A stretch of 50,666 nucleotides of DNA from a virus. Taxonomy: Duplodnaviria; Caudoviricetes. Location: positions 1-50,666 of IMG/VR virus record IMGVR_UViG_3300020472_000040; one strand, written 5' to 3'. The notes under the pieces were generated by a model. The model ran no database searches and was not told where the DNA came from. It was given only the letters and a program-made list of their open reading frames with translations. A program made the translations under genes and the position numbers. Shown in pieces: positions 1 through 50,666 of this stretch (position 1 is the first letter of the stretch; each line of letters opens with the position of its first letter).

Positions 1-224
1 AAGAGTCTTATGATGAGATGGTAAAATCTTTTTATAAAACATTACCTCTTCCAACTATTAGAGCTATACTATATAGAATGGGACTTAAACGAGCTATTTA
101 TGAAGAGCCTTTTGATTGGGAAAAAGCTACTTCTCCATCAGCACGAACAGAGGCTACCACTAGGTTTAGTAAGGGTGGTCAAGTTACAGAATTAAAAAAA
201 AGATTACAACAAAGGAATAAATAA
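1..224 (+). CDS. C-terminal part of a large putative internal virion protein (5' truncated)
   Basis: Frame is open from the window start (ESYDEM...). Ends with RFSKGGQV. Probably the C-terminus of the gene starting at 49166. Confidence 0.6.
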   Translation, partial: ESYDEMVKSFYKTLPLPTIRAILYRMGLKRAIYEEPFDWEKATSPSARTEATTRFSKGGQVTELKKRLQQRNK

Positions 225-225
225 T

Positions 226-1005
<780 letters not shown>

Positions 1006-1041
1006 GGTATAGCTTCTTAAAGACAACAAAAACAATAACAA

Positions 1042-1065
1042 TAACTTGCTTAATGAAAGGAGTTA
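1042..1065 (+). promoter_or_regulatory. ROSE-like RNA thermometer hairpin occluding the hsp20 Shine-Dalgarno
   Basis: UAACUU-G-CUU pairs with AAGGAGUUA; UUGCU with bulged G lies opposite AGGA, 3 nt before the ATG at 1069. Confidence 0.65.
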
Positions 1066-1068
1066 ATT

Positions 1069-1503
1069 ATGAATATACCTACAACAAGAGGTCTGGTATT
1101 TAATGCAGACCCATTTAAAAACTTAACAGTCGGCTTTGATTCTATCTTTGACCAACTGTCTTCAATGTCAAACTTTGAAGCACCGAGCTACCCACCTTAC
1201 AACATTCGTAAGATTGGTACTGATGGTTATGAATTGGAAATGGCTTTAGCAGGATTCACTAAAGATGATATCGATGTTGAAGTTAAAGAAGATGTCTTAA
1301 CTGTCTCAGCTTCTAAGGAGACTAAAGATAAGGAAGAAAGTTTCCTTCATAAAGGAATAGCCAAGAGAGCTTTCACTAGACGATGGACTCTTGCAGAACA
1401 TCTTGAAGTAAAGGATGCAGAATTTAAAGATGGTATCCTTTTAGTTAAGATGAAACTTAATCTTCCTGAAGAAAAGAAGAGTAAAACAATCGAAATAAAA
1501 TAA
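1069..1503 (+). CDS. hsp20: Small heat shock protein (Hsp20/IbpA family)
   Basis: YPPYNI, ELEMALAGF, FLHKGIAKRAFTR, A.FKDGIL.V and C-terminal IEI motifs. Confidence 0.97.
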   Translation: MNIPTTRGLVFNADPFKNLTVGFDSIFDQLSSMSNFEAPSYPPYNIRKIGTDGYELEMALAGFTKDDIDVEVKEDVLTVSASKETKDKEESFLHKGIAKRAFTRRWTLAEHLEVKDAEFKDGILLVKMKLNLPEEKKSKTIEIK

Positions 1504-1628
1504 CCTCGTGTTTGGGGCAGGAGGAAATTTCAGTGCATTCTAGACAAAAAAAAACGCTCTAGGATGCACGAGGATTAACAAATCGGAGGTGTCTAATACC
1601 GTAGCACCCCTTAAAAAAGGAGAAAAAA

Positions 1629-1739
1629 ATGGAAAAACTAATACAAATAAAAGATTGGTTTATAGACCTAGAAAAGAAATGGAAGATTGCTATTGCCGTT
1701 GGTGTAGTAATTATCATTGCTCTTATTGTAGGTGTTTAA
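1629..1739 (+). CDS. 36-aa single-TM membrane protein (not in ORF track), possible lysis accessory
   Basis: SD AAGGAG then ATG; MEKLIQIKDWFIDLEKKWKIAIAVGVVIIIALIVGV; stop abuts the holin ATG. Confidence 0.75.
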   Translation: MEKLIQIKDWFIDLEKKWKIAIAVGVVIIIALIVGV

Positions 1740-2126
1740 ATGATTTTAGATGTACTAAAACTAGCAGTCGGTGCTGGTACTCATATAATGAAGAACAGAC
1801 AAAAGCGTAAGATGCTTGAGTCTGATGCAGCTATGGTTCATGCACAGAAGATGGCTAATGGTGAGATTGAATATCAACAAGTTGTCAGGAAATCACAGGA
1901 CAATGGATGGAAAGACGAGTTCGTTTTGATTTTAATTTCGCTCCCGATTTTACTTTTAATATGGAGTGTCTTTAGTGACGACCCAATGATTAAAGAAAAA
2001 ATAGATATATTCTTTGTACAGTTTGCAGCTCTCCCGATGTGGTACCAGATGCTATTTGTCGGCGTGGTCGGTAGTATATACGGACTCAAGGGCGTGGATA
2101 TATTTAAGAACAATCAGAAAAAATGA
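1740..2126 (+). CDS. Putative holin (GTA 3TM-like)
   Basis: WKDEF followed by a TM segment, then LP.WY and a second TM segment; basic C-terminus. Confidence 0.75.
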   Translation: MILDVLKLAVGAGTHIMKNRQKRKMLESDAAMVHAQKMANGEIEYQQVVRKSQDNGWKDEFVLILISLPILLLIWSVFSDDPMIKEKIDIFFVQFAALPMWYQMLFVGVVGSIYGLKGVDIFKNNQKK

Positions 2127-2356
2127 TTTGGTTAATAACAGCTATGTTAGTGTATGCTGACCCACAAAACCCAGTATACACTGACTATCTTACAAAGTCT
2201 TTTGAGACAAAAACAGAATGTTTAAATTATGTTCATTGGAATATGGTTCATTTAGTGGATGGTGTTTATGAATCACATCGTTTTAAAGAAGGGGAAGAGT
2301 TAACTACATTCTCTTTTTTCTGTGAAAATAGATATGTAAATCTGGATGAAGTCTAA
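2123..2356 (+). CDS. Hypothetical protein with N-terminal hydrophobic segment
   Basis: ATGA overlap with holin; 77 aa; two Cys. Confidence 0.65.
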   Translation: MIWLITAMLVYADPQNPVYTDYLTKSFETKTECLNYVHWNMVHLVDGVYESHRFKEGEELTTFSFFCENRYVNLDEV

Positions 2357-2739
2357 TATAAGTTAGTCCATTCTTTTATATTATTTTTTATAGATATAAA
2401 ATCATTTGATACATTCATTGTTGGTTCGTTTGGATAAAGAAAGATAACACATTTTTCTGTTAAATCTAAATCTACTTTTATTTCAGAAGGAACATAACCA
2501 GCTCCAATTTCTAAACGATGTACAGTTTCCTCTGCATCTTTATTTAATCTATAAGCCTCTCCTTTAATTTTAAATCCTTCCTTTTCTTTTCTATATACTA
2601 TAGGAAAAGCACCATAAGAAAAATCTTTAATATCAAAACTGTTATCTACAGTTTCAACTTCCCCTAAAAAATCTGACTGTTCTACAATAAAATGTAGTCT
2701 ATGGTCTTTCTTTAATGTACCGTACAAAAAATAAATCAT
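2353..2739 (-). CDS. Gamma-glutamylcyclotransferase (GGCT/AIG2-like)
   Basis: N-terminal YFLYGTLK, FP, I.GE.Y and LE...Y motifs. Confidence 0.88.
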   Translation of the reverse strand: MIYFLYGTLKKDHRLHFIVEQSDFLGEVETVDNSFDIKDFSYGAFPIVYRKEKEGFKIKGEAYRLNKDAEETVHRLEIGAGYVPSEIKVDLDLTEKCVIFLYPNEPTMNVSNDFISIKNNIKEWTNLY

Positions 2740-2741
2740 TA

Positions 2742-2984
2742 TTAATTAATAGAATTAATATATCTTTGTATCCACTTTTCAACTTCTTGAAATTTTATTT
2801 TTAGTTCTTTGACTAAACCAATATAAAAATGTTTTTCTTCTTCACTTCTTTTAAAAGTTTCATTTAATATATCGGACTTATCTTCTGGAAGAGTCGATAC
2901 TTCTGATATTAATTCTCCTTTAGTGTTTACTAGAATACTATAACTAGCAACTACCCCTTCATTAATTTTCTTTTTTCTTTTCAT
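2742..2984 (-). CDS. Hypothetical protein
   Basis: 80 aa ORF tightly packed between nrdJ and GGCT. Confidence 0.65.
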   Translation of the reverse strand: MKRKKKINEGVVASYSILVNTKGELISEVSTLPEDKSDILNETFKRSEEEKHFYIGLVKELKIKFQEVEKWIQRYINSIN

Positions 2985-2986
2985 TA

Positions 2987-4921
2987 TTAATCCTCTTGAG
3001 GAGCAGACACATCAACTAATTCACATACTCCCCCAGTACAAGCAAGTTCTTGAGAACCTGTTGTGTTGTCTTCTGATTCATAATTTTTTAATAAAGAAAA
3101 ATCTATAGTACGTGGCATTTTCTTTTTTAACTCAAGGTATTCATCTTTTGTTACATCTTGATAAGGTGCTTGTTTGTAAACGTGGTCAGTATAAGGAAGA
3201 AAACTTATACCAGATATTTTATCAAAGTTCTCATACACCCAAGCTCCAACAGACATCCACTCCTCTTCCTTTACACTTACCGTACAAGAAGGTTTGTGTT
3301 CACACCACTCATCTTGATATTTTTTCCACATTTTTAATTGCTCTATAGCTCCCATTGAATGTCTAGTAATAGAATTCTTTGGAGAAGCTGTAGGAAAAGA
3401 AAACACTATAACAGAATCTGGTTTAGTTATATCAGGTTCATTAGGTATTCCTTTGTCCATCATTAATTGTGTAAGAGGGTCTTTCTTATCACACCTGACA
3501 GTTCTAATATAATAAGGACTATGTCTTGTATGAATTCCAGAAGCACTATCAACTAACTGACTTACCGTGCCACTAGGTTTTACACAAGTAATGGCTGTAG
3601 ACTGAGGTATCTTTAGTCTCTTAGCAAATTCCTTATTAGTATCAATAGATACTTGTTTTAATCCAGAAAGAAAATTCTTTTGTGGATTATTTGTTAAAGT
3701 TGAATCCATAATACCAGTCAATGATACACCTAATAATCTTTCATCTTCCGTATTTTGTTTCCATATCTTTCTAATATATTTAAAATCAGTAAGAGTTGAT
3801 TGGAATGTTCCAAGTATTGTTGCCAATCTAACTTTCTCTCTTAAAGATTTCTCTGTATCAGAAGCACGAACAACTACCTCAGTTAAATTACAAAACTGAT
3901 AAGGTCTAAGTATAATTTCTGAACAAGGGTTAGTTCCAAATTCATGTTCAATATCACGACGACCATTCTCTGATGCTTTATCTTTAGCGGCTTGTCTATT
4001 AAAGATTCCTCTCTCTCCAGACTTACTATCATAAAGAGATTTCCACTCAGACATATACAAAGCCATGTCTGGTGTACGAGAATAACAAGCAGAGTTATTT
4101 GATAATGCTCTTTGTGGGTCAGTTAACCACCATTGTCCACTCTTAGCATTACGAAGTCTATCGTCTTGGATATTACTAAGTGATATTAAAGCTGACCTAC
4201 GAACACCACCTACAACTACAACTTCTCCTATCTTACAAACTAAATCATGACACTCAAGAGCATCAAGCTTTCTACCAGCAGCATTTTTAAATGTTGTAAT
4301 CGCAAAGTCAAATAAATCTACAAGAGGTTGAGGCCCACTAGCACGACCACCAAATGTTTTAAGTCTTGCACCTGCTGGTCTTATTCTTGTTACATCTATC
4401 TTTGGTACTTGACCACTATAAAGCATAGCAAGTAATTCTCTTAAAGATTTTGCCCAACCAGTTCTACTATCTTGTACTACGACAACAGTATCACTATCTT
4501 CAAATTCTTCAGCTATGGTTGGTAACTCTTCTACATAATCTCTTTCAACAGAAAAACCTACACCAGTTCCACACATAAGAATATACATAACTTCATCAAA
4601 ACTTCTTACATCGTTAATAGGAAGATAACTACAGTTATATCCTGCAGTATGGTCTCTTTTTAAAGCATTACCTGCCGTCATTAGTGACCTCATTGATGGC
4701 ATAATACCCAAACTTAATACTTGTTCTTCTAATTCTTTTCTTAATTCTTTAGGCAACACATATTTTTGAGTTTCTTTTAAATGTTCCTCCATAAAATTAA
4801 AGTATCTACTTACAGTTTCATCCCAACTCTCCCTTCTTTTTTCTTCATCTATAAATCTTGCATACCTAGATGCGTGAATAAATTGTTGGTATGTAGTAGG
4901 TAGATAATTATTATTGGTCAT
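2987..4921 (-). CDS. nrdJ: Class II (adenosylcobalamin-dependent) ribonucleotide reductase
   Basis: MPSMR, YNC, GTGVGFS, VVVGGVRRSA, TNPCSEI, CNLTE, TCVKPSGTVS, C-terminal CTGGVC; no NrdB gene nearby. Confidence 0.93.
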   Translation of the reverse strand: MTNNNYLPTTYQQFIHASRYARFIDEEKRRESWDETVSRYFNFMEEHLKETQKYVLPKELRKELEEQVLSLGIMPSMRSLMTAGNALKRDHTAGYNCSYLPINDVRSFDEVMYILMCGTGVGFSVERDYVEELPTIAEEFEDSDTVVVVQDSRTGWAKSLRELLAMLYSGQVPKIDVTRIRPAGARLKTFGGRASGPQPLVDLFDFAITTFKNAAGRKLDALECHDLVCKIGEVVVVGGVRRSALISLSNIQDDRLRNAKSGQWWLTDPQRALSNNSACYSRTPDMALYMSEWKSLYDSKSGERGIFNRQAAKDKASENGRRDIEHEFGTNPCSEIILRPYQFCNLTEVVVRASDTEKSLREKVRLATILGTFQSTLTDFKYIRKIWKQNTEDERLLGVSLTGIMDSTLTNNPQKNFLSGLKQVSIDTNKEFAKRLKIPQSTAITCVKPSGTVSQLVDSASGIHTRHSPYYIRTVRCDKKDPLTQLMMDKGIPNEPDITKPDSVIVFSFPTASPKNSITRHSMGAIEQLKMWKKYQDEWCEHKPSCTVSVKEEEWMSVGAWVYENFDKISGISFLPYTDHVYKQAPYQDVTKDEYLELKKKMPRTIDFSLLKNYESEDNTTGSQELACTGGVCELVDVSAPQED

Positions 4922-5213
4922 TGTTATTTTCTCCTTCTGCTAATTCTCCTGCTATGACACTATATCCTGCCATATCTATATAATCATCTGGGTTATGACA
5001 CCCTGCTTTTGTTCTTGCTGTTTTTAATAACACCATCATCAATGCAACATCAAGACCATTTATTTTTGTGTCAAGATATGCTGACCACATCTTAGCAATA
5101 TTATCGTGATTAATTTTTTTATTTCCGTGTGTGTTTTCTCTATCTATAGAAACAATATCTCTTACTTTATCTACTATCTCTATAACTTTATCATCAGTGT
5201 AAACTTGGGTCAT
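4911..5213 (-). CDS. Conserved phage protein (DUF6378-like)
   Basis: HG...IA.MWSAYL, DVALMMVLLK.AR, DDYIDMAGY pattern. Confidence 0.75.
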   Translation of the reverse strand: MTQVYTDDKVIEIVDKVRDIVSIDRENTHGNKKINHDNIAKMWSAYLDTKINGLDVALMMVLLKTARTKAGCHNPDDYIDMAGYSVIAGELAEGENNNDQ

Positions 5214-5451
5214 TATTTTTTTTTACCTTTCCTTGTGCTAATAAACTTAATACTTCCATTTCCATTTCTCTTGCTCCTATATAATATAAAAGCTCTGTGT
5301 TATGTGTAACTAACCACTTTATACCGTGAGATATGGTATCAACTCCTGGGTCTTCAGTATAATTTATTAGTTCAAAACCAACATCTCCTTTTCTTGGAGT
5401 GTTAGGAGTTAATATTATATATGCTTTATCTTTCGATATTTTTGTTGACAT
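5194..5451 (-). CDS. Hypothetical protein
   Basis: 85 aa ORF coupled to its neighbours. Confidence 0.65.
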   Translation of the reverse strand: MSTKISKDKAYIILTPNTPRKGDVGFELINYTEDPGVDTISHGIKWLVTHNTELLYYIGAREMEMEVLSLLAQGKVKKNNDPSLH

Positions 5452-5820
5452 TTATTTCATCCAATCTAAAGGCACTTCTTTTTCACACCAAATAAAATCA
5501 TTAGCTTCACACCAATCACTATACTTAGTCTTTGAACCTTTTCTTATTTTATTATTCGCATTCATAAAACAAAAACGAACATCGTAATTAGTTTGTTGTT
5601 GTATCCATAAATGTTTTTTTCTATCGTCTAAAGTTAAAACTCCTTTTAACTCTACAAAAATATCAGTCTTTGGAAAATATAAATCGGGTAAGTAAGTCCT
5701 ATTTATTTCTGGTTGAACAAATTTAATAATATATTCTTCATATTTATATTTTATTTTTTTTCTTTTAATTTTTTCAACAACTATTTTCTCAAACTTAGAG
5801 CGGTATCGGGCCTTCATCAA
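5452..5820 (-). CDS. T7 gp3-like endonuclease I (Holliday junction resolvase)
   Basis: YRSKFE, YLPD, VELKG, DRKKH, SKT.Y.DWC..N.F.W motifs. Confidence 0.92.
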   Translation of the reverse strand: MMKARYRSKFEKIVVEKIKRKKIKYKYEEYIIKFVQPEINRTYLPDLYFPKTDIFVELKGVLTLDDRKKHLWIQQQTNYDVRFCFMNANNKIRKGSKTKYSDWCEANDFIWCEKEVPLDWMK

Positions 5821-6106
5821 TCATCTTCTCTCTTCTTAATTGTCTCTCACTAGGCTGAGCACTTTTATTTAAATCATCATAAGTCCAATGAGGATTTCTT
5901 TTTAATCTTTTCATTACCCATTTAAAAGACCAAGCACTTAAATGTAATTGAAAGTTATTTATATAATGTGTTTGTGTGGGCATCAATGAGATTATGTTTT
6001 TAATGTTAACTTTTTTTTGTTCTTCTTCTGGTAAAAGATTTCTTAACCACTCAACTAATATCTCTTTAGTTTTTCTTCTTAAAATTTTTATTTTTTTTCT
6101 ATTCAT
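5795..6106 (-). CDS. Hypothetical conserved phage protein
   Basis: 103 aa basic ORF overlapping both neighbours. Confidence 0.7.
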   Translation of the reverse strand: MNRKKIKILRRKTKEILVEWLRNLLPEEEQKKVNIKNIISLMPTQTHYINNFQLHLSAWSFKWVMKRLKRNPHWTYDDLNKSAQPSERQLRREKMIDEGPIPL

Positions 6107-7013
6107 ATTGTGATGTTATCTCTTCTACCTTTGGTAGATTAGCTACAGTTGTCATAAACACATTGGAATTAGAATATTTAAATACTCTCAACCCATTGCC
6201 TTCATTAGAATCACTATGACAAACAAACTTATGAGGACAGTACACACACCCAACAGGAAGTTTGAAGTTTCCAGTCTTATCGTGAGGAATCGGCTCATAA
6301 CATTTCTTAGGTGGTTCATTAGCTTTTAGTTTCTCCTTTAAATCTTTAATTAATTTTTCTGCATTTGGTTTCATTAGTTCGTCGGGTCTAAATAAAGTAA
6401 TCTCTCCAGATGATTTGTTTATTGCAAGTAATCCCCCACCACTTGTACTTTCATTGTGTTCATATCCAGATAGTTGAGGGATATATCCAAACGGGTCGTC
6501 TTCATAGAGAGTACCGTTTTTAAATTTTTTAAAAGACATAGCAGACGCAGACTTAACATCAACTACTTCCCCATCAATCTTACAATCCATATGTCCATTA
6601 ACATCTTCTACTTGTACTTTCTTTTGTTGGTCAGTAACTTTGTGTCCTGCGACATCAACAAGAAACAGAAGAAGATGTTCTAGTAAATGACCGTATAAAA
6701 ATTTTAGTTGTGTAGCAGGGTCATATACTTCTTCTTTATCATCTCTTTTTAAATGTTTATCATACCAAAGTTGTCTAGCTGGTCTACCTATCACAGACAT
6801 TCTTAATTCTTTACCAGAACTTTTTCTCGGTTGAAGCCAATCAAGTAAAGCTAATTTAGTATTGTTTAAAAATTTATCTATCTGTTCTTCTTTTACATCT
6901 GGAGCTTTACCACTAGATATATTTGTAAGAACATTATTTATATCTTTAATTAAAGTATCTAAAGTTTTATTAGTGTGTTTGTTCCCAGTTGTTTCCATAT
7001 TTATATTCTCCAT
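6099..7013 (-). CDS. PD-(D/E)XK exonuclease (Cas4/RecB-like phage exonuclease)
   Basis: LRMS.IG, RQLWY, GHMD..IDG..VDVKS, Y..Q..Y, C-terminal C.YC..K..C. Confidence 0.85.
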   Translation of the reverse strand: MENINMETTGNKHTNKTLDTLIKDINNVLTNISSGKAPDVKEEQIDKFLNNTKLALLDWLQPRKSSGKELRMSVIGRPARQLWYDKHLKRDDKEEVYDPATQLKFLYGHLLEHLLLFLVDVAGHKVTDQQKKVQVEDVNGHMDCKIDGEVVDVKSASAMSFKKFKNGTLYEDDPFGYIPQLSGYEHNESTSGGGLLAINKSSGEITLFRPDELMKPNAEKLIKDLKEKLKANEPPKKCYEPIPHDKTGNFKLPVGCVYCPHKFVCHSDSNEGNGLRVFKYSNSNVFMTTVANLPKVEEITSQYE

Positions 7014-8703
7014 TTAAAGGACATCTAATTCCTAATTCTTTACCTGCATTGATAATAGAATCAACAGCAATACTTCCAAAATCTTCGGCTTGAGATTCAA
7101 GAACTTCATACTGAAATTCATCATGAACATTAGCTACTGGTCTTGCTTTTAAATTTAATTCTTTTATTTTCTTATCAAGAATAATTAAAGCTTTCTTCAT
7201 TACAATAGCTCCTCCCCCTTGAATTAAGGTGTTGAGTGCCGAGTGTTTGTTTCTGATTTTAAGTCTTCTTCCATCAATTCCTTTGAGCCAACCTTTGCCA
7301 GAAGCTCTGTCCACTCTCTCTCTAAATTTTGCAAGGGCAGGAGTACTTCTGAGAAATCTTGCTTTAATCTTTTTACCATAGTTTCTGGAGCCTCCACAGA
7401 TAGCTCCGAGTTTTTCGTCACCTGCTCCATATATGAAGGCATAGATGAAAGTCTTTGCTTGGTCTCTCGTGCTAAGTCCAGCAAGAGTTTGATTTGTAAT
7501 GTGTATATCTCCATTGATGATAGCATCTATATATCCTTTATCATTCATATAGTGAGAAAGTATTCTTAACTCAAGACCAGAAGCATCTACTCCCACTAGT
7601 TTATAGCCTTCTGGAACTACCCATAATTCTCTACATTCTTTACCGTAGGGAGAATACACTGCAGGAACTTGAGCCATGTTGGGCGACTGGTGACTCATTC
7701 TACCAGTGATAGCACCATTGGTTATCACTCTTCCGTGTACTCTCCCGTCATCTGCTACTGCCTCTACCCAAGATTCAACTTGAGCAATTCGTTTCTGCAG
7801 TAGAAGAAACTCTTTAATAAGCTCTGCTTCTGGTATATCTGTAATACCTTCAAGAACTTTTTCATCTACAATAACGTGTCCTTTATCAGTAAACTTCTTC
7901 GGTTCCCATCCAAAGTATTGTAGATATCTAGCAATCTGCTGTCGACTACCAAGATTAAACTCTTTCATTTCTATAAGAGAAAAATCTCCTTTAACATTTA
8001 CCCACCCCTCTCCCAGACTATTGAGTCCAACCGTACTAAGAGAACCGTCTTTACGATAACGAGGTTTTATTATCTTGACAAAGGTTGGCAGTGGTATAAA
8101 TCTTTCTTTAACCTTTTGTTCAATTTCATTTATCTTTTCTTTCAGTTTACCTAACAAAAGGTCTGCCTTCATTAAATCAAAAAGAAAACCATTGTTCTCT
8201 TGTTGAGCTATTATTCTAGATATCTCATGCTCTATCCTAATAGCCTCACTTGAAAAATCTGGGCTACCTTTAATAAGATAAGCCAAAACTTTTTCAGTAA
8301 GCTCTACATCCCTGATACAATACTCAAGCATTTCATCAGAGTACTCAGAGAAATCTTTGAAGTCTAACTTACCAAACCTCAATCTCTCTCCGAAAGATTT
8401 TAAAGAATGTCCACCGTCTCTAACTGGGTCAAACAATCTTGATAAAACTAAAGTATCAATAACTTTACCTGTCTTATGTAAGTCTACTCCAATAACTTTT
8501 TTAATTACTGGAGCATCAAAACCTATTATGTTATGACCAACAAACTCATCACAGCTATTAATATAACTGGTAAACTTATCAAAATCATTCTCTTTAAAAT
8601 ATGTAATTCCTTTGTCATCTTTACATACAATAAGAAATATTTTTTCTGGTAAGGTACCAGCAATAATTTCTGTTGTTTCAACATCTAAAAATACTCGTTT
8701 CAT
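6970..8703 (-). CDS. T7-like family A DNA polymerase with 3'-5' exonuclease
   Basis: Exo motifs DVET, GHNIIGFD, YC..D; pol motifs DASGLELR, RDQAKTFIYAFIYG, VHDE. Confidence 0.97.
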   Translation of the reverse strand: MKRVFLDVETTEIIAGTLPEKIFLIVCKDDKGITYFKENDFDKFTSYINSCDEFVGHNIIGFDAPVIKKVIGVDLHKTGKVIDTLVLSRLFDPVRDGGHSLKSFGERLRFGKLDFKDFSEYSDEMLEYCIRDVELTEKVLAYLIKGSPDFSSEAIRIEHEISRIIAQQENNGFLFDLMKADLLLGKLKEKINEIEQKVKERFIPLPTFVKIIKPRYRKDGSLSTVGLNSLGEGWVNVKGDFSLIEMKEFNLGSRQQIARYLQYFGWEPKKFTDKGHVIVDEKVLEGITDIPEAELIKEFLLLQKRIAQVESWVEAVADDGRVHGRVITNGAITGRMSHQSPNMAQVPAVYSPYGKECRELWVVPEGYKLVGVDASGLELRILSHYMNDKGYIDAIINGDIHITNQTLAGLSTRDQAKTFIYAFIYGAGDEKLGAICGGSRNYGKKIKARFLRSTPALAKFRERVDRASGKGWLKGIDGRRLKIRNKHSALNTLIQGGGAIVMKKALIILDKKIKELNLKARPVANVHDEFQYEVLESQAEDFGSIAVDSIINAGKELGIRCPLNGEYKYGNNWEQTH

Positions 8704-8717
8704 CTTCGCCCTTTTTG

Positions 8718-10373
8718 TTATAAACTTTCATCTTCAAACTCTTCTCCAGTCGGCTTCTCTGTTTCATGTAACCTACCCGTATCCTTATCATAATATAAGT
8801 AAGTGGCTGGGCCAGTCATACCAACAAATCTATTCTTTAATACTCTAATACAAGTCGTATTTCTAATGATAGGGTTATCATGTTGAGCATCTCGTTCAAG
8901 ACCAATAACCATATCAGATAGCTGACCAATAGAAGCTGAGCCTCTTAGTTGAGATAAAGAAGTCGCAGCTCCATCTTCGTGTCCTTTGCCTTCTGGTCTG
9001 CGTAAGTGAGAGATAAGTAATAAAGATATGTCTGTCTCTTCAACAAGTGTTCTTAGCTTTGTCATAATCTCATCAAGTGCTTTTCTTTCATCACCATACT
9101 CTTGAGAGGATACAACCATACTTATATGGTCTAGTATAATATATCTACAATCAAGAGCTTTAGCCATATACCTTACTCTTGCTACTATATTATCTACTGA
9201 GTTAGAACCAAAATGTTTATAGAAATAAAATCGACCAGTACCTACAGTAGAGTCAAAGTACTTTCTTTTTTCCTCTTCACTCATATGAATGTCTGGTCTT
9301 CTTAAAGGTAGGTTAGCTTCGACACTCATAATATCTAGTGCAGTAATCTTAGGACTTTCCTCAAGCATAATCATACCAATTTGAGAATCAGTATTTTTAA
9401 ATAGATTATAAACTAATTCTTTTATAACAGAAGTTTTACCTAGCCCAGTACCTGCAGTAAAAGTAACTAACTCACCACTACGGATACCATAGGTCATATC
9501 ATCTAGACCTTCCCACCCATAGTTAACTGTCGACCTTACTACTGGAGCAAGTACTTCTTCAAGTAAAGATTCTCCTTTTACAATTCCGTCAGGAGCATAC
9601 ACTGGTGCGTTCCACCAAGATTTAATATACTCTTGATATTTATTTGCTTTAAGTAAATCATTGGCATCTTTATAACCCTCTGGTAGTTTTAGTATTCGTA
9701 CCTTTGAAGGAGAAAATAGCTCTGCTACTTTTTTACTTGCCTCTCTACCAACATCATCATTATCAAAGTTAATAACAATATTATCAAACTGGTCTAACCA
9801 ATCATAACTTTTCTTTATATCTTTAATAGCAGAAGCTACACCATTTTTAATACTAACTACTGCATACTTTGAACCAAGTAATTGATAGACTGATAACGCA
9901 TCAATCTCACCCTCTGTTATGGTAACATACTTACCACCATTAAACAACTGCTGACCGAACAATCCAGATTCAGAGGTTGAACCCTTTATCGAAAATTGTT
10001 TTCCCTTGACGTACCTAGTTTTAGTAGCCAATAAAGAACCAGTAGAGTCGTAGTATGGGTAGATGTGTCTATCAACAACACCACTTGCCTCGCTGATGAC
10101 CTTAACTCCGTACTTTCTAACCGTGTCTTCGTTGATACATCTATCGCCGATAGCACTAAAAGTACCTGCGTTATTTTCTATTACTATTGGTTTTGTTTGA
10201 ACTGCTTGAATGCCCATTGCGTCGCCCTCTTCTATGTTTGTTTGTTCTGGTGGAAAGTAAGTGTTGCAAGAGAAACAGTAAGAACTACCGTTTTTATTTA
10301 CACTTCTTGCATCACTACTTCCACACTTATCACAAGCTATGTGATACTTAACAAAGTTATTATCTTCATCCAT
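8718..10373 (-). CDS. T7 gp4-like primase-helicase
   Basis: Zn finger CDKC...CFSC, TOPRIM EGEIDA and FDND, Walker A AGTGLGKT, LDHIS, LRGS; start at 10373 preferred over 10391 because AGGGCGA lies just upstream. Confidence 0.96.
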   Translation of the reverse strand: MDEDNNFVKYHIACDKCGSSDARSVNKNGSSYCFSCNTYFPPEQTNIEEGDAMGIQAVQTKPIVIENNAGTFSAIGDRCINEDTVRKYGVKVISEASGVVDRHIYPYYDSTGSLLATKTRYVKGKQFSIKGSTSESGLFGQQLFNGGKYVTITEGEIDALSVYQLLGSKYAVVSIKNGVASAIKDIKKSYDWLDQFDNIVINFDNDDVGREASKKVAELFSPSKVRILKLPEGYKDANDLLKANKYQEYIKSWWNAPVYAPDGIVKGESLLEEVLAPVVRSTVNYGWEGLDDMTYGIRSGELVTFTAGTGLGKTSVIKELVYNLFKNTDSQIGMIMLEESPKITALDIMSVEANLPLRRPDIHMSEEEKRKYFDSTVGTGRFYFYKHFGSNSVDNIVARVRYMAKALDCRYIILDHISMVVSSQEYGDERKALDEIMTKLRTLVEETDISLLLISHLRRPEGKGHEDGAATSLSQLRGSASIGQLSDMVIGLERDAQHDNPIIRNTTCIRVLKNRFVGMTGPATYLYYDKDTGRLHETEKPTGEEFEDESL

Positions 10374-10401
10374 TGTTGTCGCCCTATTCATTCTGAATTA
10401 A

Positions 10402-10830
10402 TTAAAATTCATCAACGGAATCAGTTGATACAAAGCCGTCAACTTTATCGAACTCTTCTCCGTAAGGGACAAGGTCGATTACTTGAACAGCTTGTAAGTC
10501 TAACCCTACACCAGTCTTACCTGCATAGTTCCAATCGTATTCTTTGTACATAACTTTAACAGTTGAACCGTTACCTACAAGAACATCAATAGGATTCTTA
10601 GATGCATCGACTAGTTTAGGAGCAGGATTATTCGTACCGTCTGCACGACTTACTCTGCGTTTAAACTTAACTATCTTTCCTCGTTCATCTTCTTTAACAG
10701 TAATGCCTTTGCCACTAAAATCTTTAGCGACATCGTCATCAACTGCTAAGTCAATCTGATAAACAGGGTCGAAAGTTGTATTGGGTCTAGTGATAGATGC
10801 CCAATAGGATTTACCTTGAACTGTAGCCAT
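10402..10830 (-). CDS. ssb: Single-stranded DNA-binding protein (gp2.5-like)
   Basis: OB-fold pattern, VGNGS.V.V, L.AVQVIDLV, acidic tail ending in Phe (DSVDEF); SD AGGAG; upstream of the primase. Confidence 0.85.
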   Translation of the reverse strand: MATVQGKSYWASITRPNTTFDPVYQIDLAVDDDVAKDFSGKGITVKEDERGKIVKFKRRVSRADGTNNPAPKLVDASKNPIDVLVGNGSTVKVMYKEYDWNYAGKTGVGLDLQAVQVIDLVPYGEEFDKVDGFVSTDSVDEF

Positions 10831-10873
10831 AATGTTATCTCCTAATGTTATTTATTAATGTTATTATAATTGA

Positions 10874-10902
10874 ATTATACCATAAAACAAATCATTTGTC
10901 AA
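10874..10902 (-). promoter_or_regulatory. Sigma70 promoter for the replication operon
   Basis: TTGACA-17-TATAAT with extended TG. Confidence 0.85.
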
Positions 10903-10920
10903 CAATATAATTATCTGTAA

Positions 10921-11025
10921 TTAAAAAACATATCCAATTACAAATACCGCAAGTAGAAAAACAATAAACACCCAAGTATCTATCTTATATTTTTCTACAA
11001 ATTTAAACCATTGTTCTTTATTCAT
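10921..11025 (-). CDS. 34-aa membrane peptide (not in ORF track)
   Basis: SD AAGGA; MNKEQWFKFVEKYKIDTWVFIVFLLAVFVIGYVF. Confidence 0.6.
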   Translation of the reverse strand: MNKEQWFKFVEKYKIDTWVFIVFLLAVFVIGYVF

Positions 11026-11097
11026 TTCTAATTCCTTTAAAATATTATTATTGTTATTATTAATATTATAATAATAACTCTTTAAAAATCTATATAG

Positions 11098-11126
11098 ATT
11101 ATATCACGATTCATCTCCGTTGTCAA
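11098..11126 (-). promoter_or_regulatory. Sigma70 promoter
   Basis: TTGACA-17-TATAAT with extended TG. Confidence 0.75.
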
Positions 11127-11343
11127 GAACTTTTTTATTGTTATCCACAATTCTTAAATGGTTTCTTTTTTTAATGTTCTCCTTTTGTTCTCTTAAATAA
11201 TCAAGGTACTGAATATCTTTGAGTTTTACTTGAGGCAAACAATCCCATACTGTTTGTATATACCATGCTATATTATCCTCATTTATTTCTCCCTTAATTA
11301 GAATATTAAATAACTCTTTAGCTTCCTTTGTTATCGTAGTCAT
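11104..11343 (-). CDS. Hypothetical protein
   Basis: 79 aa; SD GAGGAG upstream. Confidence 0.65.
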   Translation of the reverse strand: MTTITKEAKELFNILIKGEINEDNIAWYIQTVWDCLPQVKLKDIQYLDYLREQKENIKKRNHLRIVDNNKKVLDNGDES

Positions 11344-11512
11344 TTAATCTTTCTCCTCTCTTAATTAATGTCCAATAAGTTTGTGCTTCTCTAAATAGTT
11401 TTTTAATTGTAGTTCTTTTTACATTCATATTCTTTTCATTTAGTGAAGAAGATATATATTCACTTACAAAATCTTCAAAGTCATTCCCAAATAATAATTT
11501 ATATGTTTTCAT
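11318..11512 (-). CDS. Hypothetical protein
   Basis: 64 aa ORF overlapping the next gene. Confidence 0.55.
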   Translation of the reverse strand: MKTYKLLFGNDFEDFVSEYISSSLNEKNMNVKRTTIKKLFREAQTYWTLIKRGERLNDYDNKGS

Positions 11513-11581
11513 TATAACTGTAAAAGTAAAAATAATATAATTAAAAATAAAATAGCTTTATCTATTTTATCTGGAGGAGGT

Positions 11582-12037
11582 TTAAGATTCCAACCCATTG
11601 ATAATACTACTTAAATCTTTTGCTCTGTTAGGTGTTTGTCTTGCCCATAAACTATCAAGCATTTCTTCTGAGGCTCTTGATAAATCTCCCTCGTCTAACG
11701 CCTTTAGAAAATTTTTAAATTTAAGTACACCATACTTACCTAATTGATATACCATTTCTACTAGCACTCCTTTAACTACATCAATAGTATTTTGGTCTAA
11801 GCCTTGAGTGTATATGTTATCTACTTTACCCTCAAAAATTTCCATAGCTCCTTCATATGCTCTATCAAAATCTTTATCAAAGAGTTCTTCCCAGCCCTCT
11901 TTAGTTGTTGGTAAAGTTTCTCCGTCAAGTATCTTATGTCCAAAACCCCCAGTTAAAAAACCCTCGGTATCGGTGTATGGTTCAAGACGGAACCCTTCAT
12001 GAAGTTTAATTCTAGTCTTTACTGCTTCTATGTTCAT
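11582..12037 (-). CDS. Phage lysozyme (GH24, T4-lysozyme-like)
   Basis: HEG.R..PY.D..G..T.G.GH catalytic region; MLDS.WA.QTPNRA..L. Confidence 0.92.
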   Translation of the reverse strand: MNIEAVKTRIKLHEGFRLEPYTDTEGFLTGGFGHKILDGETLPTTKEGWEELFDKDFDRAYEGAMEIFEGKVDNIYTQGLDQNTIDVVKGVLVEMVYQLGKYGVLKFKNFLKALDEGDLSRASEEMLDSLWARQTPNRAKDLSSIINGLES

Positions 12038-12435
12038 TTGTTTTCTCCTTCTTTGTAAAATGTTTCATTAAAGATTTGTTTTATTGGTATGAGTACACAC
12101 TTAGAAGCCTTACTATCTCCTACATTTTTTGTAAGTTTATCTTTGTATGTATCTACAATTTTTTTAAGTATAGGTGTAGGAAAAACAAGGGTACAAAATT
12201 CTCCCTCGTCTAACTCTAATCGGTGAAACCAGTAATCACTTTCAGTTTTATATATACCACTTGGTTTTCCTCTATACTCATACTCAATAGCTATGTTTCC
12301 AGTCTTTCTCCACCAAGACCTTTCACTTTTAACCTCAATAGTTTTGTTCTCAAACATATCTTTAACTTTATTTTCTCTTACTTGTCCGTAAGCCAAGTCA
12401 ATATCAAACTTTGTAAATCCTTTTTTTCTAGGCAT
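12034..12435 (-). CDS. Putative PD-(D/E)XK endonuclease-like phage protein
   Basis: FD.DL..G..RE, IEVKS, TGNIAIEY, GKPSGI..T.SDYW. Confidence 0.7.
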   Translation of the reverse strand: MPRKKGFTKFDIDLAYGQVRENKVKDMFENKTIEVKSERSWWRKTGNIAIEYEYRGKPSGIYKTESDYWFHRLELDEGEFCTLVFPTPILKKIVDTYKDKLTKNVGDSKASKCVLIPIKQIFNETFYKEGENK

Positions 12436-12970
12436 TATTTAAATATCCCTTCTTATAAAGATAGTTTATTGTGTTAATTAATTTTTGTTCATACTCTTCG
12501 TCTTCTGCATATATCTTTAGAGTATTAATTAATTTATTTAAATCTTGATTATTAGATAAGTCTTGTGTTATTATTTCAAATCTAAAATGATGGTACAACT
12601 TACTCGTGTTTAACATATGCATATAATCTTTAACTGAATCACATTTGTTTTTATATTTTCTTAATTTTATTTTACTATTATCTAAAGAAATAATATAAGG
12701 TTTGTCGGTATTAAATTCTTTAATCCCAAACAAATTGTTTCCTTGTTCTGCAAATCTTGAGGTACCATACCCACTTTCAAGACTTGCTTGTCCTACTACA
12801 ATAGGTAGTGGTATACTATTCTCATACCCCATTATATTGTTATACTCGTTAGCACATTTTATAACTTGCTCTACGAATTCTTGTTCGTTTGAGTAAACAA
12901 ACCCACTATCCTTACCACAATTACTTATAAAAAAAAGTAAGAAAGATAAGAATATTATTTTTTTAATCAT
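12428..12970 (-). CDS. GH73 glucosaminidase/muramidase (Bax/FlgJ-like), probable lipoprotein
   Basis: QASLESGYGTS, NNLFGIK, YAED..Y; basic-hydrophobic signal ending ISNC. Confidence 0.88.
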   Translation of the reverse strand: MIKKIIFLSFLLFFISNCGKDSGFVYSNEQEFVEQVIKCANEYNNIMGYENSIPLPIVVGQASLESGYGTSRFAEQGNNLFGIKEFNTDKPYIISLDNSKIKLRKYKNKCDSVKDYMHMLNTSKLYHHFRFEIITQDLSNNQDLNKLINTLKIYAEDEEYEQKLINTINYLYKKGYLNNA

Positions 12971-13176
12971 AATTTAATAGCTAAAGTAATTAAAATTCCT
13001 GCTAAGAGTATAATTATAAAGAGTAATTCTATTCCTAGTATTGTGTGATACCAAATCCACCTAGTTTTATAAGCATTATCTACTGTCAAATCTTCTGGGT
13101 CTGGTTCAGTATTATAATTAGCTATATCTTTTGTGGGGTTTTGTACCCATAATGTTTTTATTATTCTTTTAAGCAT
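12967..13176 (-). CDS. Small membrane protein
   Basis: C-terminal TM segment; AYKTRWIWYHTIL. Confidence 0.7.
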   Translation of the reverse strand: MLKRIIKTLWVQNPTKDIANYNTEPDPEDLTVDNAYKTRWIWYHTILGIELLFIIILLAGILITLAIKL

Positions 13177-13184
13177 AGTATTAT

Positions 13185-13213
13185 ATTATATCATATTATT
13201 TAACTAATGTCAA
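13185..13213 (-). promoter_or_regulatory. Sigma70 promoter
   Basis: TTGACA-17-TATAAT with extended TG; ATG at 13176 lies 8 nt past the -10 box. Confidence 0.8.
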
Positions 13214-13340
13214 ATTGTTTTTCAAATAATTTAAATTCTTCTTCGTAATCATTTGTAATAGTATTTATTTTAGATATACATTGAGCCTCATCTATTTTAG
13301 CATTATAATATTCATCTAATATTTTAACGATATTATACAT
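13200..13340 (-). CDS. 46-aa hypothetical protein (not in ORF track)
   Basis: MYNIVKILDEYY... fills the gap between two genes. Confidence 0.45.
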   Translation of the reverse strand: MYNIVKILDEYYNAKIDEAQCISKINTITNDYEEEFKLFEKQFDIS

Positions 13341-13347
13341 CCATTCG

Positions 13348-13644
13348 TTAGGCATTGTTTATTTCCCCTAAATCTATATTCAATCTTTCAAGTAGCTCTT
13401 CATCTTTACACATAGAATAGTCAGCATAGTTTTCTTCTATGCCAAAAGGATTTGCATTAAAGAAATCTATTAGTTGCTCTCGCATAATATCCATAGCAAG
13501 TTGACCCAATCTAATTTGTTTAATGATATACATTTCATTATCTGAAAAATGTTTTTCATACTCAACACCTATCTCTTCTTGATACTGTTCAAATTTATTT
13601 TCAAGATACTCATCATGTTCTAACATACTCATTACTATTACCAA
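13348..13644 (-). CDS. Hypothetical acidic protein
   Basis: 98 aa in a run of early genes. Confidence 0.65.
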   Translation of the reverse strand: MVIVMSMLEHDEYLENKFEQYQEEIGVEYEKHFSDNEMYIIKQIRLGQLAMDIMREQLIDFFNANPFGIEENYADYSMCKDEELLERLNIDLGEINNA

Positions 13645-13835
13645 TCTAAAAATAGTTGCGACTCATTCAATAACCCCTCATAAGAACTATCAAATACATC
13701 TACTTGGTTAGTACCATACTTATCAATAAATAATTGTCTGGTATGTGTTAAAGATAATTCTTCTTCTTGCATTTTATCTAATAAGTACCAAGAATATTCT
13801 TGCATTTCCATTAACCAATTTTTTATTTTACTCAT
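13638..13835 (-). CDS. Hypothetical protein
   Basis: MSKIKNWLMEMQE start; 65 aa. Confidence 0.7.
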   Translation of the reverse strand: MSKIKNWLMEMQEYSWYLLDKMQEEELSLTHTRQLFIDKYGTNQVDVFDSSYEGLLNESQLFLDW

Positions 13836-13837
13836 GA

Positions 13838-13933
13838 TTATATTACCCCATTTACTGTTAAGATTATTAAAGATATAGTTATTCCTAGTACAACACCAGA
13901 CGCAACTAATAAAAATGTAAAATCTTTATTCAT
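13838..13933 (-). CDS. 31-aa membrane peptide (not in ORF track)
   Basis: SD AGGGAG; MNKDFTFLLVASGVVLGITISLIILTVNGVI. Confidence 0.55.
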   Translation of the reverse strand: MNKDFTFLLVASGVVLGITISLIILTVNGVI

Positions 13934-13957
13934 ATTTTATACTCCCTTTGTTATTTA

Positions 13958-14113
13958 TTAATCGTAAGTTTCATCTTCAACTTGATTGATTCCACTAACA
14001 ATAGTATCATCATCTTGCCCAAATAAAAACTCATCTACATTTTCATCTAGTATAGCAGACTCATCATAAATGTCAAGAAGTTTTTTCTTTTTTTTATAAG
14101 TGTTTGATTTCAT
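13958..14113 (-). CDS. 51-aa acidic protein (not in ORF track)
   Basis: SD AAGGA; MKSNTYKKKKKLLDIYDES...EDETYD. Confidence 0.55.
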   Translation of the reverse strand: MKSNTYKKKKKLLDIYDESAILDENVDEFLFGQDDDTIVSGINQVEDETYD

Positions 14114-14130
14114 TATATTTTCTTTCCTTT

Positions 14131-14325
14131 TTATTTGTCATCATACAAATAGCACATGCATTCTTTAATTAAAAAGTCATCAAGGGTTTCTTTAAAACCC
14201 TCTTGTCTATTCTCATTGTTTTCTTTTAACCACCTCTCAAGATTATTTGTAGTACCTAAATATTGAGGAGGATTACAATCTTGGTAATCAAAATAAATGT
14301 TATAAAGTTTTTTAATATTCATCAT
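14131..14325 (-). CDS. Hypothetical protein
   Basis: 64 aa; SD AAGGG; YLGTTNNL..WLK.NN. Confidence 0.6.
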   Translation of the reverse strand: MMNIKKLYNIYFDYQDCNPPQYLGTTNNLERWLKENNENRQEGFKETLDDFLIKECMCYLYDDK

Positions 14326-14336
14326 GCTTTCCCTTC

Positions 14337-15236
14337 TTATTCTTTATTGTTTCCATAGTTATATAAATCGTGAACAAAGATACCCAAACCAACTGGATTT
14401 GTTTCAGCTATCTCAATCATTTCATCAACTGTTAAATGTCCCAAGTCATCATCAGTTAAGGGTTCACCATTTGAATATACATCTATGTCATCTTCAACAC
14501 TATCCCAATTTGTAGTGTAGGATTTATTATATTTAGTAGAATAGTTTCCGTAATTACTATAACTACCATCATAATTTCCATACAAATCATAATCACTTAA
14601 CCAATTTGACTTAACAACTTTTTTACCTTTGTCAATGTCATAGTCATAGCCAACACCACGACTAATAGAATAAGTGTTAGACACCCAACCTACATTCTTA
14701 ACATCTTTACCCTCATCTTGATTAATGATAGTAAACTCTTGCGTCTTACCATCAAGAAACAATAACTTGTCCGAGCCTATTAAATCTTCAAGTGATTCCG
14801 TCCACTCGGCATTGTAAAGTAAGTTAGGATTGTTAAGTAATTGAGGTCTTATCACCCACTTAATAAATTGGTGGGTGTCCGACTTGTTCTTATCAATCAT
14901 TGGTGTTGGTAGCTTTGCTCCATTATGCATTACCCATAAATCTCTATCAGCTCCATTCTCACCTTTTTTTAAGACTTGGAATGGGTGTGATAAATCTCTA
15001 CAAGTATTACCTGCTGTTGTAAATCTGAAATGAATACCAACTTGTGTATTCAAATCTTTATAGCTCTTCCACATTTTGTGAATGTCCTTATAGTTTTTTG
15101 GAACTATCTTATGCGTATGGATTTTACCTTTGTTGTAAAACATAACTCCAAACCCATCAGAATTATTCTGATAAGCACATTCCATAAGTGTTTCATCTAA
15201 CTCTCTAGGATTATTAGCTTTAATTATTAAACACAT
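14337..15236 (-). CDS. Class II (Ntn) glutamine amidotransferase
   Basis: N-terminal Cys (MCLII), N.DGFG, HFRFTT.G, HPF, MHNG, SDT; Tyr/Asn/Ser-rich C-terminal tail. Confidence 0.88.
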   Translation of the reverse strand: MCLIIKANNPRELDETLMECAYQNNSDGFGVMFYNKGKIHTHKIVPKNYKDIHKMWKSYKDLNTQVGIHFRFTTAGNTCRDLSHPFQVLKKGENGADRDLWVMHNGAKLPTPMIDKNKSDTHQFIKWVIRPQLLNNPNLLYNAEWTESLEDLIGSDKLLFLDGKTQEFTIINQDEGKDVKNVGWVSNTYSISRGVGYDYDIDKGKKVVKSNWLSDYDLYGNYDGSYSNYGNYSTKYNKSYTTNWDSVEDDIDVYSNGEPLTDDDLGHLTVDEMIEIAETNPVGLGIFVHDLYNYGNNKE

Positions 15237-15281
15237 ATATTTACTTTCCTTTCATTGTTGTTATTTAAAGTTAAAAGTTTG

Positions 15282-16694
15282 TTAGGCATTACTAACATTT
15301 TCAAATTGCCTTGCGATACTCCGACTAGGTGTTCCAAGTACATATCCATTAGTAATTAACCAACTCCAGAAATTAGGATATTCACACCTAACTTCTGGTT
15401 TCTTCATGTAGTGAACAAAGGCTTTATAGTTTAAACTTTGTTCTCTTATTGAAGTCTGTTTCAAATAATGTACCAATGCGTCAGTAAATTCTAAGGCTCT
15501 CATAAAACCATACTCCGATACATTACTCCTAAATATTCTTAATTCTACTGTATTTCTATTGCTTGTATTAACAGCTTGGTATCTATCGTCATTTAGATAC
15601 TGCCCATCTTTAACATTTTTGGGGTGAGATAAACACCAACGATTCATATTTCTTCCAGCAATATCTTCTATAAATCTCTTATTCTTTTTTTCATTAATGA
15701 ATACTAACATTTTACCAATTTCAAGAGGGGTTAATGCTTTTTTATTAATATGAATATGCAACCCTGCACAATTAGTATTCCAACCCTTAACATAGGTACT
15801 CCCATTTTCATCTGTCCAATAATTACTATTAAACATATCTGAAAATCTATCTTTTAAAAATTTATATGTACTCGGAGCAGTACATATCTCAAACCCACCA
15901 TTACCTTCTTCTAATGAGCCATCTCTTTTACATAAAAACCAATCGTTATAATCGGTTAGTGTTTCAGGAAACTCATCAGGCATTGAATTTCTAGCCATAA
16001 CCTCTAATTCTACACCATATAACAATGCCTTAGTAGTATTCAAATTAGTATCAATAGTTTCATCTTCTCGATACTTAACTCCAATTCGTTCTTCAACCCG
16101 TGTTGTATAATTCGAACAGTATCTCTCATGGTCATAACAACTATCTTCATCTTCATAATTTTCATCATATTCTTCTTCTCGGTATGCGTCAGCACAACTC
16201 CCACACACCTCGTATTCTGAATTATACTCATCATCTGGAAAAATTTCTTCACACCTATTACAAGTAAATACATCATCTTCAAACATATCATATAACAACC
16301 ATTGTTCAATGTTTCTATATAAGTCGTTGAGTTTACTGCCTAAGTCTAATTCACACCTTCTCGCTCCAAAATTATTATTAGAAACATCTAGTTCATCTAC
16401 ATTAATTTGATATGGTCTTACTTCATGGCATAATTGCATTAATTCATTTAGTATATTTTGATTATTAAAAAAACCTCTCTCAATTATATCTTGATACTCA
16501 ACTGATTCATATAAAAAATCTAAGTCTGTATCATTATGTACATAACACTTATATACTTTAATCAAATTATATAAATCTCTTCTTTGCTCTCGGCTATTTC
16601 TTTTCCATAGCTTTTTTATTAGTCTATCTCGATAATTAAAAACTTGATATTGGTATTCCTGAATATCTGTTTCTACATTTTCATAAGATGGCAT
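15282..16694 (-). CDS. Putative amidoligase (COOH-NH2 ligase, glutamine-synthetase fold) with N-terminal CxxC..CxxC extension
   Basis: YGVELEV, K.DGSL, GFEI.TAP, CAGLHIHI, RY.AVN, TVELRIF. Confidence 0.88.
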   Translation of the reverse strand: MPSYENVETDIQEYQYQVFNYRDRLIKKLWKRNSREQRRDLYNLIKVYKCYVHNDTDLDFLYESVEYQDIIERGFFNNQNILNELMQLCHEVRPYQINVDELDVSNNNFGARRCELDLGSKLNDLYRNIEQWLLYDMFEDDVFTCNRCEEIFPDDEYNSEYEVCGSCADAYREEEYDENYEDEDSCYDHERYCSNYTTRVEERIGVKYREDETIDTNLNTTKALLYGVELEVMARNSMPDEFPETLTDYNDWFLCKRDGSLEEGNGGFEICTAPSTYKFLKDRFSDMFNSNYWTDENGSTYVKGWNTNCAGLHIHINKKALTPLEIGKMLVFINEKKNKRFIEDIAGRNMNRWCLSHPKNVKDGQYLNDDRYQAVNTSNRNTVELRIFRSNVSEYGFMRALEFTDALVHYLKQTSIREQSLNYKAFVHYMKKPEVRCEYPNFWSWLITNGYVLGTPSRSIARQFENVSNA

Positions 16695-16906
16695 TTTGTA
16701 CTCCTTCTGTTAGTCATTAATATAATTAGTAAATAGTTTACTACTAAATTTTTCATTGTCAAGATAAAAAATATCCATAGTGCTATTTATAAAATCTTGT
16801 AAATGAGATTCAGCAATATAGTTTCCTTTAACATCTTGTTTTAATTGCTTAAAACCCTTTGCGAATTTTATATAATCTTCTCTAGTCATAATTTTATTCC
16901 CCTTTA

Positions 16907-17299
16907 TTACACTCTATATTTTTCTTCTATTGCTTTAGCTAACCAACCTTTAGCACAATTACTTCCACTAAGTGTTTCCCCACAACATAATTCTGCCTTT
17001 TCATCTGCCCATATCTTTTCTTTGTAATCAACATCAAAATATGTTTCTTTATAAATATAGTCTTTAAATTTATTTTCATTAAATCGTCTATTATCAACTT
17101 TAAATCTTTTAATCATATTTTCTACTATATAAAGAATAGTATCTTTTTTTACTATTCTCATCATATCTTTTTTGCTATATCCTAACTTGCCCGTTTTGAA
17201 TCGTAAGTCTTTACTCCCATACGAATCATAATTACTTTCATTAGATATTATATCACAAATTATATCTGCTAACATAATATAATGCTTTCCTTTCATCAT
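16907..17299 (-). CDS. Hypothetical early protein
   Basis: SD GAGG; MKGKHY..LAD and F..DN.RFN..KF pattern. Confidence 0.7.
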   Translation of the reverse strand: MMKGKHYIMLADIICDIISNESNYDSYGSKDLRFKTGKLGYSKKDMMRIVKKDTILYIVENMIKRFKVDNRRFNENKFKDYIYKETYFDVDYKEKIWADEKAELCCGETLSGSNCAKGWLAKAIEEKYRV

Positions 17300-17471
17300 A
17301 ATTTTTTACCTCTTTATTAATCTAATAATTTTAAAAAGCTATAAGCTATTCTTAATATGCCATAAGTACCAAGTATAAATGCCATAAAAGGATAGCCACT
17401 AATCGCAATCATTATACTACATAAAAATACTAATACAATGACTATTACATCAAATGCACTTTCCATTTTTT

Positions 17472-17654
17472 TTACTCCTCTATTAAGTTATATACTATAT
17501 CTTCTAATTCCCCAATTTTATTATAAGTATCATAAATGCAATCAGGGTTATTTTTTTCAATACAATCTACTAATTCGCTATCTTCTAGTAAACTACGAGC
17601 AATTGCTAAATGCTCATGTAATTCTCTTATATACTCATTCATTGTTTTTTTCAT
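17472..17654 (-). CDS. Hypothetical early protein
   Basis: SD AAGGA; 60 aa. Confidence 0.6.
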   Translation of the reverse strand: MKKTMNEYIRELHEHLAIARSLLEDSELVDCIEKNNPDCIYDTYNKIGELEDIVYNLIEE

Positions 17655-17797
17655 TCCTTTTTAGTTATTAAAATTAATAGTTTTTTTTAGTCATATATTT
17701 TAGATATAAAAACTATCAAAAATTTTCTAAAATTCTTTTTTTTAAGAATTGCCTAAAAACATCTATGCGTATTATATCAGGTCTTTACTTTTTTTTC

Positions 17798-18025
17798 TTA
17801 TAACTTACCCAAGCTCCCACTTGTTTCATTTCTATAACTCATTCTATGAAAAACATAATTCGCACTTGCTCGGCTTGTCAATGCCTTGTATTCATTTATT
17901 GACTTTTTAAAATCATTGTTTTTTATAACTGTTTTAAATTTCATTCTTTGCTTTTTATCAGGTCTTTTCTTAAATGAAATAAATCTTTTATGATTTTTTC
18001 TAGTTATGTGAATTTTATTTTTCAT
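17798..18025 (-). CDS. Hypothetical basic early protein
   Basis: 75 aa, Lys/Arg-rich. Confidence 0.55.
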   Translation of the reverse strand: MKNKIHITRKNHKRFISFKKRPDKKQRMKFKTVIKNNDFKKSINEYKALTSRASANYVFHRMSYRNETSGSLGKL

Positions 18026-18208
18026 AATGATTAGAATATGCCATAATATTTAAAAAAATCTATATTAATTTTTATAATCTTTTTAAGTCATTGAAATTAA
18101 AAGAAACTTTTTATAATTTTTTTTCATATTTTATTTAAAAAATATAAGTTTATTCATTCGCTGTTTAACTTATTGATTTCATTAATGAATTATGAACACT
18201 TTTAATTG

Positions 18209-18248
18209 TGTGATATTTATGAAACACTTGTGATATTTATGCAACACT
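18209..18248. repeat. Tandem 20-nt direct repeat
   Basis: TGTGATATTTATGAAACACT followed by TGTGATATTTATGCAACACT. Confidence 0.85.
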
Positions 18249-18256
18249 ATAAACAT

Positions 18257-18295
18257 AAAAAAGCCCACTACTAGAATTTGTTTTAGTAATGGGCT
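18257..18295 (-). terminator. Rho-independent terminator
   Basis: Minus strand AGCCCATTACTA...TAGTAGTGGGCT followed by a T-run. Confidence 0.75.
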
Positions 18296-18322
18296 AATTG
18301 TTATATATAATTATTGTATATA

Positions 18323-18463
18323 TTATTTAGAACTATATTCTATATCTATTAATTGTCTATTGTTTTTATCTATAATATATGTAGGTATTTTATTATTTAG
18401 TTTACAATATCCCGTATATAATTTGATAAATCTACCAAGTAATAATTTATTTTTAAAAGTCAT
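18323..18463 (-). CDS. First early small protein (start MTFKNK preferred)
   Basis: SD AAGGA before the ATG at 18463; followed by a terminator. Confidence 0.5.
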   Translation of the reverse strand: MTFKNKLLLGRFIKLYTGYCKLNNKIPTYIIDKNNRQLIDIEYSSK

Positions 18464-18789
18464 ATTAATTTTTCCTTTTTTTAAGTTTATATAATGATGC
18501 AAAATTAAACTATTAAAAAAGGTTGTCAACAATAAAAATAGATTAAATGTATATTAAATATATATCTAAAAAATATATCTATATAAATGCTGTAAATTAT
18601 TGATTAAATTAAAATATTAGTCAAATGAATAATATATAATATGTGTATGATTTTTGATATATGTATGTAAACTAGATATAAATTTTATACATAATTAGAG
18701 CTTGACTTTTAAAAATTCCATGATATTCTATCAATGGGTTAGAATATCTTAAATATATAGAATATAGGTCATAGATTCTGACATATCTA

Positions 18790-19050
18790 TTGAGGCTAGG
18801 CAGGTTAGGGCGAGAGCCACCCCCACCCCCCATACCCATATATAGCAATGTCATACAAAATTACTAGATAAAGGTGTTAACCAGTAGCTGAGCCACTTCA
18901 AAGGGGGTTGCAATGTATAGGGGGAATATTGGGAGAGACTTAAAATGTTAACCAGTACCTCGCCCATTGCGAGTACAAGGGTCGGGTGTGGTTTATCTTC
19001 ATAGATTATATAAGGTATGATAGGTATATAACCGCCCCCAGGGGGACTAA
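18790..19050. other. GC-richer non-coding island at the arm divergence (putative terminus/packaging region)
   Basis: C-runs (GCCACCCCCACCCCCCATACCC) and G-runs in otherwise very AT-rich DNA just upstream of terS. Confidence 0.5.
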
Positions 19051-19054
19051 TTAT

Positions 19055-19083
19055 ATTATACACCTAGTTATCGGTTTTGTCAA
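19055..19083 (-). promoter_or_regulatory. Sigma70 promoter (leftward)
   Basis: TTGACA-17-TATAAT. Confidence 0.8.
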
Positions 19084-19106
19084 CAACAAAATTAATTATT
19101 TTTTAC

Positions 19107-19135
19107 TTGACAAAGTGTTAACTAGATGTTATAAT
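19107..19135 (+). promoter_or_regulatory. Sigma70 promoter for packaging genes
   Basis: TTGACA-17-TATAAT with extended TG. Confidence 0.88.
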
Positions 19136-19142
19136 AGGGAGT

Positions 19143-19586
19143 ATGAGTTTTTTACAAACAACAGATAATCAAAAGAAAAGAAAACTAACTGATAAACAAG
19201 AAAAATTTCTAAGTGCCCTTGCTGGTGAAGCAAAAGGTGACGCTAGACAGGCTCTTGTAGTGGCAGGTTATGAACCTACATCTTACTATGCTGTACTTGA
19301 TTCCCTAAAGGAAGAGGTAGTAGATGTTGCAAATACTATATTAGCCCATAGTGCTCCAAAGGCGGCAGCCAAATTGGTGGATGTACTTGATAGTGATGCA
19401 CCAATTCCTCAAGTAGGTGCTAAGTTACAGGCGGCTCAGACTCTTTTGGATAGAGTCGGCATTAGCAAAAGAGAAAGAGTTGATGTTACTCATAATATGG
19501 GTGGTGGTATTTTTCTTTTACCTGATAAAGAAGAAATGATTATAGAAGCAAAGGATGCTGAATACGAAGAAGTAAAAAATGAATAA
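19143..19586 (+). CDS. terS: Terminase small subunit (putative)
   Basis: LT.KQ..F HTH with AGY; LLDR.G; upstream of terL. Confidence 0.7.
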   Translation: MSFLQTTDNQKKRKLTDKQEKFLSALAGEAKGDARQALVVAGYEPTSYYAVLDSLKEEVVDVANTILAHSAPKAAAKLVDVLDSDAPIPQVGAKLQAAQTLLDRVGISKRERVDVTHNMGGGIFLLPDKEEMIIEAKDAEYEEVKNE

Positions 19587-19857
19587 AGTTATTTATAAAA
19601 GAAAGACAAGTTCTACTATTCCTTTTGGTTATAAGCAATCGGAAAGCATGGAAGGATTTATGGAGCCAGTACCTGAACAACTCAGTGCTCTAGAAGAAGC
19701 AAAAGGACATATTATAAATGGTGCTTTATCTCTTCGTGGAGCAGCTGAACAACTTCAGTACAGAACAGGACGAAGTATCTCTGCTGTTGGTTTAAAGAAA
19801 ATAGTAGATAAGGAAAAGAAAAAAGAAAGAAGTTTATTATCAAAAAATATCTATTGA
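19579..19857 (+). CDS. Small DNA-binding protein (IPFGY, recombinase-like HTH)
   Basis: STIPFGY...SLRGAA..L...TGRSIS.VGL. Confidence 0.6.
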   Translation: MNKVIYKRKTSSTIPFGYKQSESMEGFMEPVPEQLSALEEAKGHIINGALSLRGAAEQLQYRTGRSISAVGLKKIVDKEKKKERSLLSKNIY

Positions 19858-19870
19858 TTATTTATATTAT

Positions 19871-20065
19871 ATGGAAGAAGATTTTAAAATAAGAAGTGAA
19901 TTACTACGAAGAGCAAAAGAAAAAGAAAAAAGAAAACCATTTGATGAACATTGGACAGAAGAAGACAAACTTTGGGATATCAGTATGAAAGAATCTTTTA
20001 GACAAAGAGATGAAAGATTAAAAAGAAAAAATGGAAGAAGAGATAAAAAAGAAAAAACCAGGTAG
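19871..20065 (+). CDS. Hypothetical charged protein
   Basis: 64 aa overlapping the terL start. Confidence 0.55.
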   Translation: MEEDFKIRSELLRRAKEKEKRKPFDEHWTEEDKLWDISMKESFRQRDERLKRKNGRRDKKEKTR

Positions 20066-21623
20066 ACCTAAAGGTTCTAAAAGTCCAAGGCATTTAACTC
20101 GTGAGCATCAAGCGAAACTTCAAGCTGCTAGAGAGTTAAAAGCTAAACGAAAAAAGATTGAAAGGTTAAGTGTTAAGCTTCATAAGGAAAAAGAAAAACT
20201 AAAAGATACTAAAGAAGCTTTAACTTCTCCTGTGTTAACTGAAAGCACTAAGGAGAACTTACCTACAAAGGTAAAAGATTTTATAGAAGAAAACAAAGAA
20301 TCGATTGTCTTTAAACCTAACAAAGGCCCACAGACAGATTTCTTAGCCGCACCAGAACAAGATGTGTTATATGGTGGAGCTGCAGGTGGTGGTAAATCTT
20401 ATGCAATGTTAGTTGACCCATTAAGATTTATGCATCGACCGAGTCATAGAGCATTATTACTTAGAAGGTCTATGCCAGAACTACGAGAGCTTATAGATAA
20501 ATCAAGAGAACTTTATCCAAAAGCTTTTCCTGGAGCAAAGTTTAGAGAAGTTGAAAAGATTTGGCGGTTTCCTTCTGGGGCATTACTTGAGTTTGGTTAT
20601 CTTGATAGAGACGCTGATGTGTACAGATATCAAGGACAAGCTTATAGTTGGATAGGAATTGACGAGTTAACTCAGTATCCAACTGAGTTTCCACTTCAGT
20701 ATTTGCAATCACGATTGAGGACAACTGACCCAGAAATTAAAACCTATATTCGGTGTACTGCAAACCCTGGAGGCGTTGGTGGCCATTGGGTAAAAAAGAG
20801 ATATCTTGACCCATCACCACCTAATGAAAGTTTTGAAGGTAACGACGGTTTAAGTCGTAAGTTTATTCCTGCAAGACTTGATGATAATCCGTATCTTGCT
20901 GAAGACGGTAGATACGAGCAGATGTTAGCATCACTACCTCCAGTACAAAGAAAACAATTAATGGAAGGTAACTGGGATGTTAGCGAAGGTGCAGCCTTTG
21001 CAGAGTTTGATGTAGAGAAACATATCATACCTCCATTTCAAATACCTTATCATTGGCAAAAGTATAAAGGTATTGATTATGGTTACGCTGCTGAGTCTTG
21101 TTGTGTGTGGGCAACCTTAGACCCTGAAGATGATACTCTTATTATTTATAGAGAACTTTATCAAAAAGGTTTAACAGGTGAAGACCTTGCTTCACTAATA
21201 ACTGAGATGGAACAAGAAGAGCGTAAAAGTATACAAGGTGTTCTTGATACTGCTGCTTGGAATAGAACAGGAACAACAGGTCCTACAGTTGGTGAAACTT
21301 TAGTAAGAGCTGGACATAAACTTAGACCAGCAGATAAAAATAGAATACAAGGTAAAATACAAATACACGAAAAATTAAAACCTAATAAAGAAACAGGAAG
21401 ACCAAGATTACAAATTATGTCTAACTGTGTAAATTTAATTAGAGAGTTACAAAGTATTCCATGTGACCCTAATAGACCAGAGGATGTTGATACAAAAGCA
21501 TCTGACCATGCATATGATGCATTAAGATATCTAATTATGTCTAGGCCAAGAATGCCTAGTGCATATAGAGAGATGGGCGACATAAAAAGATTTACTCCTT
21601 CAGACCCAACTTTTGGATATTAA
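20031..21623 (+). CDS. terL: Terminase large subunit
   Basis: Walker A GGAAGGGKS, Walker B IGIDE, TANPGG, nuclease GIDYG and DHAYDALRY; N-terminal AT-hook PGRPKG. Confidence 0.97.
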   Translation: MEEEIKKKKPGRPKGSKSPRHLTREHQAKLQAARELKAKRKKIERLSVKLHKEKEKLKDTKEALTSPVLTESTKENLPTKVKDFIEENKESIVFKPNKGPQTDFLAAPEQDVLYGGAAGGGKSYAMLVDPLRFMHRPSHRALLLRRSMPELRELIDKSRELYPKAFPGAKFREVEKIWRFPSGALLEFGYLDRDADVYRYQGQAYSWIGIDELTQYPTEFPLQYLQSRLRTTDPEIKTYIRCTANPGGVGGHWVKKRYLDPSPPNESFEGNDGLSRKFIPARLDDNPYLAEDGRYEQMLASLPPVQRKQLMEGNWDVSEGAAFAEFDVEKHIIPPFQIPYHWQKYKGIDYGYAAESCCVWATLDPEDDTLIIYRELYQKGLTGEDLASLITEMEQEERKSIQGVLDTAAWNRTGTTGPTVGETLVRAGHKLRPADKNRIQGKIQIHEKLKPNKETGRPRLQIMSNCVNLIRELQSIPCDPNRPEDVDTKASDHAYDALRYLIMSRPRMPSAYREMGDIKRFTPSDPTFGY

Positions 21624-21625
21624 AA

Positions 21626-21895
21626 ATGCCTACTTATACATTTAGAAATAAAAAAACAAAAGAAGTTTATGATGTGGTTATGTCATATGAAGAGTTATTA
21701 AAATATAGAAAGAAACGAAACATAGAACAAGTACTACAGCCTTATAAGGTATTTCGTTTAAATGATATGGGTGGACCAGAAGATAGTTTTAGAGAATGGT
21801 GTCGTCAATCTGTTGATGATATAGACACTAATAAATCAAATAATTTCAGACAATCAAAGAAGGAGTATCTATATTCAGATGTCAAAGATAAATAA
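21626..21895 (+). CDS. Hypothetical protein (Cys-less FmdB-like N-terminus)
   Basis: MPTYTF.N..T.E start. Confidence 0.6.
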   Translation: MPTYTFRNKKTKEVYDVVMSYEELLKYRKKRNIEQVLQPYKVFRLNDMGGPEDSFREWCRQSVDDIDTNKSNNFRQSKKEYLYSDVKDK

Positions 21896-22253
21896 GAAAA
21901 ACGAACTAAACGGTAAAATAGTAAGAATAGGGTTTGCAGATGTAGAACTTAAAGAACAAGCACCTCAATTTAAAAAATCAAACATGACAGATTGTTTTGG
22001 TCAATATACTCATAGAGAAAATTTAATTGAGATACAGCCTGGACTTTCTGATATAGATGAGGCAAATACATTGCTACATGAGATAATTCACGGATGTGTT
22101 TATATCTCATCGCTTAATACTGAGGGTCAACCACTATCTTCAGATAATGATGAAGAAGTAGTGGTTAACAGTCTTTCTAATTATTTAATACAAGTATTTA
22201 GAGATAATAAATGGTTACTTCCATATTTAAATAAAAAAGTACTTGACAAGTAG
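21879..22253 (+). CDS. HExxH metallopeptidase-like phage protein
   Basis: FG.Y...I.I, TLLHEIIH, downstream EE.VV. Confidence 0.7.
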   Translation: MSKINKKNELNGKIVRIGFADVELKEQAPQFKKSNMTDCFGQYTHRENLIEIQPGLSDIDEANTLLHEIIHGCVYISSLNTEGQPLSSDNDEEVVVNSLSNYLIQVFRDNKWLLPYLNKKVLDK

Positions 22254-22271
22254 TTAAAATGACTGTATAAT
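22243..22271 (+). promoter_or_regulatory. Sigma70 promoter for head genes
   Basis: TTGACA-17-TATAAT. Confidence 0.85.
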
Positions 22272-22317
22272 AGAAATTACGAGATTTTATAAATACTTAA
22301 CGAATTAATGGGGATAA

Positions 22318-24555
22318 ATGGCTATAGATAATAATAATAATAGTGATGATATACAAAAGAAAAGCGTAGAAGAAATAGCAAGAGAGCAAGAAAAATCAAG
22401 GCTTTCTGCGTATATCTATAATAAATTTTCTGATGCTGAGTCCTCTCGAAGAACTGAAGAGGATAGGTGGCTAGAATCATATCACAACTATCGTGGACAA
22501 TACTTTAAAAACGTTAAGTTTAGAGACCATGAAAAATCAAGAGTCTTTGTAAAGGTAACAAAAACAAAGGTTTTAGCAGCTTATGGACAAATTACAGATG
22601 TCCTATTCTCTGCAAATAAGTTTCCCATCTCTGTAGAAGAGACTAAGGTACCAGAAGGTGTAGCAACTTTTGCACATCTCAATCCATTAAAAGAGCAATT
22701 AGGTGACGGTCTTCAACAACCCACACCATCTATCGAAGGAAACTTGATGGGAATGGGTATTTCAAGTGAGACTCCTGCCCCAACACCAGATATCGCTCCC
22801 CTTGGTTTTGAAGGGGATGGGAAAACCCTAGAACCAGGAGCTACTCTTCAAACTGTTAACGAAGATTTTTTAGCATCTCTTAGAAAAGAGTATAATGGAG
22901 CAGACCTTGAAGAAGGTCCAGCACCTATGCCTGAGATGCCACAAATAAAACCAGCTCAAATAGCAGCTCGTCGTATGGAAAAACTAATACACGATGAGAT
23001 TGAAGAATCCAATGGTGGTAGCGAATTAAGAAATTCTATATTTGAATCCGTACTGTTAGGTACTGGAATTATTAAAGGACCTTTTACTTTTAATAAAACT
23101 CTTCACGTTTATAATAAGAGTGAAGAGGGAGCTAATAAATATGCACCTAAACAAGTAAAGGTACCGAAGGTAGAGCATGTAAGTCTTTGGGATTTTTATC
23201 CTGACCCAAATGCTAAGAATATTGAAGAATGTGAGTTCACAATTCAGCGACATAAATTTAATAGAAATCAATTAAGGAATTTGCTGAACCGACCATTCTT
23301 TGATAAAAAAGCAATACTAGAAGTATTGGAAAAAGGACCCAATTATAAAAACAGAAGTTTCGAAGCAAGTTTAGATTTAGGTGAAGATACTCACGATTCT
23401 ACAGAAGCCTCTACTAGATTTGAAGTTTTAGAATATTGGGGTATTGTAGATAAGTCAGTACTTGAAGCTTCTGGTATGGAAATTCCAGAGGAGTTTACAG
23501 AAGAGTCTGAATTACAAATTAATGCTTGGGTAACTGAAGATAAGGTTTTAAGAATGGTTGTTAATCCATTTAAGCCTTATAGAATACCTTATCATTCTTT
23601 TCCTTACGAAAAAAATCCTTATAGTTTCTTTGGTATCGGTGTTCCAGAAAACATGTCAGATGCTCAAGCAATTATGAATGGACATGCAAGGATGGCTATT
23701 GACAACCTTGCACTATCAGGTTCACTTGTTTTTGACATAGATGAATCAGCTCTTGTAGCTGGTCAGTCAATGGATGTGTATCCTGGAAAAATATTTAGAA
23801 GACAAGCAGGTATGCCTGGACAAGCTGTACATGGACTTAAGTTTCCAAATACAGCAACAGAGAACATGATGATGTTCGATAAGTTTAGACAACTTGCTGA
23901 TGAATCAACAGGTATTCCGTCGTACTCTCACGGACAAACTGGTGTGCAAAGTATGACAAGAACTGCATCTGGTATGTCTATGTTATTAAGTGCAGCGAAC
24001 TTGAACGTAAAAACTGTAATCAAAAACATTGATGACTATTTACTAAGACCACTTGGTGAAAGTTTCTTTCAATGGAATATGCAATTTTACGAAGGCGACT
24101 TAAACATTGAAGGTGACTTAGAGATAAAGGCAACAGGTACTTCAAGCTTGATGCAAAAAGAAGTAAGGTCTCAAAGGCTAACAATGTTCTTACAAACTGT
24201 TCAGAATCCAGCGATTGCACCATTCGTTAAGATTTCTGAAATAATAAAAGAACTTGCATATAGCTTAGACTTAGACCCTAATGAAGTTATCAATGACCCA
24301 GCGGCTGCTGAGATATATGCTAAAATTATAGGATTACAAAACAATGTTCAGCAACAAGGAAATCAAGACCCTGCACCAACTGACGACCAGCCCCCAATGG
24401 ACGGTTCTCAAGAATTACCTCCTGAAGCTTCAGGAACAGACAGTCAAGGAACTGGCAATGGGACAATCGGAACAAGCAATGTACCGCAGCCAGGGGAAAT
24501 GGAGTTTACTGGAACAGTTAATACACCTCCAGGAAACAACCAAAACTTACAATGA
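22318..24555 (+). CDS. Portal protein
   Basis: 745 aa after terL; W...Y.NYRG, LGTGI.KGP, DFYPDP, TRTASGMSML; low-complexity tail. Confidence 0.92.
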   Translation: MAIDNNNNSDDIQKKSVEEIAREQEKSRLSAYIYNKFSDAESSRRTEEDRWLESYHNYRGQYFKNVKFRDHEKSRVFVKVTKTKVLAAYGQITDVLFSANKFPISVEETKVPEGVATFAHLNPLKEQLGDGLQQPTPSIEGNLMGMGISSETPAPTPDIAPLGFEGDGKTLEPGATLQTVNEDFLASLRKEYNGADLEEGPAPMPEMPQIKPAQIAARRMEKLIHDEIEESNGGSELRNSIFESVLLGTGIIKGPFTFNKTLHVYNKSEEGANKYAPKQVKVPKVEHVSLWDFYPDPNAKNIEECEFTIQRHKFNRNQLRNLLNRPFFDKKAILEVLEKGPNYKNRSFEASLDLGEDTHDSTEASTRFEVLEYWGIVDKSVLEASGMEIPEEFTEESELQINAWVTEDKVLRMVVNPFKPYRIPYHSFPYEKNPYSFFGIGVPENMSDAQAIMNGHARMAIDNLALSGSLVFDIDESALVAGQSMDVYPGKIFRRQAGMPGQAVHGLKFPNTATENMMMFDKFRQLADESTGIPSYSHGQTGVQSMTRTASGMSMLLSAANLNVKTVIKNIDDYLLRPLGESFFQWNMQFYEGDLNIEGDLEIKATGTSSLMQKEVRSQRLTMFLQTVQNPAIAPFVKISEIIKELAYSLDLDPNEVINDPAAAEIYAKIIGLQNNVQQQGNQDPAPTDDQPPMDGSQELPPEASGTDSQGTGNGTIGTSNVPQPGEMEFTGTVNTPPGNNQNLQ

Positions 24556-24585
24556 TACTAATAAAGAATAAAAGGAGATAATACT

Positions 24586-24822
24586 ATGGGCATATTTGAT
24601 AAATTTTTATCCGACCCCAATCCAAATTTTTATAAAATTGAAGGGAAGGGAAAAGGCTTTGTTTTAAAAAATGAAGCAAGAACAAAGCAACATAGGTTTG
24701 AACCTGTAAAAAAGAAGAGTATATTTGACAAGGTGAGATATAATAGATTTACGACTGATGCATCAAAACCTGCAGGACCTAAAAAAGCTGGTAAGAAAAC
24801 AACAAAGTTATTTGAATATTGA
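24586..24822 (+). CDS. Small basic protein
   Basis: SD AAGGAG; contains IFDK twice and KGFV. Confidence 0.7.
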   Translation: MGIFDKFLSDPNPNFYKIEGKGKGFVLKNEARTKQHRFEPVKKKSIFDKVRYNRFTTDASKPAGPKKAGKKTTKLFEY

Positions 24823-24829
24823 GGGTAGT

Positions 24830-25087
24830 ATGGATTTTTATAAAACAAAATTTGCTGCATTATTTTCGAGGCCCAAAAATCCAGGAGAAGTTCAGAGAGA
24901 TTATGCTAGTAACCAAAGCATTAAAATTCAAACTAATAAAGCTAAATGGAAACCTAAACCTACTCCTAAAAATCCAGGAGAAGTTCAAAGAAACTACGCT
25001 AGTAAACAAAGTATGAAAATTCAAACTAATAAAGCTAAATGGAACAAAGGTTTTATTTATGAAAAAGGGAGTCCGCATAAGAGATGA
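24830..25087 (+). CDS. Small basic protein with two ~31-aa repeats (start 24830 preferred)
   Basis: SD GAGG; PKNPGEVQR.YAS.QS.KIQTNKAKW occurs twice. Confidence 0.7.
   Translation: MDFYKTKFAALFSRPKNPGEVQRDYASNQSIKIQTNKAKWKPKPTPKNPGEVQRNYASKQSMKIQTNKAKWNKGFIYEKGSPHKR
24872..25044 (+). repeat. Intragenic direct repeat, 93-nt period
   Basis: aaaaatccaggagaagttca...attcaaactaataaagctaaatggaa, copies starting at 24872 and 24965. Confidence 0.9.
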
Positions 25088-25374
25088 GTGATAGAAAAGT
25101 AATTAAACTACAGCCTGTTAAAATAGGTAATCTTTTTGACAAGATAATTCGAGATGCTGCTAAGAAAGCTCTCGATAAGGGAAACATATCTCAAAGTTAT
25201 TATAATAAAAAATTTGGTAATGGTATGAACAAAGGCGGAGTAGCTAAAAGAAAAGGATATAGATGGGGTGGAAATGTTATGCCTGAAAGTAATATCCAAG
25301 AAGGTCCTTTACATAAAAGTCAATTTACTATTTATGGTTCACATAAAAAAGGATTTATAAATACAGATGAGTAA
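25084..25374 (+). CDS. Small basic protein with MNKGG and YRWGG motifs
   Basis: ATGA coupling; 96 aa. Confidence 0.7.
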   Translation: MSDRKVIKLQPVKIGNLFDKIIRDAAKKALDKGNISQSYYNKKFGNGMNKGGVAKRKGYRWGGNVMPESNIQEGPLHKSQFTIYGSHKKGFINTDE

Positions 25375-25579
25375 CAAGAAAATTCAAGTTGCTGATTGGT
25401 ATGATAAACATTGGGACCACTGGCTTAATACAAAAGAAAAAATATCTCCTAAAGAAATAGATGGACTTTTTCCAAAAGAATTTAAACAAGAATTACATAA
25501 AGAATATTTAAAAGATACCTATCCAACAAAAGGTTTAGCAAAACTAAAAAAGAAAAACTATAAAGGATTTATAGCGTGA
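25367..25579 (+). CDS. Small protein ending KGFIA
   Basis: Overlap-coupled; 70 aa. Confidence 0.7.
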   Translation: MSNKKIQVADWYDKHWDHWLNTKEKISPKEIDGLFPKEFKQELHKEYLKDTYPTKGLAKLKKKNYKGFIA

Positions 25580-25761
25580 GTGATAATAATAAAAAATATA
25601 TACGATTTAATACAGGAGCTATGTCACCTAAAAATCCAATTCAAGTTTCTAGTTCAAACATGAAGTTTATGCAAGGTTGGAAAAAACAAGGAAAAGATTA
25701 TGACATAGTTCGTAAAATAAACTTTATGAAAAAGGGTGGAGTAGTTGGGAAACAAAAATAA
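25576..25761 (+). CDS. Small basic protein ending MKKGGVV
   Basis: GTGA coupling; 61 aa. Confidence 0.65.
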   Translation: MSDNNKKYIRFNTGAMSPKNPIQVSSSNMKFMQGWKKQGKDYDIVRKINFMKKGGVVGKQK

Positions 25762-25957
25762 AATATCTGTAGAAGGTCATTCATCTAGTCATGGACCTAG
25801 TTATACAAAAGTAAAGTACGGAAATTCTACAAAGAATTTAAGTTTTGATAATTATAATTGGGTTGGTGCAGAATTTAATAAAAATAATTTTAGTGCAAAC
25901 ATAGGCTACAATACTGAATCAAAAGATAAAGGAATAAAAATTAAATGGGAATTTTAA
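25745..25957 (+). CDS. Small beta-strand-rich protein ending in Phe
   Basis: TTG start with upstream GGA; ends GIKIKWEF. Confidence 0.55.
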   Translation: MGNKNKISVEGHSSSHGPSYTKVKYGNSTKNLSFDNYNWVGAEFNKNNFSANIGYNTESKDKGIKIKWEF

Positions 25958-25975
25958 TTAATAAGGAATAATATT

Positions 25976-26833
25976 ATGGCAACACCAGGATACGCAGCAT
26001 TATATAGAGTACCAGGCTCAAATAAAACTGGTAGTGAAGATAAACCTCTTTCTACTATTACTGGAGAAATTAAAGCTCCTACTATGGGATTACAAGCTCC
26101 ACAAGTTCCTTCTTCAGTACAAAACCCAGGACAACCTCAAAGATTATTTGATTCATCAAGAGCTAGGTATGCTGCAGGTGGAATAGCTGGTCTTGAAGAA
26201 AAAGTATTTAGTATTAAAGATGACCCTGGTTATCGTGCTTATGATGATGGTGGTATGGTTATCCCAGAATTACAAGACTCACCTAATAGTGGAATGCCTG
26301 TTGATATGATAGAAGAACAAAACGAAGAAGTAGAAGCTGTTGCAGAAACAGATAAAATGTTAGAAAATGACCAAGCAGTATTAGATGAAGATGAAGAACC
26401 TGATATTGACGAACTAGATAATGAAGATTTACAAGTTAGTATTGATACAACAATGTTAACTACAGAAGATGAACAAGTTTTAGAACAAGCTATAGAAACA
26501 TTTCCAGCGTTATTGGATATAATTCCAAAAATGTTTATAGCTAATGCTACTAATGAATTCTCTGGTGAAGGCGAAGTCGATGGACCAGGAACAGAAACAT
26601 CCGACTCAATCCCTGCAAGATTATCAGACGGAGAGTTTGTATTTACAGCTAAGTCTGTAAAACACTTAGGTGTAGACAAACTTCGTAAGATGATGGCAAA
26701 AGCAGAGGATGATTACGATAAAGATATGAACATCCAAGACGAACAACAAATGGAGTCTACTCCTATGGATATTGTTCCAACGGATGTCATGAGTTCTGCT
26801 CGTGGTGGTTTAATGAAAAACCCCTACAAGTAG
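25976..26833 (+). CDS. Acidic head-assembly/virion protein with GPGT-SDSIPARLS-GEFV domain
   Basis: SD AAGGA; DGPGTETSDSIPARLSDGEFVFTA; lies between portal and scaffold. Confidence 0.75.
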   Translation: MATPGYAALYRVPGSNKTGSEDKPLSTITGEIKAPTMGLQAPQVPSSVQNPGQPQRLFDSSRARYAAGGIAGLEEKVFSIKDDPGYRAYDDGGMVIPELQDSPNSGMPVDMIEEQNEEVEAVAETDKMLENDQAVLDEDEEPDIDELDNEDLQVSIDTTMLTTEDEQVLEQAIETFPALLDIIPKMFIANATNEFSGEGEVDGPGTETSDSIPARLSDGEFVFTAKSVKHLGVDKLRKMMAKAEDDYDKDMNIQDEQQMESTPMDIVPTDVMSSARGGLMKNPYK

Positions 26834-26844
26834 ACTTTATAAAT

Positions 26845-26908
26845 AGAGCGACCCTGGAATCACCAAGGCACTCTGTTTTCGGCTACTCTTGCAATTCTGC
26901 AAGACCCC
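26845..26908 (+). promoter_or_regulatory. Twin-hairpin 5' leader of the scaffold gene
   Basis: AGAG..CC.TGG/CCA.GG..CTCT and perfect TCTTGCA/TGCAAGA stems. Confidence 0.55.
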
Positions 26909-26935
26909 AACAATAACAACGAAAGGTGATTAAAA

Positions 26936-27916
26936 ATGACTGAAAGTAAAGAGAACCCTCTTTTGAAAAAAAGAACTACTTCTCCGAAGAACGATGAACA
27001 AGAAGCTAATCCATATAATCAAAAAAAAGATTATCTTGATTATGATACTATGGATGAAGCAGTACAAAAACCATACGAAGGTGCAAATGATGCGATGGGT
27101 TATAAACAACCAAAACCTAAAGTAGTTGTGGATACAATGATAGACACAGAAGAAACTGCTCAGGAAGAGGAAGTAACTCAAGAAGCTCAACCTTATAAAA
27201 AAGTTGACTATAAAAAAAGGTATGATGATTTAAAAAAACATTATGATACTAAGGTTAACTCTTTTAAACAAAAAGAAGAAGAACTTCATGCACAATTAAG
27301 AGCTAATAGACCAAAATATAAAGCTCCTAAAAGTAAAGAAGAACTTCAAGAGTTTAAAAAGAATTATCCAGATGTTTACGATGTTGTTGAATCAGTTGCT
27401 CATACTCAAACTTCAAAAGAACTTGATGATTTAAAAGAAGAATTAAAAGTTCTTCAGGATAAAAATCAAGAAATTTCTATAAAAGAAGCAGAGTTAACTT
27501 TAGAAAAACTACACCCAGACTTCTCAGAGATTCGAGAATCCGATGAGTTTCATGAATGGGCTGATAGACAACCTGAAGAAATAAAAGGTTGGATTTATAG
27601 TAATGGTTCAAATGCTACTTTAGCTGCTCGTGCAATCGACCTCTTCAAACAGGATGTCGGCAAGTTTAAATCTTCTAATACTAAAAGGAATGTCTCAGGC
27701 GATTTAGTACCTGCTTCAGAAATGATACAGGTAAAAAATAGTAAAGAGATAGGATATGGAAGTAAAAAGATTTGGACTCGTTCACAAATTGCAGCTATGT
27801 CTCAAAGTGAATTTGATAAGAATGAAAAATCTATTACAGAAGCTATGTCTGAAGGTCGTGTCATTAATGATATAAGCCAAAGAAAATATGGCGGTAGTGG
27901 AAATCCGACTTACTAA
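26936..27916 (+). CDS. Capsid scaffolding protein
   Basis: Acidic coiled coil, YKKRY.DL, L...HPDF..I, C-terminal I..A..EGR; directly upstream of the capsid gene. Confidence 0.82.
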   Translation: MTESKENPLLKKRTTSPKNDEQEANPYNQKKDYLDYDTMDEAVQKPYEGANDAMGYKQPKPKVVVDTMIDTEETAQEEEVTQEAQPYKKVDYKKRYDDLKKHYDTKVNSFKQKEEELHAQLRANRPKYKAPKSKEELQEFKKNYPDVYDVVESVAHTQTSKELDDLKEELKVLQDKNQEISIKEAELTLEKLHPDFSEIRESDEFHEWADRQPEEIKGWIYSNGSNATLAARAIDLFKQDVGKFKSSNTKRNVSGDLVPASEMIQVKNSKEIGYGSKKIWTRSQIAAMSQSEFDKNEKSITEAMSEGRVINDISQRKYGGSGNPTY

Positions 27917-27965
27917 TTTTACTCGTACTTAGTTGCTAAATTAACAACTAACTAAGGAGGAAGTA

Positions 27966-28943
27966 ATGGGTACATTACAAAATGCGTCGAATGCAAACCT
28001 CTCTAACTTTGATGTAGGAGTTTCAACCCAAACAGGAGAATATTGGGTTCCAGAAATTTTCTCGAAGAAGATTCAAAACTTCTTCAGGAAATCCTCTGTC
28101 ATTGAAGCTATAACTAATACAGATTACGCTGGTGAAATTAGTGGTTTTGGCGATACCGTTAAAATCATTAAAGAACCAACTGTATCTGTGGCAGCTTATA
28201 CGAGAGCAGCAGCGACAACAAAACAATACCTTACTGATGCCCAAGCGACACTTGTTATTGATAAAGCAAACTCATTTAAGTTTATTATCGATGACATTGA
28301 GGAAAGAATGTCTCATGTCAATTTTGCATCTGTAGGCGCTTCAAGTGCGGCGTACACACTAAAAGACACAATGGACAGTGAAGTATTATCTACAATGTTC
28401 GGAGGTGTGTCTACTTCAAGTCCAGACCATCAACTTGGTGGTGATGGAAACGGTTCAGCAATCGCTAACTTTACTTCAGGTGACCCTATTGATATGGGTA
28501 ATGGAAGTTCAGAAATTAGTCCTTTGGCAATTATGGCTAGAATGGCTAGACTTCTTGACGATTCATCTGTACCAGAAGAAGGAAGATGGTTTGTTGCAAA
28601 ACCTGAGTTCTATGAAGAACTAGCAAGTACTGATTCTAAACTAATGTCATCTGATTTTAATCAAGGTGATGGTGGTGTAAGAAATGGTTTAGTTGCGTCT
28701 GGTTCAATTAGAGGATTCCAAATGTATAAATCTTCTAACTGTCCTGCAGTTTCAGGCACGAACTCAACTGGTCAATGCTTAGGAGGACATATATCTTCTA
28801 CAGCAACTGCTCAGTCAATCCTTAATATTGAAACTCTACGAGACACTGATACTTTCGGTGATATCGTAAGAGGTCTTCATGTTTATGGAAGAAGTGTTCT
28901 TAGAGACGATGCGATTGTGAAAGCAGTCTACGCTATCGACTAA
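27966..28943 (+). CDS. Major capsid protein
   Basis: PEIFS, GDTVKI, L.IDK, L....VP.EGR, DIVRGLHVYG; strong SD; optimised codon use. Confidence 0.93.
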   Translation: MGTLQNASNANLSNFDVGVSTQTGEYWVPEIFSKKIQNFFRKSSVIEAITNTDYAGEISGFGDTVKIIKEPTVSVAAYTRAAATTKQYLTDAQATLVIDKANSFKFIIDDIEERMSHVNFASVGASSAAYTLKDTMDSEVLSTMFGGVSTSSPDHQLGGDGNGSAIANFTSGDPIDMGNGSSEISPLAIMARMARLLDDSSVPEEGRWFVAKPEFYEELASTDSKLMSSDFNQGDGGVRNGLVASGSIRGFQMYKSSNCPAVSGTNSTGQCLGGHISSTATAQSILNIETLRDTDTFGDIVRGLHVYGRSVLRDDAIVKAVYAID

Positions 28944-28955
28944 TAATACATAATT

Positions 28956-28987
28956 AGAAGGGGCGATTAATTTCGCCCTTTCTTTTA
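28956..28987 (+). terminator. Rho-independent terminator after the capsid gene
   Basis: AGAAGGGGCGA-ttaatt-TCGCCCTTTCT followed by TTT. Confidence 0.85.
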
Positions 28988-29005
28988 TAATAAGGAATTT
29001 AAAAA

Positions 29006-29206
29006 ATGGCTAAAATGAAAAACGGAATTGAATATACTGATGTTATAACAGAACATTTACCTTTCTTAAAAGAAGGGAATAATGTAGATTCTTGTGATTA
29101 TAGTAAAGAAAAATATCCAAGACAATATGGTAAAATGGATTTAAGAAGAAAAGCTGATATTGGTGCACCTGACATTGGTACCCCTTCTTACAAAGTTTCA
29201 GAATAG
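29006..29206 (+). CDS. Hypothetical protein
   Basis: SD AAGGA; 66 aa. Confidence 0.7.
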   Translation: MAKMKNGIEYTDVITEHLPFLKEGNNVDSCDYSKEKYPRQYGKMDLRRKADIGAPDIGTPSYKVSE

Positions 29207-29220
29207 TAAAGGATTAAATA

Positions 29221-29994
29221 ATGGCTGCTCCATTTAGAACATATTTGGATTTAACTAATACTTTAATTAGAGAAATTAATGAAGTTGAATTAACTTCTTC
29301 TAATTTTTCTAGTTCTGCGTTAGGTATACAAAAATATATTAAAGACGCTATTAATAGAGCTTACTTTGATATATGCAACGCTGAAGATAAATGGAGTTTT
29401 TTATCTGCAGGAGACCCTTCTAATAATTATTATGGTAATACTTATATTGAAACATCATCAGGAACAAGATGGTATGATTTAAGAAGCGCTCAAACAATAC
29501 TAAATGAATATAGTTTTATTGATTGGGATAATATGGTAGTTACTGAAGAAGGAGTATCAGGTAAATCTGCTCCTTATGAAATACATAAATTATCTCCACT
29601 ATCTTTAAGTAGTTGGCAAAGAACTCACGGAATATCTGAAGCCAGAGATAAAAGTGATACACAATCTTACGGTATTCCTAGAAGAGTAATAAGAGTACCA
29701 GAAAATAATAAACTTGGATTATCTCCTATACCTGATGGAGTTTATAGAATTTATTTTTATGCTTATACACAACCTACAGAATTATCAGCACATGGTGATA
29801 CTGTAGTATTTCCAAAACAATATACTTCTGTTTTATTAGCAAAAGCAAGATACTATATTCATCAATTTAAAGATAATATGTCTCAAGCTCAGTTAGCAGA
29901 TGTAGAATTTCAAAATGGTTTAAGAACAATGAGAGAACAACTACTTGAACCTTTCCCTGTTATAATGGATGATAGAAGAAGTTTTTATGTGTAA
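29221..29994 (+). CDS. Tail tubular protein A / head-tail adaptor
   Basis: TYL.L.N..I.E.NE, IN.A..DI, L.P.PD..Y; position after the capsid gene. Confidence 0.78.
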   Translation: MAAPFRTYLDLTNTLIREINEVELTSSNFSSSALGIQKYIKDAINRAYFDICNAEDKWSFLSAGDPSNNYYGNTYIETSSGTRWYDLRSAQTILNEYSFIDWDNMVVTEEGVSGKSAPYEIHKLSPLSLSSWQRTHGISEARDKSDTQSYGIPRRVIRVPENNKLGLSPIPDGVYRIYFYAYTQPTELSAHGDTVVFPKQYTSVLLAKARYYIHQFKDNMSQAQLADVEFQNGLRTMREQLLEPFPVIMDDRRSFYV

Positions 29995-30014
29995 TAAAAA
30001 ATTTATAATTTAAT

Positions 30015-30263
30015 ATGGCTGAATATCAAGGTAGAAAAGTTAAATTAAACAAACCCATGAAAGGTGATGTTAAAAAATTTAAAGTGTATGTTAAAAATGA
30101 TAAGGGTAAAGTTATTAAAGTAAATTTTGGGGACCCTAATATGTCAATTAAAAAAAATAACCCAGCTCGGAAAGCATCTTATTGTGCTAGGTCTAGTGGT
30201 ATAAAAGGAACAAAAGATAAAACTTCGGCTAACTACTGGTCAAGAAGAGCATGGAATTGTTAA
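30015..30263 (+). CDS. Conserved small basic phage protein
   Basis: V.FGDPNM.IK...PAR..Y.AR, ANYWS...W. Confidence 0.75.
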   Translation: MAEYQGRKVKLNKPMKGDVKKFKVYVKNDKGKVIKVNFGDPNMSIKKNNPARKASYCARSSGIKGTKDKTSANYWSRRAWNC

Positions 30264-32063
30264 ATGGCTGAACAAGGTATCTCTATAAATTGTGAAGGTG
30301 GGTTAGACTTAGTTTCTAGTACCTCATTACTTTTTAGAACTCCAGGAGTAGCACAAAGACTTAATAATTTTGAGTCTTCTATTCACGGAGGATACAGAAG
30401 AGTTAATGGTTATAGTAAATTTGGAAACAATCAACCAGCTGGAAATGCAGATGATATTGAAGGTATATATAGATATGCTAAAGGTGTTGTAGCTTGTCAA
30501 GGTTCTAATATTTATTATAGTGCAGACGGTACTACTTGGACACAAGTTAATAAAGATACTTATCAATCTAAAACAGGTACTGTATCAGTAAGTTCAGGAG
30601 GTGCTACAATAACTGGAAGTGGTACTTCTTTTTCTTCAGAGTTTGCAGTAGGTGACGATATATTAATTAATAACGAACAGTTTCTTGTTCTAAGTATTGC
30701 TAGTGATACATCAATGACAGCAGATGGTAATTTTGCTTCAAGTGCATCATCTCAAGTTATAAAAAAGAATGGAGCTACTGCCGCTCAATTATCTAGTGGA
30801 AGTGCAGTATCAAGAGGTTCTCAAAGTCTTTGTGAGTTTGCTTTTTATGAAGGAAATAAACAATATGGTAAACTTTATATAGCTGATGGTACTAATAAGA
30901 TTGGTGAATTAGTTATAGAAATTACAAATGCAGGAGTACATACTTATTCATTTAAAGAAGTAAAAAGGTCAGCTCCAGTAGACCCAGAAGTAGTTACTAT
31001 TTTTGGAGAAAGATTAATAGTTTCAGGTCATTCTGAAAATCCACAAGTAGTTTCCTGGAGTACTAGGTTATCACCAGAAAATTTTACAGGTAGTTCTGCA
31101 GGTACAGTAGATGTTGGAGACCAAATAGTAGGTATAAAATCTTTTCGTAATAAACTTATTATATTTTGTAAAAATAGTATATATCAATTATCTGGCCTAG
31201 ATACAACTGCAGTCTTATCATCCGTAACTAAAAATATTGGTTGTGTAAGTGGTAAAACTATTCAAGAGATTGGTGGAGATTTAATTTTTCTTTCTCCAGA
31301 TGGTTTAAGAACTATCGCAGGAACAGCTCGTATTGATGATATTGAATTAGGTTCTATTAGTAGAAAGATACTTCCTATATTTAGAGATGATATTTTTCCA
31401 AGTTTAACAACTATTACGTTTTCAAGTATGGTTATTAGAGAAAAAAATCAATACAGATTATTTTATTATAAGTCTGGTACAGCAGATTTACAACAAAAAG
31501 GAATACTAGGAACATTTAAAATATCTTCTGAAGGTGTTCCTTTATACGAATGGAGTGAATGTACAGGCATACCAGCTCGGATGACTCACTCAGGGTTTGA
31601 TGAAAATGGTGATGAAGTTTATTATCATTCTAGTATTGACGGTTATATATACAATCACGATTCTGGAAATAATTTTAATGGTAGTACTATAAGTGCTGAG
31701 TATAAAACACCTGATTTAGATTACGGAGATTCAGGTGTTCGTAAAACATTATATTATTGTAAAACAAGTATTCGTGCAGAAGGAGCCAATAATAATTTAA
31801 AATTGCTTTGTCGTTATGATTTCGATGATGCAAATGTACCACAACCATCAGAATTATCAATAGGTACTTTATCTAGTCCATCTTTATTTGGCACAGGTGT
31901 TTTTGGAACAGCTTTATTTGGACAAACATTATACCCACAACAAAAAGTAAATTTAACTGGTAGTGGGTTTACTAATAATTTTAGAATATCAAGTACTGGA
32001 ACAGGCTCTTCATATACTGTTTCAGGATTTTATGTAGACTACATCCCAGGAGGAAGGATTTAA
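30264..32063 (+). CDS. Tail tubular protein B / nozzle (P22 gp10-like)
   Basis: GGL, NFE, GY.R..G, NIGC.S..TIQEIGGDLIFLSPDG.R; position after the adaptor. Confidence 0.8.
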   Translation: MAEQGISINCEGGLDLVSSTSLLFRTPGVAQRLNNFESSIHGGYRRVNGYSKFGNNQPAGNADDIEGIYRYAKGVVACQGSNIYYSADGTTWTQVNKDTYQSKTGTVSVSSGGATITGSGTSFSSEFAVGDDILINNEQFLVLSIASDTSMTADGNFASSASSQVIKKNGATAAQLSSGSAVSRGSQSLCEFAFYEGNKQYGKLYIADGTNKIGELVIEITNAGVHTYSFKEVKRSAPVDPEVVTIFGERLIVSGHSENPQVVSWSTRLSPENFTGSSAGTVDVGDQIVGIKSFRNKLIIFCKNSIYQLSGLDTTAVLSSVTKNIGCVSGKTIQEIGGDLIFLSPDGLRTIAGTARIDDIELGSISRKILPIFRDDIFPSLTTITFSSMVIREKNQYRLFYYKSGTADLQQKGILGTFKISSEGVPLYEWSECTGIPARMTHSGFDENGDEVYYHSSIDGYIYNHDSGNNFNGSTISAEYKTPDLDYGDSGVRKTLYYCKTSIRAEGANNNLKLLCRYDFDDANVPQPSELSIGTLSSPSLFGTGVFGTALFGQTLYPQQKVNLTGSGFTNNFRISSTGTGSSYTVSGFYVDYIPGGRI

Positions 32064-32065
32064 AC

Positions 32066-35000
32066 ATGGCGGCATACACAAGACAAAGTACATTTTCAGA
32101 TGGAGATACTATTAGTGCATCATTATTTAATAATGAATATGATGCAATAGCAGCAACATTTGTTAATACATCTGGACATAAACATGACGGAACAACTGGT
32201 GAAGGTCCTGTTATAGGTCTTATTGGTGATGCTGGTGTTGCGACTCCTCTTAATAAAGTTTTAATTGATTCTTCAAATAATCATATTGAATTTTATGTAG
32301 ATGTTTCTTCAGCAGCAGTTCAACAAATGCATCTTGAAGATGGTAAACTTTTACCTAATGTTGATAGTGATATTGATTTAGGTAGCTCTACAAAATATTT
32401 TGCAAATGGTTATATTGATGCTATTACTACTACAGGTAATGTAACAGTTGGTGGTAATTTAACTGTTACTGGAACAACAACATTTAATGGTGGTACAATT
32501 AATCTAGGGGATGCAGCTACAGATAATGTTGCATTTAATGGTACTATCACAACTAACTTAATATTTGAAGGTTCTACTGCTGATGCACATGAAACAACTT
32601 TAGCACCAGGTAATCCTGGTAGTGATATTACTTTAACTTTACCTTCTTCAGCAACAGATACTTTAGTAGGTAGAGCAACAACAGATACACTTACAAACAA
32701 AACATTAACTTCACCTAAGATAAATGAAGATGTAGTAGTAACTTCTACTGCAACAGAATTAAATTTATTAGACGGTGTAACAGCTACTACTTCAGAATTA
32801 AATATATTAGACGGAGTAACTTCTACTGCATCAGAACTTAATATTCTTGATGGAGTAACTTCTACTGCATCAGAATTAAACATATTAGATGGAGTAACTT
32901 CTACCGCAACTGAATTAAATATATTAGACGGTGTAACTTCGACAACATCGGAATTAAACATATTAGATGGAGTTACTTCAACAGCAGCTGAGTTAAATGC
33001 ACTAGATGGTATTACAGCAGTTGTTGGCGAACTTAACGCATTAGATATAGGAAGCACAGCTATAGGAACAGCTGTTGCGTCTAAAGCAGTTATTTTAGAT
33101 GCTAACAAAGATTACACGGGTATTAGAAATTTAACTGTTACTGGAGAATTAGATGGAGCATCTCTTGATATAGAAGGCGATGCTGATATTAATGGCACAT
33201 TAGAAGCAGATGCTATAACTATTGCAGGAACAGCTCTTGATACTCATATAGCAGGAGTTACAGTTACTAATGCTACAACTGCTACAAATGCAAATCATAT
33301 TTCTGTAGCTGATAATGAAAGCACAAATGAAAATAATTTAATTACATTTATTGAAGATGCTTCTGCAACTGGTAATGTTGGATTAGAATCTGATGGAGAT
33401 TTTTATTATAATCCGAGTACAGGAACTGTAACGGCAACAGGATTTGCAGGAGCACTTACAGGTAATGCTTCTACAGCTACTGCTTTAGCTACAGCTAGAA
33501 CAATACATGGAGTATCTTTTGATGGCTCAGGTAATATTGATTTAAGTGAAGTTATTCAAGATACAGTTGGAGCTATGTTTGATGGTAATACAGAAACAGA
33601 TATTACTGCAACATATCAAGATGCTGATGGTACTATTGATTTAGTTGTAAGTGGGTCAAGTGTTGGAGGAAGTACTGGAATAGATTTTAACGATGGTGTT
33701 AAAACAAGATATGGCACTGGTAATGATTTAGAAGTTTATCATGATGGTACAAACGGGTATATTACAAATTCAGATGGAGCTTTAAAACTTGCTACTGAAA
33801 CATCAGGTATAGCAGTAACGATAGGACACGCTACTTCAGAAGTTACTGTTGCAGATAATTTAACAGTGACTGGAAACTTAACCGTAAGCGGAACAACAAC
33901 AACTGTTTCTTCTACAACTGTTGAAGTAGCAGATGCAATGTTAAAACTTGCTAAAGACCAAGGTACAAGTGCAGATGCAGTAGACTTTGGATTCTATGGT
34001 AAGTATGGAGTTGGTGGTACTGCTAAATATGCAGGTATATTTAGAGACCAAAGTGCTACAGGCACACCTTTTACATTTTTTGATACATTAGAAGCAGACC
34101 CTGGAACTACCGTAAATACTGGTGGTACTGGTTATGATTTAGCAGATATTTCTGCAGGTGGAGCAACTTTTGCAGATAGTGTAACAATTACTGGAGACTT
34201 GACTATAAGTGGTGATGACATTACTATGGGGACAAATACATCGGGCCATATTATGGTTGCAGATGGTACTAATTTTAATCCAGTAGCAGTATCAGGTGAT
34301 GTTACAATTTCTAATGCTGGAGCTGTTACAATAGCAAGTACAGCTGTTGAAACTGGTATGATTGCAGCTGATGCTATTACAGGAGCTAAGATTGCAGATG
34401 ATGCGGTTGATTCTGAACACTATACAGACGGTAGTATTGATACAGCTCATATTGCTGACTTAAATGTAACTACAGCAAAGATTGCAGCCGATGCAATAAC
34501 TGGAGCAAAGATAGCTGACGATGCTATTGATAGTGAACACTATGTTGATGGTAGTATTGATACAGCTCATATTGGAGATGATAATGTAACTCAAGCAAAA
34601 ATAGCAGATGATGCTGTAGGTGCTGACCAACTAGCAGCTAGTGCAGTAGTTACTGCGTCTATGGTTGACGATGCTGTAACTCAAGCTAAAATTGCTGATG
34701 AGGCAGTAGATGAAGCTAGACTTCAAATCAGTAATGCTGGTAGTAATGGACAATATTTACAAAAACAATCAGGAAATACTGGTGGACTAACATGGGCAGA
34801 TGCAAGTTCAGTCGGTGGAGCAACAGGTGTAGATTTCAACGATAATGTTAAAGCAAGATTTGGAACTACTGATAATGATTTAGAAATTTACCATGATGGT
34901 TCCAATAGCATAATTGCTGATACAGGAACAGGTGGTTTACAAATACTTTCTAACGAATTTAAAGTTATGAATGCTGCAGGTAATGCAAATCAAGTTATTG

Positions 35001-35611
35001 GTACTCAAGCTGCAGCAGTAGAACTTTATCACAACGGAACTAAGAAACTTGAAACTGCAAGTGGTGGAGTAACCATAACAGGAACTGCAACTGCAACAAC
35101 TTTTGACGGTTTATTAGATACAGGAGCTGCTTTAAAAGTAGGAGCTTGGTATAATGACAATGGTACAAGTGCAAAAGGAAGATTTTGGTTTAGTGACGGT
35201 GGAACAACTCAAATTAATACTGCTGCTGATATTGACTTTTCTTATGAAACAACAAATAAAGCTAGAATAGAATCTGACGGTGATTTTATTTGTGTCGGTA
35301 ACATTACCGCTTATGGAAGTTTATCAGATGAAAAACTAAAAGAAAATATTGAGATAATTCCAGATGCTCTTGATAAAGTTTGTCAGCTTAAAGGTGTTAC
35401 TTTTGATTACAAAAAAGATGGTAAGAGGTCTACAGGATTGATTGCTCAAGATTTACAAAAAGTTTTACCAGAGGTTGTTTATGAAACAAAAGATATTAAT
35501 AATGAAAATGAAAGCTATCTAGCAGTAAATTATGAAAATACAATTGGACTTTTAGTTGAGGCAATTAAAGAATTAAAGGCTGAGGTTAAAGAATTAAAGG
35601 AGGCTAAATAA
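32066..35611 (+). CDS. Tail fibre protein with C-terminal intramolecular chaperone (peptidase S74)
   Basis: N-terminal GH.HDG anchor; 13-aa and 10-aa repeats; SDEKLKENI, G.IAQD, V.Y....GLLVEAIKEL. Confidence 0.92.
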   Translation: MAAYTRQSTFSDGDTISASLFNNEYDAIAATFVNTSGHKHDGTTGEGPVIGLIGDAGVATPLNKVLIDSSNNHIEFYVDVSSAAVQQMHLEDGKLLPNVDSDIDLGSSTKYFANGYIDAITTTGNVTVGGNLTVTGTTTFNGGTINLGDAATDNVAFNGTITTNLIFEGSTADAHETTLAPGNPGSDITLTLPSSATDTLVGRATTDTLTNKTLTSPKINEDVVVTSTATELNLLDGVTATTSELNILDGVTSTASELNILDGVTSTASELNILDGVTSTATELNILDGVTSTTSELNILDGVTSTAAELNALDGITAVVGELNALDIGSTAIGTAVASKAVILDANKDYTGIRNLTVTGELDGASLDIEGDADINGTLEADAITIAGTALDTHIAGVTVTNATTATNANHISVADNESTNENNLITFIEDASATGNVGLESDGDFYYNPSTGTVTATGFAGALTGNASTATALATARTIHGVSFDGSGNIDLSEVIQDTVGAMFDGNTETDITATYQDADGTIDLVVSGSSVGGSTGIDFNDGVKTRYGTGNDLEVYHDGTNGYITNSDGALKLATETSGIAVTIGHATSEVTVADNLTVTGNLTVSGTTTTVSSTTVEVADAMLKLAKDQGTSADAVDFGFYGKYGVGGTAKYAGIFRDQSATGTPFTFFDTLEADPGTTVNTGGTGYDLADISAGGATFADSVTITGDLTISGDDITMGTNTSGHIMVADGTNFNPVAVSGDVTISNAGAVTIASTAVETGMIAADAITGAKIADDAVDSEHYTDGSIDTAHIADLNVTTAKIAADAITGAKIADDAIDSEHYVDGSIDTAHIGDDNVTQAKIADDAVGADQLAASAVVTASMVDDAVTQAKIADEAVDEARLQISNAGSNGQYLQKQSGNTGGLTWADASSVGGATGVDFNDNVKARFGTTDNDLEIYHDGSNSIIADTGTGGLQILSNEFKVMNAAGNANQVIGTQAAAVELYHNGTKKLETASGGVTITGTATATTFDGLLDTGAALKVGAWYNDNGTSAKGRFWFSDGGTTQINTAADIDFSYETTNKARIESDGDFICVGNITAYGSLSDEKLKENIEIIPDALDKVCQLKGVTFDYKKDGKRSTGLIAQDLQKVLPEVVYETKDINNENESYLAVNYENTIGLLVEAIKELKAEVKELKEAK
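32741..33052 (+). repeat. Eight tandem 39-nt repeats (TSTASELNILDGV)
   Basis: Visible in both DNA and protein; synonymous variation between copies. Confidence 0.92.
34330..34720 (+). repeat. 10-aa repeats (AITGAKIADD / SIDTAHI)
   Basis: Imperfect 30-nt units including a duplicated 120-nt block; boundaries approximate. Confidence 0.85.
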
Positions 35612-36177
35612 TGGCTCTGCAAAGTAGTGGCGCAATCTCTCTTAATGAGATGCATATTGAAGCAGGAGGCAGTACAGGCTCAAACTGTACTATTAATGAC
35701 TCTGATATTAGAGATTTAATAAGTAAAAGCTCTGGCGCAGCTATGTCATTTAATGAGTGGTATGGAGCAAGTGCTGGTCTTTCAAGTTATAGCTACACGA
35801 TGACAAATGGAACTTACACATCAGGTACAACTTATACAGGTTTTGACTCAGCTGCAAGTGGTGGAACTGCCCATGGCTCTTTAAGTAATAACCCTCAAAG
35901 TACAGCTTTGACGAGTGGTTTTAATCCTACATGGACTGCAATACGACATTCAATTTTAAAGACTAATCAACTCGATATGACTATTGGCTCTGCTGTAGCA
36001 AATTCAGGTTGGACTTCTATAACTTTTAGTGCAGGTGGAATTACAAGTTCATCAAATGAAACAGTTAATAGGTCAGCTATGACTTATCAACAAATAGGTA
36101 GCTTGACACAATGGTACGTAACTACAAGTTGGACGATGCTCACCTCAGGAACTACAACAGTAACTATTAATGTTTAA
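35611..36177 (+). CDS. Putative tail-fibre tip adhesin / receptor-binding protein
   Basis: MALQSSGAISL...MSFNEWYG fibre-attachment N-terminus; Ser/Thr/Gly-rich beta body; follows the fibre gene. Confidence 0.7.
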   Translation: MALQSSGAISLNEMHIEAGGSTGSNCTINDSDIRDLISKSSGAAMSFNEWYGASAGLSSYSYTMTNGTYTSGTTYTGFDSAASGGTAHGSLSNNPQSTALTSGFNPTWTAIRHSILKTNQLDMTIGSAVANSGWTSITFSAGGITSSSNETVNRSAMTYQQIGSLTQWYVTTSWTMLTSGTTTVTINV

Positions 36178-36180
36178 AAT

Positions 36181-36324
36181 ATGACAGAAGATAAAAATAA
36201 ATTACACAAAAGAGAGGATGGAATTTGGATTATGCCTCATCCTGATAAAGACAATGAACAACTTAGCCCTCAAAATCCTTACAAGAGGTCGCAAGTAAAG
36301 CAAGAAGAGGTAGAGGAAATATGA
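36181..36324 (+). CDS. 47-aa hypothetical protein (not in ORF track)
   Basis: MTEDKNKLHKREDG...; ATGA overlap with the next gene. Confidence 0.55.
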   Translation: MTEDKNKLHKREDGIWIMPHPDKDNEQLSPQNPYKRSQVKQEEVEEI

Positions 36325-37007
36325 GTGTCTTTAATATTAATTTTGGTACAGTTAAAAATGTTGGTAACAATTTACAAATATGTGTAGCTACTAATACAAA
36401 AGTAGGGCAGGAAATGTCGAGGCAACAGCTAAATGAGCAACCTCACTTTGATAACATAGAATATCATCCTGATAACAGTAAAGTATTTAAGAGATTAAAT
36501 AGAAATGAACTTGTTAGAGGAAAGATTAAATTATTTTGGAAATGGACTGCAGAAGATAATATTACTCAAACTGATATAAATTTTGTTAAAAGTATTTACG
36601 CTGCAAACAACTCAGAAGATAGTTATGCTGCTTACGAGCAAGGAGAAGATTATCTAAATATTACTATTGAAAAACCAGAAACCAACACAACTTGGTCAGA
36701 CACATCTGTTGGTTGGGAACTTGCATCTTCAGAGGCAGGTATTGAAATATTAAAAGATGATACAGTTTTATTCTGCTCATTGTCAGAAGATTTTGGATGG
36801 AAACATAAGACCATTGATTTAGCTGATGGAGCAACAGTAGATACATCTAAAAGTGGTGAACATTGTTATTTATGGTTTGACGGTGAGTGTGAACTCAATG
36901 GAACTAAAAATGTTTATGCTGGGGATGTTAAGAAATTAATTAATGAAACTGTTAATATTAAAAATGTAAATGCAACAAATACAAAAATAATAATGGTATG
37001 GAAATAA
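36321..37007 (+). CDS. Hypothetical protein (possible C-terminal cupin-like fold)
   Basis: 228 aa; beta-rich C-terminal half. Confidence 0.7.
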   Translation: MSVFNINFGTVKNVGNNLQICVATNTKVGQEMSRQQLNEQPHFDNIEYHPDNSKVFKRLNRNELVRGKIKLFWKWTAEDNITQTDINFVKSIYAANNSEDSYAAYEQGEDYLNITIEKPETNTTWSDTSVGWELASSEAGIEILKDDTVLFCSLSEDFGWKHKTIDLADGATVDTSKSGEHCYLWFDGECELNGTKNVYAGDVKKLINETVNIKNVNATNTKIIMVWK

Positions 37008-37010
37008 TGA

Positions 37011-37814
37011 ATGAACGACATACTAAAACGAATAAAGTTTATTTATGAATATGCTACACACTTACAAACAGATAATAGCCCTCCATTAGAATTAATTTAT
37101 AAGTTTATTAATGAACTAGATAAGAAAGAGGCAAAAGCTATCTTTCATAAATTTTCTAAAGATAAGTCTAGTGAAAGAATATTTAATGAAGAAAAAGCAG
37201 CATTAGACAGATTAAATGAAGATGAATTTAAAGAGAATACATTAGGAGCTGAGTTTAAAGGGTGGTTAAAACAATCAGAAGGAGCTGTAGATTTATTTAA
37301 GTTTGGTGTATTTGGAAGAACCGAAGGTAAGACAAAATTTAAAAAGTTTTTAAAACATACTTGTTTACAACACGATTTAATTCATTTCTTAAATGGATAT
37401 GATGTTACGCCATTAGGTGAGGTTGGAGTTATCACTTTTAATTTAGCTCAAGAATGGAGACCTTCTTTTGCAACAATATTATATGCCTCATTCTTAATGA
37501 GTATCAGAAATACTTTTCTACCATCTAAATATCCAGCCAATACACAATGGCATAAGGCAATAAAATATTCACCTCTTATGGTATTTTGTAAAGTTGTAAG
37601 AGAAGCATGGAAAAGAGGAAAACAATCTGAATGGTTTTTAACTGTAGATTGGAATGGTTATTTAGATACGGATTTAAAACAAGTTAAAGAAAAACTTAAA
37701 TTAGAAAAATCACCTACTTATTGGGATGAAGTTCAGCCTGTATGGGCAAGAGCTTTAAGACATTACAAAAAATATGAAAAAAACAAAAGAGAACGACAAG
37801 AAGATGTGGCGTGA
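37011..37814 (+). CDS. Coq4-family protein
   Basis: ENTLG, HDLIHFLNGY....LGE (HDxxH-x11-E), A..RG, VDW. Confidence 0.8.
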   Translation: MNDILKRIKFIYEYATHLQTDNSPPLELIYKFINELDKKEAKAIFHKFSKDKSSERIFNEEKAALDRLNEDEFKENTLGAEFKGWLKQSEGAVDLFKFGVFGRTEGKTKFKKFLKHTCLQHDLIHFLNGYDVTPLGEVGVITFNLAQEWRPSFATILYASFLMSIRNTFLPSKYPANTQWHKAIKYSPLMVFCKVVREAWKRGKQSEWFLTVDWNGYLDTDLKQVKEKLKLEKSPTYWDEVQPVWARALRHYKKYEKNKRERQEDVA

Positions 37815-37856
37815 TTGGTTACACAAGTGGAGTGAGATTTTTAGGAGAATGAAATA

Positions 37857-38129
37857 ATGGCACTACAGTTTACTGGACATAAATATAAGTATATAGGTAG
37901 TGTAAATATTGTTGATACTGATAAAAAATATATAGAAGAATTGGAAAGACAAGTTGAAGATTCAGTAGATGTTTGGAAAATAACTTGTGAACAAATTTAT
38001 GGTGGCAAAGGATATGTTGTTGAGATGTGCAGATTAAAACAAGAAAATAGAGAATTAAAAGCAGAGCTACATTTAATTAGAAAGTTTCTAGAAAAAGCAA
38101 AAAGAATGACTAACGAAAGATTTGAATAA
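37857..38129 (+). CDS. Hypothetical protein
   Basis: SD AGGAG; 90 aa. Confidence 0.65.
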   Translation: MALQFTGHKYKYIGSVNIVDTDKKYIEELERQVEDSVDVWKITCEQIYGGKGYVVEMCRLKQENRELKAELHLIRKFLEKAKRMTNERFE

Positions 38130-38135
38130 TAGTTA

Positions 38136-38164
38136 TTGACAATATTTAAAAAATATGATATAAT
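38136..38164 (+). promoter_or_regulatory. Sigma70 promoter
   Basis: TTGACA-17-TATAAT with extended TG. Confidence 0.85.
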
Positions 38165-38202
38165 ATATAAACTAATGTGGGCGAAGAAAAGGAAAAAAAT
38201 AA

Positions 38203-38409
38203 ATGTTTACACTAGATAATAAAGAGTATGATGAGACTAAATTAAATAAAGAAGGTAAGTTTGCCTATGCTCAGCTTCAAGTTTTAGCAACAAAGAAAAA
38301 CTCTATTCTTGCAGATTTAAATAATTTAGATATATTAATTTCTCACTATTCAGATATTCTTAAAAAAGAGCTTCCAAAAGAAGAAAAAGAAAAAAAAGGA
38401 AAGAAATAG
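38203..38409 (+). CDS. Small conserved phage protein
   Basis: F.LD.KEYD...L..E.K start. Confidence 0.7.
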   Translation: MFTLDNKEYDETKLNKEGKFAYAQLQVLATKKNSILADLNNLDILISHYSDILKKELPKEEKEKKGKK

Positions 38410-38613
38410 ATGACAATAGAACAAGATAATAAAGAATCAATTATTCGTATAGAAGGTGATTTAAAATTACTTAATCAAAAAATAGATACGATTAAAGATA
38501 ATCATCTTAACCATATGTCTCAAGACATAGATAAACTATCTAAGTTTATTTGGATAATAGGTTCAACTGTCTTTGTTCAAATGTGTTATCTTATTGTCAG
38601 AACTTTAATGTAA
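38410..38613 (+). CDS. Coiled-coil plus C-terminal TM protein (XhlA/holin-like)
   Basis: IKDNHL.H...DI followed by a hydrophobic tail. Confidence 0.65.
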   Translation: MTIEQDNKESIIRIEGDLKLLNQKIDTIKDNHLNHMSQDIDKLSKFIWIIGSTVFVQMCYLIVRTLM

Positions 38614-38615
38614 TA

Positions 38616-38759
38616 ATGGCTAAAAAATGGAAATCTTATAATGAACACGAAGCAATATACCATGGAACATCTATTGGTCGTAATCCAAAAATGAGTTCTA
38701 TGAATAAACATAAGAGAAAAAGTTTTAAAAAATATAAAGGCCAAGGAAAGAGAAGATAA
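38616..38759 (+). CDS. Small basic protein (start MAKKW preferred)
   Basis: TSIG...KMSSMNKHK.KSFKKY.GQG. Confidence 0.7.
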   Translation: MAKKWKSYNEHEAIYHGTSIGRNPKMSSMNKHKRKSFKKYKGQGKRR

Positions 38760-38764
38760 ATATT

Positions 38765-40804
38765 ATGGCATATGAAATACCAGTAGAATCACGACCAAGA
38801 GGAAGAATAAGTAATAGACCTATTACTGATATTCTTGATGACCAAGCGTCTAATCCTGTAATACCTTCTGCAGCTGTACAACAATATACTGACCAAACCG
38901 TACAGAGTAATGAACTTATGAGTTCTCCTACTACTGTAGGTACAACAACGGCTGGTCAACAAACTGTACAAGCTCCTAGTAATATAACTGCAACTACTGG
39001 AACAGGTACAAATATAGCAGCTCCTACTACTATACAACCTACTAGTGTTACTGCAGCAACAGCTGGAACTCCGCAAACTGTTGCAGGTGTTTCTGGAAGT
39101 GGTTTAACTCAACAAGTTACTGGTCAAACAAGAGGTACTGTTACTGGTGCTGCGTCTGGAGCAAACCAAACTGCTGGAAATGCTCAAGGTGTAATAACTG
39201 CTGCTGCTCAAGGACAAGTAAGTTCTGGAGCATTAGCTAGTGCTGTTACAGGACAAAGTGCTACTGTTCAAGCGCAAACATCTACATTACCAAGTGATAT
39301 TCAATCAGCAGTAGGAACAAACCCTGCGGCTGTTACTGCTACAGTTGTTAGTCAACCTACAAGTGTTGTTGCACAAATTGCTTCATTACCTGCAGATACT
39401 CTTGTTTCAGGACAATTAGAAACTTTATTAAGTGGAATTGATAGTGGTACTATTCCAACATGGGCAAGAGCTGCTGTTGAAGCAGTGGATGCAAACCTTG
39501 CTTCAAGAGGAATGAGTCGTTCTTCTATAGGTAGAGAAGCTTTAGTTAATTCTATTATTCAAAGTGCTATTCCAATCGCACAAGCTAATGCAACTCAACT
39601 ACAACAAGTAGCTATGGCTAATCTTAATAATCAACAACAAGCTGAAGTATTAACAAAACAACAACAATTTCAAGCTCAACTAACAGGAGCCGAGTTTCAA
39701 CAACAAGCTGCTTTAACAACTGCTGGTAATACTCAACAGTTATTAATGGCTAATTTAAATAATCAACAACAAGCTATTCTTTCTAGTGCACAACAACAGC
39801 AACAAGTAAGATTACAAAATCTTGCAAATAATCAACAAGGTGCTGTAACTAATGCTGAGTTACAACAACAAATGACAATGGCTGGGATGAATAATCAACA
39901 GTCTGTTGCTCTTGCTAATGCTCAGACAACTGCTGGTATGGATGTTCTTAATCTTAATAATGAACAACAAAAAGTAATTTCTAATTCTAATTTATTTAGA
40001 ACATTTGGTTTACAAAATTTAACAAACGAACAACAAGCTGTAATGCAAAATGCTGCTAATCTTGCAGCACTTGATATGGCTGAATTAACTAATAGACAAC
40101 AAGCTCAAGTATTAAATGCTCAGTCTTTTTTACAACTTGATATGACTAATCTTAGTAATTCTCAACAAGCTGCTATGTTAACTGCACAACAAAGACAACA
40201 AGCCATGTTATCTGACCAAGCTTCTGAAAATGCATCTAGACAATTTAATGCCACAAGTGATATGCAAACAGACCAATTTATGGCGAACCTTGCTTCAACT
40301 ATTTCACAAAATAATGCAGCTCGTGCAGATGCTATGTCTCAGTTTAATTCTACTCAAGAAAATCAAATAGCTCAAATTAATGCTGGTAATCAACTTGAAT
40401 CTGAAAGATTAACAGACCAACTTAATGCACAAATAGACCAGTTCAATTCTAACTTAGGTTTTCAAAAAGACCAATTTAATGCACAAAACTCTATGGCTAT
40501 AGAACAATCTAATGTACAATGGAGAAGACAAACAAATACAGCAAATACTGCAGGAGTTAATGCTGTTAATCAAGCAAACGCTATGAATGCTTTTAATCTT
40601 AGTAATCAAGGATTATCTTTTCTTTGGCAAGAAATGAGAGATGCTGCTAAGTGGGAATTTGAAGCTTCAGAAAATGATGATGATAGAGATGCTAAAATTA
40701 CTATAGCTGCTCTTGGTAACGAAGCAGCGGATACTGCTGCTAAAAGACAGTCTTTAGTTGACCTTGCTAACTGGGCAGCAGATTTATGGACTCAAGGACA
40801 ATAA
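38765..40804 (+). CDS. Putative internal virion (ejection) protein, Gln/Asn/Ala-rich
   Basis: Thr-rich N-terminus, RG.S.SS.G motif, N.QQA 11-aa periodic repeats, QFN motifs. Confidence 0.75.
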   Translation: MAYEIPVESRPRGRISNRPITDILDDQASNPVIPSAAVQQYTDQTVQSNELMSSPTTVGTTTAGQQTVQAPSNITATTGTGTNIAAPTTIQPTSVTAATAGTPQTVAGVSGSGLTQQVTGQTRGTVTGAASGANQTAGNAQGVITAAAQGQVSSGALASAVTGQSATVQAQTSTLPSDIQSAVGTNPAAVTATVVSQPTSVVAQIASLPADTLVSGQLETLLSGIDSGTIPTWARAAVEAVDANLASRGMSRSSIGREALVNSIIQSAIPIAQANATQLQQVAMANLNNQQQAEVLTKQQQFQAQLTGAEFQQQAALTTAGNTQQLLMANLNNQQQAILSSAQQQQQVRLQNLANNQQGAVTNAELQQQMTMAGMNNQQSVALANAQTTAGMDVLNLNNEQQKVISNSNLFRTFGLQNLTNEQQAVMQNAANLAALDMAELTNRQQAQVLNAQSFLQLDMTNLSNSQQAAMLTAQQRQQAMLSDQASENASRQFNATSDMQTDQFMANLASTISQNNAARADAMSQFNSTQENQIAQINAGNQLESERLTDQLNAQIDQFNSNLGFQKDQFNAQNSMAIEQSNVQWRRQTNTANTAGVNAVNQANAMNAFNLSNQGLSFLWQEMRDAAKWEFEASENDDDRDAKITIAALGNEAADTAAKRQSLVDLANWAADLWTQGQ

Positions 40805-40820
40805 TATAATATAAAAAAAA

Positions 40821-41276
40821 ATGAATGATGTAGAAGCTGCAGTACATTTAGTAAGTACTGCTAAAGTTTATAAAAATATATTTAAAGGAGATGTTGAACA
40901 TATTCTACAACAAGTTTTACCACCAATAAAACTTAATCAGTATAGAGTTTTTAGAAGAGGAGATAGACCTTTTGCTTATACTAGTTGGGCTTTTATGAAT
41001 AATAACTCTTCTGAAAAATTTAAAAGAACAGGTTTAATAGAAGACGAAAGCTGGTGGAACAATGGTAATAATATATGGCATATGGACACTATTTGTAATG
41101 ATGGTAATTTACTAACATTACATAGATGGACACAAAGAAATTTAGCTGAACAAGTTGGTAATAAAAAGAAAATAAATTGGATACGATTAGGTTACGATAA
41201 GTTCGGCGGAGTTAAAGTTAAAAAACAAGGATACGCATTTACAAAAGGAGAAAAAGAAAATGGGTTCGATAGTTAA
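40821..41276 (+). CDS. RTX toxin-activating acyltransferase (HlyC/TAAT)-family protein
   Basis: VLPPIKLNQY, PFAYTSWA, W.NG..IWHMD.I and INWIR parallel HlyC VLPAIQANQY, PVAYCSWA, WTSGDRKWFIDWI and FRAIR as recalled. Confidence 0.82.
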   Translation: MNDVEAAVHLVSTAKVYKNIFKGDVEHILQQVLPPIKLNQYRVFRRGDRPFAYTSWAFMNNNSSEKFKRTGLIEDESWWNNGNNIWHMDTICNDGNLLTLHRWTQRNLAEQVGNKKKINWIRLGYDKFGGVKVKKQGYAFTKGEKENGFDS

Positions 41277-42588
41277 AAAAATAAAAAAGAAAGTTAAAAA
41301 GGTTATTAAAAAAAACCCTGTTACTAGAATAGTAAAAAAAGCTACTAAAAATATTAGAAAACTTGGAAGTAAACTATGGACTAAAGTTAAAAAGTTTGGT
41401 AAAAGTGCTTTTAGAAAATTTGCAAAGTTTAGTGATAAGATAGGACCAATAGGAATGATTGCTTTATCTTTTGCCATGCCATATTTAATGGCTGGTATGG
41501 GTCAAGCATGGGCAGGTTTAGGTAATTGGTTAGGTGCAGCAGCAAAAGTAGCTCCTAATGCAGGAATGACATTTGGTAATACACTAGCACAACTAGGACA
41601 CAGTGCTTGGTCAGGTATTAGTAGAGCAGGACATTTTATAAAAGGAACATATCAAGGTATTACTCAAACTTTAAGTAAAACTTTTGAAGGTTTTGCTGGA
41701 GTTAAAAATGCAGCAGGTGTAAGAACAGGCGGAAGTGTATCTGAAGGTTTTAGTAATCTTTGGAAAGGTACTGGAGATGTTCTTTCTGGTAGAGCTGGAA
41801 TGGGTACAGAAAAATTAATAACTAAAGCTGTTGAAACTGGTGCTAACTGGTCTCCAACTATAGCGAGGACAACTCCAATGCAAGTTGGTACTGGACAGTT
41901 TACTAGAAGTACAGGTGTTTGGGGAACATCTAGCGGTGTAGTTCAAACTGGTGGTGTTCAAGCTTTTAATGCTAATCAAATGAATATGGCTTCACAACAA
42001 ATTATTAATCAAGCTATGTCTGGTACAACATCAATGTATACTCCTGATGTTCAAACATATGCTAATACACTTTCAAAAGAACATGGATTAAATTCTTATG
42101 ATGCTCATAAACATATGATGGAAAATGGAGTATCTGTAGGAGATGCTAATAAATATACATTAGATTTTAGTCAATCTAAAGATTTTGGTATGACACAATT
42201 TAGAGAAGGGGCTAGTGGTGTGAACTATCACTGGACAGGAGATACTGCTAATGTTCAATTTAAAGATTACGGAATGGACTATGTTGGTATAAAAGATAGT
42301 AAACTTCGTTACCAAGGACCAGATAATTTTACTTATGGAAGCCAAGATAAAACTCCTAGTTTATTACAAAGAGGAGGCTCTGCTGCTATGAGTTATCTAA
42401 CTTCTCTTGGTCAAGACCCTGGAGAAAATCCATATGTTCCTATGGGAGGAAGTGCTGGTTTAGACCCGTTTGGAACTAGATATGCTGGTTCTGATGTATA
42501 TGCAGCAACTTCAGGACAGTTCTTAAATAGAGCACAATCAGATTGGTTTATGGGTGCAAAAGAAAGAATGGATTATCGAGGCAACTAA
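41260..42588 (+). CDS. Putative internal virion/pilot protein with Lys-rich amphipathic N-terminus
   Basis: 21 Lys in the first 60 aa, then a hydrophobic Gly/Ala segment; SD AAGGAG; overlaps the acyltransferase gene. Confidence 0.7.
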   Translation: MGSIVKKIKKKVKKVIKKNPVTRIVKKATKNIRKLGSKLWTKVKKFGKSAFRKFAKFSDKIGPIGMIALSFAMPYLMAGMGQAWAGLGNWLGAAAKVAPNAGMTFGNTLAQLGHSAWSGISRAGHFIKGTYQGITQTLSKTFEGFAGVKNAAGVRTGGSVSEGFSNLWKGTGDVLSGRAGMGTEKLITKAVETGANWSPTIARTTPMQVGTGQFTRSTGVWGTSSGVVQTGGVQAFNANQMNMASQQIINQAMSGTTSMYTPDVQTYANTLSKEHGLNSYDAHKHMMENGVSVGDANKYTLDFSQSKDFGMTQFREGASGVNYHWTGDTANVQFKDYGMDYVGIKDSKLRYQGPDNFTYGSQDKTPSLLQRGGSAAMSYLTSLGQDPGENPYVPMGGSAGLDPFGTRYAGSDVYAATSGQFLNRAQSDWFMGAKERMDYRGN

Positions 42589-42600
42589 TAGTAAATTTAA

Positions 42601-42996
42601 ATGAAAATTTCAGACGCAACGCAAATTTCTCTCCCTGCTCGTAATTTAATTGCCATCCTCGCAGCAGTCGCAATAGGAACTATGAGTTTTTTCTCAATCC
42701 AGGAAAGATTAAACAAGCTGGAGACAAATCAACAGTTAATGGCACAAGACATGGAAGCCGCTAATGAGTTTATAGACGGAGTCCCCAAAGGCACCATGGT
42801 CAGTCCACAAGTAAACGAGCTCTACATGTTGGTAGAATGGCTGTCAAAAACACAAGAAGAACTTCGTACTCATGTTAATTCAGAGATTCCAGAGATTGCA
42901 AAACTAAATATGCAAATACAATTCATTGAAGAACGTATGATAGATGTTGAAATGTTAATTGATAAGATAAGACAGAACGGAATATCATATGATTGA
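42601..42996 (+). CDS. Membrane-anchored coiled-coil protein
   Basis: N-terminal TM segment followed by a heptad pattern. Confidence 0.7.
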   Translation: MKISDATQISLPARNLIAILAAVAIGTMSFFSIQERLNKLETNQQLMAQDMEAANEFIDGVPKGTMVSPQVNELYMLVEWLSKTQEELRTHVNSEIPEIAKLNMQIQFIEERMIDVEMLIDKIRQNGISYD

Positions 42997-43222
42997 GACA
43001 TTGTTTGCAGTATTATTAATTGTAAATGGCGGTGTAATAGAATCAGTGCCGACCGAAGGCATGGCTGATTGTCTTAAAACTAAACGCACAGCTATGCAAA
43101 ACATAGGCCCAGACCAAGAAGGAGTTTACATGCAGTGTGTACAGGTAGAGGCTGAGGTCGAGATAGACATGGGGAGGAAGAGAATTGTCAAAATCCTCAC
43201 AGAAAACCCAACGGGGAATTAA
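42989..43222 (+). CDS. Small protein with two Cys
   Basis: MIE.LFAVLLIVNG; CL..KR.A; 77 aa. Confidence 0.7.
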   Translation: MIETLFAVLLIVNGGVIESVPTEGMADCLKTKRTAMQNIGPDQEGVYMQCVQVEAEVEIDMGRKRIVKILTENPTGN

Positions 43223-43424
43223 GAAATATTTTAATTTAGATAACATAGTTGATACAGGAGTAGATGTATCTCTTGTTGTATTTGATGTTTTATCCAGCCC
43301 CATTCTTATTGTGATGCGTGTAGTAAGATGGTTTTTAAATGAGTTTGTATTAGGACATATTAAAAGGTTTATAAAATTTATATTAAGACTTTTTATTAAA
43401 ACAAAGAAAAATAATAAAGATTGA
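43185..43424 (+). CDS. Small membrane-associated protein
   Basis: TTG start after GGAGG; hydrophobic core. Confidence 0.55.
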   Translation: MSKSSQKTQRGIKKYFNLDNIVDTGVDVSLVVFDVLSSPILIVMRVVRWFLNEFVLGHIKRFIKFILRLFIKTKKNNKD

Positions 43425-43446
43425 TTAATTAATAAGGGCGACATAA

Positions 43447-44142
43447 ATGAAAAATATTTTAATGGCAGTTGTTATTACAGCTGTAATGTTTTGTAGTCTT
43501 AGTATTGCAATGGCAGATAATGATGTTACATCTAGTGGAGCAACTACAAATGACCAAGTAAATTCAAGTGGAAGTAATACCGCTATTACAGGAGGATATA
43601 ATTCAGAAAGTACAACGAATTATCAAAGTGGTTCATCTTCTAATACTACTACAAATGCAACTACTAATAATAATTCCTATACTGGTGATACTCGTACAGT
43701 TCCATCAGCATCTGCTCCAGGAATTTCAGCAATGTCGCAAGACCTTTGTACAGTTGGTGTTAGTTTAGGAATACAAAAACCTTTAATAGGTGGTAGCATT
43801 GGAATTACTAAAAGAGATATGAATTGTGAAAGAATGAAACTTTCTAAACTTCTTTTTGATTTTAATATGAAGGTAGCAGCGGTAAGTATTTTATGTCAAG
43901 ATGCTAGAGTATTTTCAGCTATGGCTCATGCGGGAACACCGTGCCCATTCAATGGTAAAATAGGAGGAGACGCTCTAGAAGAATGGAATAAATACGACGA
44001 ACAAAGACCAGACTACGAAGAGTACACAAAAACTCTAAGATACATGGAAGAAGTTGATGCAAAGATTACGGAGGCAATGGATGATAAGGAAGCTTATATC
44101 GTTGACGGCAATGGTAATGCTGTTCAGCTCGGTAGCAAATAG
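43447..44142 (+). CDS. Secreted/periplasmic protein with Ser/Thr/Asn repeats and a four-Cys domain
   Basis: Signal peptide ending AMA; SASAP, D.C, D.NCER.KLSK.L, AAVS.LCQD.RV, AGTPCP. Confidence 0.75.
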   Translation: MKNILMAVVITAVMFCSLSIAMADNDVTSSGATTNDQVNSSGSNTAITGGYNSESTTNYQSGSSSNTTTNATTNNNSYTGDTRTVPSASAPGISAMSQDLCTVGVSLGIQKPLIGGSIGITKRDMNCERMKLSKLLFDFNMKVAAVSILCQDARVFSAMAHAGTPCPFNGKIGGDALEEWNKYDEQRPDYEEYTKTLRYMEEVDAKITEAMDDKEAYIVDGNGNAVQLGSK

Positions 44143-46024
44143 CCAGACTGTAACTATTGAAGACACTCCCAACCCAGGTGATACTACTACAGTAACTACT
44201 GTTACAACTGGTAATTCTGTAACTACAGATAATTTAATATCTCAGAAATGGAATGATGGTAGTTGGCAAGGCACTATGTTTCCAGACTCATCTGATATTA
44301 ATGAGTCAGTTTATCTTACAGGAAAAGATGGAAAGTATGCAGAAACAACTATTCAATCTCAAGATATATTAACAGAACAAGAATTACAACAAGGATTAAC
44401 TTCTGAATTATCTGCAGACATAAGATGGTGGAATCCACAAGAGTCTACTGTCACTATGACACAGACAGCAACTAATGGTATTGATACTACAACACAAAGT
44501 ATAACTTTAGAAGATACTACAAATCATAACTATCAGTTTAATAATTATTCTAATACATTAACTATTACACCTAATACAGAAAATAGTCACGGTTCTTTAA
44601 CTGCTAGGTTTAGTTTTGATATACAAGGGAACGCCAACTATAACGGAGGCCACAGCGGTGTCGATGTGAAAGACCCGAAATTAAAACTAACATATGATGT
44701 TCTTTCTTCTACAACAGTAACTACAGTTCAGTATTGTTGGGAAAAGACACCACCAACATGTGTAGGTCAAGATGAAATAGCTGAAGTCGAAACTTTTTTA
44801 GATACATTTGAAAGTGACATATATCTAGATGATATATATCTTTATGAACAGCCAGGCATAATAGAAGATATGGATTTTGATTATTCATTTAATGATAACT
44901 TTTATGAAGAAGAAGAATTTGAAATACAAGAAGACTATTTAACACTTGATGAATTTTTTTTTGAAGAAGATTACTTTACGGATGACTATTACGAAGAGTT
45001 TGAACTGGAAGAATTTATTCCAGAAGATATGGCCTTTGAAGAAGTAGAGTTCTTTGATGAACTACCAGAAATAACTTTTGAAGATGAATACTTTGAAGAG
45101 TTTAATATAACTGAGCTACCTCCAATGGAAGAAATGTTCTTTGAAGAAGAAATGTACTTTGAAGAAGAAATATATATGGAAGCATTTACAGATGAAGCAT
45201 TCATAGAAGAGTTTGATGAGATGTTTGAAGAAATACCTATGGAAGAAATGAATGTAGAAATGGCAGAAGAGATGTTTGAGGAAATGTTTGAAGAATATTT
45301 TGAAGAAGAACCACCAATGGAAATGGTTGAAGAGTTTAAAGAAGAAGTTATAGTAGAAAATGAAGAACCTTTGATGGAAGAACCTACTGAAGAAATAGCT
45401 ATGACTAATGAAGAACCAATTGAGGAAACAAGTAATGAACAGATTGAAGAACAACCCAGTAGCGAAAGCGTTATTACAGACGAGCCGCAGGAGACAACAG
45501 ACGTTGCCGAACAAGAAGAATCACTTGACGAGGAGTCAGCTGAACTCACAGTTGTTGAAGGAGACTCAAATAAAGAACCAAGTTCTAGCGGAGAATCTAT
45601 CTCAAATGAATCCGAAACTAACGAAAGAGTGGAAGTTGATTTAGATATCAAGGTTGCTGCGTTAGAAAAAGTAATTAAAAATAAAATATCTAATGAAATG
45701 CAAAGAGTTAGTATAACTTTAGATGCGGTTAATGAAATAGTATCTAAAGAAATGGTAGCTTCTCAACCAGATATTTCTAGTTATATGGATATAAATCAAG
45801 CTTTATTTGATACACGGCAATTACCTCAAGGTAATCCTGAGTTTTTTAATCAAGTTAGTTTAGATTCTTATTCTAATGAAATTTATACAAATGTTGCAGC
45901 TATAAATAAAATGATTGGTTTTGACCCAATAGTTCAATATCAACTAAAAGTAAAAGATGCAAAAGATAATACTAATAAAGCTTATTTTAAATTAAAGGAG
46001 TTAATGGATGCCAGACTTAATTAA
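44081..46024 (+). CDS. Large secreted protein with an extremely acidic Glu-rich domain (start 44081 preferred)
   Basis: GGAGG SD then signal peptide MIRKLISLTAMVMLFSSVANS; long E/D/F/M-rich tract. Confidence 0.75.
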   Translation: MIRKLISLTAMVMLFSSVANSQTVTIEDTPNPGDTTTVTTVTTGNSVTTDNLISQKWNDGSWQGTMFPDSSDINESVYLTGKDGKYAETTIQSQDILTEQELQQGLTSELSADIRWWNPQESTVTMTQTATNGIDTTTQSITLEDTTNHNYQFNNYSNTLTITPNTENSHGSLTARFSFDIQGNANYNGGHSGVDVKDPKLKLTYDVLSSTTVTTVQYCWEKTPPTCVGQDEIAEVETFLDTFESDIYLDDIYLYEQPGIIEDMDFDYSFNDNFYEEEEFEIQEDYLTLDEFFFEEDYFTDDYYEEFELEEFIPEDMAFEEVEFFDELPEITFEDEYFEEFNITELPPMEEMFFEEEMYFEEEIYMEAFTDEAFIEEFDEMFEEIPMEEMNVEMAEEMFEEMFEEYFEEEPPMEMVEEFKEEVIVENEEPLMEEPTEEIAMTNEEPIEETSNEQIEEQPSSESVITDEPQETTDVAEQEESLDEESAELTVVEGDSNKEPSSSGESISNESETNERVEVDLDIKVAALEKVIKNKISNEMQRVSITLDAVNEIVSKEMVASQPDISSYMDINQALFDTRQLPQGNPEFFNQVSLDSYSNEIYTNVAAINKMIGFDPIVQYQLKVKDAKDNTNKAYFKLKELMDARLN

Positions 46025-46364
46025 TAAATTATCAAGCTATGCAGCATTGATTGGCGTAGTAGGAGCTATCGGTGGAGGATTTTATGCCTGGGGTGAATTC
46101 AACACAAGACTTAGTTCACTTGAAGGAGTATCTTATGAGTCAACTGATTTATCAGGAATAAACGAAGACATAAAAGAACTTAATGAAAAAATAAACGATA
46201 GAGTAAATGCACTTGGTGCCTCTCAAGAAGAAGACTATCAAGAACTAAAAGAAGAAATAGATGGTCTTAAAAAAGATGTAGCAATTAATGGTGCAGCTAT
46301 GGAATATCTAGATGCTAAGATAGAAGAATTAAAAGCAGAACAATCTAACCCATTGTTAAATTAA
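46008..46364 (+). CDS. TM-anchored coiled-coil protein
   Basis: LIGVVGAIGGGFY.WGEF..RL; coiled coil; NPL end. Confidence 0.75.
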   Translation: MPDLINKLSSYAALIGVVGAIGGGFYAWGEFNTRLSSLEGVSYESTDLSGINEDIKELNEKINDRVNALGASQEEDYQELKEEIDGLKKDVAINGAAMEYLDAKIEELKAEQSNPLLN

Positions 46365-46367
46365 TTC

Positions 46368-46396
46368 TTGACTTTTCATAAATAATATGATATAAT
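46368..46396 (+). promoter_or_regulatory. Sigma70 promoter
   Basis: TTGACT-17-TATAAT with extended TG. Confidence 0.7.
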
Positions 46397-46399
46397 ATT

Positions 46400-46558
46400 A
46401 TGGTATCTGATAAATCTTTAAAAGATAAAGAAAAACAACTTGAATTTGAATTCATGAAACTAAGAGAAAAACAGGAAAAAGAAAGAAAAAAAGAATTGAA
46501 CTTACCTGATAATCCCTTAGATGAATTATTAAAAGATAAATTAAAGGATAAAAAATAA
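46400..46558 (+). CDS. 52-aa charged protein (not in ORF track)
   Basis: MVSDKSLKDKEKQLEFEF...; ends 1 nt before the next ATG. Confidence 0.5.
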   Translation: MVSDKSLKDKEKQLEFEFMKLREKQEKERKKELNLPDNPLDELLKDKLKDKK

Positions 46559-46559
46559 C

Positions 46560-47171
46560 ATGGTAGAACAAATAAAAGAAAAACCTAAAGGAGCAGATGT
46601 TCCAGGTGGAGTAGTATTGTCAGATGGTAAAGTTTTAAACCCATTTGATGCTCCTACGCCAGGAGAAAGTTTAACAGCTAATCCAGAACAAAAGTTTCCT
46701 TGGGAGAGTCCACCTCAATATACAGAAGTTAGACCTTTTATGGAAGATTTGTTTATGCAAATTACTGAAGAAGAAAGGTATATTAAATTACTTGGTTCTA
46801 TAATGAATAAAACTCCTATTGATGAAATAGCACAAACTATTCTGTATGTTTCAGTTAGGAGTGGAAAAATTAATCCTGATTTAATGTTATTATTAGTTGA
46901 GCCAGTATTATATTTATTATTAGCTATGACTGAAAATGCAGGAATAGATGATTATGTTCTTTATGAAGGTGAAGATGCAGATGAAATGAGTCTTGAAGAT
47001 AAAGAACTATATCTTTCAGAATCTGAAAAAGTAAAAAAAATAAAACCAGAAAATATTAAAAGTTCTAGTGTTGAACCTTCTTTACTTGCAAGAGTTGAAG
47101 AGCTTCCTACAGCAGAAGAAGCAGGAGTTTTACCCGCAGAACAAATAACACAAGAAGAAGAAGAGGTATAA
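46560..47171 (+). CDS. Conserved virion protein
   Basis: FDAP.PG.SLT, PWE.PP, G...PDL.LLL.EP motifs. Confidence 0.75.
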   Translation: MVEQIKEKPKGADVPGGVVLSDGKVLNPFDAPTPGESLTANPEQKFPWESPPQYTEVRPFMEDLFMQITEEERYIKLLGSIMNKTPIDEIAQTILYVSVRSGKINPDLMLLLVEPVLYLLLAMTENAGIDDYVLYEGEDADEMSLEDKELYLSESEKVKKIKPENIKSSSVEPSLLARVEELPTAEEAGVLPAEQITQEEEEV

Positions 47172-47172
47172 T

Positions 47173-49149
47173 ATGGCTTGGGATAAAGGTGATTGGTTAA
47201 ATTTAGCAGGAGCGTTTGCAAGAGATGACCAACTTAATAAAGCAGAGAAAATTAAAGAGCGTGGTGAACAACTAGCAGAATTAAATAAGTTATATATGGC
47301 TATCGCTACTCAAAAATATGCTACTGATGAAGCAATATATAAAAAAAATGAAGAAGCATGGTTAGCTAGAGATGTTAAATTAAAAGCTATAGGGCCTTCA
47401 TCTTCAAAAACAAATATAGCAGAACAATTAGCATCAATTGATGGAAAAACTTGGACAAATGAAGAACAAAAAGAAGCTATCATTAGCACTTATATGAATA
47501 ATATAATACCTATAAACTATACTGACGAAGATGATATTCCTGAAGGTAAAAAAGTAGGTGATGTAAAACAATGGAAATTAAGTAGTAACTATAATCCATC
47601 GCCTATTGCTCCACAGTGGGGTAAAGAATACTATGATATGGATATGTACCCAAAGAAAATAGATGAATTAAAAGATTCAACTAGAGGTAAATGGACTACT
47701 TTTCTTAGAGGAAAAAATTGGGATAGTGGGGATGAAGTTCTTGCTAATCTTCAAACTAACTTAGAAGAAGGAAGTAAAAGAAGCAATAAAGAGTTTAGTG
47801 ACTACTATAATGCTGGACAAGAGTATGCATGGGATGCTACTGATGATGATAGTAGCACTAGCTTAAGAAGTGTTGAAGCAGGAACTGAGGGAATAGTTAG
47901 TAGTTACTGGGACGGTGAGCTTATTGATTTAAATAACCCTTTACAATTTCTTGATATGGATAAAAATGAAGTCCAAGAAGAGAATTGGAAAATAATTAAT
48001 GATAGATTTATACAAAGTACAGATGAAAATTCTGGAGCATTTGCTGATAATACACAGAAGGCTCTCTTATCAAGTCTTACTGTTAACGATGTTGAGGTAT
48101 TAGGTAAGTGGGATACCGCAACTGGAAAAATTGACGGGTTAAAACCAGAAGCTGCTTTTCTAGTTAGTAGAGCGGATAGTATACAAAATGATGTTGCAAT
48201 AGCTCTTTATCATAGAGCTGGGTGGATAACTGGTAATACTATTACCAATAGTAGTGGTAAACTTAAAGACAGATTTAATTTTGAAATAGCTAGAAGAGCA
48301 ATAGAAGTAGATACTACAGATAATTGGGATGGTATAGCAGATATTTTCTTTTTAGGTGGTGACCCAATAGCAGGAACTTATTTAATACCTACTAAGGTTT
48401 TACCTTTATGGAAAGACTTACCAGAAGAAGTTAAGCATCTCGACACAGGTGAGTTAACGAATACTCAGGAGTATTTACAAACCGTATTAACTGATATAGT
48501 AAAAGCAAATGGTGAAGGTAAGACAACTATGGGTGCTTTAACTCATATAATAGATGCAGAAGTATTTAAAATATTAAATCAAGATGCTACACAAGAAGAG
48601 ATTAATAATGTAATAAGAAGTACAGTTGTTGTAGATGATGATGGACAAGGATTTACTGAATTAGGTGTACACAGAACATTTGAAGAACTCAAAAATATGA
48701 TTGAAGCGACTGAAGGTAAATTTAAAGATGTAACTATTGATAGTTTATCTGATGATTTAAAGGAGAAATATAAAGAGTGGGAATTAACGCAAAACTCTGA
48801 TGAGGAAATTGTTGAGGAGGAATCACAAGATGTTTCTAAAATGAACTTATCTGAAGCTACGGAAAAAAATTTAATAACAGCTGATTATCTTAATAATTTA
48901 TCTTACGAAGCTCCAGGTGGTGCTCAACAAGAAATGTTTAGAACTGGTGGTAATAATATGATGAGTGTTGGAGACATTATAACTACTAAAGATGGTAAAA
49001 AATATGAGTCATATCATGACACTGTAAAAAATGAATATGGCCGTGATGTAACTACTATTAGATTTAGACCAATCACAGAAGTAAAAGTTCCTACAACAGA
49101 TGAAGAATTTGTTGGTGGAATACAAGATGCTATAAATAATACTCAATAA
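47173..49149 (+). CDS. Putative internal virion (ejection) protein
   Basis: 658 aa acidic ORF before the largest internal protein gene. Confidence 0.65.
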   Translation: MAWDKGDWLNLAGAFARDDQLNKAEKIKERGEQLAELNKLYMAIATQKYATDEAIYKKNEEAWLARDVKLKAIGPSSSKTNIAEQLASIDGKTWTNEEQKEAIISTYMNNIIPINYTDEDDIPEGKKVGDVKQWKLSSNYNPSPIAPQWGKEYYDMDMYPKKIDELKDSTRGKWTTFLRGKNWDSGDEVLANLQTNLEEGSKRSNKEFSDYYNAGQEYAWDATDDDSSTSLRSVEAGTEGIVSSYWDGELIDLNNPLQFLDMDKNEVQEENWKIINDRFIQSTDENSGAFADNTQKALLSSLTVNDVEVLGKWDTATGKIDGLKPEAAFLVSRADSIQNDVAIALYHRAGWITGNTITNSSGKLKDRFNFEIARRAIEVDTTDNWDGIADIFFLGGDPIAGTYLIPTKVLPLWKDLPEEVKHLDTGELTNTQEYLQTVLTDIVKANGEGKTTMGALTHIIDAEVFKILNQDATQEEINNVIRSTVVVDDDGQGFTELGVHRTFEELKNMIEATEGKFKDVTIDSLSDDLKEKYKEWELTQNSDEEIVEEESQDVSKMNLSEATEKNLITADYLNNLSYEAPGGAQQEMFRTGGNNMMSVGDIITTKDGKKYESYHDTVKNEYGRDVTTIRFRPITEVKVPTTDEEFVGGIQDAINNTQ

Positions 49150-49165
49150 TAATAATAATAATAAT

Positions 49166-50666
49166 ATGAATAATTCTAATCTTCCTTTATATTTACAGGA
49201 TGAAGATTCTTCTACAGAATCTATTACTGTTCCTTCTGAAAGTAATTCTAATCTTCCTTTATATTTACAGGATGAAGATTCTTCTATAAAATCTAATAAT
49301 ACTCTTCCTTTATATTTACAGGATGAAGATTCTAAAATTATCCAACCAAATATAGATAAACCTACTAATGCTCAATTAGCTCAATACGGAGCTTCTCTAG
49401 AAACTTATTTAATTGGGGATATGTTAAGGCTAGGAGAAGCTGCTTTTACTTCTAAAACTGCTAAACAAATAGAAAAAGAAAGAATGGAAGCAATTTATGA
49501 AAAGTTTCCTTGGGCTAAAAGTGGGGAGTATGATAACAATGCTTATGTATGGGGTGGTCGTGGTTTAGTTATGGTAAGTGACCCAGTATATTTACTTATG
49601 CCTTGGGCAAGAGCCGCACAAGCAGGACGAGCTTACAAAGGATGGAAAAAATATACAGCAGCTGGTGGAGCTACTGCAGCTTTAGGAGCAGGAGTAGGAG
49701 TAGGAGCTTCTTCAATTCATGTCGGAGCTAAAGAAGGAAGAATGCTTACAAAAGAGGAAGCATTACTTGCAGGAGGAGCAGGTGCAATACTATCTCCTAT
49801 TGCTCTTGGAGTAACTGCTGGTATTTCTAAAGTAGCAGGTAAAGTTGCCCCTAATTTATTTAGTAAAGATAAGATTACTCAAGAAGGTGTAAAAAAATTA
49901 CTAGCAGAAAATCAAATAAAAAGTTTAAATCTTAGTGCTAAACAATTAGCAGATATAAAAAAGATAAGTAATATTCCATCAGTACAAAAATTATTTAGAG
50001 AATTAACAGCTCAAGATAATAATTATATAAAGTATGTTTTACCTAGAGAAAATATTATAAAATTAATTAATAAATTTAAAGGAACAATTACTACTAAAGA
50101 GTATAAAAAAATATATGCTAAATTAAGTCCAGAAGAAAAAAAACTTTTAAGTGGTACTAAAGTAAAAGACTTAAAGGGTAATATAAAAGACTTAAATAAA
50201 TTAAAAATAGAGTATGGTCGTCAAGCACATAAGGCTATTGAAAATCAAGCTAAAGCTGAAAGTAGATATAATCTAGAAATAGTTAAACAAGTTCATGCTA
50301 TTGGAGGTTTAAAATCTCAACTAGGTAGAGCACTTGCATATAACTTTACTAGACCTTTTATAGGTGCGGGTATGGGTGCTGGAGTAGGTACTCTTTATGG
50401 AGAGACTGAAGAAGAATTTTATAGCTACTTGCGTGGAGGATTGGTTCTTGGTTTTATGAGTAGAAGCTTAAGAGCTGGTGCTCTTAAAGGCATTCCTTTA
50501 AAAGAACAACAAGGGTTTGCTAAACTTTTGAGTGGTAACTACATACAAAATCTTTTAAGAAAAATAAACATAGGTTTATCTACTAGTACATCAACAAGAT
50601 TATCTGCTAGAGGTGGTATTGTAGATGAATTTTCTACAATGATGTTCCCTAAATTTGATACAAGTG
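49166..50666 (+). CDS. Large putative internal virion protein (3' truncated; not in ORF track)
   Basis: ATG at 49166, open where I translated it (start and end); N-terminal LPLYLQDEDS x3; Gly/Ala hydrophobic segments. Confidence 0.75.
   Translation, partial: MNNSNLPLYLQDEDSSTESITVPSESNSNLPLYLQDEDSSIKSNNTLPLYLQDEDSKIIQPNIDKPTNAQLAQYGASLETYLIGDMLRLGEAAFTSKTAKQIEKERMEAIYEKFPWAKSGEYDNNAYVWGGRGLVMVSDPVYLLMPWARAAQAGRAYKGWKKYTAAGGATAALGAGVGVGASSIHVGAKEGRMLTKEEALLAGGAGAILSPIALGVTAGISKVAGKVAPNLFSKDKITQEGVKKLLAENQIKSLNLSAKQLADIKKISNIPSVQKLFRELTAQDNNYIKYVLPRENIIKLINKFKGTITTKEYKKIYAKLSPEEKKLLSGTKVKDLKGNIKDLNKLKIEYGRQAHKAIENQAKAESRYNLEIVKQVHAIGGLKSQLGRALAYNFTRPFIGAGMGAGVGTLYGETEEEFYSYLRGGLVLGFMSRSLRAGALKGIPLKEQQGFAKLLSGNYIQNLLRKINIGLSTSTSTRLSARGGIVDEFSTMMFPKFDTS
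49181..49333 (+). repeat. Three identical 30-nt repeats (LPLYLQDEDS)
   Basis: cttcctttatatttacaggatgaagattct at 49181, 49253 and 49304. Confidence 0.92.

Follow-up and report, generated by a model that had tools for sequence, protein, structure and literature searches.

A small gene of the HlyC family of acyltransferases (TAATs) overlaps the start of a gene for a putative virion protein in the window analysed here, by which the whole stretch of 50,666 bp of viral DNA is meant. Judged from sequence comparison across related loci, the N-terminus of the protein encoded downstream co-varies with the presence of the enzyme and with its catalytic acid, and the features tracking the enzyme are Gly2 and residue 3 rather than a Lys. 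It is probable, with a chance of roughly 60%, that the enzyme attaches an acyl group to the N-terminus of the virion protein encoded behind it, with either the alpha-amine of Gly2 or a Lys as acceptor. The co-variation suggests that a lipid anchor is put on the protein which meets the host envelope. The features of the window are compiled in Table 1.

Table 1. Position of the features discussed in the text.
Feature	Position	Strand	Basis or remark
Tubular-tail-B-like gene	30264-32063		upstream of acyltransferase gene
Tail fibre ORF	32066-35611		upstream of acyltransferase gene
Upstream neighbour, 679 aa, Gln/Asn/Thr-rich	38765-40804	+	slot kept in HTVC115P and HTVC103P
TAAT-like (HlyC family) acyltransferase gene, 151 aa, Tyr-for-His phage subfamily	40821-41276	+	Pfam PF02794, AF2, Foldseek
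Active-site codon Tyr17	40869-40871	+	codon read directly
Codon of His87	41079-41081	+	codon read directly
Active-site codon Asp89	41085-41087	+	codon read directly
Active-site codon Arg122	41184-41186	+	codon read directly
Ribosome-binding site AAGGAG of downstream gene	41245-41250	+	within the 3' end of the acyltransferase gene; 9 nt before ATG 41260
Overlap of acyltransferase and downstream gene, 17 nt	41260-41276	+	translational coupling
Putative substrate, 442 aa, virus-only, no Pfam family	41260-42588	+	homologue and Pfam searches, ESM Atlas
N-terminal module, residues 1-60, Met-Gly-Ser, then polybasic amphipathic helix	41260-41439	+	Gly2 at 41263-41265
Conserved hydrophobic Gly/Ala-rich segment, residues 61-100, core GPxGxxxxSxAMP	41440-41559	+	
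Candidate internal virion protein with endolysin-like part	49166-50665	+	phrog_342, E 1.3e-4; open at window end

The acyltransferase and its active site

The 151-aa protein matched the Pfam family HlyC (PF02794) with an E-value of 1.6e-17 (64 bits; gathering cut-off 25), whereby residues 10-126 were aligned to positions 8-117 of the 127 profile positions. A six-frame search of the genome with this profile yielded 63.8 bits for the same gene, and the Pfam scan of the protein at E ≤ 1 gave no further family. All HlyC motifs named in the preliminary description of this DNA were found in the translation, i.e. VLPPIKLNQY (residues 32-41), PFAYTSWA (50-57), IWHMD (85-89) and WIR (120-122). The sequence match to ApxC (4whn) had an E-value of 5.7e-7. 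The preliminary description had also named the TAAT fold as a point to be checked, and an AF2 model of good quality (pLDDT 91.2, pTM 0.84) showed ApxC as the best Foldseek match (4whn_B, E 4e-8, TMq 0.70, 140 columns), followed by GNAT-like domains as the next, non-TAAT matches from E 1.2e-2 onwards. According to this model, the protein has a true TAAT fold.

The catalytic His of the His/Asp dyad is His24 in ApxC and His37 in CdiC. An exchange of this His for Tyr with retention of the Asp had been noticed at the outset and was confirmed when 131 family representatives were aligned with MAFFT and the residues in the active-site columns were counted. At the position of Tyr17, 79 of these sequences have His, 42 have Tyr and 3 have Phe; at the position of Asp89, which aligns with the Asp of the W-F-I-D-W-I motif of ApxC, 108 have Asp and 15 have Glu. 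In 160 viral homologues the His position is taken by Tyr (137), Phe (16) or Trp (7) and never by His; Asp or Glu is present at the Asp89 column in 143 of the 160, and Arg122 is retained in all of them. Because the canonical His is missing at the position of Tyr17 and in all 160 viral homologues, the protein was filed as TAAT-like and as a member of a distinct subfamily. In excerpts of PMC8510554, the Asp is described as the base acting on the acceptor amine, and His-to-Ala variants of CdiC and ApxC are reported to retain residual activity.

The enzyme is common; its relatives in IMG/VR amounted to at least 582 in one scan and at least 179 in another, for which the profile was derived from a 9-sequence subset of Tyr-type enzymes. 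The loci analysed are the best 80 of each scan, out of 760 or more.

The downstream genes and their N-termini

The two open reading frames were recovered at the positions originally described, with an overlap of 17 nt. This overlap was present in all 10 loci of the TAAT cluster (60% identity) to which the enzyme of the window belongs. A survey of gene neighbourhoods, as suggested in the preliminary description, showed that the linkage of enzyme and downstream gene is kept far beyond this phage: in the 160 viral loci with the enzyme, the downstream gene overlaps the enzyme stop codon by 1-17 nt in 156 of 158 cases, and such overlaps were seen across 12 enzyme clusters (60% identity). The enzyme is encoded directly before a structural protein in 151 of the 158 loci, with overlapping start and stop in 149. 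In 7 early-region loci, the gene overlapping the enzyme stop encodes a coiled-coil protein of 95-107 aa which starts with MS or MT. HTVC103P, HTVC104P and 7 metagenomic loci have the enzyme gene in the early/replication module, beside the genes for SSB and primase. In HTVC103P and HTVC104P the enzyme is thus early, yet the homologue of the 442-aa protein still possesses the MG and basic start; this arrangement is compatible with an enzyme acting in trans.

The source genome of the window is a pelagiphage of the HTVC103P/115P type, a phage abundant in the ocean. Between the tubular-tail-B-like gene and the acyltransferase gene, the tail fibre gene and at least six other ORFs are located. The initial assignment of both genes to a region of internal virion genes could be upheld in part: the tail fibre gene upstream and a weak match of the last ORF to phrog_342 are in line with it, but the neighbours themselves carry no assigned function. 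The title of phrog_342 is 'internal virion protein with endolysin domain'. For the 679-aa protein encoded upstream no PHROG family was found, and the scaffolding protein of phi29 appeared only as a weak match. The reported lack of RTX repeats in the window was reproduced, since a search of the whole record with PF00353 gave zero matches and the single GGxGxD in its six-frame translation lies within the tail-fibre ORF. Type I secretion genes were not matched among the 18 ORFs scanned.

The 442-aa protein has 82 homologues with a length of 385-457 aa; a Pfam domain was present in none of them, and 79 start with MG. In the ESM Atlas it fell into unnamed virus-only clusters (model pLDDT 0.36), for which all structural rows had a TM below 0.3, and the AF2 model of the whole protein was poor (pLDDT 44). 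A match to phrog_38045 ('membrane protein') had an E-value of 5.7e-5. Judged by its position only, the protein is probably a virion protein, either ejected or a component of the tail tip.

The N-terminal features of this protein were found as first reported. The initial 60 residues comprise 21 Lys (35%, in comparison to 4% in residues 101-442), and among the 6 windows starting in residues 1-46, 5 had a helical hydrophobic moment above the 95th percentile of the shuffles. The protein starts with MGS, residues 61-100 form the hydrophobic Gly/Ala segment (mean hydrophobicity 0.4-0.67), and the only Gly-Lys of the first 60 residues is G47-K48. In 30 homologues, G2 is conserved to at least 90%, and K56 and K60 as well as G62, P63, G65, S70, A72, M73 and P74 are invariant. 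K48 itself, which had been proposed as the acylation site on account of the Gly-Lys, was abandoned as such; it lies outside the columns conserved to at least 90% in these homologues, and one subgroup has GGAAF at this place. When the enzyme was modelled as a complex with residues 1-100 of the 442-aa protein, in a run without controls, the score was 0.00 against a mark of 0.32, which is taken neither for nor against the pairing.

The proteins encoded behind the enzyme belong to three families, namely the type found in the window, a second ejection-like type and tail hubs resembling pb3 of T5 and J of lambda. The families show no mutual BLASTP match past the first 18 residues, and their common start is M-G-[S/G]-[I/V/F]-V-x-x-[I/V] (35 non-redundant N-termini). 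An MG start occurs in 133 of 158 enzyme-linked proteins in comparison to 39 of 670 other ORFs of the same loci. An origin of MG as a by-product of the gene overlap was dismissed, as the overlaps of 1-17 nt lie in different frames and the unlinked gp58 of HTVC103P still starts with MG. In one locus (L166) the enzyme is intact, yet an extension of 31 codons precedes the usual Gly.

The catalytic-acid column is occupied by Asp or Glu in each of the 133 enzymes which precede an MG start. In 17 hub-linked enzymes this position is Ser or Ala, and His87 is replaced by Val; the respective hubs start with MP (16) or MS (1). These 17 enzymes form one clade on a long stem, the only clade without the catalytic acid and also without Gly2, and both losses, of the active site and of Gly2, together count as one evolutionary event. 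Other start codons for the MP and MS hubs were considered and rejected: a stop codon is found at a distance of 1-12 codons upstream, the interval is free of ATG, GTG and TTG, and AAGAGG is located about 10 nt ahead of the start.

A hub-centred sample of 80 loci allowed a comparison of hubs with and without the enzyme. With the enzyme upstream, all 35 hubs start with MG[G/S] (G 33, S 2). When the enzyme was absent from the slot, 25 of 43 hubs started with MG, and position 3 was F, W or L in all 25; counting one locus which is short of upstream DNA, this applies to 26 of 26 MG hubs, so that none of the 26 has MG[G/S]. Five independent pairs could be drawn from the hub tree, and the motif goes with the enzyme in every one of them; for 5 pairs, the sign test has a floor of p 0.0625. 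The complete genome of HTVC202P has no match to PF02794, yet its hub starts with MGI. In the phage DSL-LC06 the same slot is filled by a GNAT acetyltransferase (PF00583, E 2.2e-9), followed by a hub starting with MSK, and in another locus (L220) a weak GNAT match (E 5.6e-3) precedes hubs starting with MC.

Proposed mechanism and alternative explanations

In the proposed mechanism, the 151-aa protein would work as an acyltransferase with the TAAT (HlyC/ApxC) fold and would draw an acyl chain from the acyl carrier protein of the host late in infection. An acyl carrier protein gene (PP-binding, PF00550) was not matched in the record, so a host acyl donor would be needed. The acyl chain would then be transferred onto the N-terminal module of the protein translated directly after the enzyme. 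Lipid, basic helix and hydrophobic segment together might form a membrane anchor, which would help the virion protein to grip or enter the host envelope during DNA delivery. In related phages, the same enzyme would act on the N-terminus of the tail hub (T5 pb3 or lambda J-like). Catalysis, acyl donor, chain length, location in the virion and acceptor atom are what we infer in this scheme.

It seems rather unlikely that classical TAAT chemistry applies, i.e. that the acyl group is placed on one or several Lys side chains of the polybasic region, for example K56 or K60, and that Gly2 and residue 3 are a recognition element only. The characterised TAATs HlyC, CyaC and CdiC all acylate Lys (excerpt of PMC8510554), and Lys residues are offered by the window-type module as well as by a W-L-x-P-K-P-like motif which follows the hydrophobic stretch in many hub N-termini. 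A Lys conserved across the enzyme-linked proteins was, however, not found. Several enzyme-linked hubs are free of Lys over the initial 20 to 50 residues. Among the 133 MG proteins, 17 have no Lys up to and including residue 40, and a further 12 have their first one at residues 21-40. Hubs of the HTVC112P type have no Lys ahead of the conserved hub domain, and even the Lys of that domain is Gln in one group. Together with the variability of position 48 and the co-variation of residues 2 and 3 with the enzyme, these N-termini argue against a Lys acceptor, and the exposed alpha-amine of Gly2 is the acceptor we would favour over a Lys side chain. To our knowledge, there is no case of alpha-amine acylation by a TAAT.

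The loss of the canonical His could also indicate that the TAAT-fold protein is not an enzyme but a morphogenesis factor or chaperone, which shields the hydrophobic N-terminus until assembly. T7 gp13 (IVP-A) would be a precedent; in excerpts of PMC4819975 it is described as acetyltransferase-like, required for morphogenesis, not kept in the virion, and without demonstrated activity. Moreover, one clade keeps the gene without the catalytic acid, which would be explained if the protein had a use other than catalysis. This explanation is nevertheless improbable. The acidic residue and Arg122 are widely kept in the viral homologues (143 and 160 of 160), the long stem of the acid-less clade and its concomitant loss of Gly2 are expected from relaxed constraint after loss of catalysis, and an exact tracking of residue 3 would not be expected of a chaperone for a hydrophobic helix.

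A short-chain acetylation of the N-terminus, or a similar cap serving stability or assembly without a lipid anchor, is quite improbable, even though ordinary GNATs fill the same slot in related phages (DSL-LC06, weakly in L220) and only small residues (G, S, P or C) occur at position 2; a small residue there permits removal of the initiator Met. The family is that of acyl-ACP-dependent TAATs and not of CoA-type GNATs, with ApxC ahead of all other structural matches by 5 orders of magnitude in E-value, and F or W at position 3 of hubs without the enzyme resembles the replacement of a hydrophobic group rather than of a cap. Very improbable is a host protein or lipid as target (for take-over or envelope remodelling), with the adjacency to virion genes being incidental. 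The location in the early/replication module of HTVC103P, HTVC104P and the metagenomic loci mentioned above would fit such a role, but both the position directly before a structural protein, mostly with overlap, and the co-variation with the N-terminus of that protein speak against it.

Several observations stand against N-terminal acylation of the downstream protein as the main reading: Tyr17 in place of the canonical His, retention of Gly2 without the enzyme (HTVC202P and 25 of 43 hubs) and the extension in L166. The MS and MT partners in the 7 early loci and the invariant K56 and K60, as possible Lys acceptors, are also to be mentioned here.

A wider generalisation is put forward tentatively, and we regard it as possible but less likely than its opposite. 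Tailed phages would possess their own system for fatty acylation of an N-terminal Gly, in which a TAAT-fold enzyme with Tyr for His lipidates Gly2 of hub or ejection proteins. T7 gp13, P22 gp14 and the GNATs in the same slot might then be variants of one rule, according to which the first virion protein to penetrate the envelope has its N-terminus modified by an acyltransferase. In lineages losing the enzyme, an aromatic residue beside the Gly would make up for the loss.

Comparison with known systems

The closest cultured relatives are the pelagiphages HTVC103P, 104P, 115P, 026P, 111P and 112P, in which the same gene family is annotated as 'toxin-activating lysine-acyltransferase (HlyC)'. This annotation was already known; new here are the gene coupling, the MG starts and their link to the catalytic acid in the 160 loci with the enzyme, and the co-variation of the N-terminal motif with the presence of the enzyme in the 80 hub-centred loci. 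In the excerpted text of Zhang et al. (bioRxiv 10.1101/2019.12.14.876532), the gene appears as an abbreviation in a figure legend and 'acyltransferase' occurs once, with no partner, motif or function discussed. In open-access articles of PMC and bioRxiv, no description of a phage TAAT function or of lipidated virion, tail-tip or ejection proteins of tailed phages was found, and a review on ejection proteins (PMC8954989) contained no occurrence of acyl, lipidat or myristoyl. If true, a lipid modification made by the phage on a virion protein would be part of the entry of viruses which are among the most numerous on Earth into the most numerous bacteria. The TAAT family would be widened from toxins and CDI effectors to virions, possibly with a new acceptor chemistry, and a testable hypothesis would be available for T7 gp13 and P22 gp14. 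The sequence rule offered is MG[G/S] with the enzyme and MG[F/W] without it.

HlyC, CyaC and ApxC (PF02794; 4WHN) are homologous to the phage enzyme in sequence and fold and share the catalytic Asp. The order of hlyC and hlyA, the enzyme gene first and the substrate gene immediately next, is alike here. In contrast to these systems, the catalytic His is Tyr, as in 42 of the 131 family representatives, RTX repeats are missing, and the partner is a protein of the phage structural module, whose conserved feature is the extreme N-terminus and not an internal Gly-Lys.

Eukaryotic non-enveloped viruses possess N-myristoylated penetration proteins, of whose myristoylated peptides the lipidated phage protein would be the counterpart, and in E. 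coli AatD acylates the N-terminal Gly of Aap. A Met-Gly start, a small residue next and a basic or amphipathic stretch, which together provide a lipid and electrostatic anchor, are common to these systems and the phage proteins. The substrate logic of NMT, Gly2 with a small residue 3, is also found here (MG in 79 of 82 homologues; MG[G/S] in 35 of 35 hubs). NMT and AatD belong to enzyme families unrelated to TAATs and use other donors.

The small genes for T7 gp13 (IVP-A, PF11090) and P22 gp14 (PF11039) are immediately followed by the gene for the first ejection protein (gp14 in T7 and gp7 in P22). We know of no activity of T7 gp13 or P22 gp14. A small GNAT-superfamily-like gene heads the block of internal virion proteins there (excerpt of PMC4819975), to which the enzyme described here may be likened. 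The suggestion in the preliminary description that the phage enzyme possibly occupies the slot of gp13 has a published basis, as a match of T7 IVP-A to an acetyltransferase has been reported (Hardies et al. 2016, excerpt of PMC4819975). In a second phage family (L091, L106) the TAAT gene lies just after a tubular-tail-B-like gene and before an MG protein; in the window, the enzyme gene does not adjoin tubular tail B. A kinship in sequence was not found: hhalign of a 78-sequence enzyme profile against T7 gp13 gave an insignificant probability of 7% over 10 columns, and neither PF11090 nor PF11039 appeared in the Pfam scan of the enzyme at E ≤ 1. Foldseek matches of the enzyme to gp13-like 'host specificity protein A' were weak (E 0.015-0.15, TM by query 0.34-0.46).

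A precedent for the proposed role is CdiC, a TAAT which lipidates a non-RTX delivery protein, so that the latter binds more strongly to the outer membrane of the target (Halvorsen et al., mBio 2021, excerpt of PMC8510554). In CdiC and class IV CdiA, a TAAT has been co-opted for a non-RTX protein engaging the outer membrane of another cell, to which the phage pair is likened. CdiC has kept the His/Asp dyad and modifies the internal Lys1467 with 3-hydroxydecanoate, whereas the enzyme described here is viral, its His is replaced, and the acceptor is possibly an N-terminal Gly. In CdiA loci without the enzyme the acceptor residue is substituted (same excerpt), which is the same comparative signal as the one seen here.

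Fold and active site of the acyltransferase

The 151-aa ORF that the preliminary description had taken for an RTX-type (HlyC) acyltransferase is borne out as such, with HlyC as the sole Pfam family at E ≤ 1 (E 1.6e-17, 64 bits vs. a cut-off of 25) and a sequence match to the toxin-activating acyltransferase (TAAT) ApxC (4whn, E 5.7e-7). The AlphaFold model calculated from a 78-sequence alignment (pLDDT 91.2, pTM 0.84) has a predicted TAAT fold; ApxC was its top PDB match (E 4e-8, TM 0.70, 140 columns), followed by ordinary GNAT-like domains from E 1e-2.

A His-to-Tyr change in the active site, with the catalytic Asp kept, had been raised as a caveat and is real. HMMER identified 393 relatives at E ≤ 1e-3 in 1.84 billion representatives. 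In 131 aligned sequences drawn from the best 150 of these, the column of Tyr17 holds His (79), Tyr (42) or Phe (3), and the catalytic-acid column (Asp89) Asp (108) or Glu (15). His-type relatives in this alignment carry the classical S-P-x-H-R and I-A-P-F motifs and Tyr-type relatives L-Y-K-x-F-D-K-Y-K, W-H-I-D/E-T and I-x-W-I/L-R, and the change defines a subfamily. In this respect the enzyme departs from the characterised TAAT class, of which the catalytic His is a defining feature. In GNAT enzymes, Tyr is a usual general acid. No phage-encoded ACP was found in the window. According to the CdiC paper (PMC8510554), Asp is the base which deprotonates the acceptor amine, the role of His is confined to protonating the ACP thiolate as it leaves, and both CdiC and ApxC still have activity when this His is changed to Ala. 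The missing His is therefore not a strong argument against catalysis by the enzyme.

The downstream gene and its N-terminus

The window, an entire IMG/VR virus record of 50,666 bp (completeness estimate 94%), is AT-rich (GC 27–37%). The genes of roughly the first 17 kb are encoded on the minus strand. They are followed by a plus-strand structural block, with genes for terminase, portal, major capsid, proteins like tail tube A and B, and a fibre of 1,181 aa. The closest cultured relatives are the Pelagibacter phages HTVC115P, HTVC103P and HTVC104P (about 69% nucleotide identity in parts of 38.5–46 kb), 'HTVC103P-type' podoviruses with a structural module like that of phage HMO-2011, as stated in a preprint (bioRxiv 10.1101/2019.12.14.876532).

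The start of the 442-aa ORF is overlapped by the enzyme ORF by 17 nt, and AAGGAG lies 9 nt before its ATG. All features attributed to this protein beforehand are present: the overlap, the Met-Gly (MG) start (here MGS), 21 Lys in the first 60 residues (Lys 4% in residues 101–442), an amphipathic pattern (significant in 5/6 N-terminal windows) and a hydrophobic, Gly/Ala-rich segment (residues 61–100). MG starts occur in only 2 of the 56 window ORFs of at least 80 aa, the other being the major capsid protein. RTX repeats were not found in the window, as the preliminary description had stated. Homologues of the 442-aa protein number 82 (385–457 aa) in a set of 5.8 billion proteins, only three cultured phages possess one, and no Pfam domain was found in the 82. 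They start with MG (79; MGS 64, MGA 13, MGF 2) or MSS (2), the remaining one being a truncated gene call. Across 30 diverse homologues, Gly2 is at least 90% conserved and K56, K60 and a core G-P-x-G-x4-S-x-A-M-P are invariant; the Gly-Lys at K48, singled out earlier, is not a conserved position. Because neither the ESM Atlas model (pLDDT 0.36) nor the AF2 model (pLDDT 44) gave a usable fold, the function of this protein rests on sequence features and context.

Among cultured phages, the enzyme was detected in 6 of 50,697 records, all pelagiphages. HTVC115P shows the arrangement of the window, and in HTVC026P, HTVC111P and HTVC112P the enzyme lies between a gpL-like protein and a 719–1,102-aa tail protein, whose start it overlaps. 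In HTVC103P and HTVC104P it is located in the early region, adjoining SSB and primase genes and 19 kb from the homologue of the 442-aa protein, which keeps the MG start followed by a basic helix.

Two IMG/VR samples obtained with different enzyme queries (best 80 of 179 and best 80 of at least 582 relatives) contained, together with the window, 160 complete enzyme ORFs in 12 clusters at 60% identity (one other runs off its contig), and 158 of these are followed by an ORF of at least 30 codons. The latter overlaps the enzyme stop by 1–17 nt in 156 loci and starts 12 nt after it in the other two. The downstream ORF starts with MG in 133 of the 158; the other starts are MP (16), MS (5), MT (3) and MI (1). 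For comparison, MG begins 39 of the 670 remaining ORFs that these loci carry on the plus strand with a length of at least 100 aa.

The MG partners belong to three families, between which BLASTP (E ≤ 0.01) gave one match only, in the first 18 residues. These are the window type (homologues of the 442-aa protein), proteins of 375–587 aa whose gene follows a tubular-tail-B-like one and precedes a weak 'DNA ejection protein' match, and tail hub proteins that contain PF13550, are related to T5 pb3 and have a hub or gpL-like protein ahead of them. The consensus of 35 non-redundant partner N-termini is M-G-[S/G]-[I/V/F]-V-x-x-[I/V]. At seven early-region loci, the enzyme is coupled to a small coiled-coil protein instead of an MG partner; the coiled-coil gene is conserved (95–107 aa, Lys/Glu-rich), and the early-region enzymes (HTVC103P, L022–L025, L028–L030) have Trp at the column of Tyr17.

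Coordinates of the enzyme, its partner and further features in the window and in sampled viral loci (L numbers)
Feature	Position	Observation
TAAT-like enzyme	window 40821-41276 (+)	151 aa
Partner protein	window 41260-42588 (+)	442 aa
Major capsid protein	window 27966-28943 (+)	phrog_267, E 1e-58; starts Met-Gly
Coq4-like ORF (ubiquinone biosynthesis)	window 37011-37814 (+)	267 aa, in structural block; PF05019, E 2.8e-9, 37 bits (cut-off 22.9); unexpected within a phage tail region
ORF amid putative internal virion genes	window 43447-44142 (+)	231 aa; phrog_20531, E 2.4e-12; start resembles a signal peptide; region rich in Ser/Thr/Asn
ORF of 656 aa	window 44054-46024 (+)	very long acidic Glu/Phe/Met-rich middle; no family in Pfam or PHROG; overlapped by long antisense ORFs, probably a result of repeat composition
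Early-region version	L003:4983-5752 (HTVC103P gp34-gp35); also L022-L025, L028-L030	enzyme overlaps coiled-coil gene by 4-8 nt
Insertion before hub	L166:3917-4010	31 codons between enzyme stop and the usual Gly-Phe-Asp-Pro hub start
T7 gene 14	L168:1229-1819	right after acetyltransferase-like gp13; gp14 starts Met-Cys, then hydrophobic stretch
P22 gene 7	L169:1370-2059	right after gp14 (DUF2824); gp7 annotated to lose first 20 residues to host OpdA protease
Pre-hub slot, Roseobacter phage CRP-821	L171:1947-2360	DUF6950 protein; hub N-terminus Gly-rich, hydrophobic
Slot directly before hub gene, phage DSL-LC06	L172:1905-2390	classical GNAT, PF00583, E 2.2e-9; hub starts MSK
Hub genes with N-terminal extension, TAAT-less	L211:818-1600; also L215, L218, L221, L233 and others	eleven genes; L211 extension 261 aa, Hint/intein-type matches PF08517 (8.7e-10) and PF05203 (6.8e-8)
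Pre-hub slot	L220:1005-1460	weak GNAT match; hubs start MC

Covariation of enzyme and N-terminus

A further sample comprised 80 loci chosen by the hub domain, irrespective of the enzyme. With the enzyme upstream (35 loci), all hubs start with MG, and position 3 is Gly (33) or Ser (2). Of 43 loci without the enzyme in the upstream 700 nt, 25 encode MG hubs; if a further locus whose upstream DNA is too short is included, position 3 of the enzyme-less MG hubs is Phe (18), Trp (7) or Leu (1) in 26/26. The other 18 enzyme-less hubs start with MP (4), with MC (3; the slot before the hub gene gave a weak GNAT match) or with MF/MY (11, with an N-terminal Hint-domain extension). A self-cleaving domain in such an extension would offer a second way of generating a new hub N-terminus; for the shorter extensions in L182 and L250 (114–115 aa), no family match was found. 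In a quick hub-domain tree, at least 10 changes in enzyme presence and 10 changes in the MG[G/S/A] motif are counted. The motif follows the enzyme in 5/5 phylogenetically independent pairs on well-supported branches, a number at which p cannot drop below 0.0625, and in 10 pairs when all branches are used. For MG against enzyme presence, Fisher's test gave 3.8e-6, a value uncorrected for kinship and inflated by related sequences.

The catalytic-acid column is Asp or Glu in every one of the 133 enzymes with an MG protein behind them. In 17 hub-linked enzymes it is Ser (16) or Ala (1), Val replaces His87 (W-V-M-S-F in place of W-H-I-E-T), and the downstream hubs start with MP (16) or MS (1) at genuine start codons. 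Because these 17 form a single clade (support 100, stem 0.54 long), nested among MG lineages, the loss of the acid and of Gly2 is one event and suggestive, not statistical.

The enzyme is thus functionally linked to the opening two or three residues of the protein encoded behind it. This holds for several virion proteins without relationship to one another, and the link is widespread in marine phages. In the simplest mechanism, the N-terminal module of the downstream protein would be the substrate, a reading to which a probability of about 60% is assigned. The earlier proposal that the phage acylates its own ejection protein is partly supported and sharpened, since the link lies at the extreme N-terminus and reaches tail hubs.

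Within this module, a Lys or the alpha-amine of Gly2, freed by removal of the initiator Met, might be the acceptor. The data lean towards Gly2, because the partners share no Lys (the first Lys of the 133 MG partners lies beyond residue 40 in 17 and at residues 21–40 in 12 more), because Gly2 and the catalytic acid were lost together, and because residue 3 is small with the enzyme and Phe or Trp without it. The latter reads like a built-in hydrophobic stand-in for a lipid. Gly2 is nevertheless only a candidate acceptor, because no TAAT is known to modify an alpha-amine, because neither K56 nor K60 varies within the window-type family, and because Gly2 persists in many enzyme-less hubs and in HTVC202P, whose complete genome gave no PF02794 match. 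In L166, the insertion makes the Gly internal although the enzyme is seemingly intact. That Gly2 is the acceptor and that this rule also generalises is, taken jointly, less likely than not.

Comparison with known systems

In gene position, the nearest precedent comes from podoviruses, with their operon of internal virion proteins. As described by Hardies et al. (PMC4819975), T7 IVP-A (gp13) and the same-slot gene of phiRIO-1-like phages match acetyltransferases, and IVP-A is required for morphogenesis and absent from virions. Gene order and Pfam assignments were confirmed for T7 (gp13, PF11090, then gp14) and P22 (gp14, PF11039, then gp7). The N-termini of T7 gp14 and P22 gp7 are both unusual, owing to the Met-Cys/hydrophobic start and the OpdA cleavage, respectively. 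The resemblance of the enzyme to gp13, whose slot it had been suggested to occupy, is one of position and logic and not of family, because the modelled structure resembles gp13-like proteins weakly and no profile similarity to T7 gp13 was found.

In cultured pelagiphages, the enzyme gene is already annotated as HlyC, and the preprint (bioRxiv 10.1101/2019.12.14.876532) mentions it once, in a figure legend. Nothing was found in open-access PMC and bioRxiv literature, including a review (PMC8954989), on its partner, the N-terminal motif or an acylated phage tail or ejection protein.

The enzyme is homologous to HlyC, CyaC and ApxC, but it lacks the canonical His and its partner is not an RTX protein. 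The closest functional precedent is CdiC, a TAAT which, according to its authors (PMC8510554), lipidates an internal Lys in the receptor-binding domain of CdiA, whereupon the effector holds the target outer membrane; the CdiA acceptor residue is substituted in loci without the enzyme. What appears to be new here is the altered catalytic residue of this TAAT together with a new substrate class, and possibly a new acceptor.
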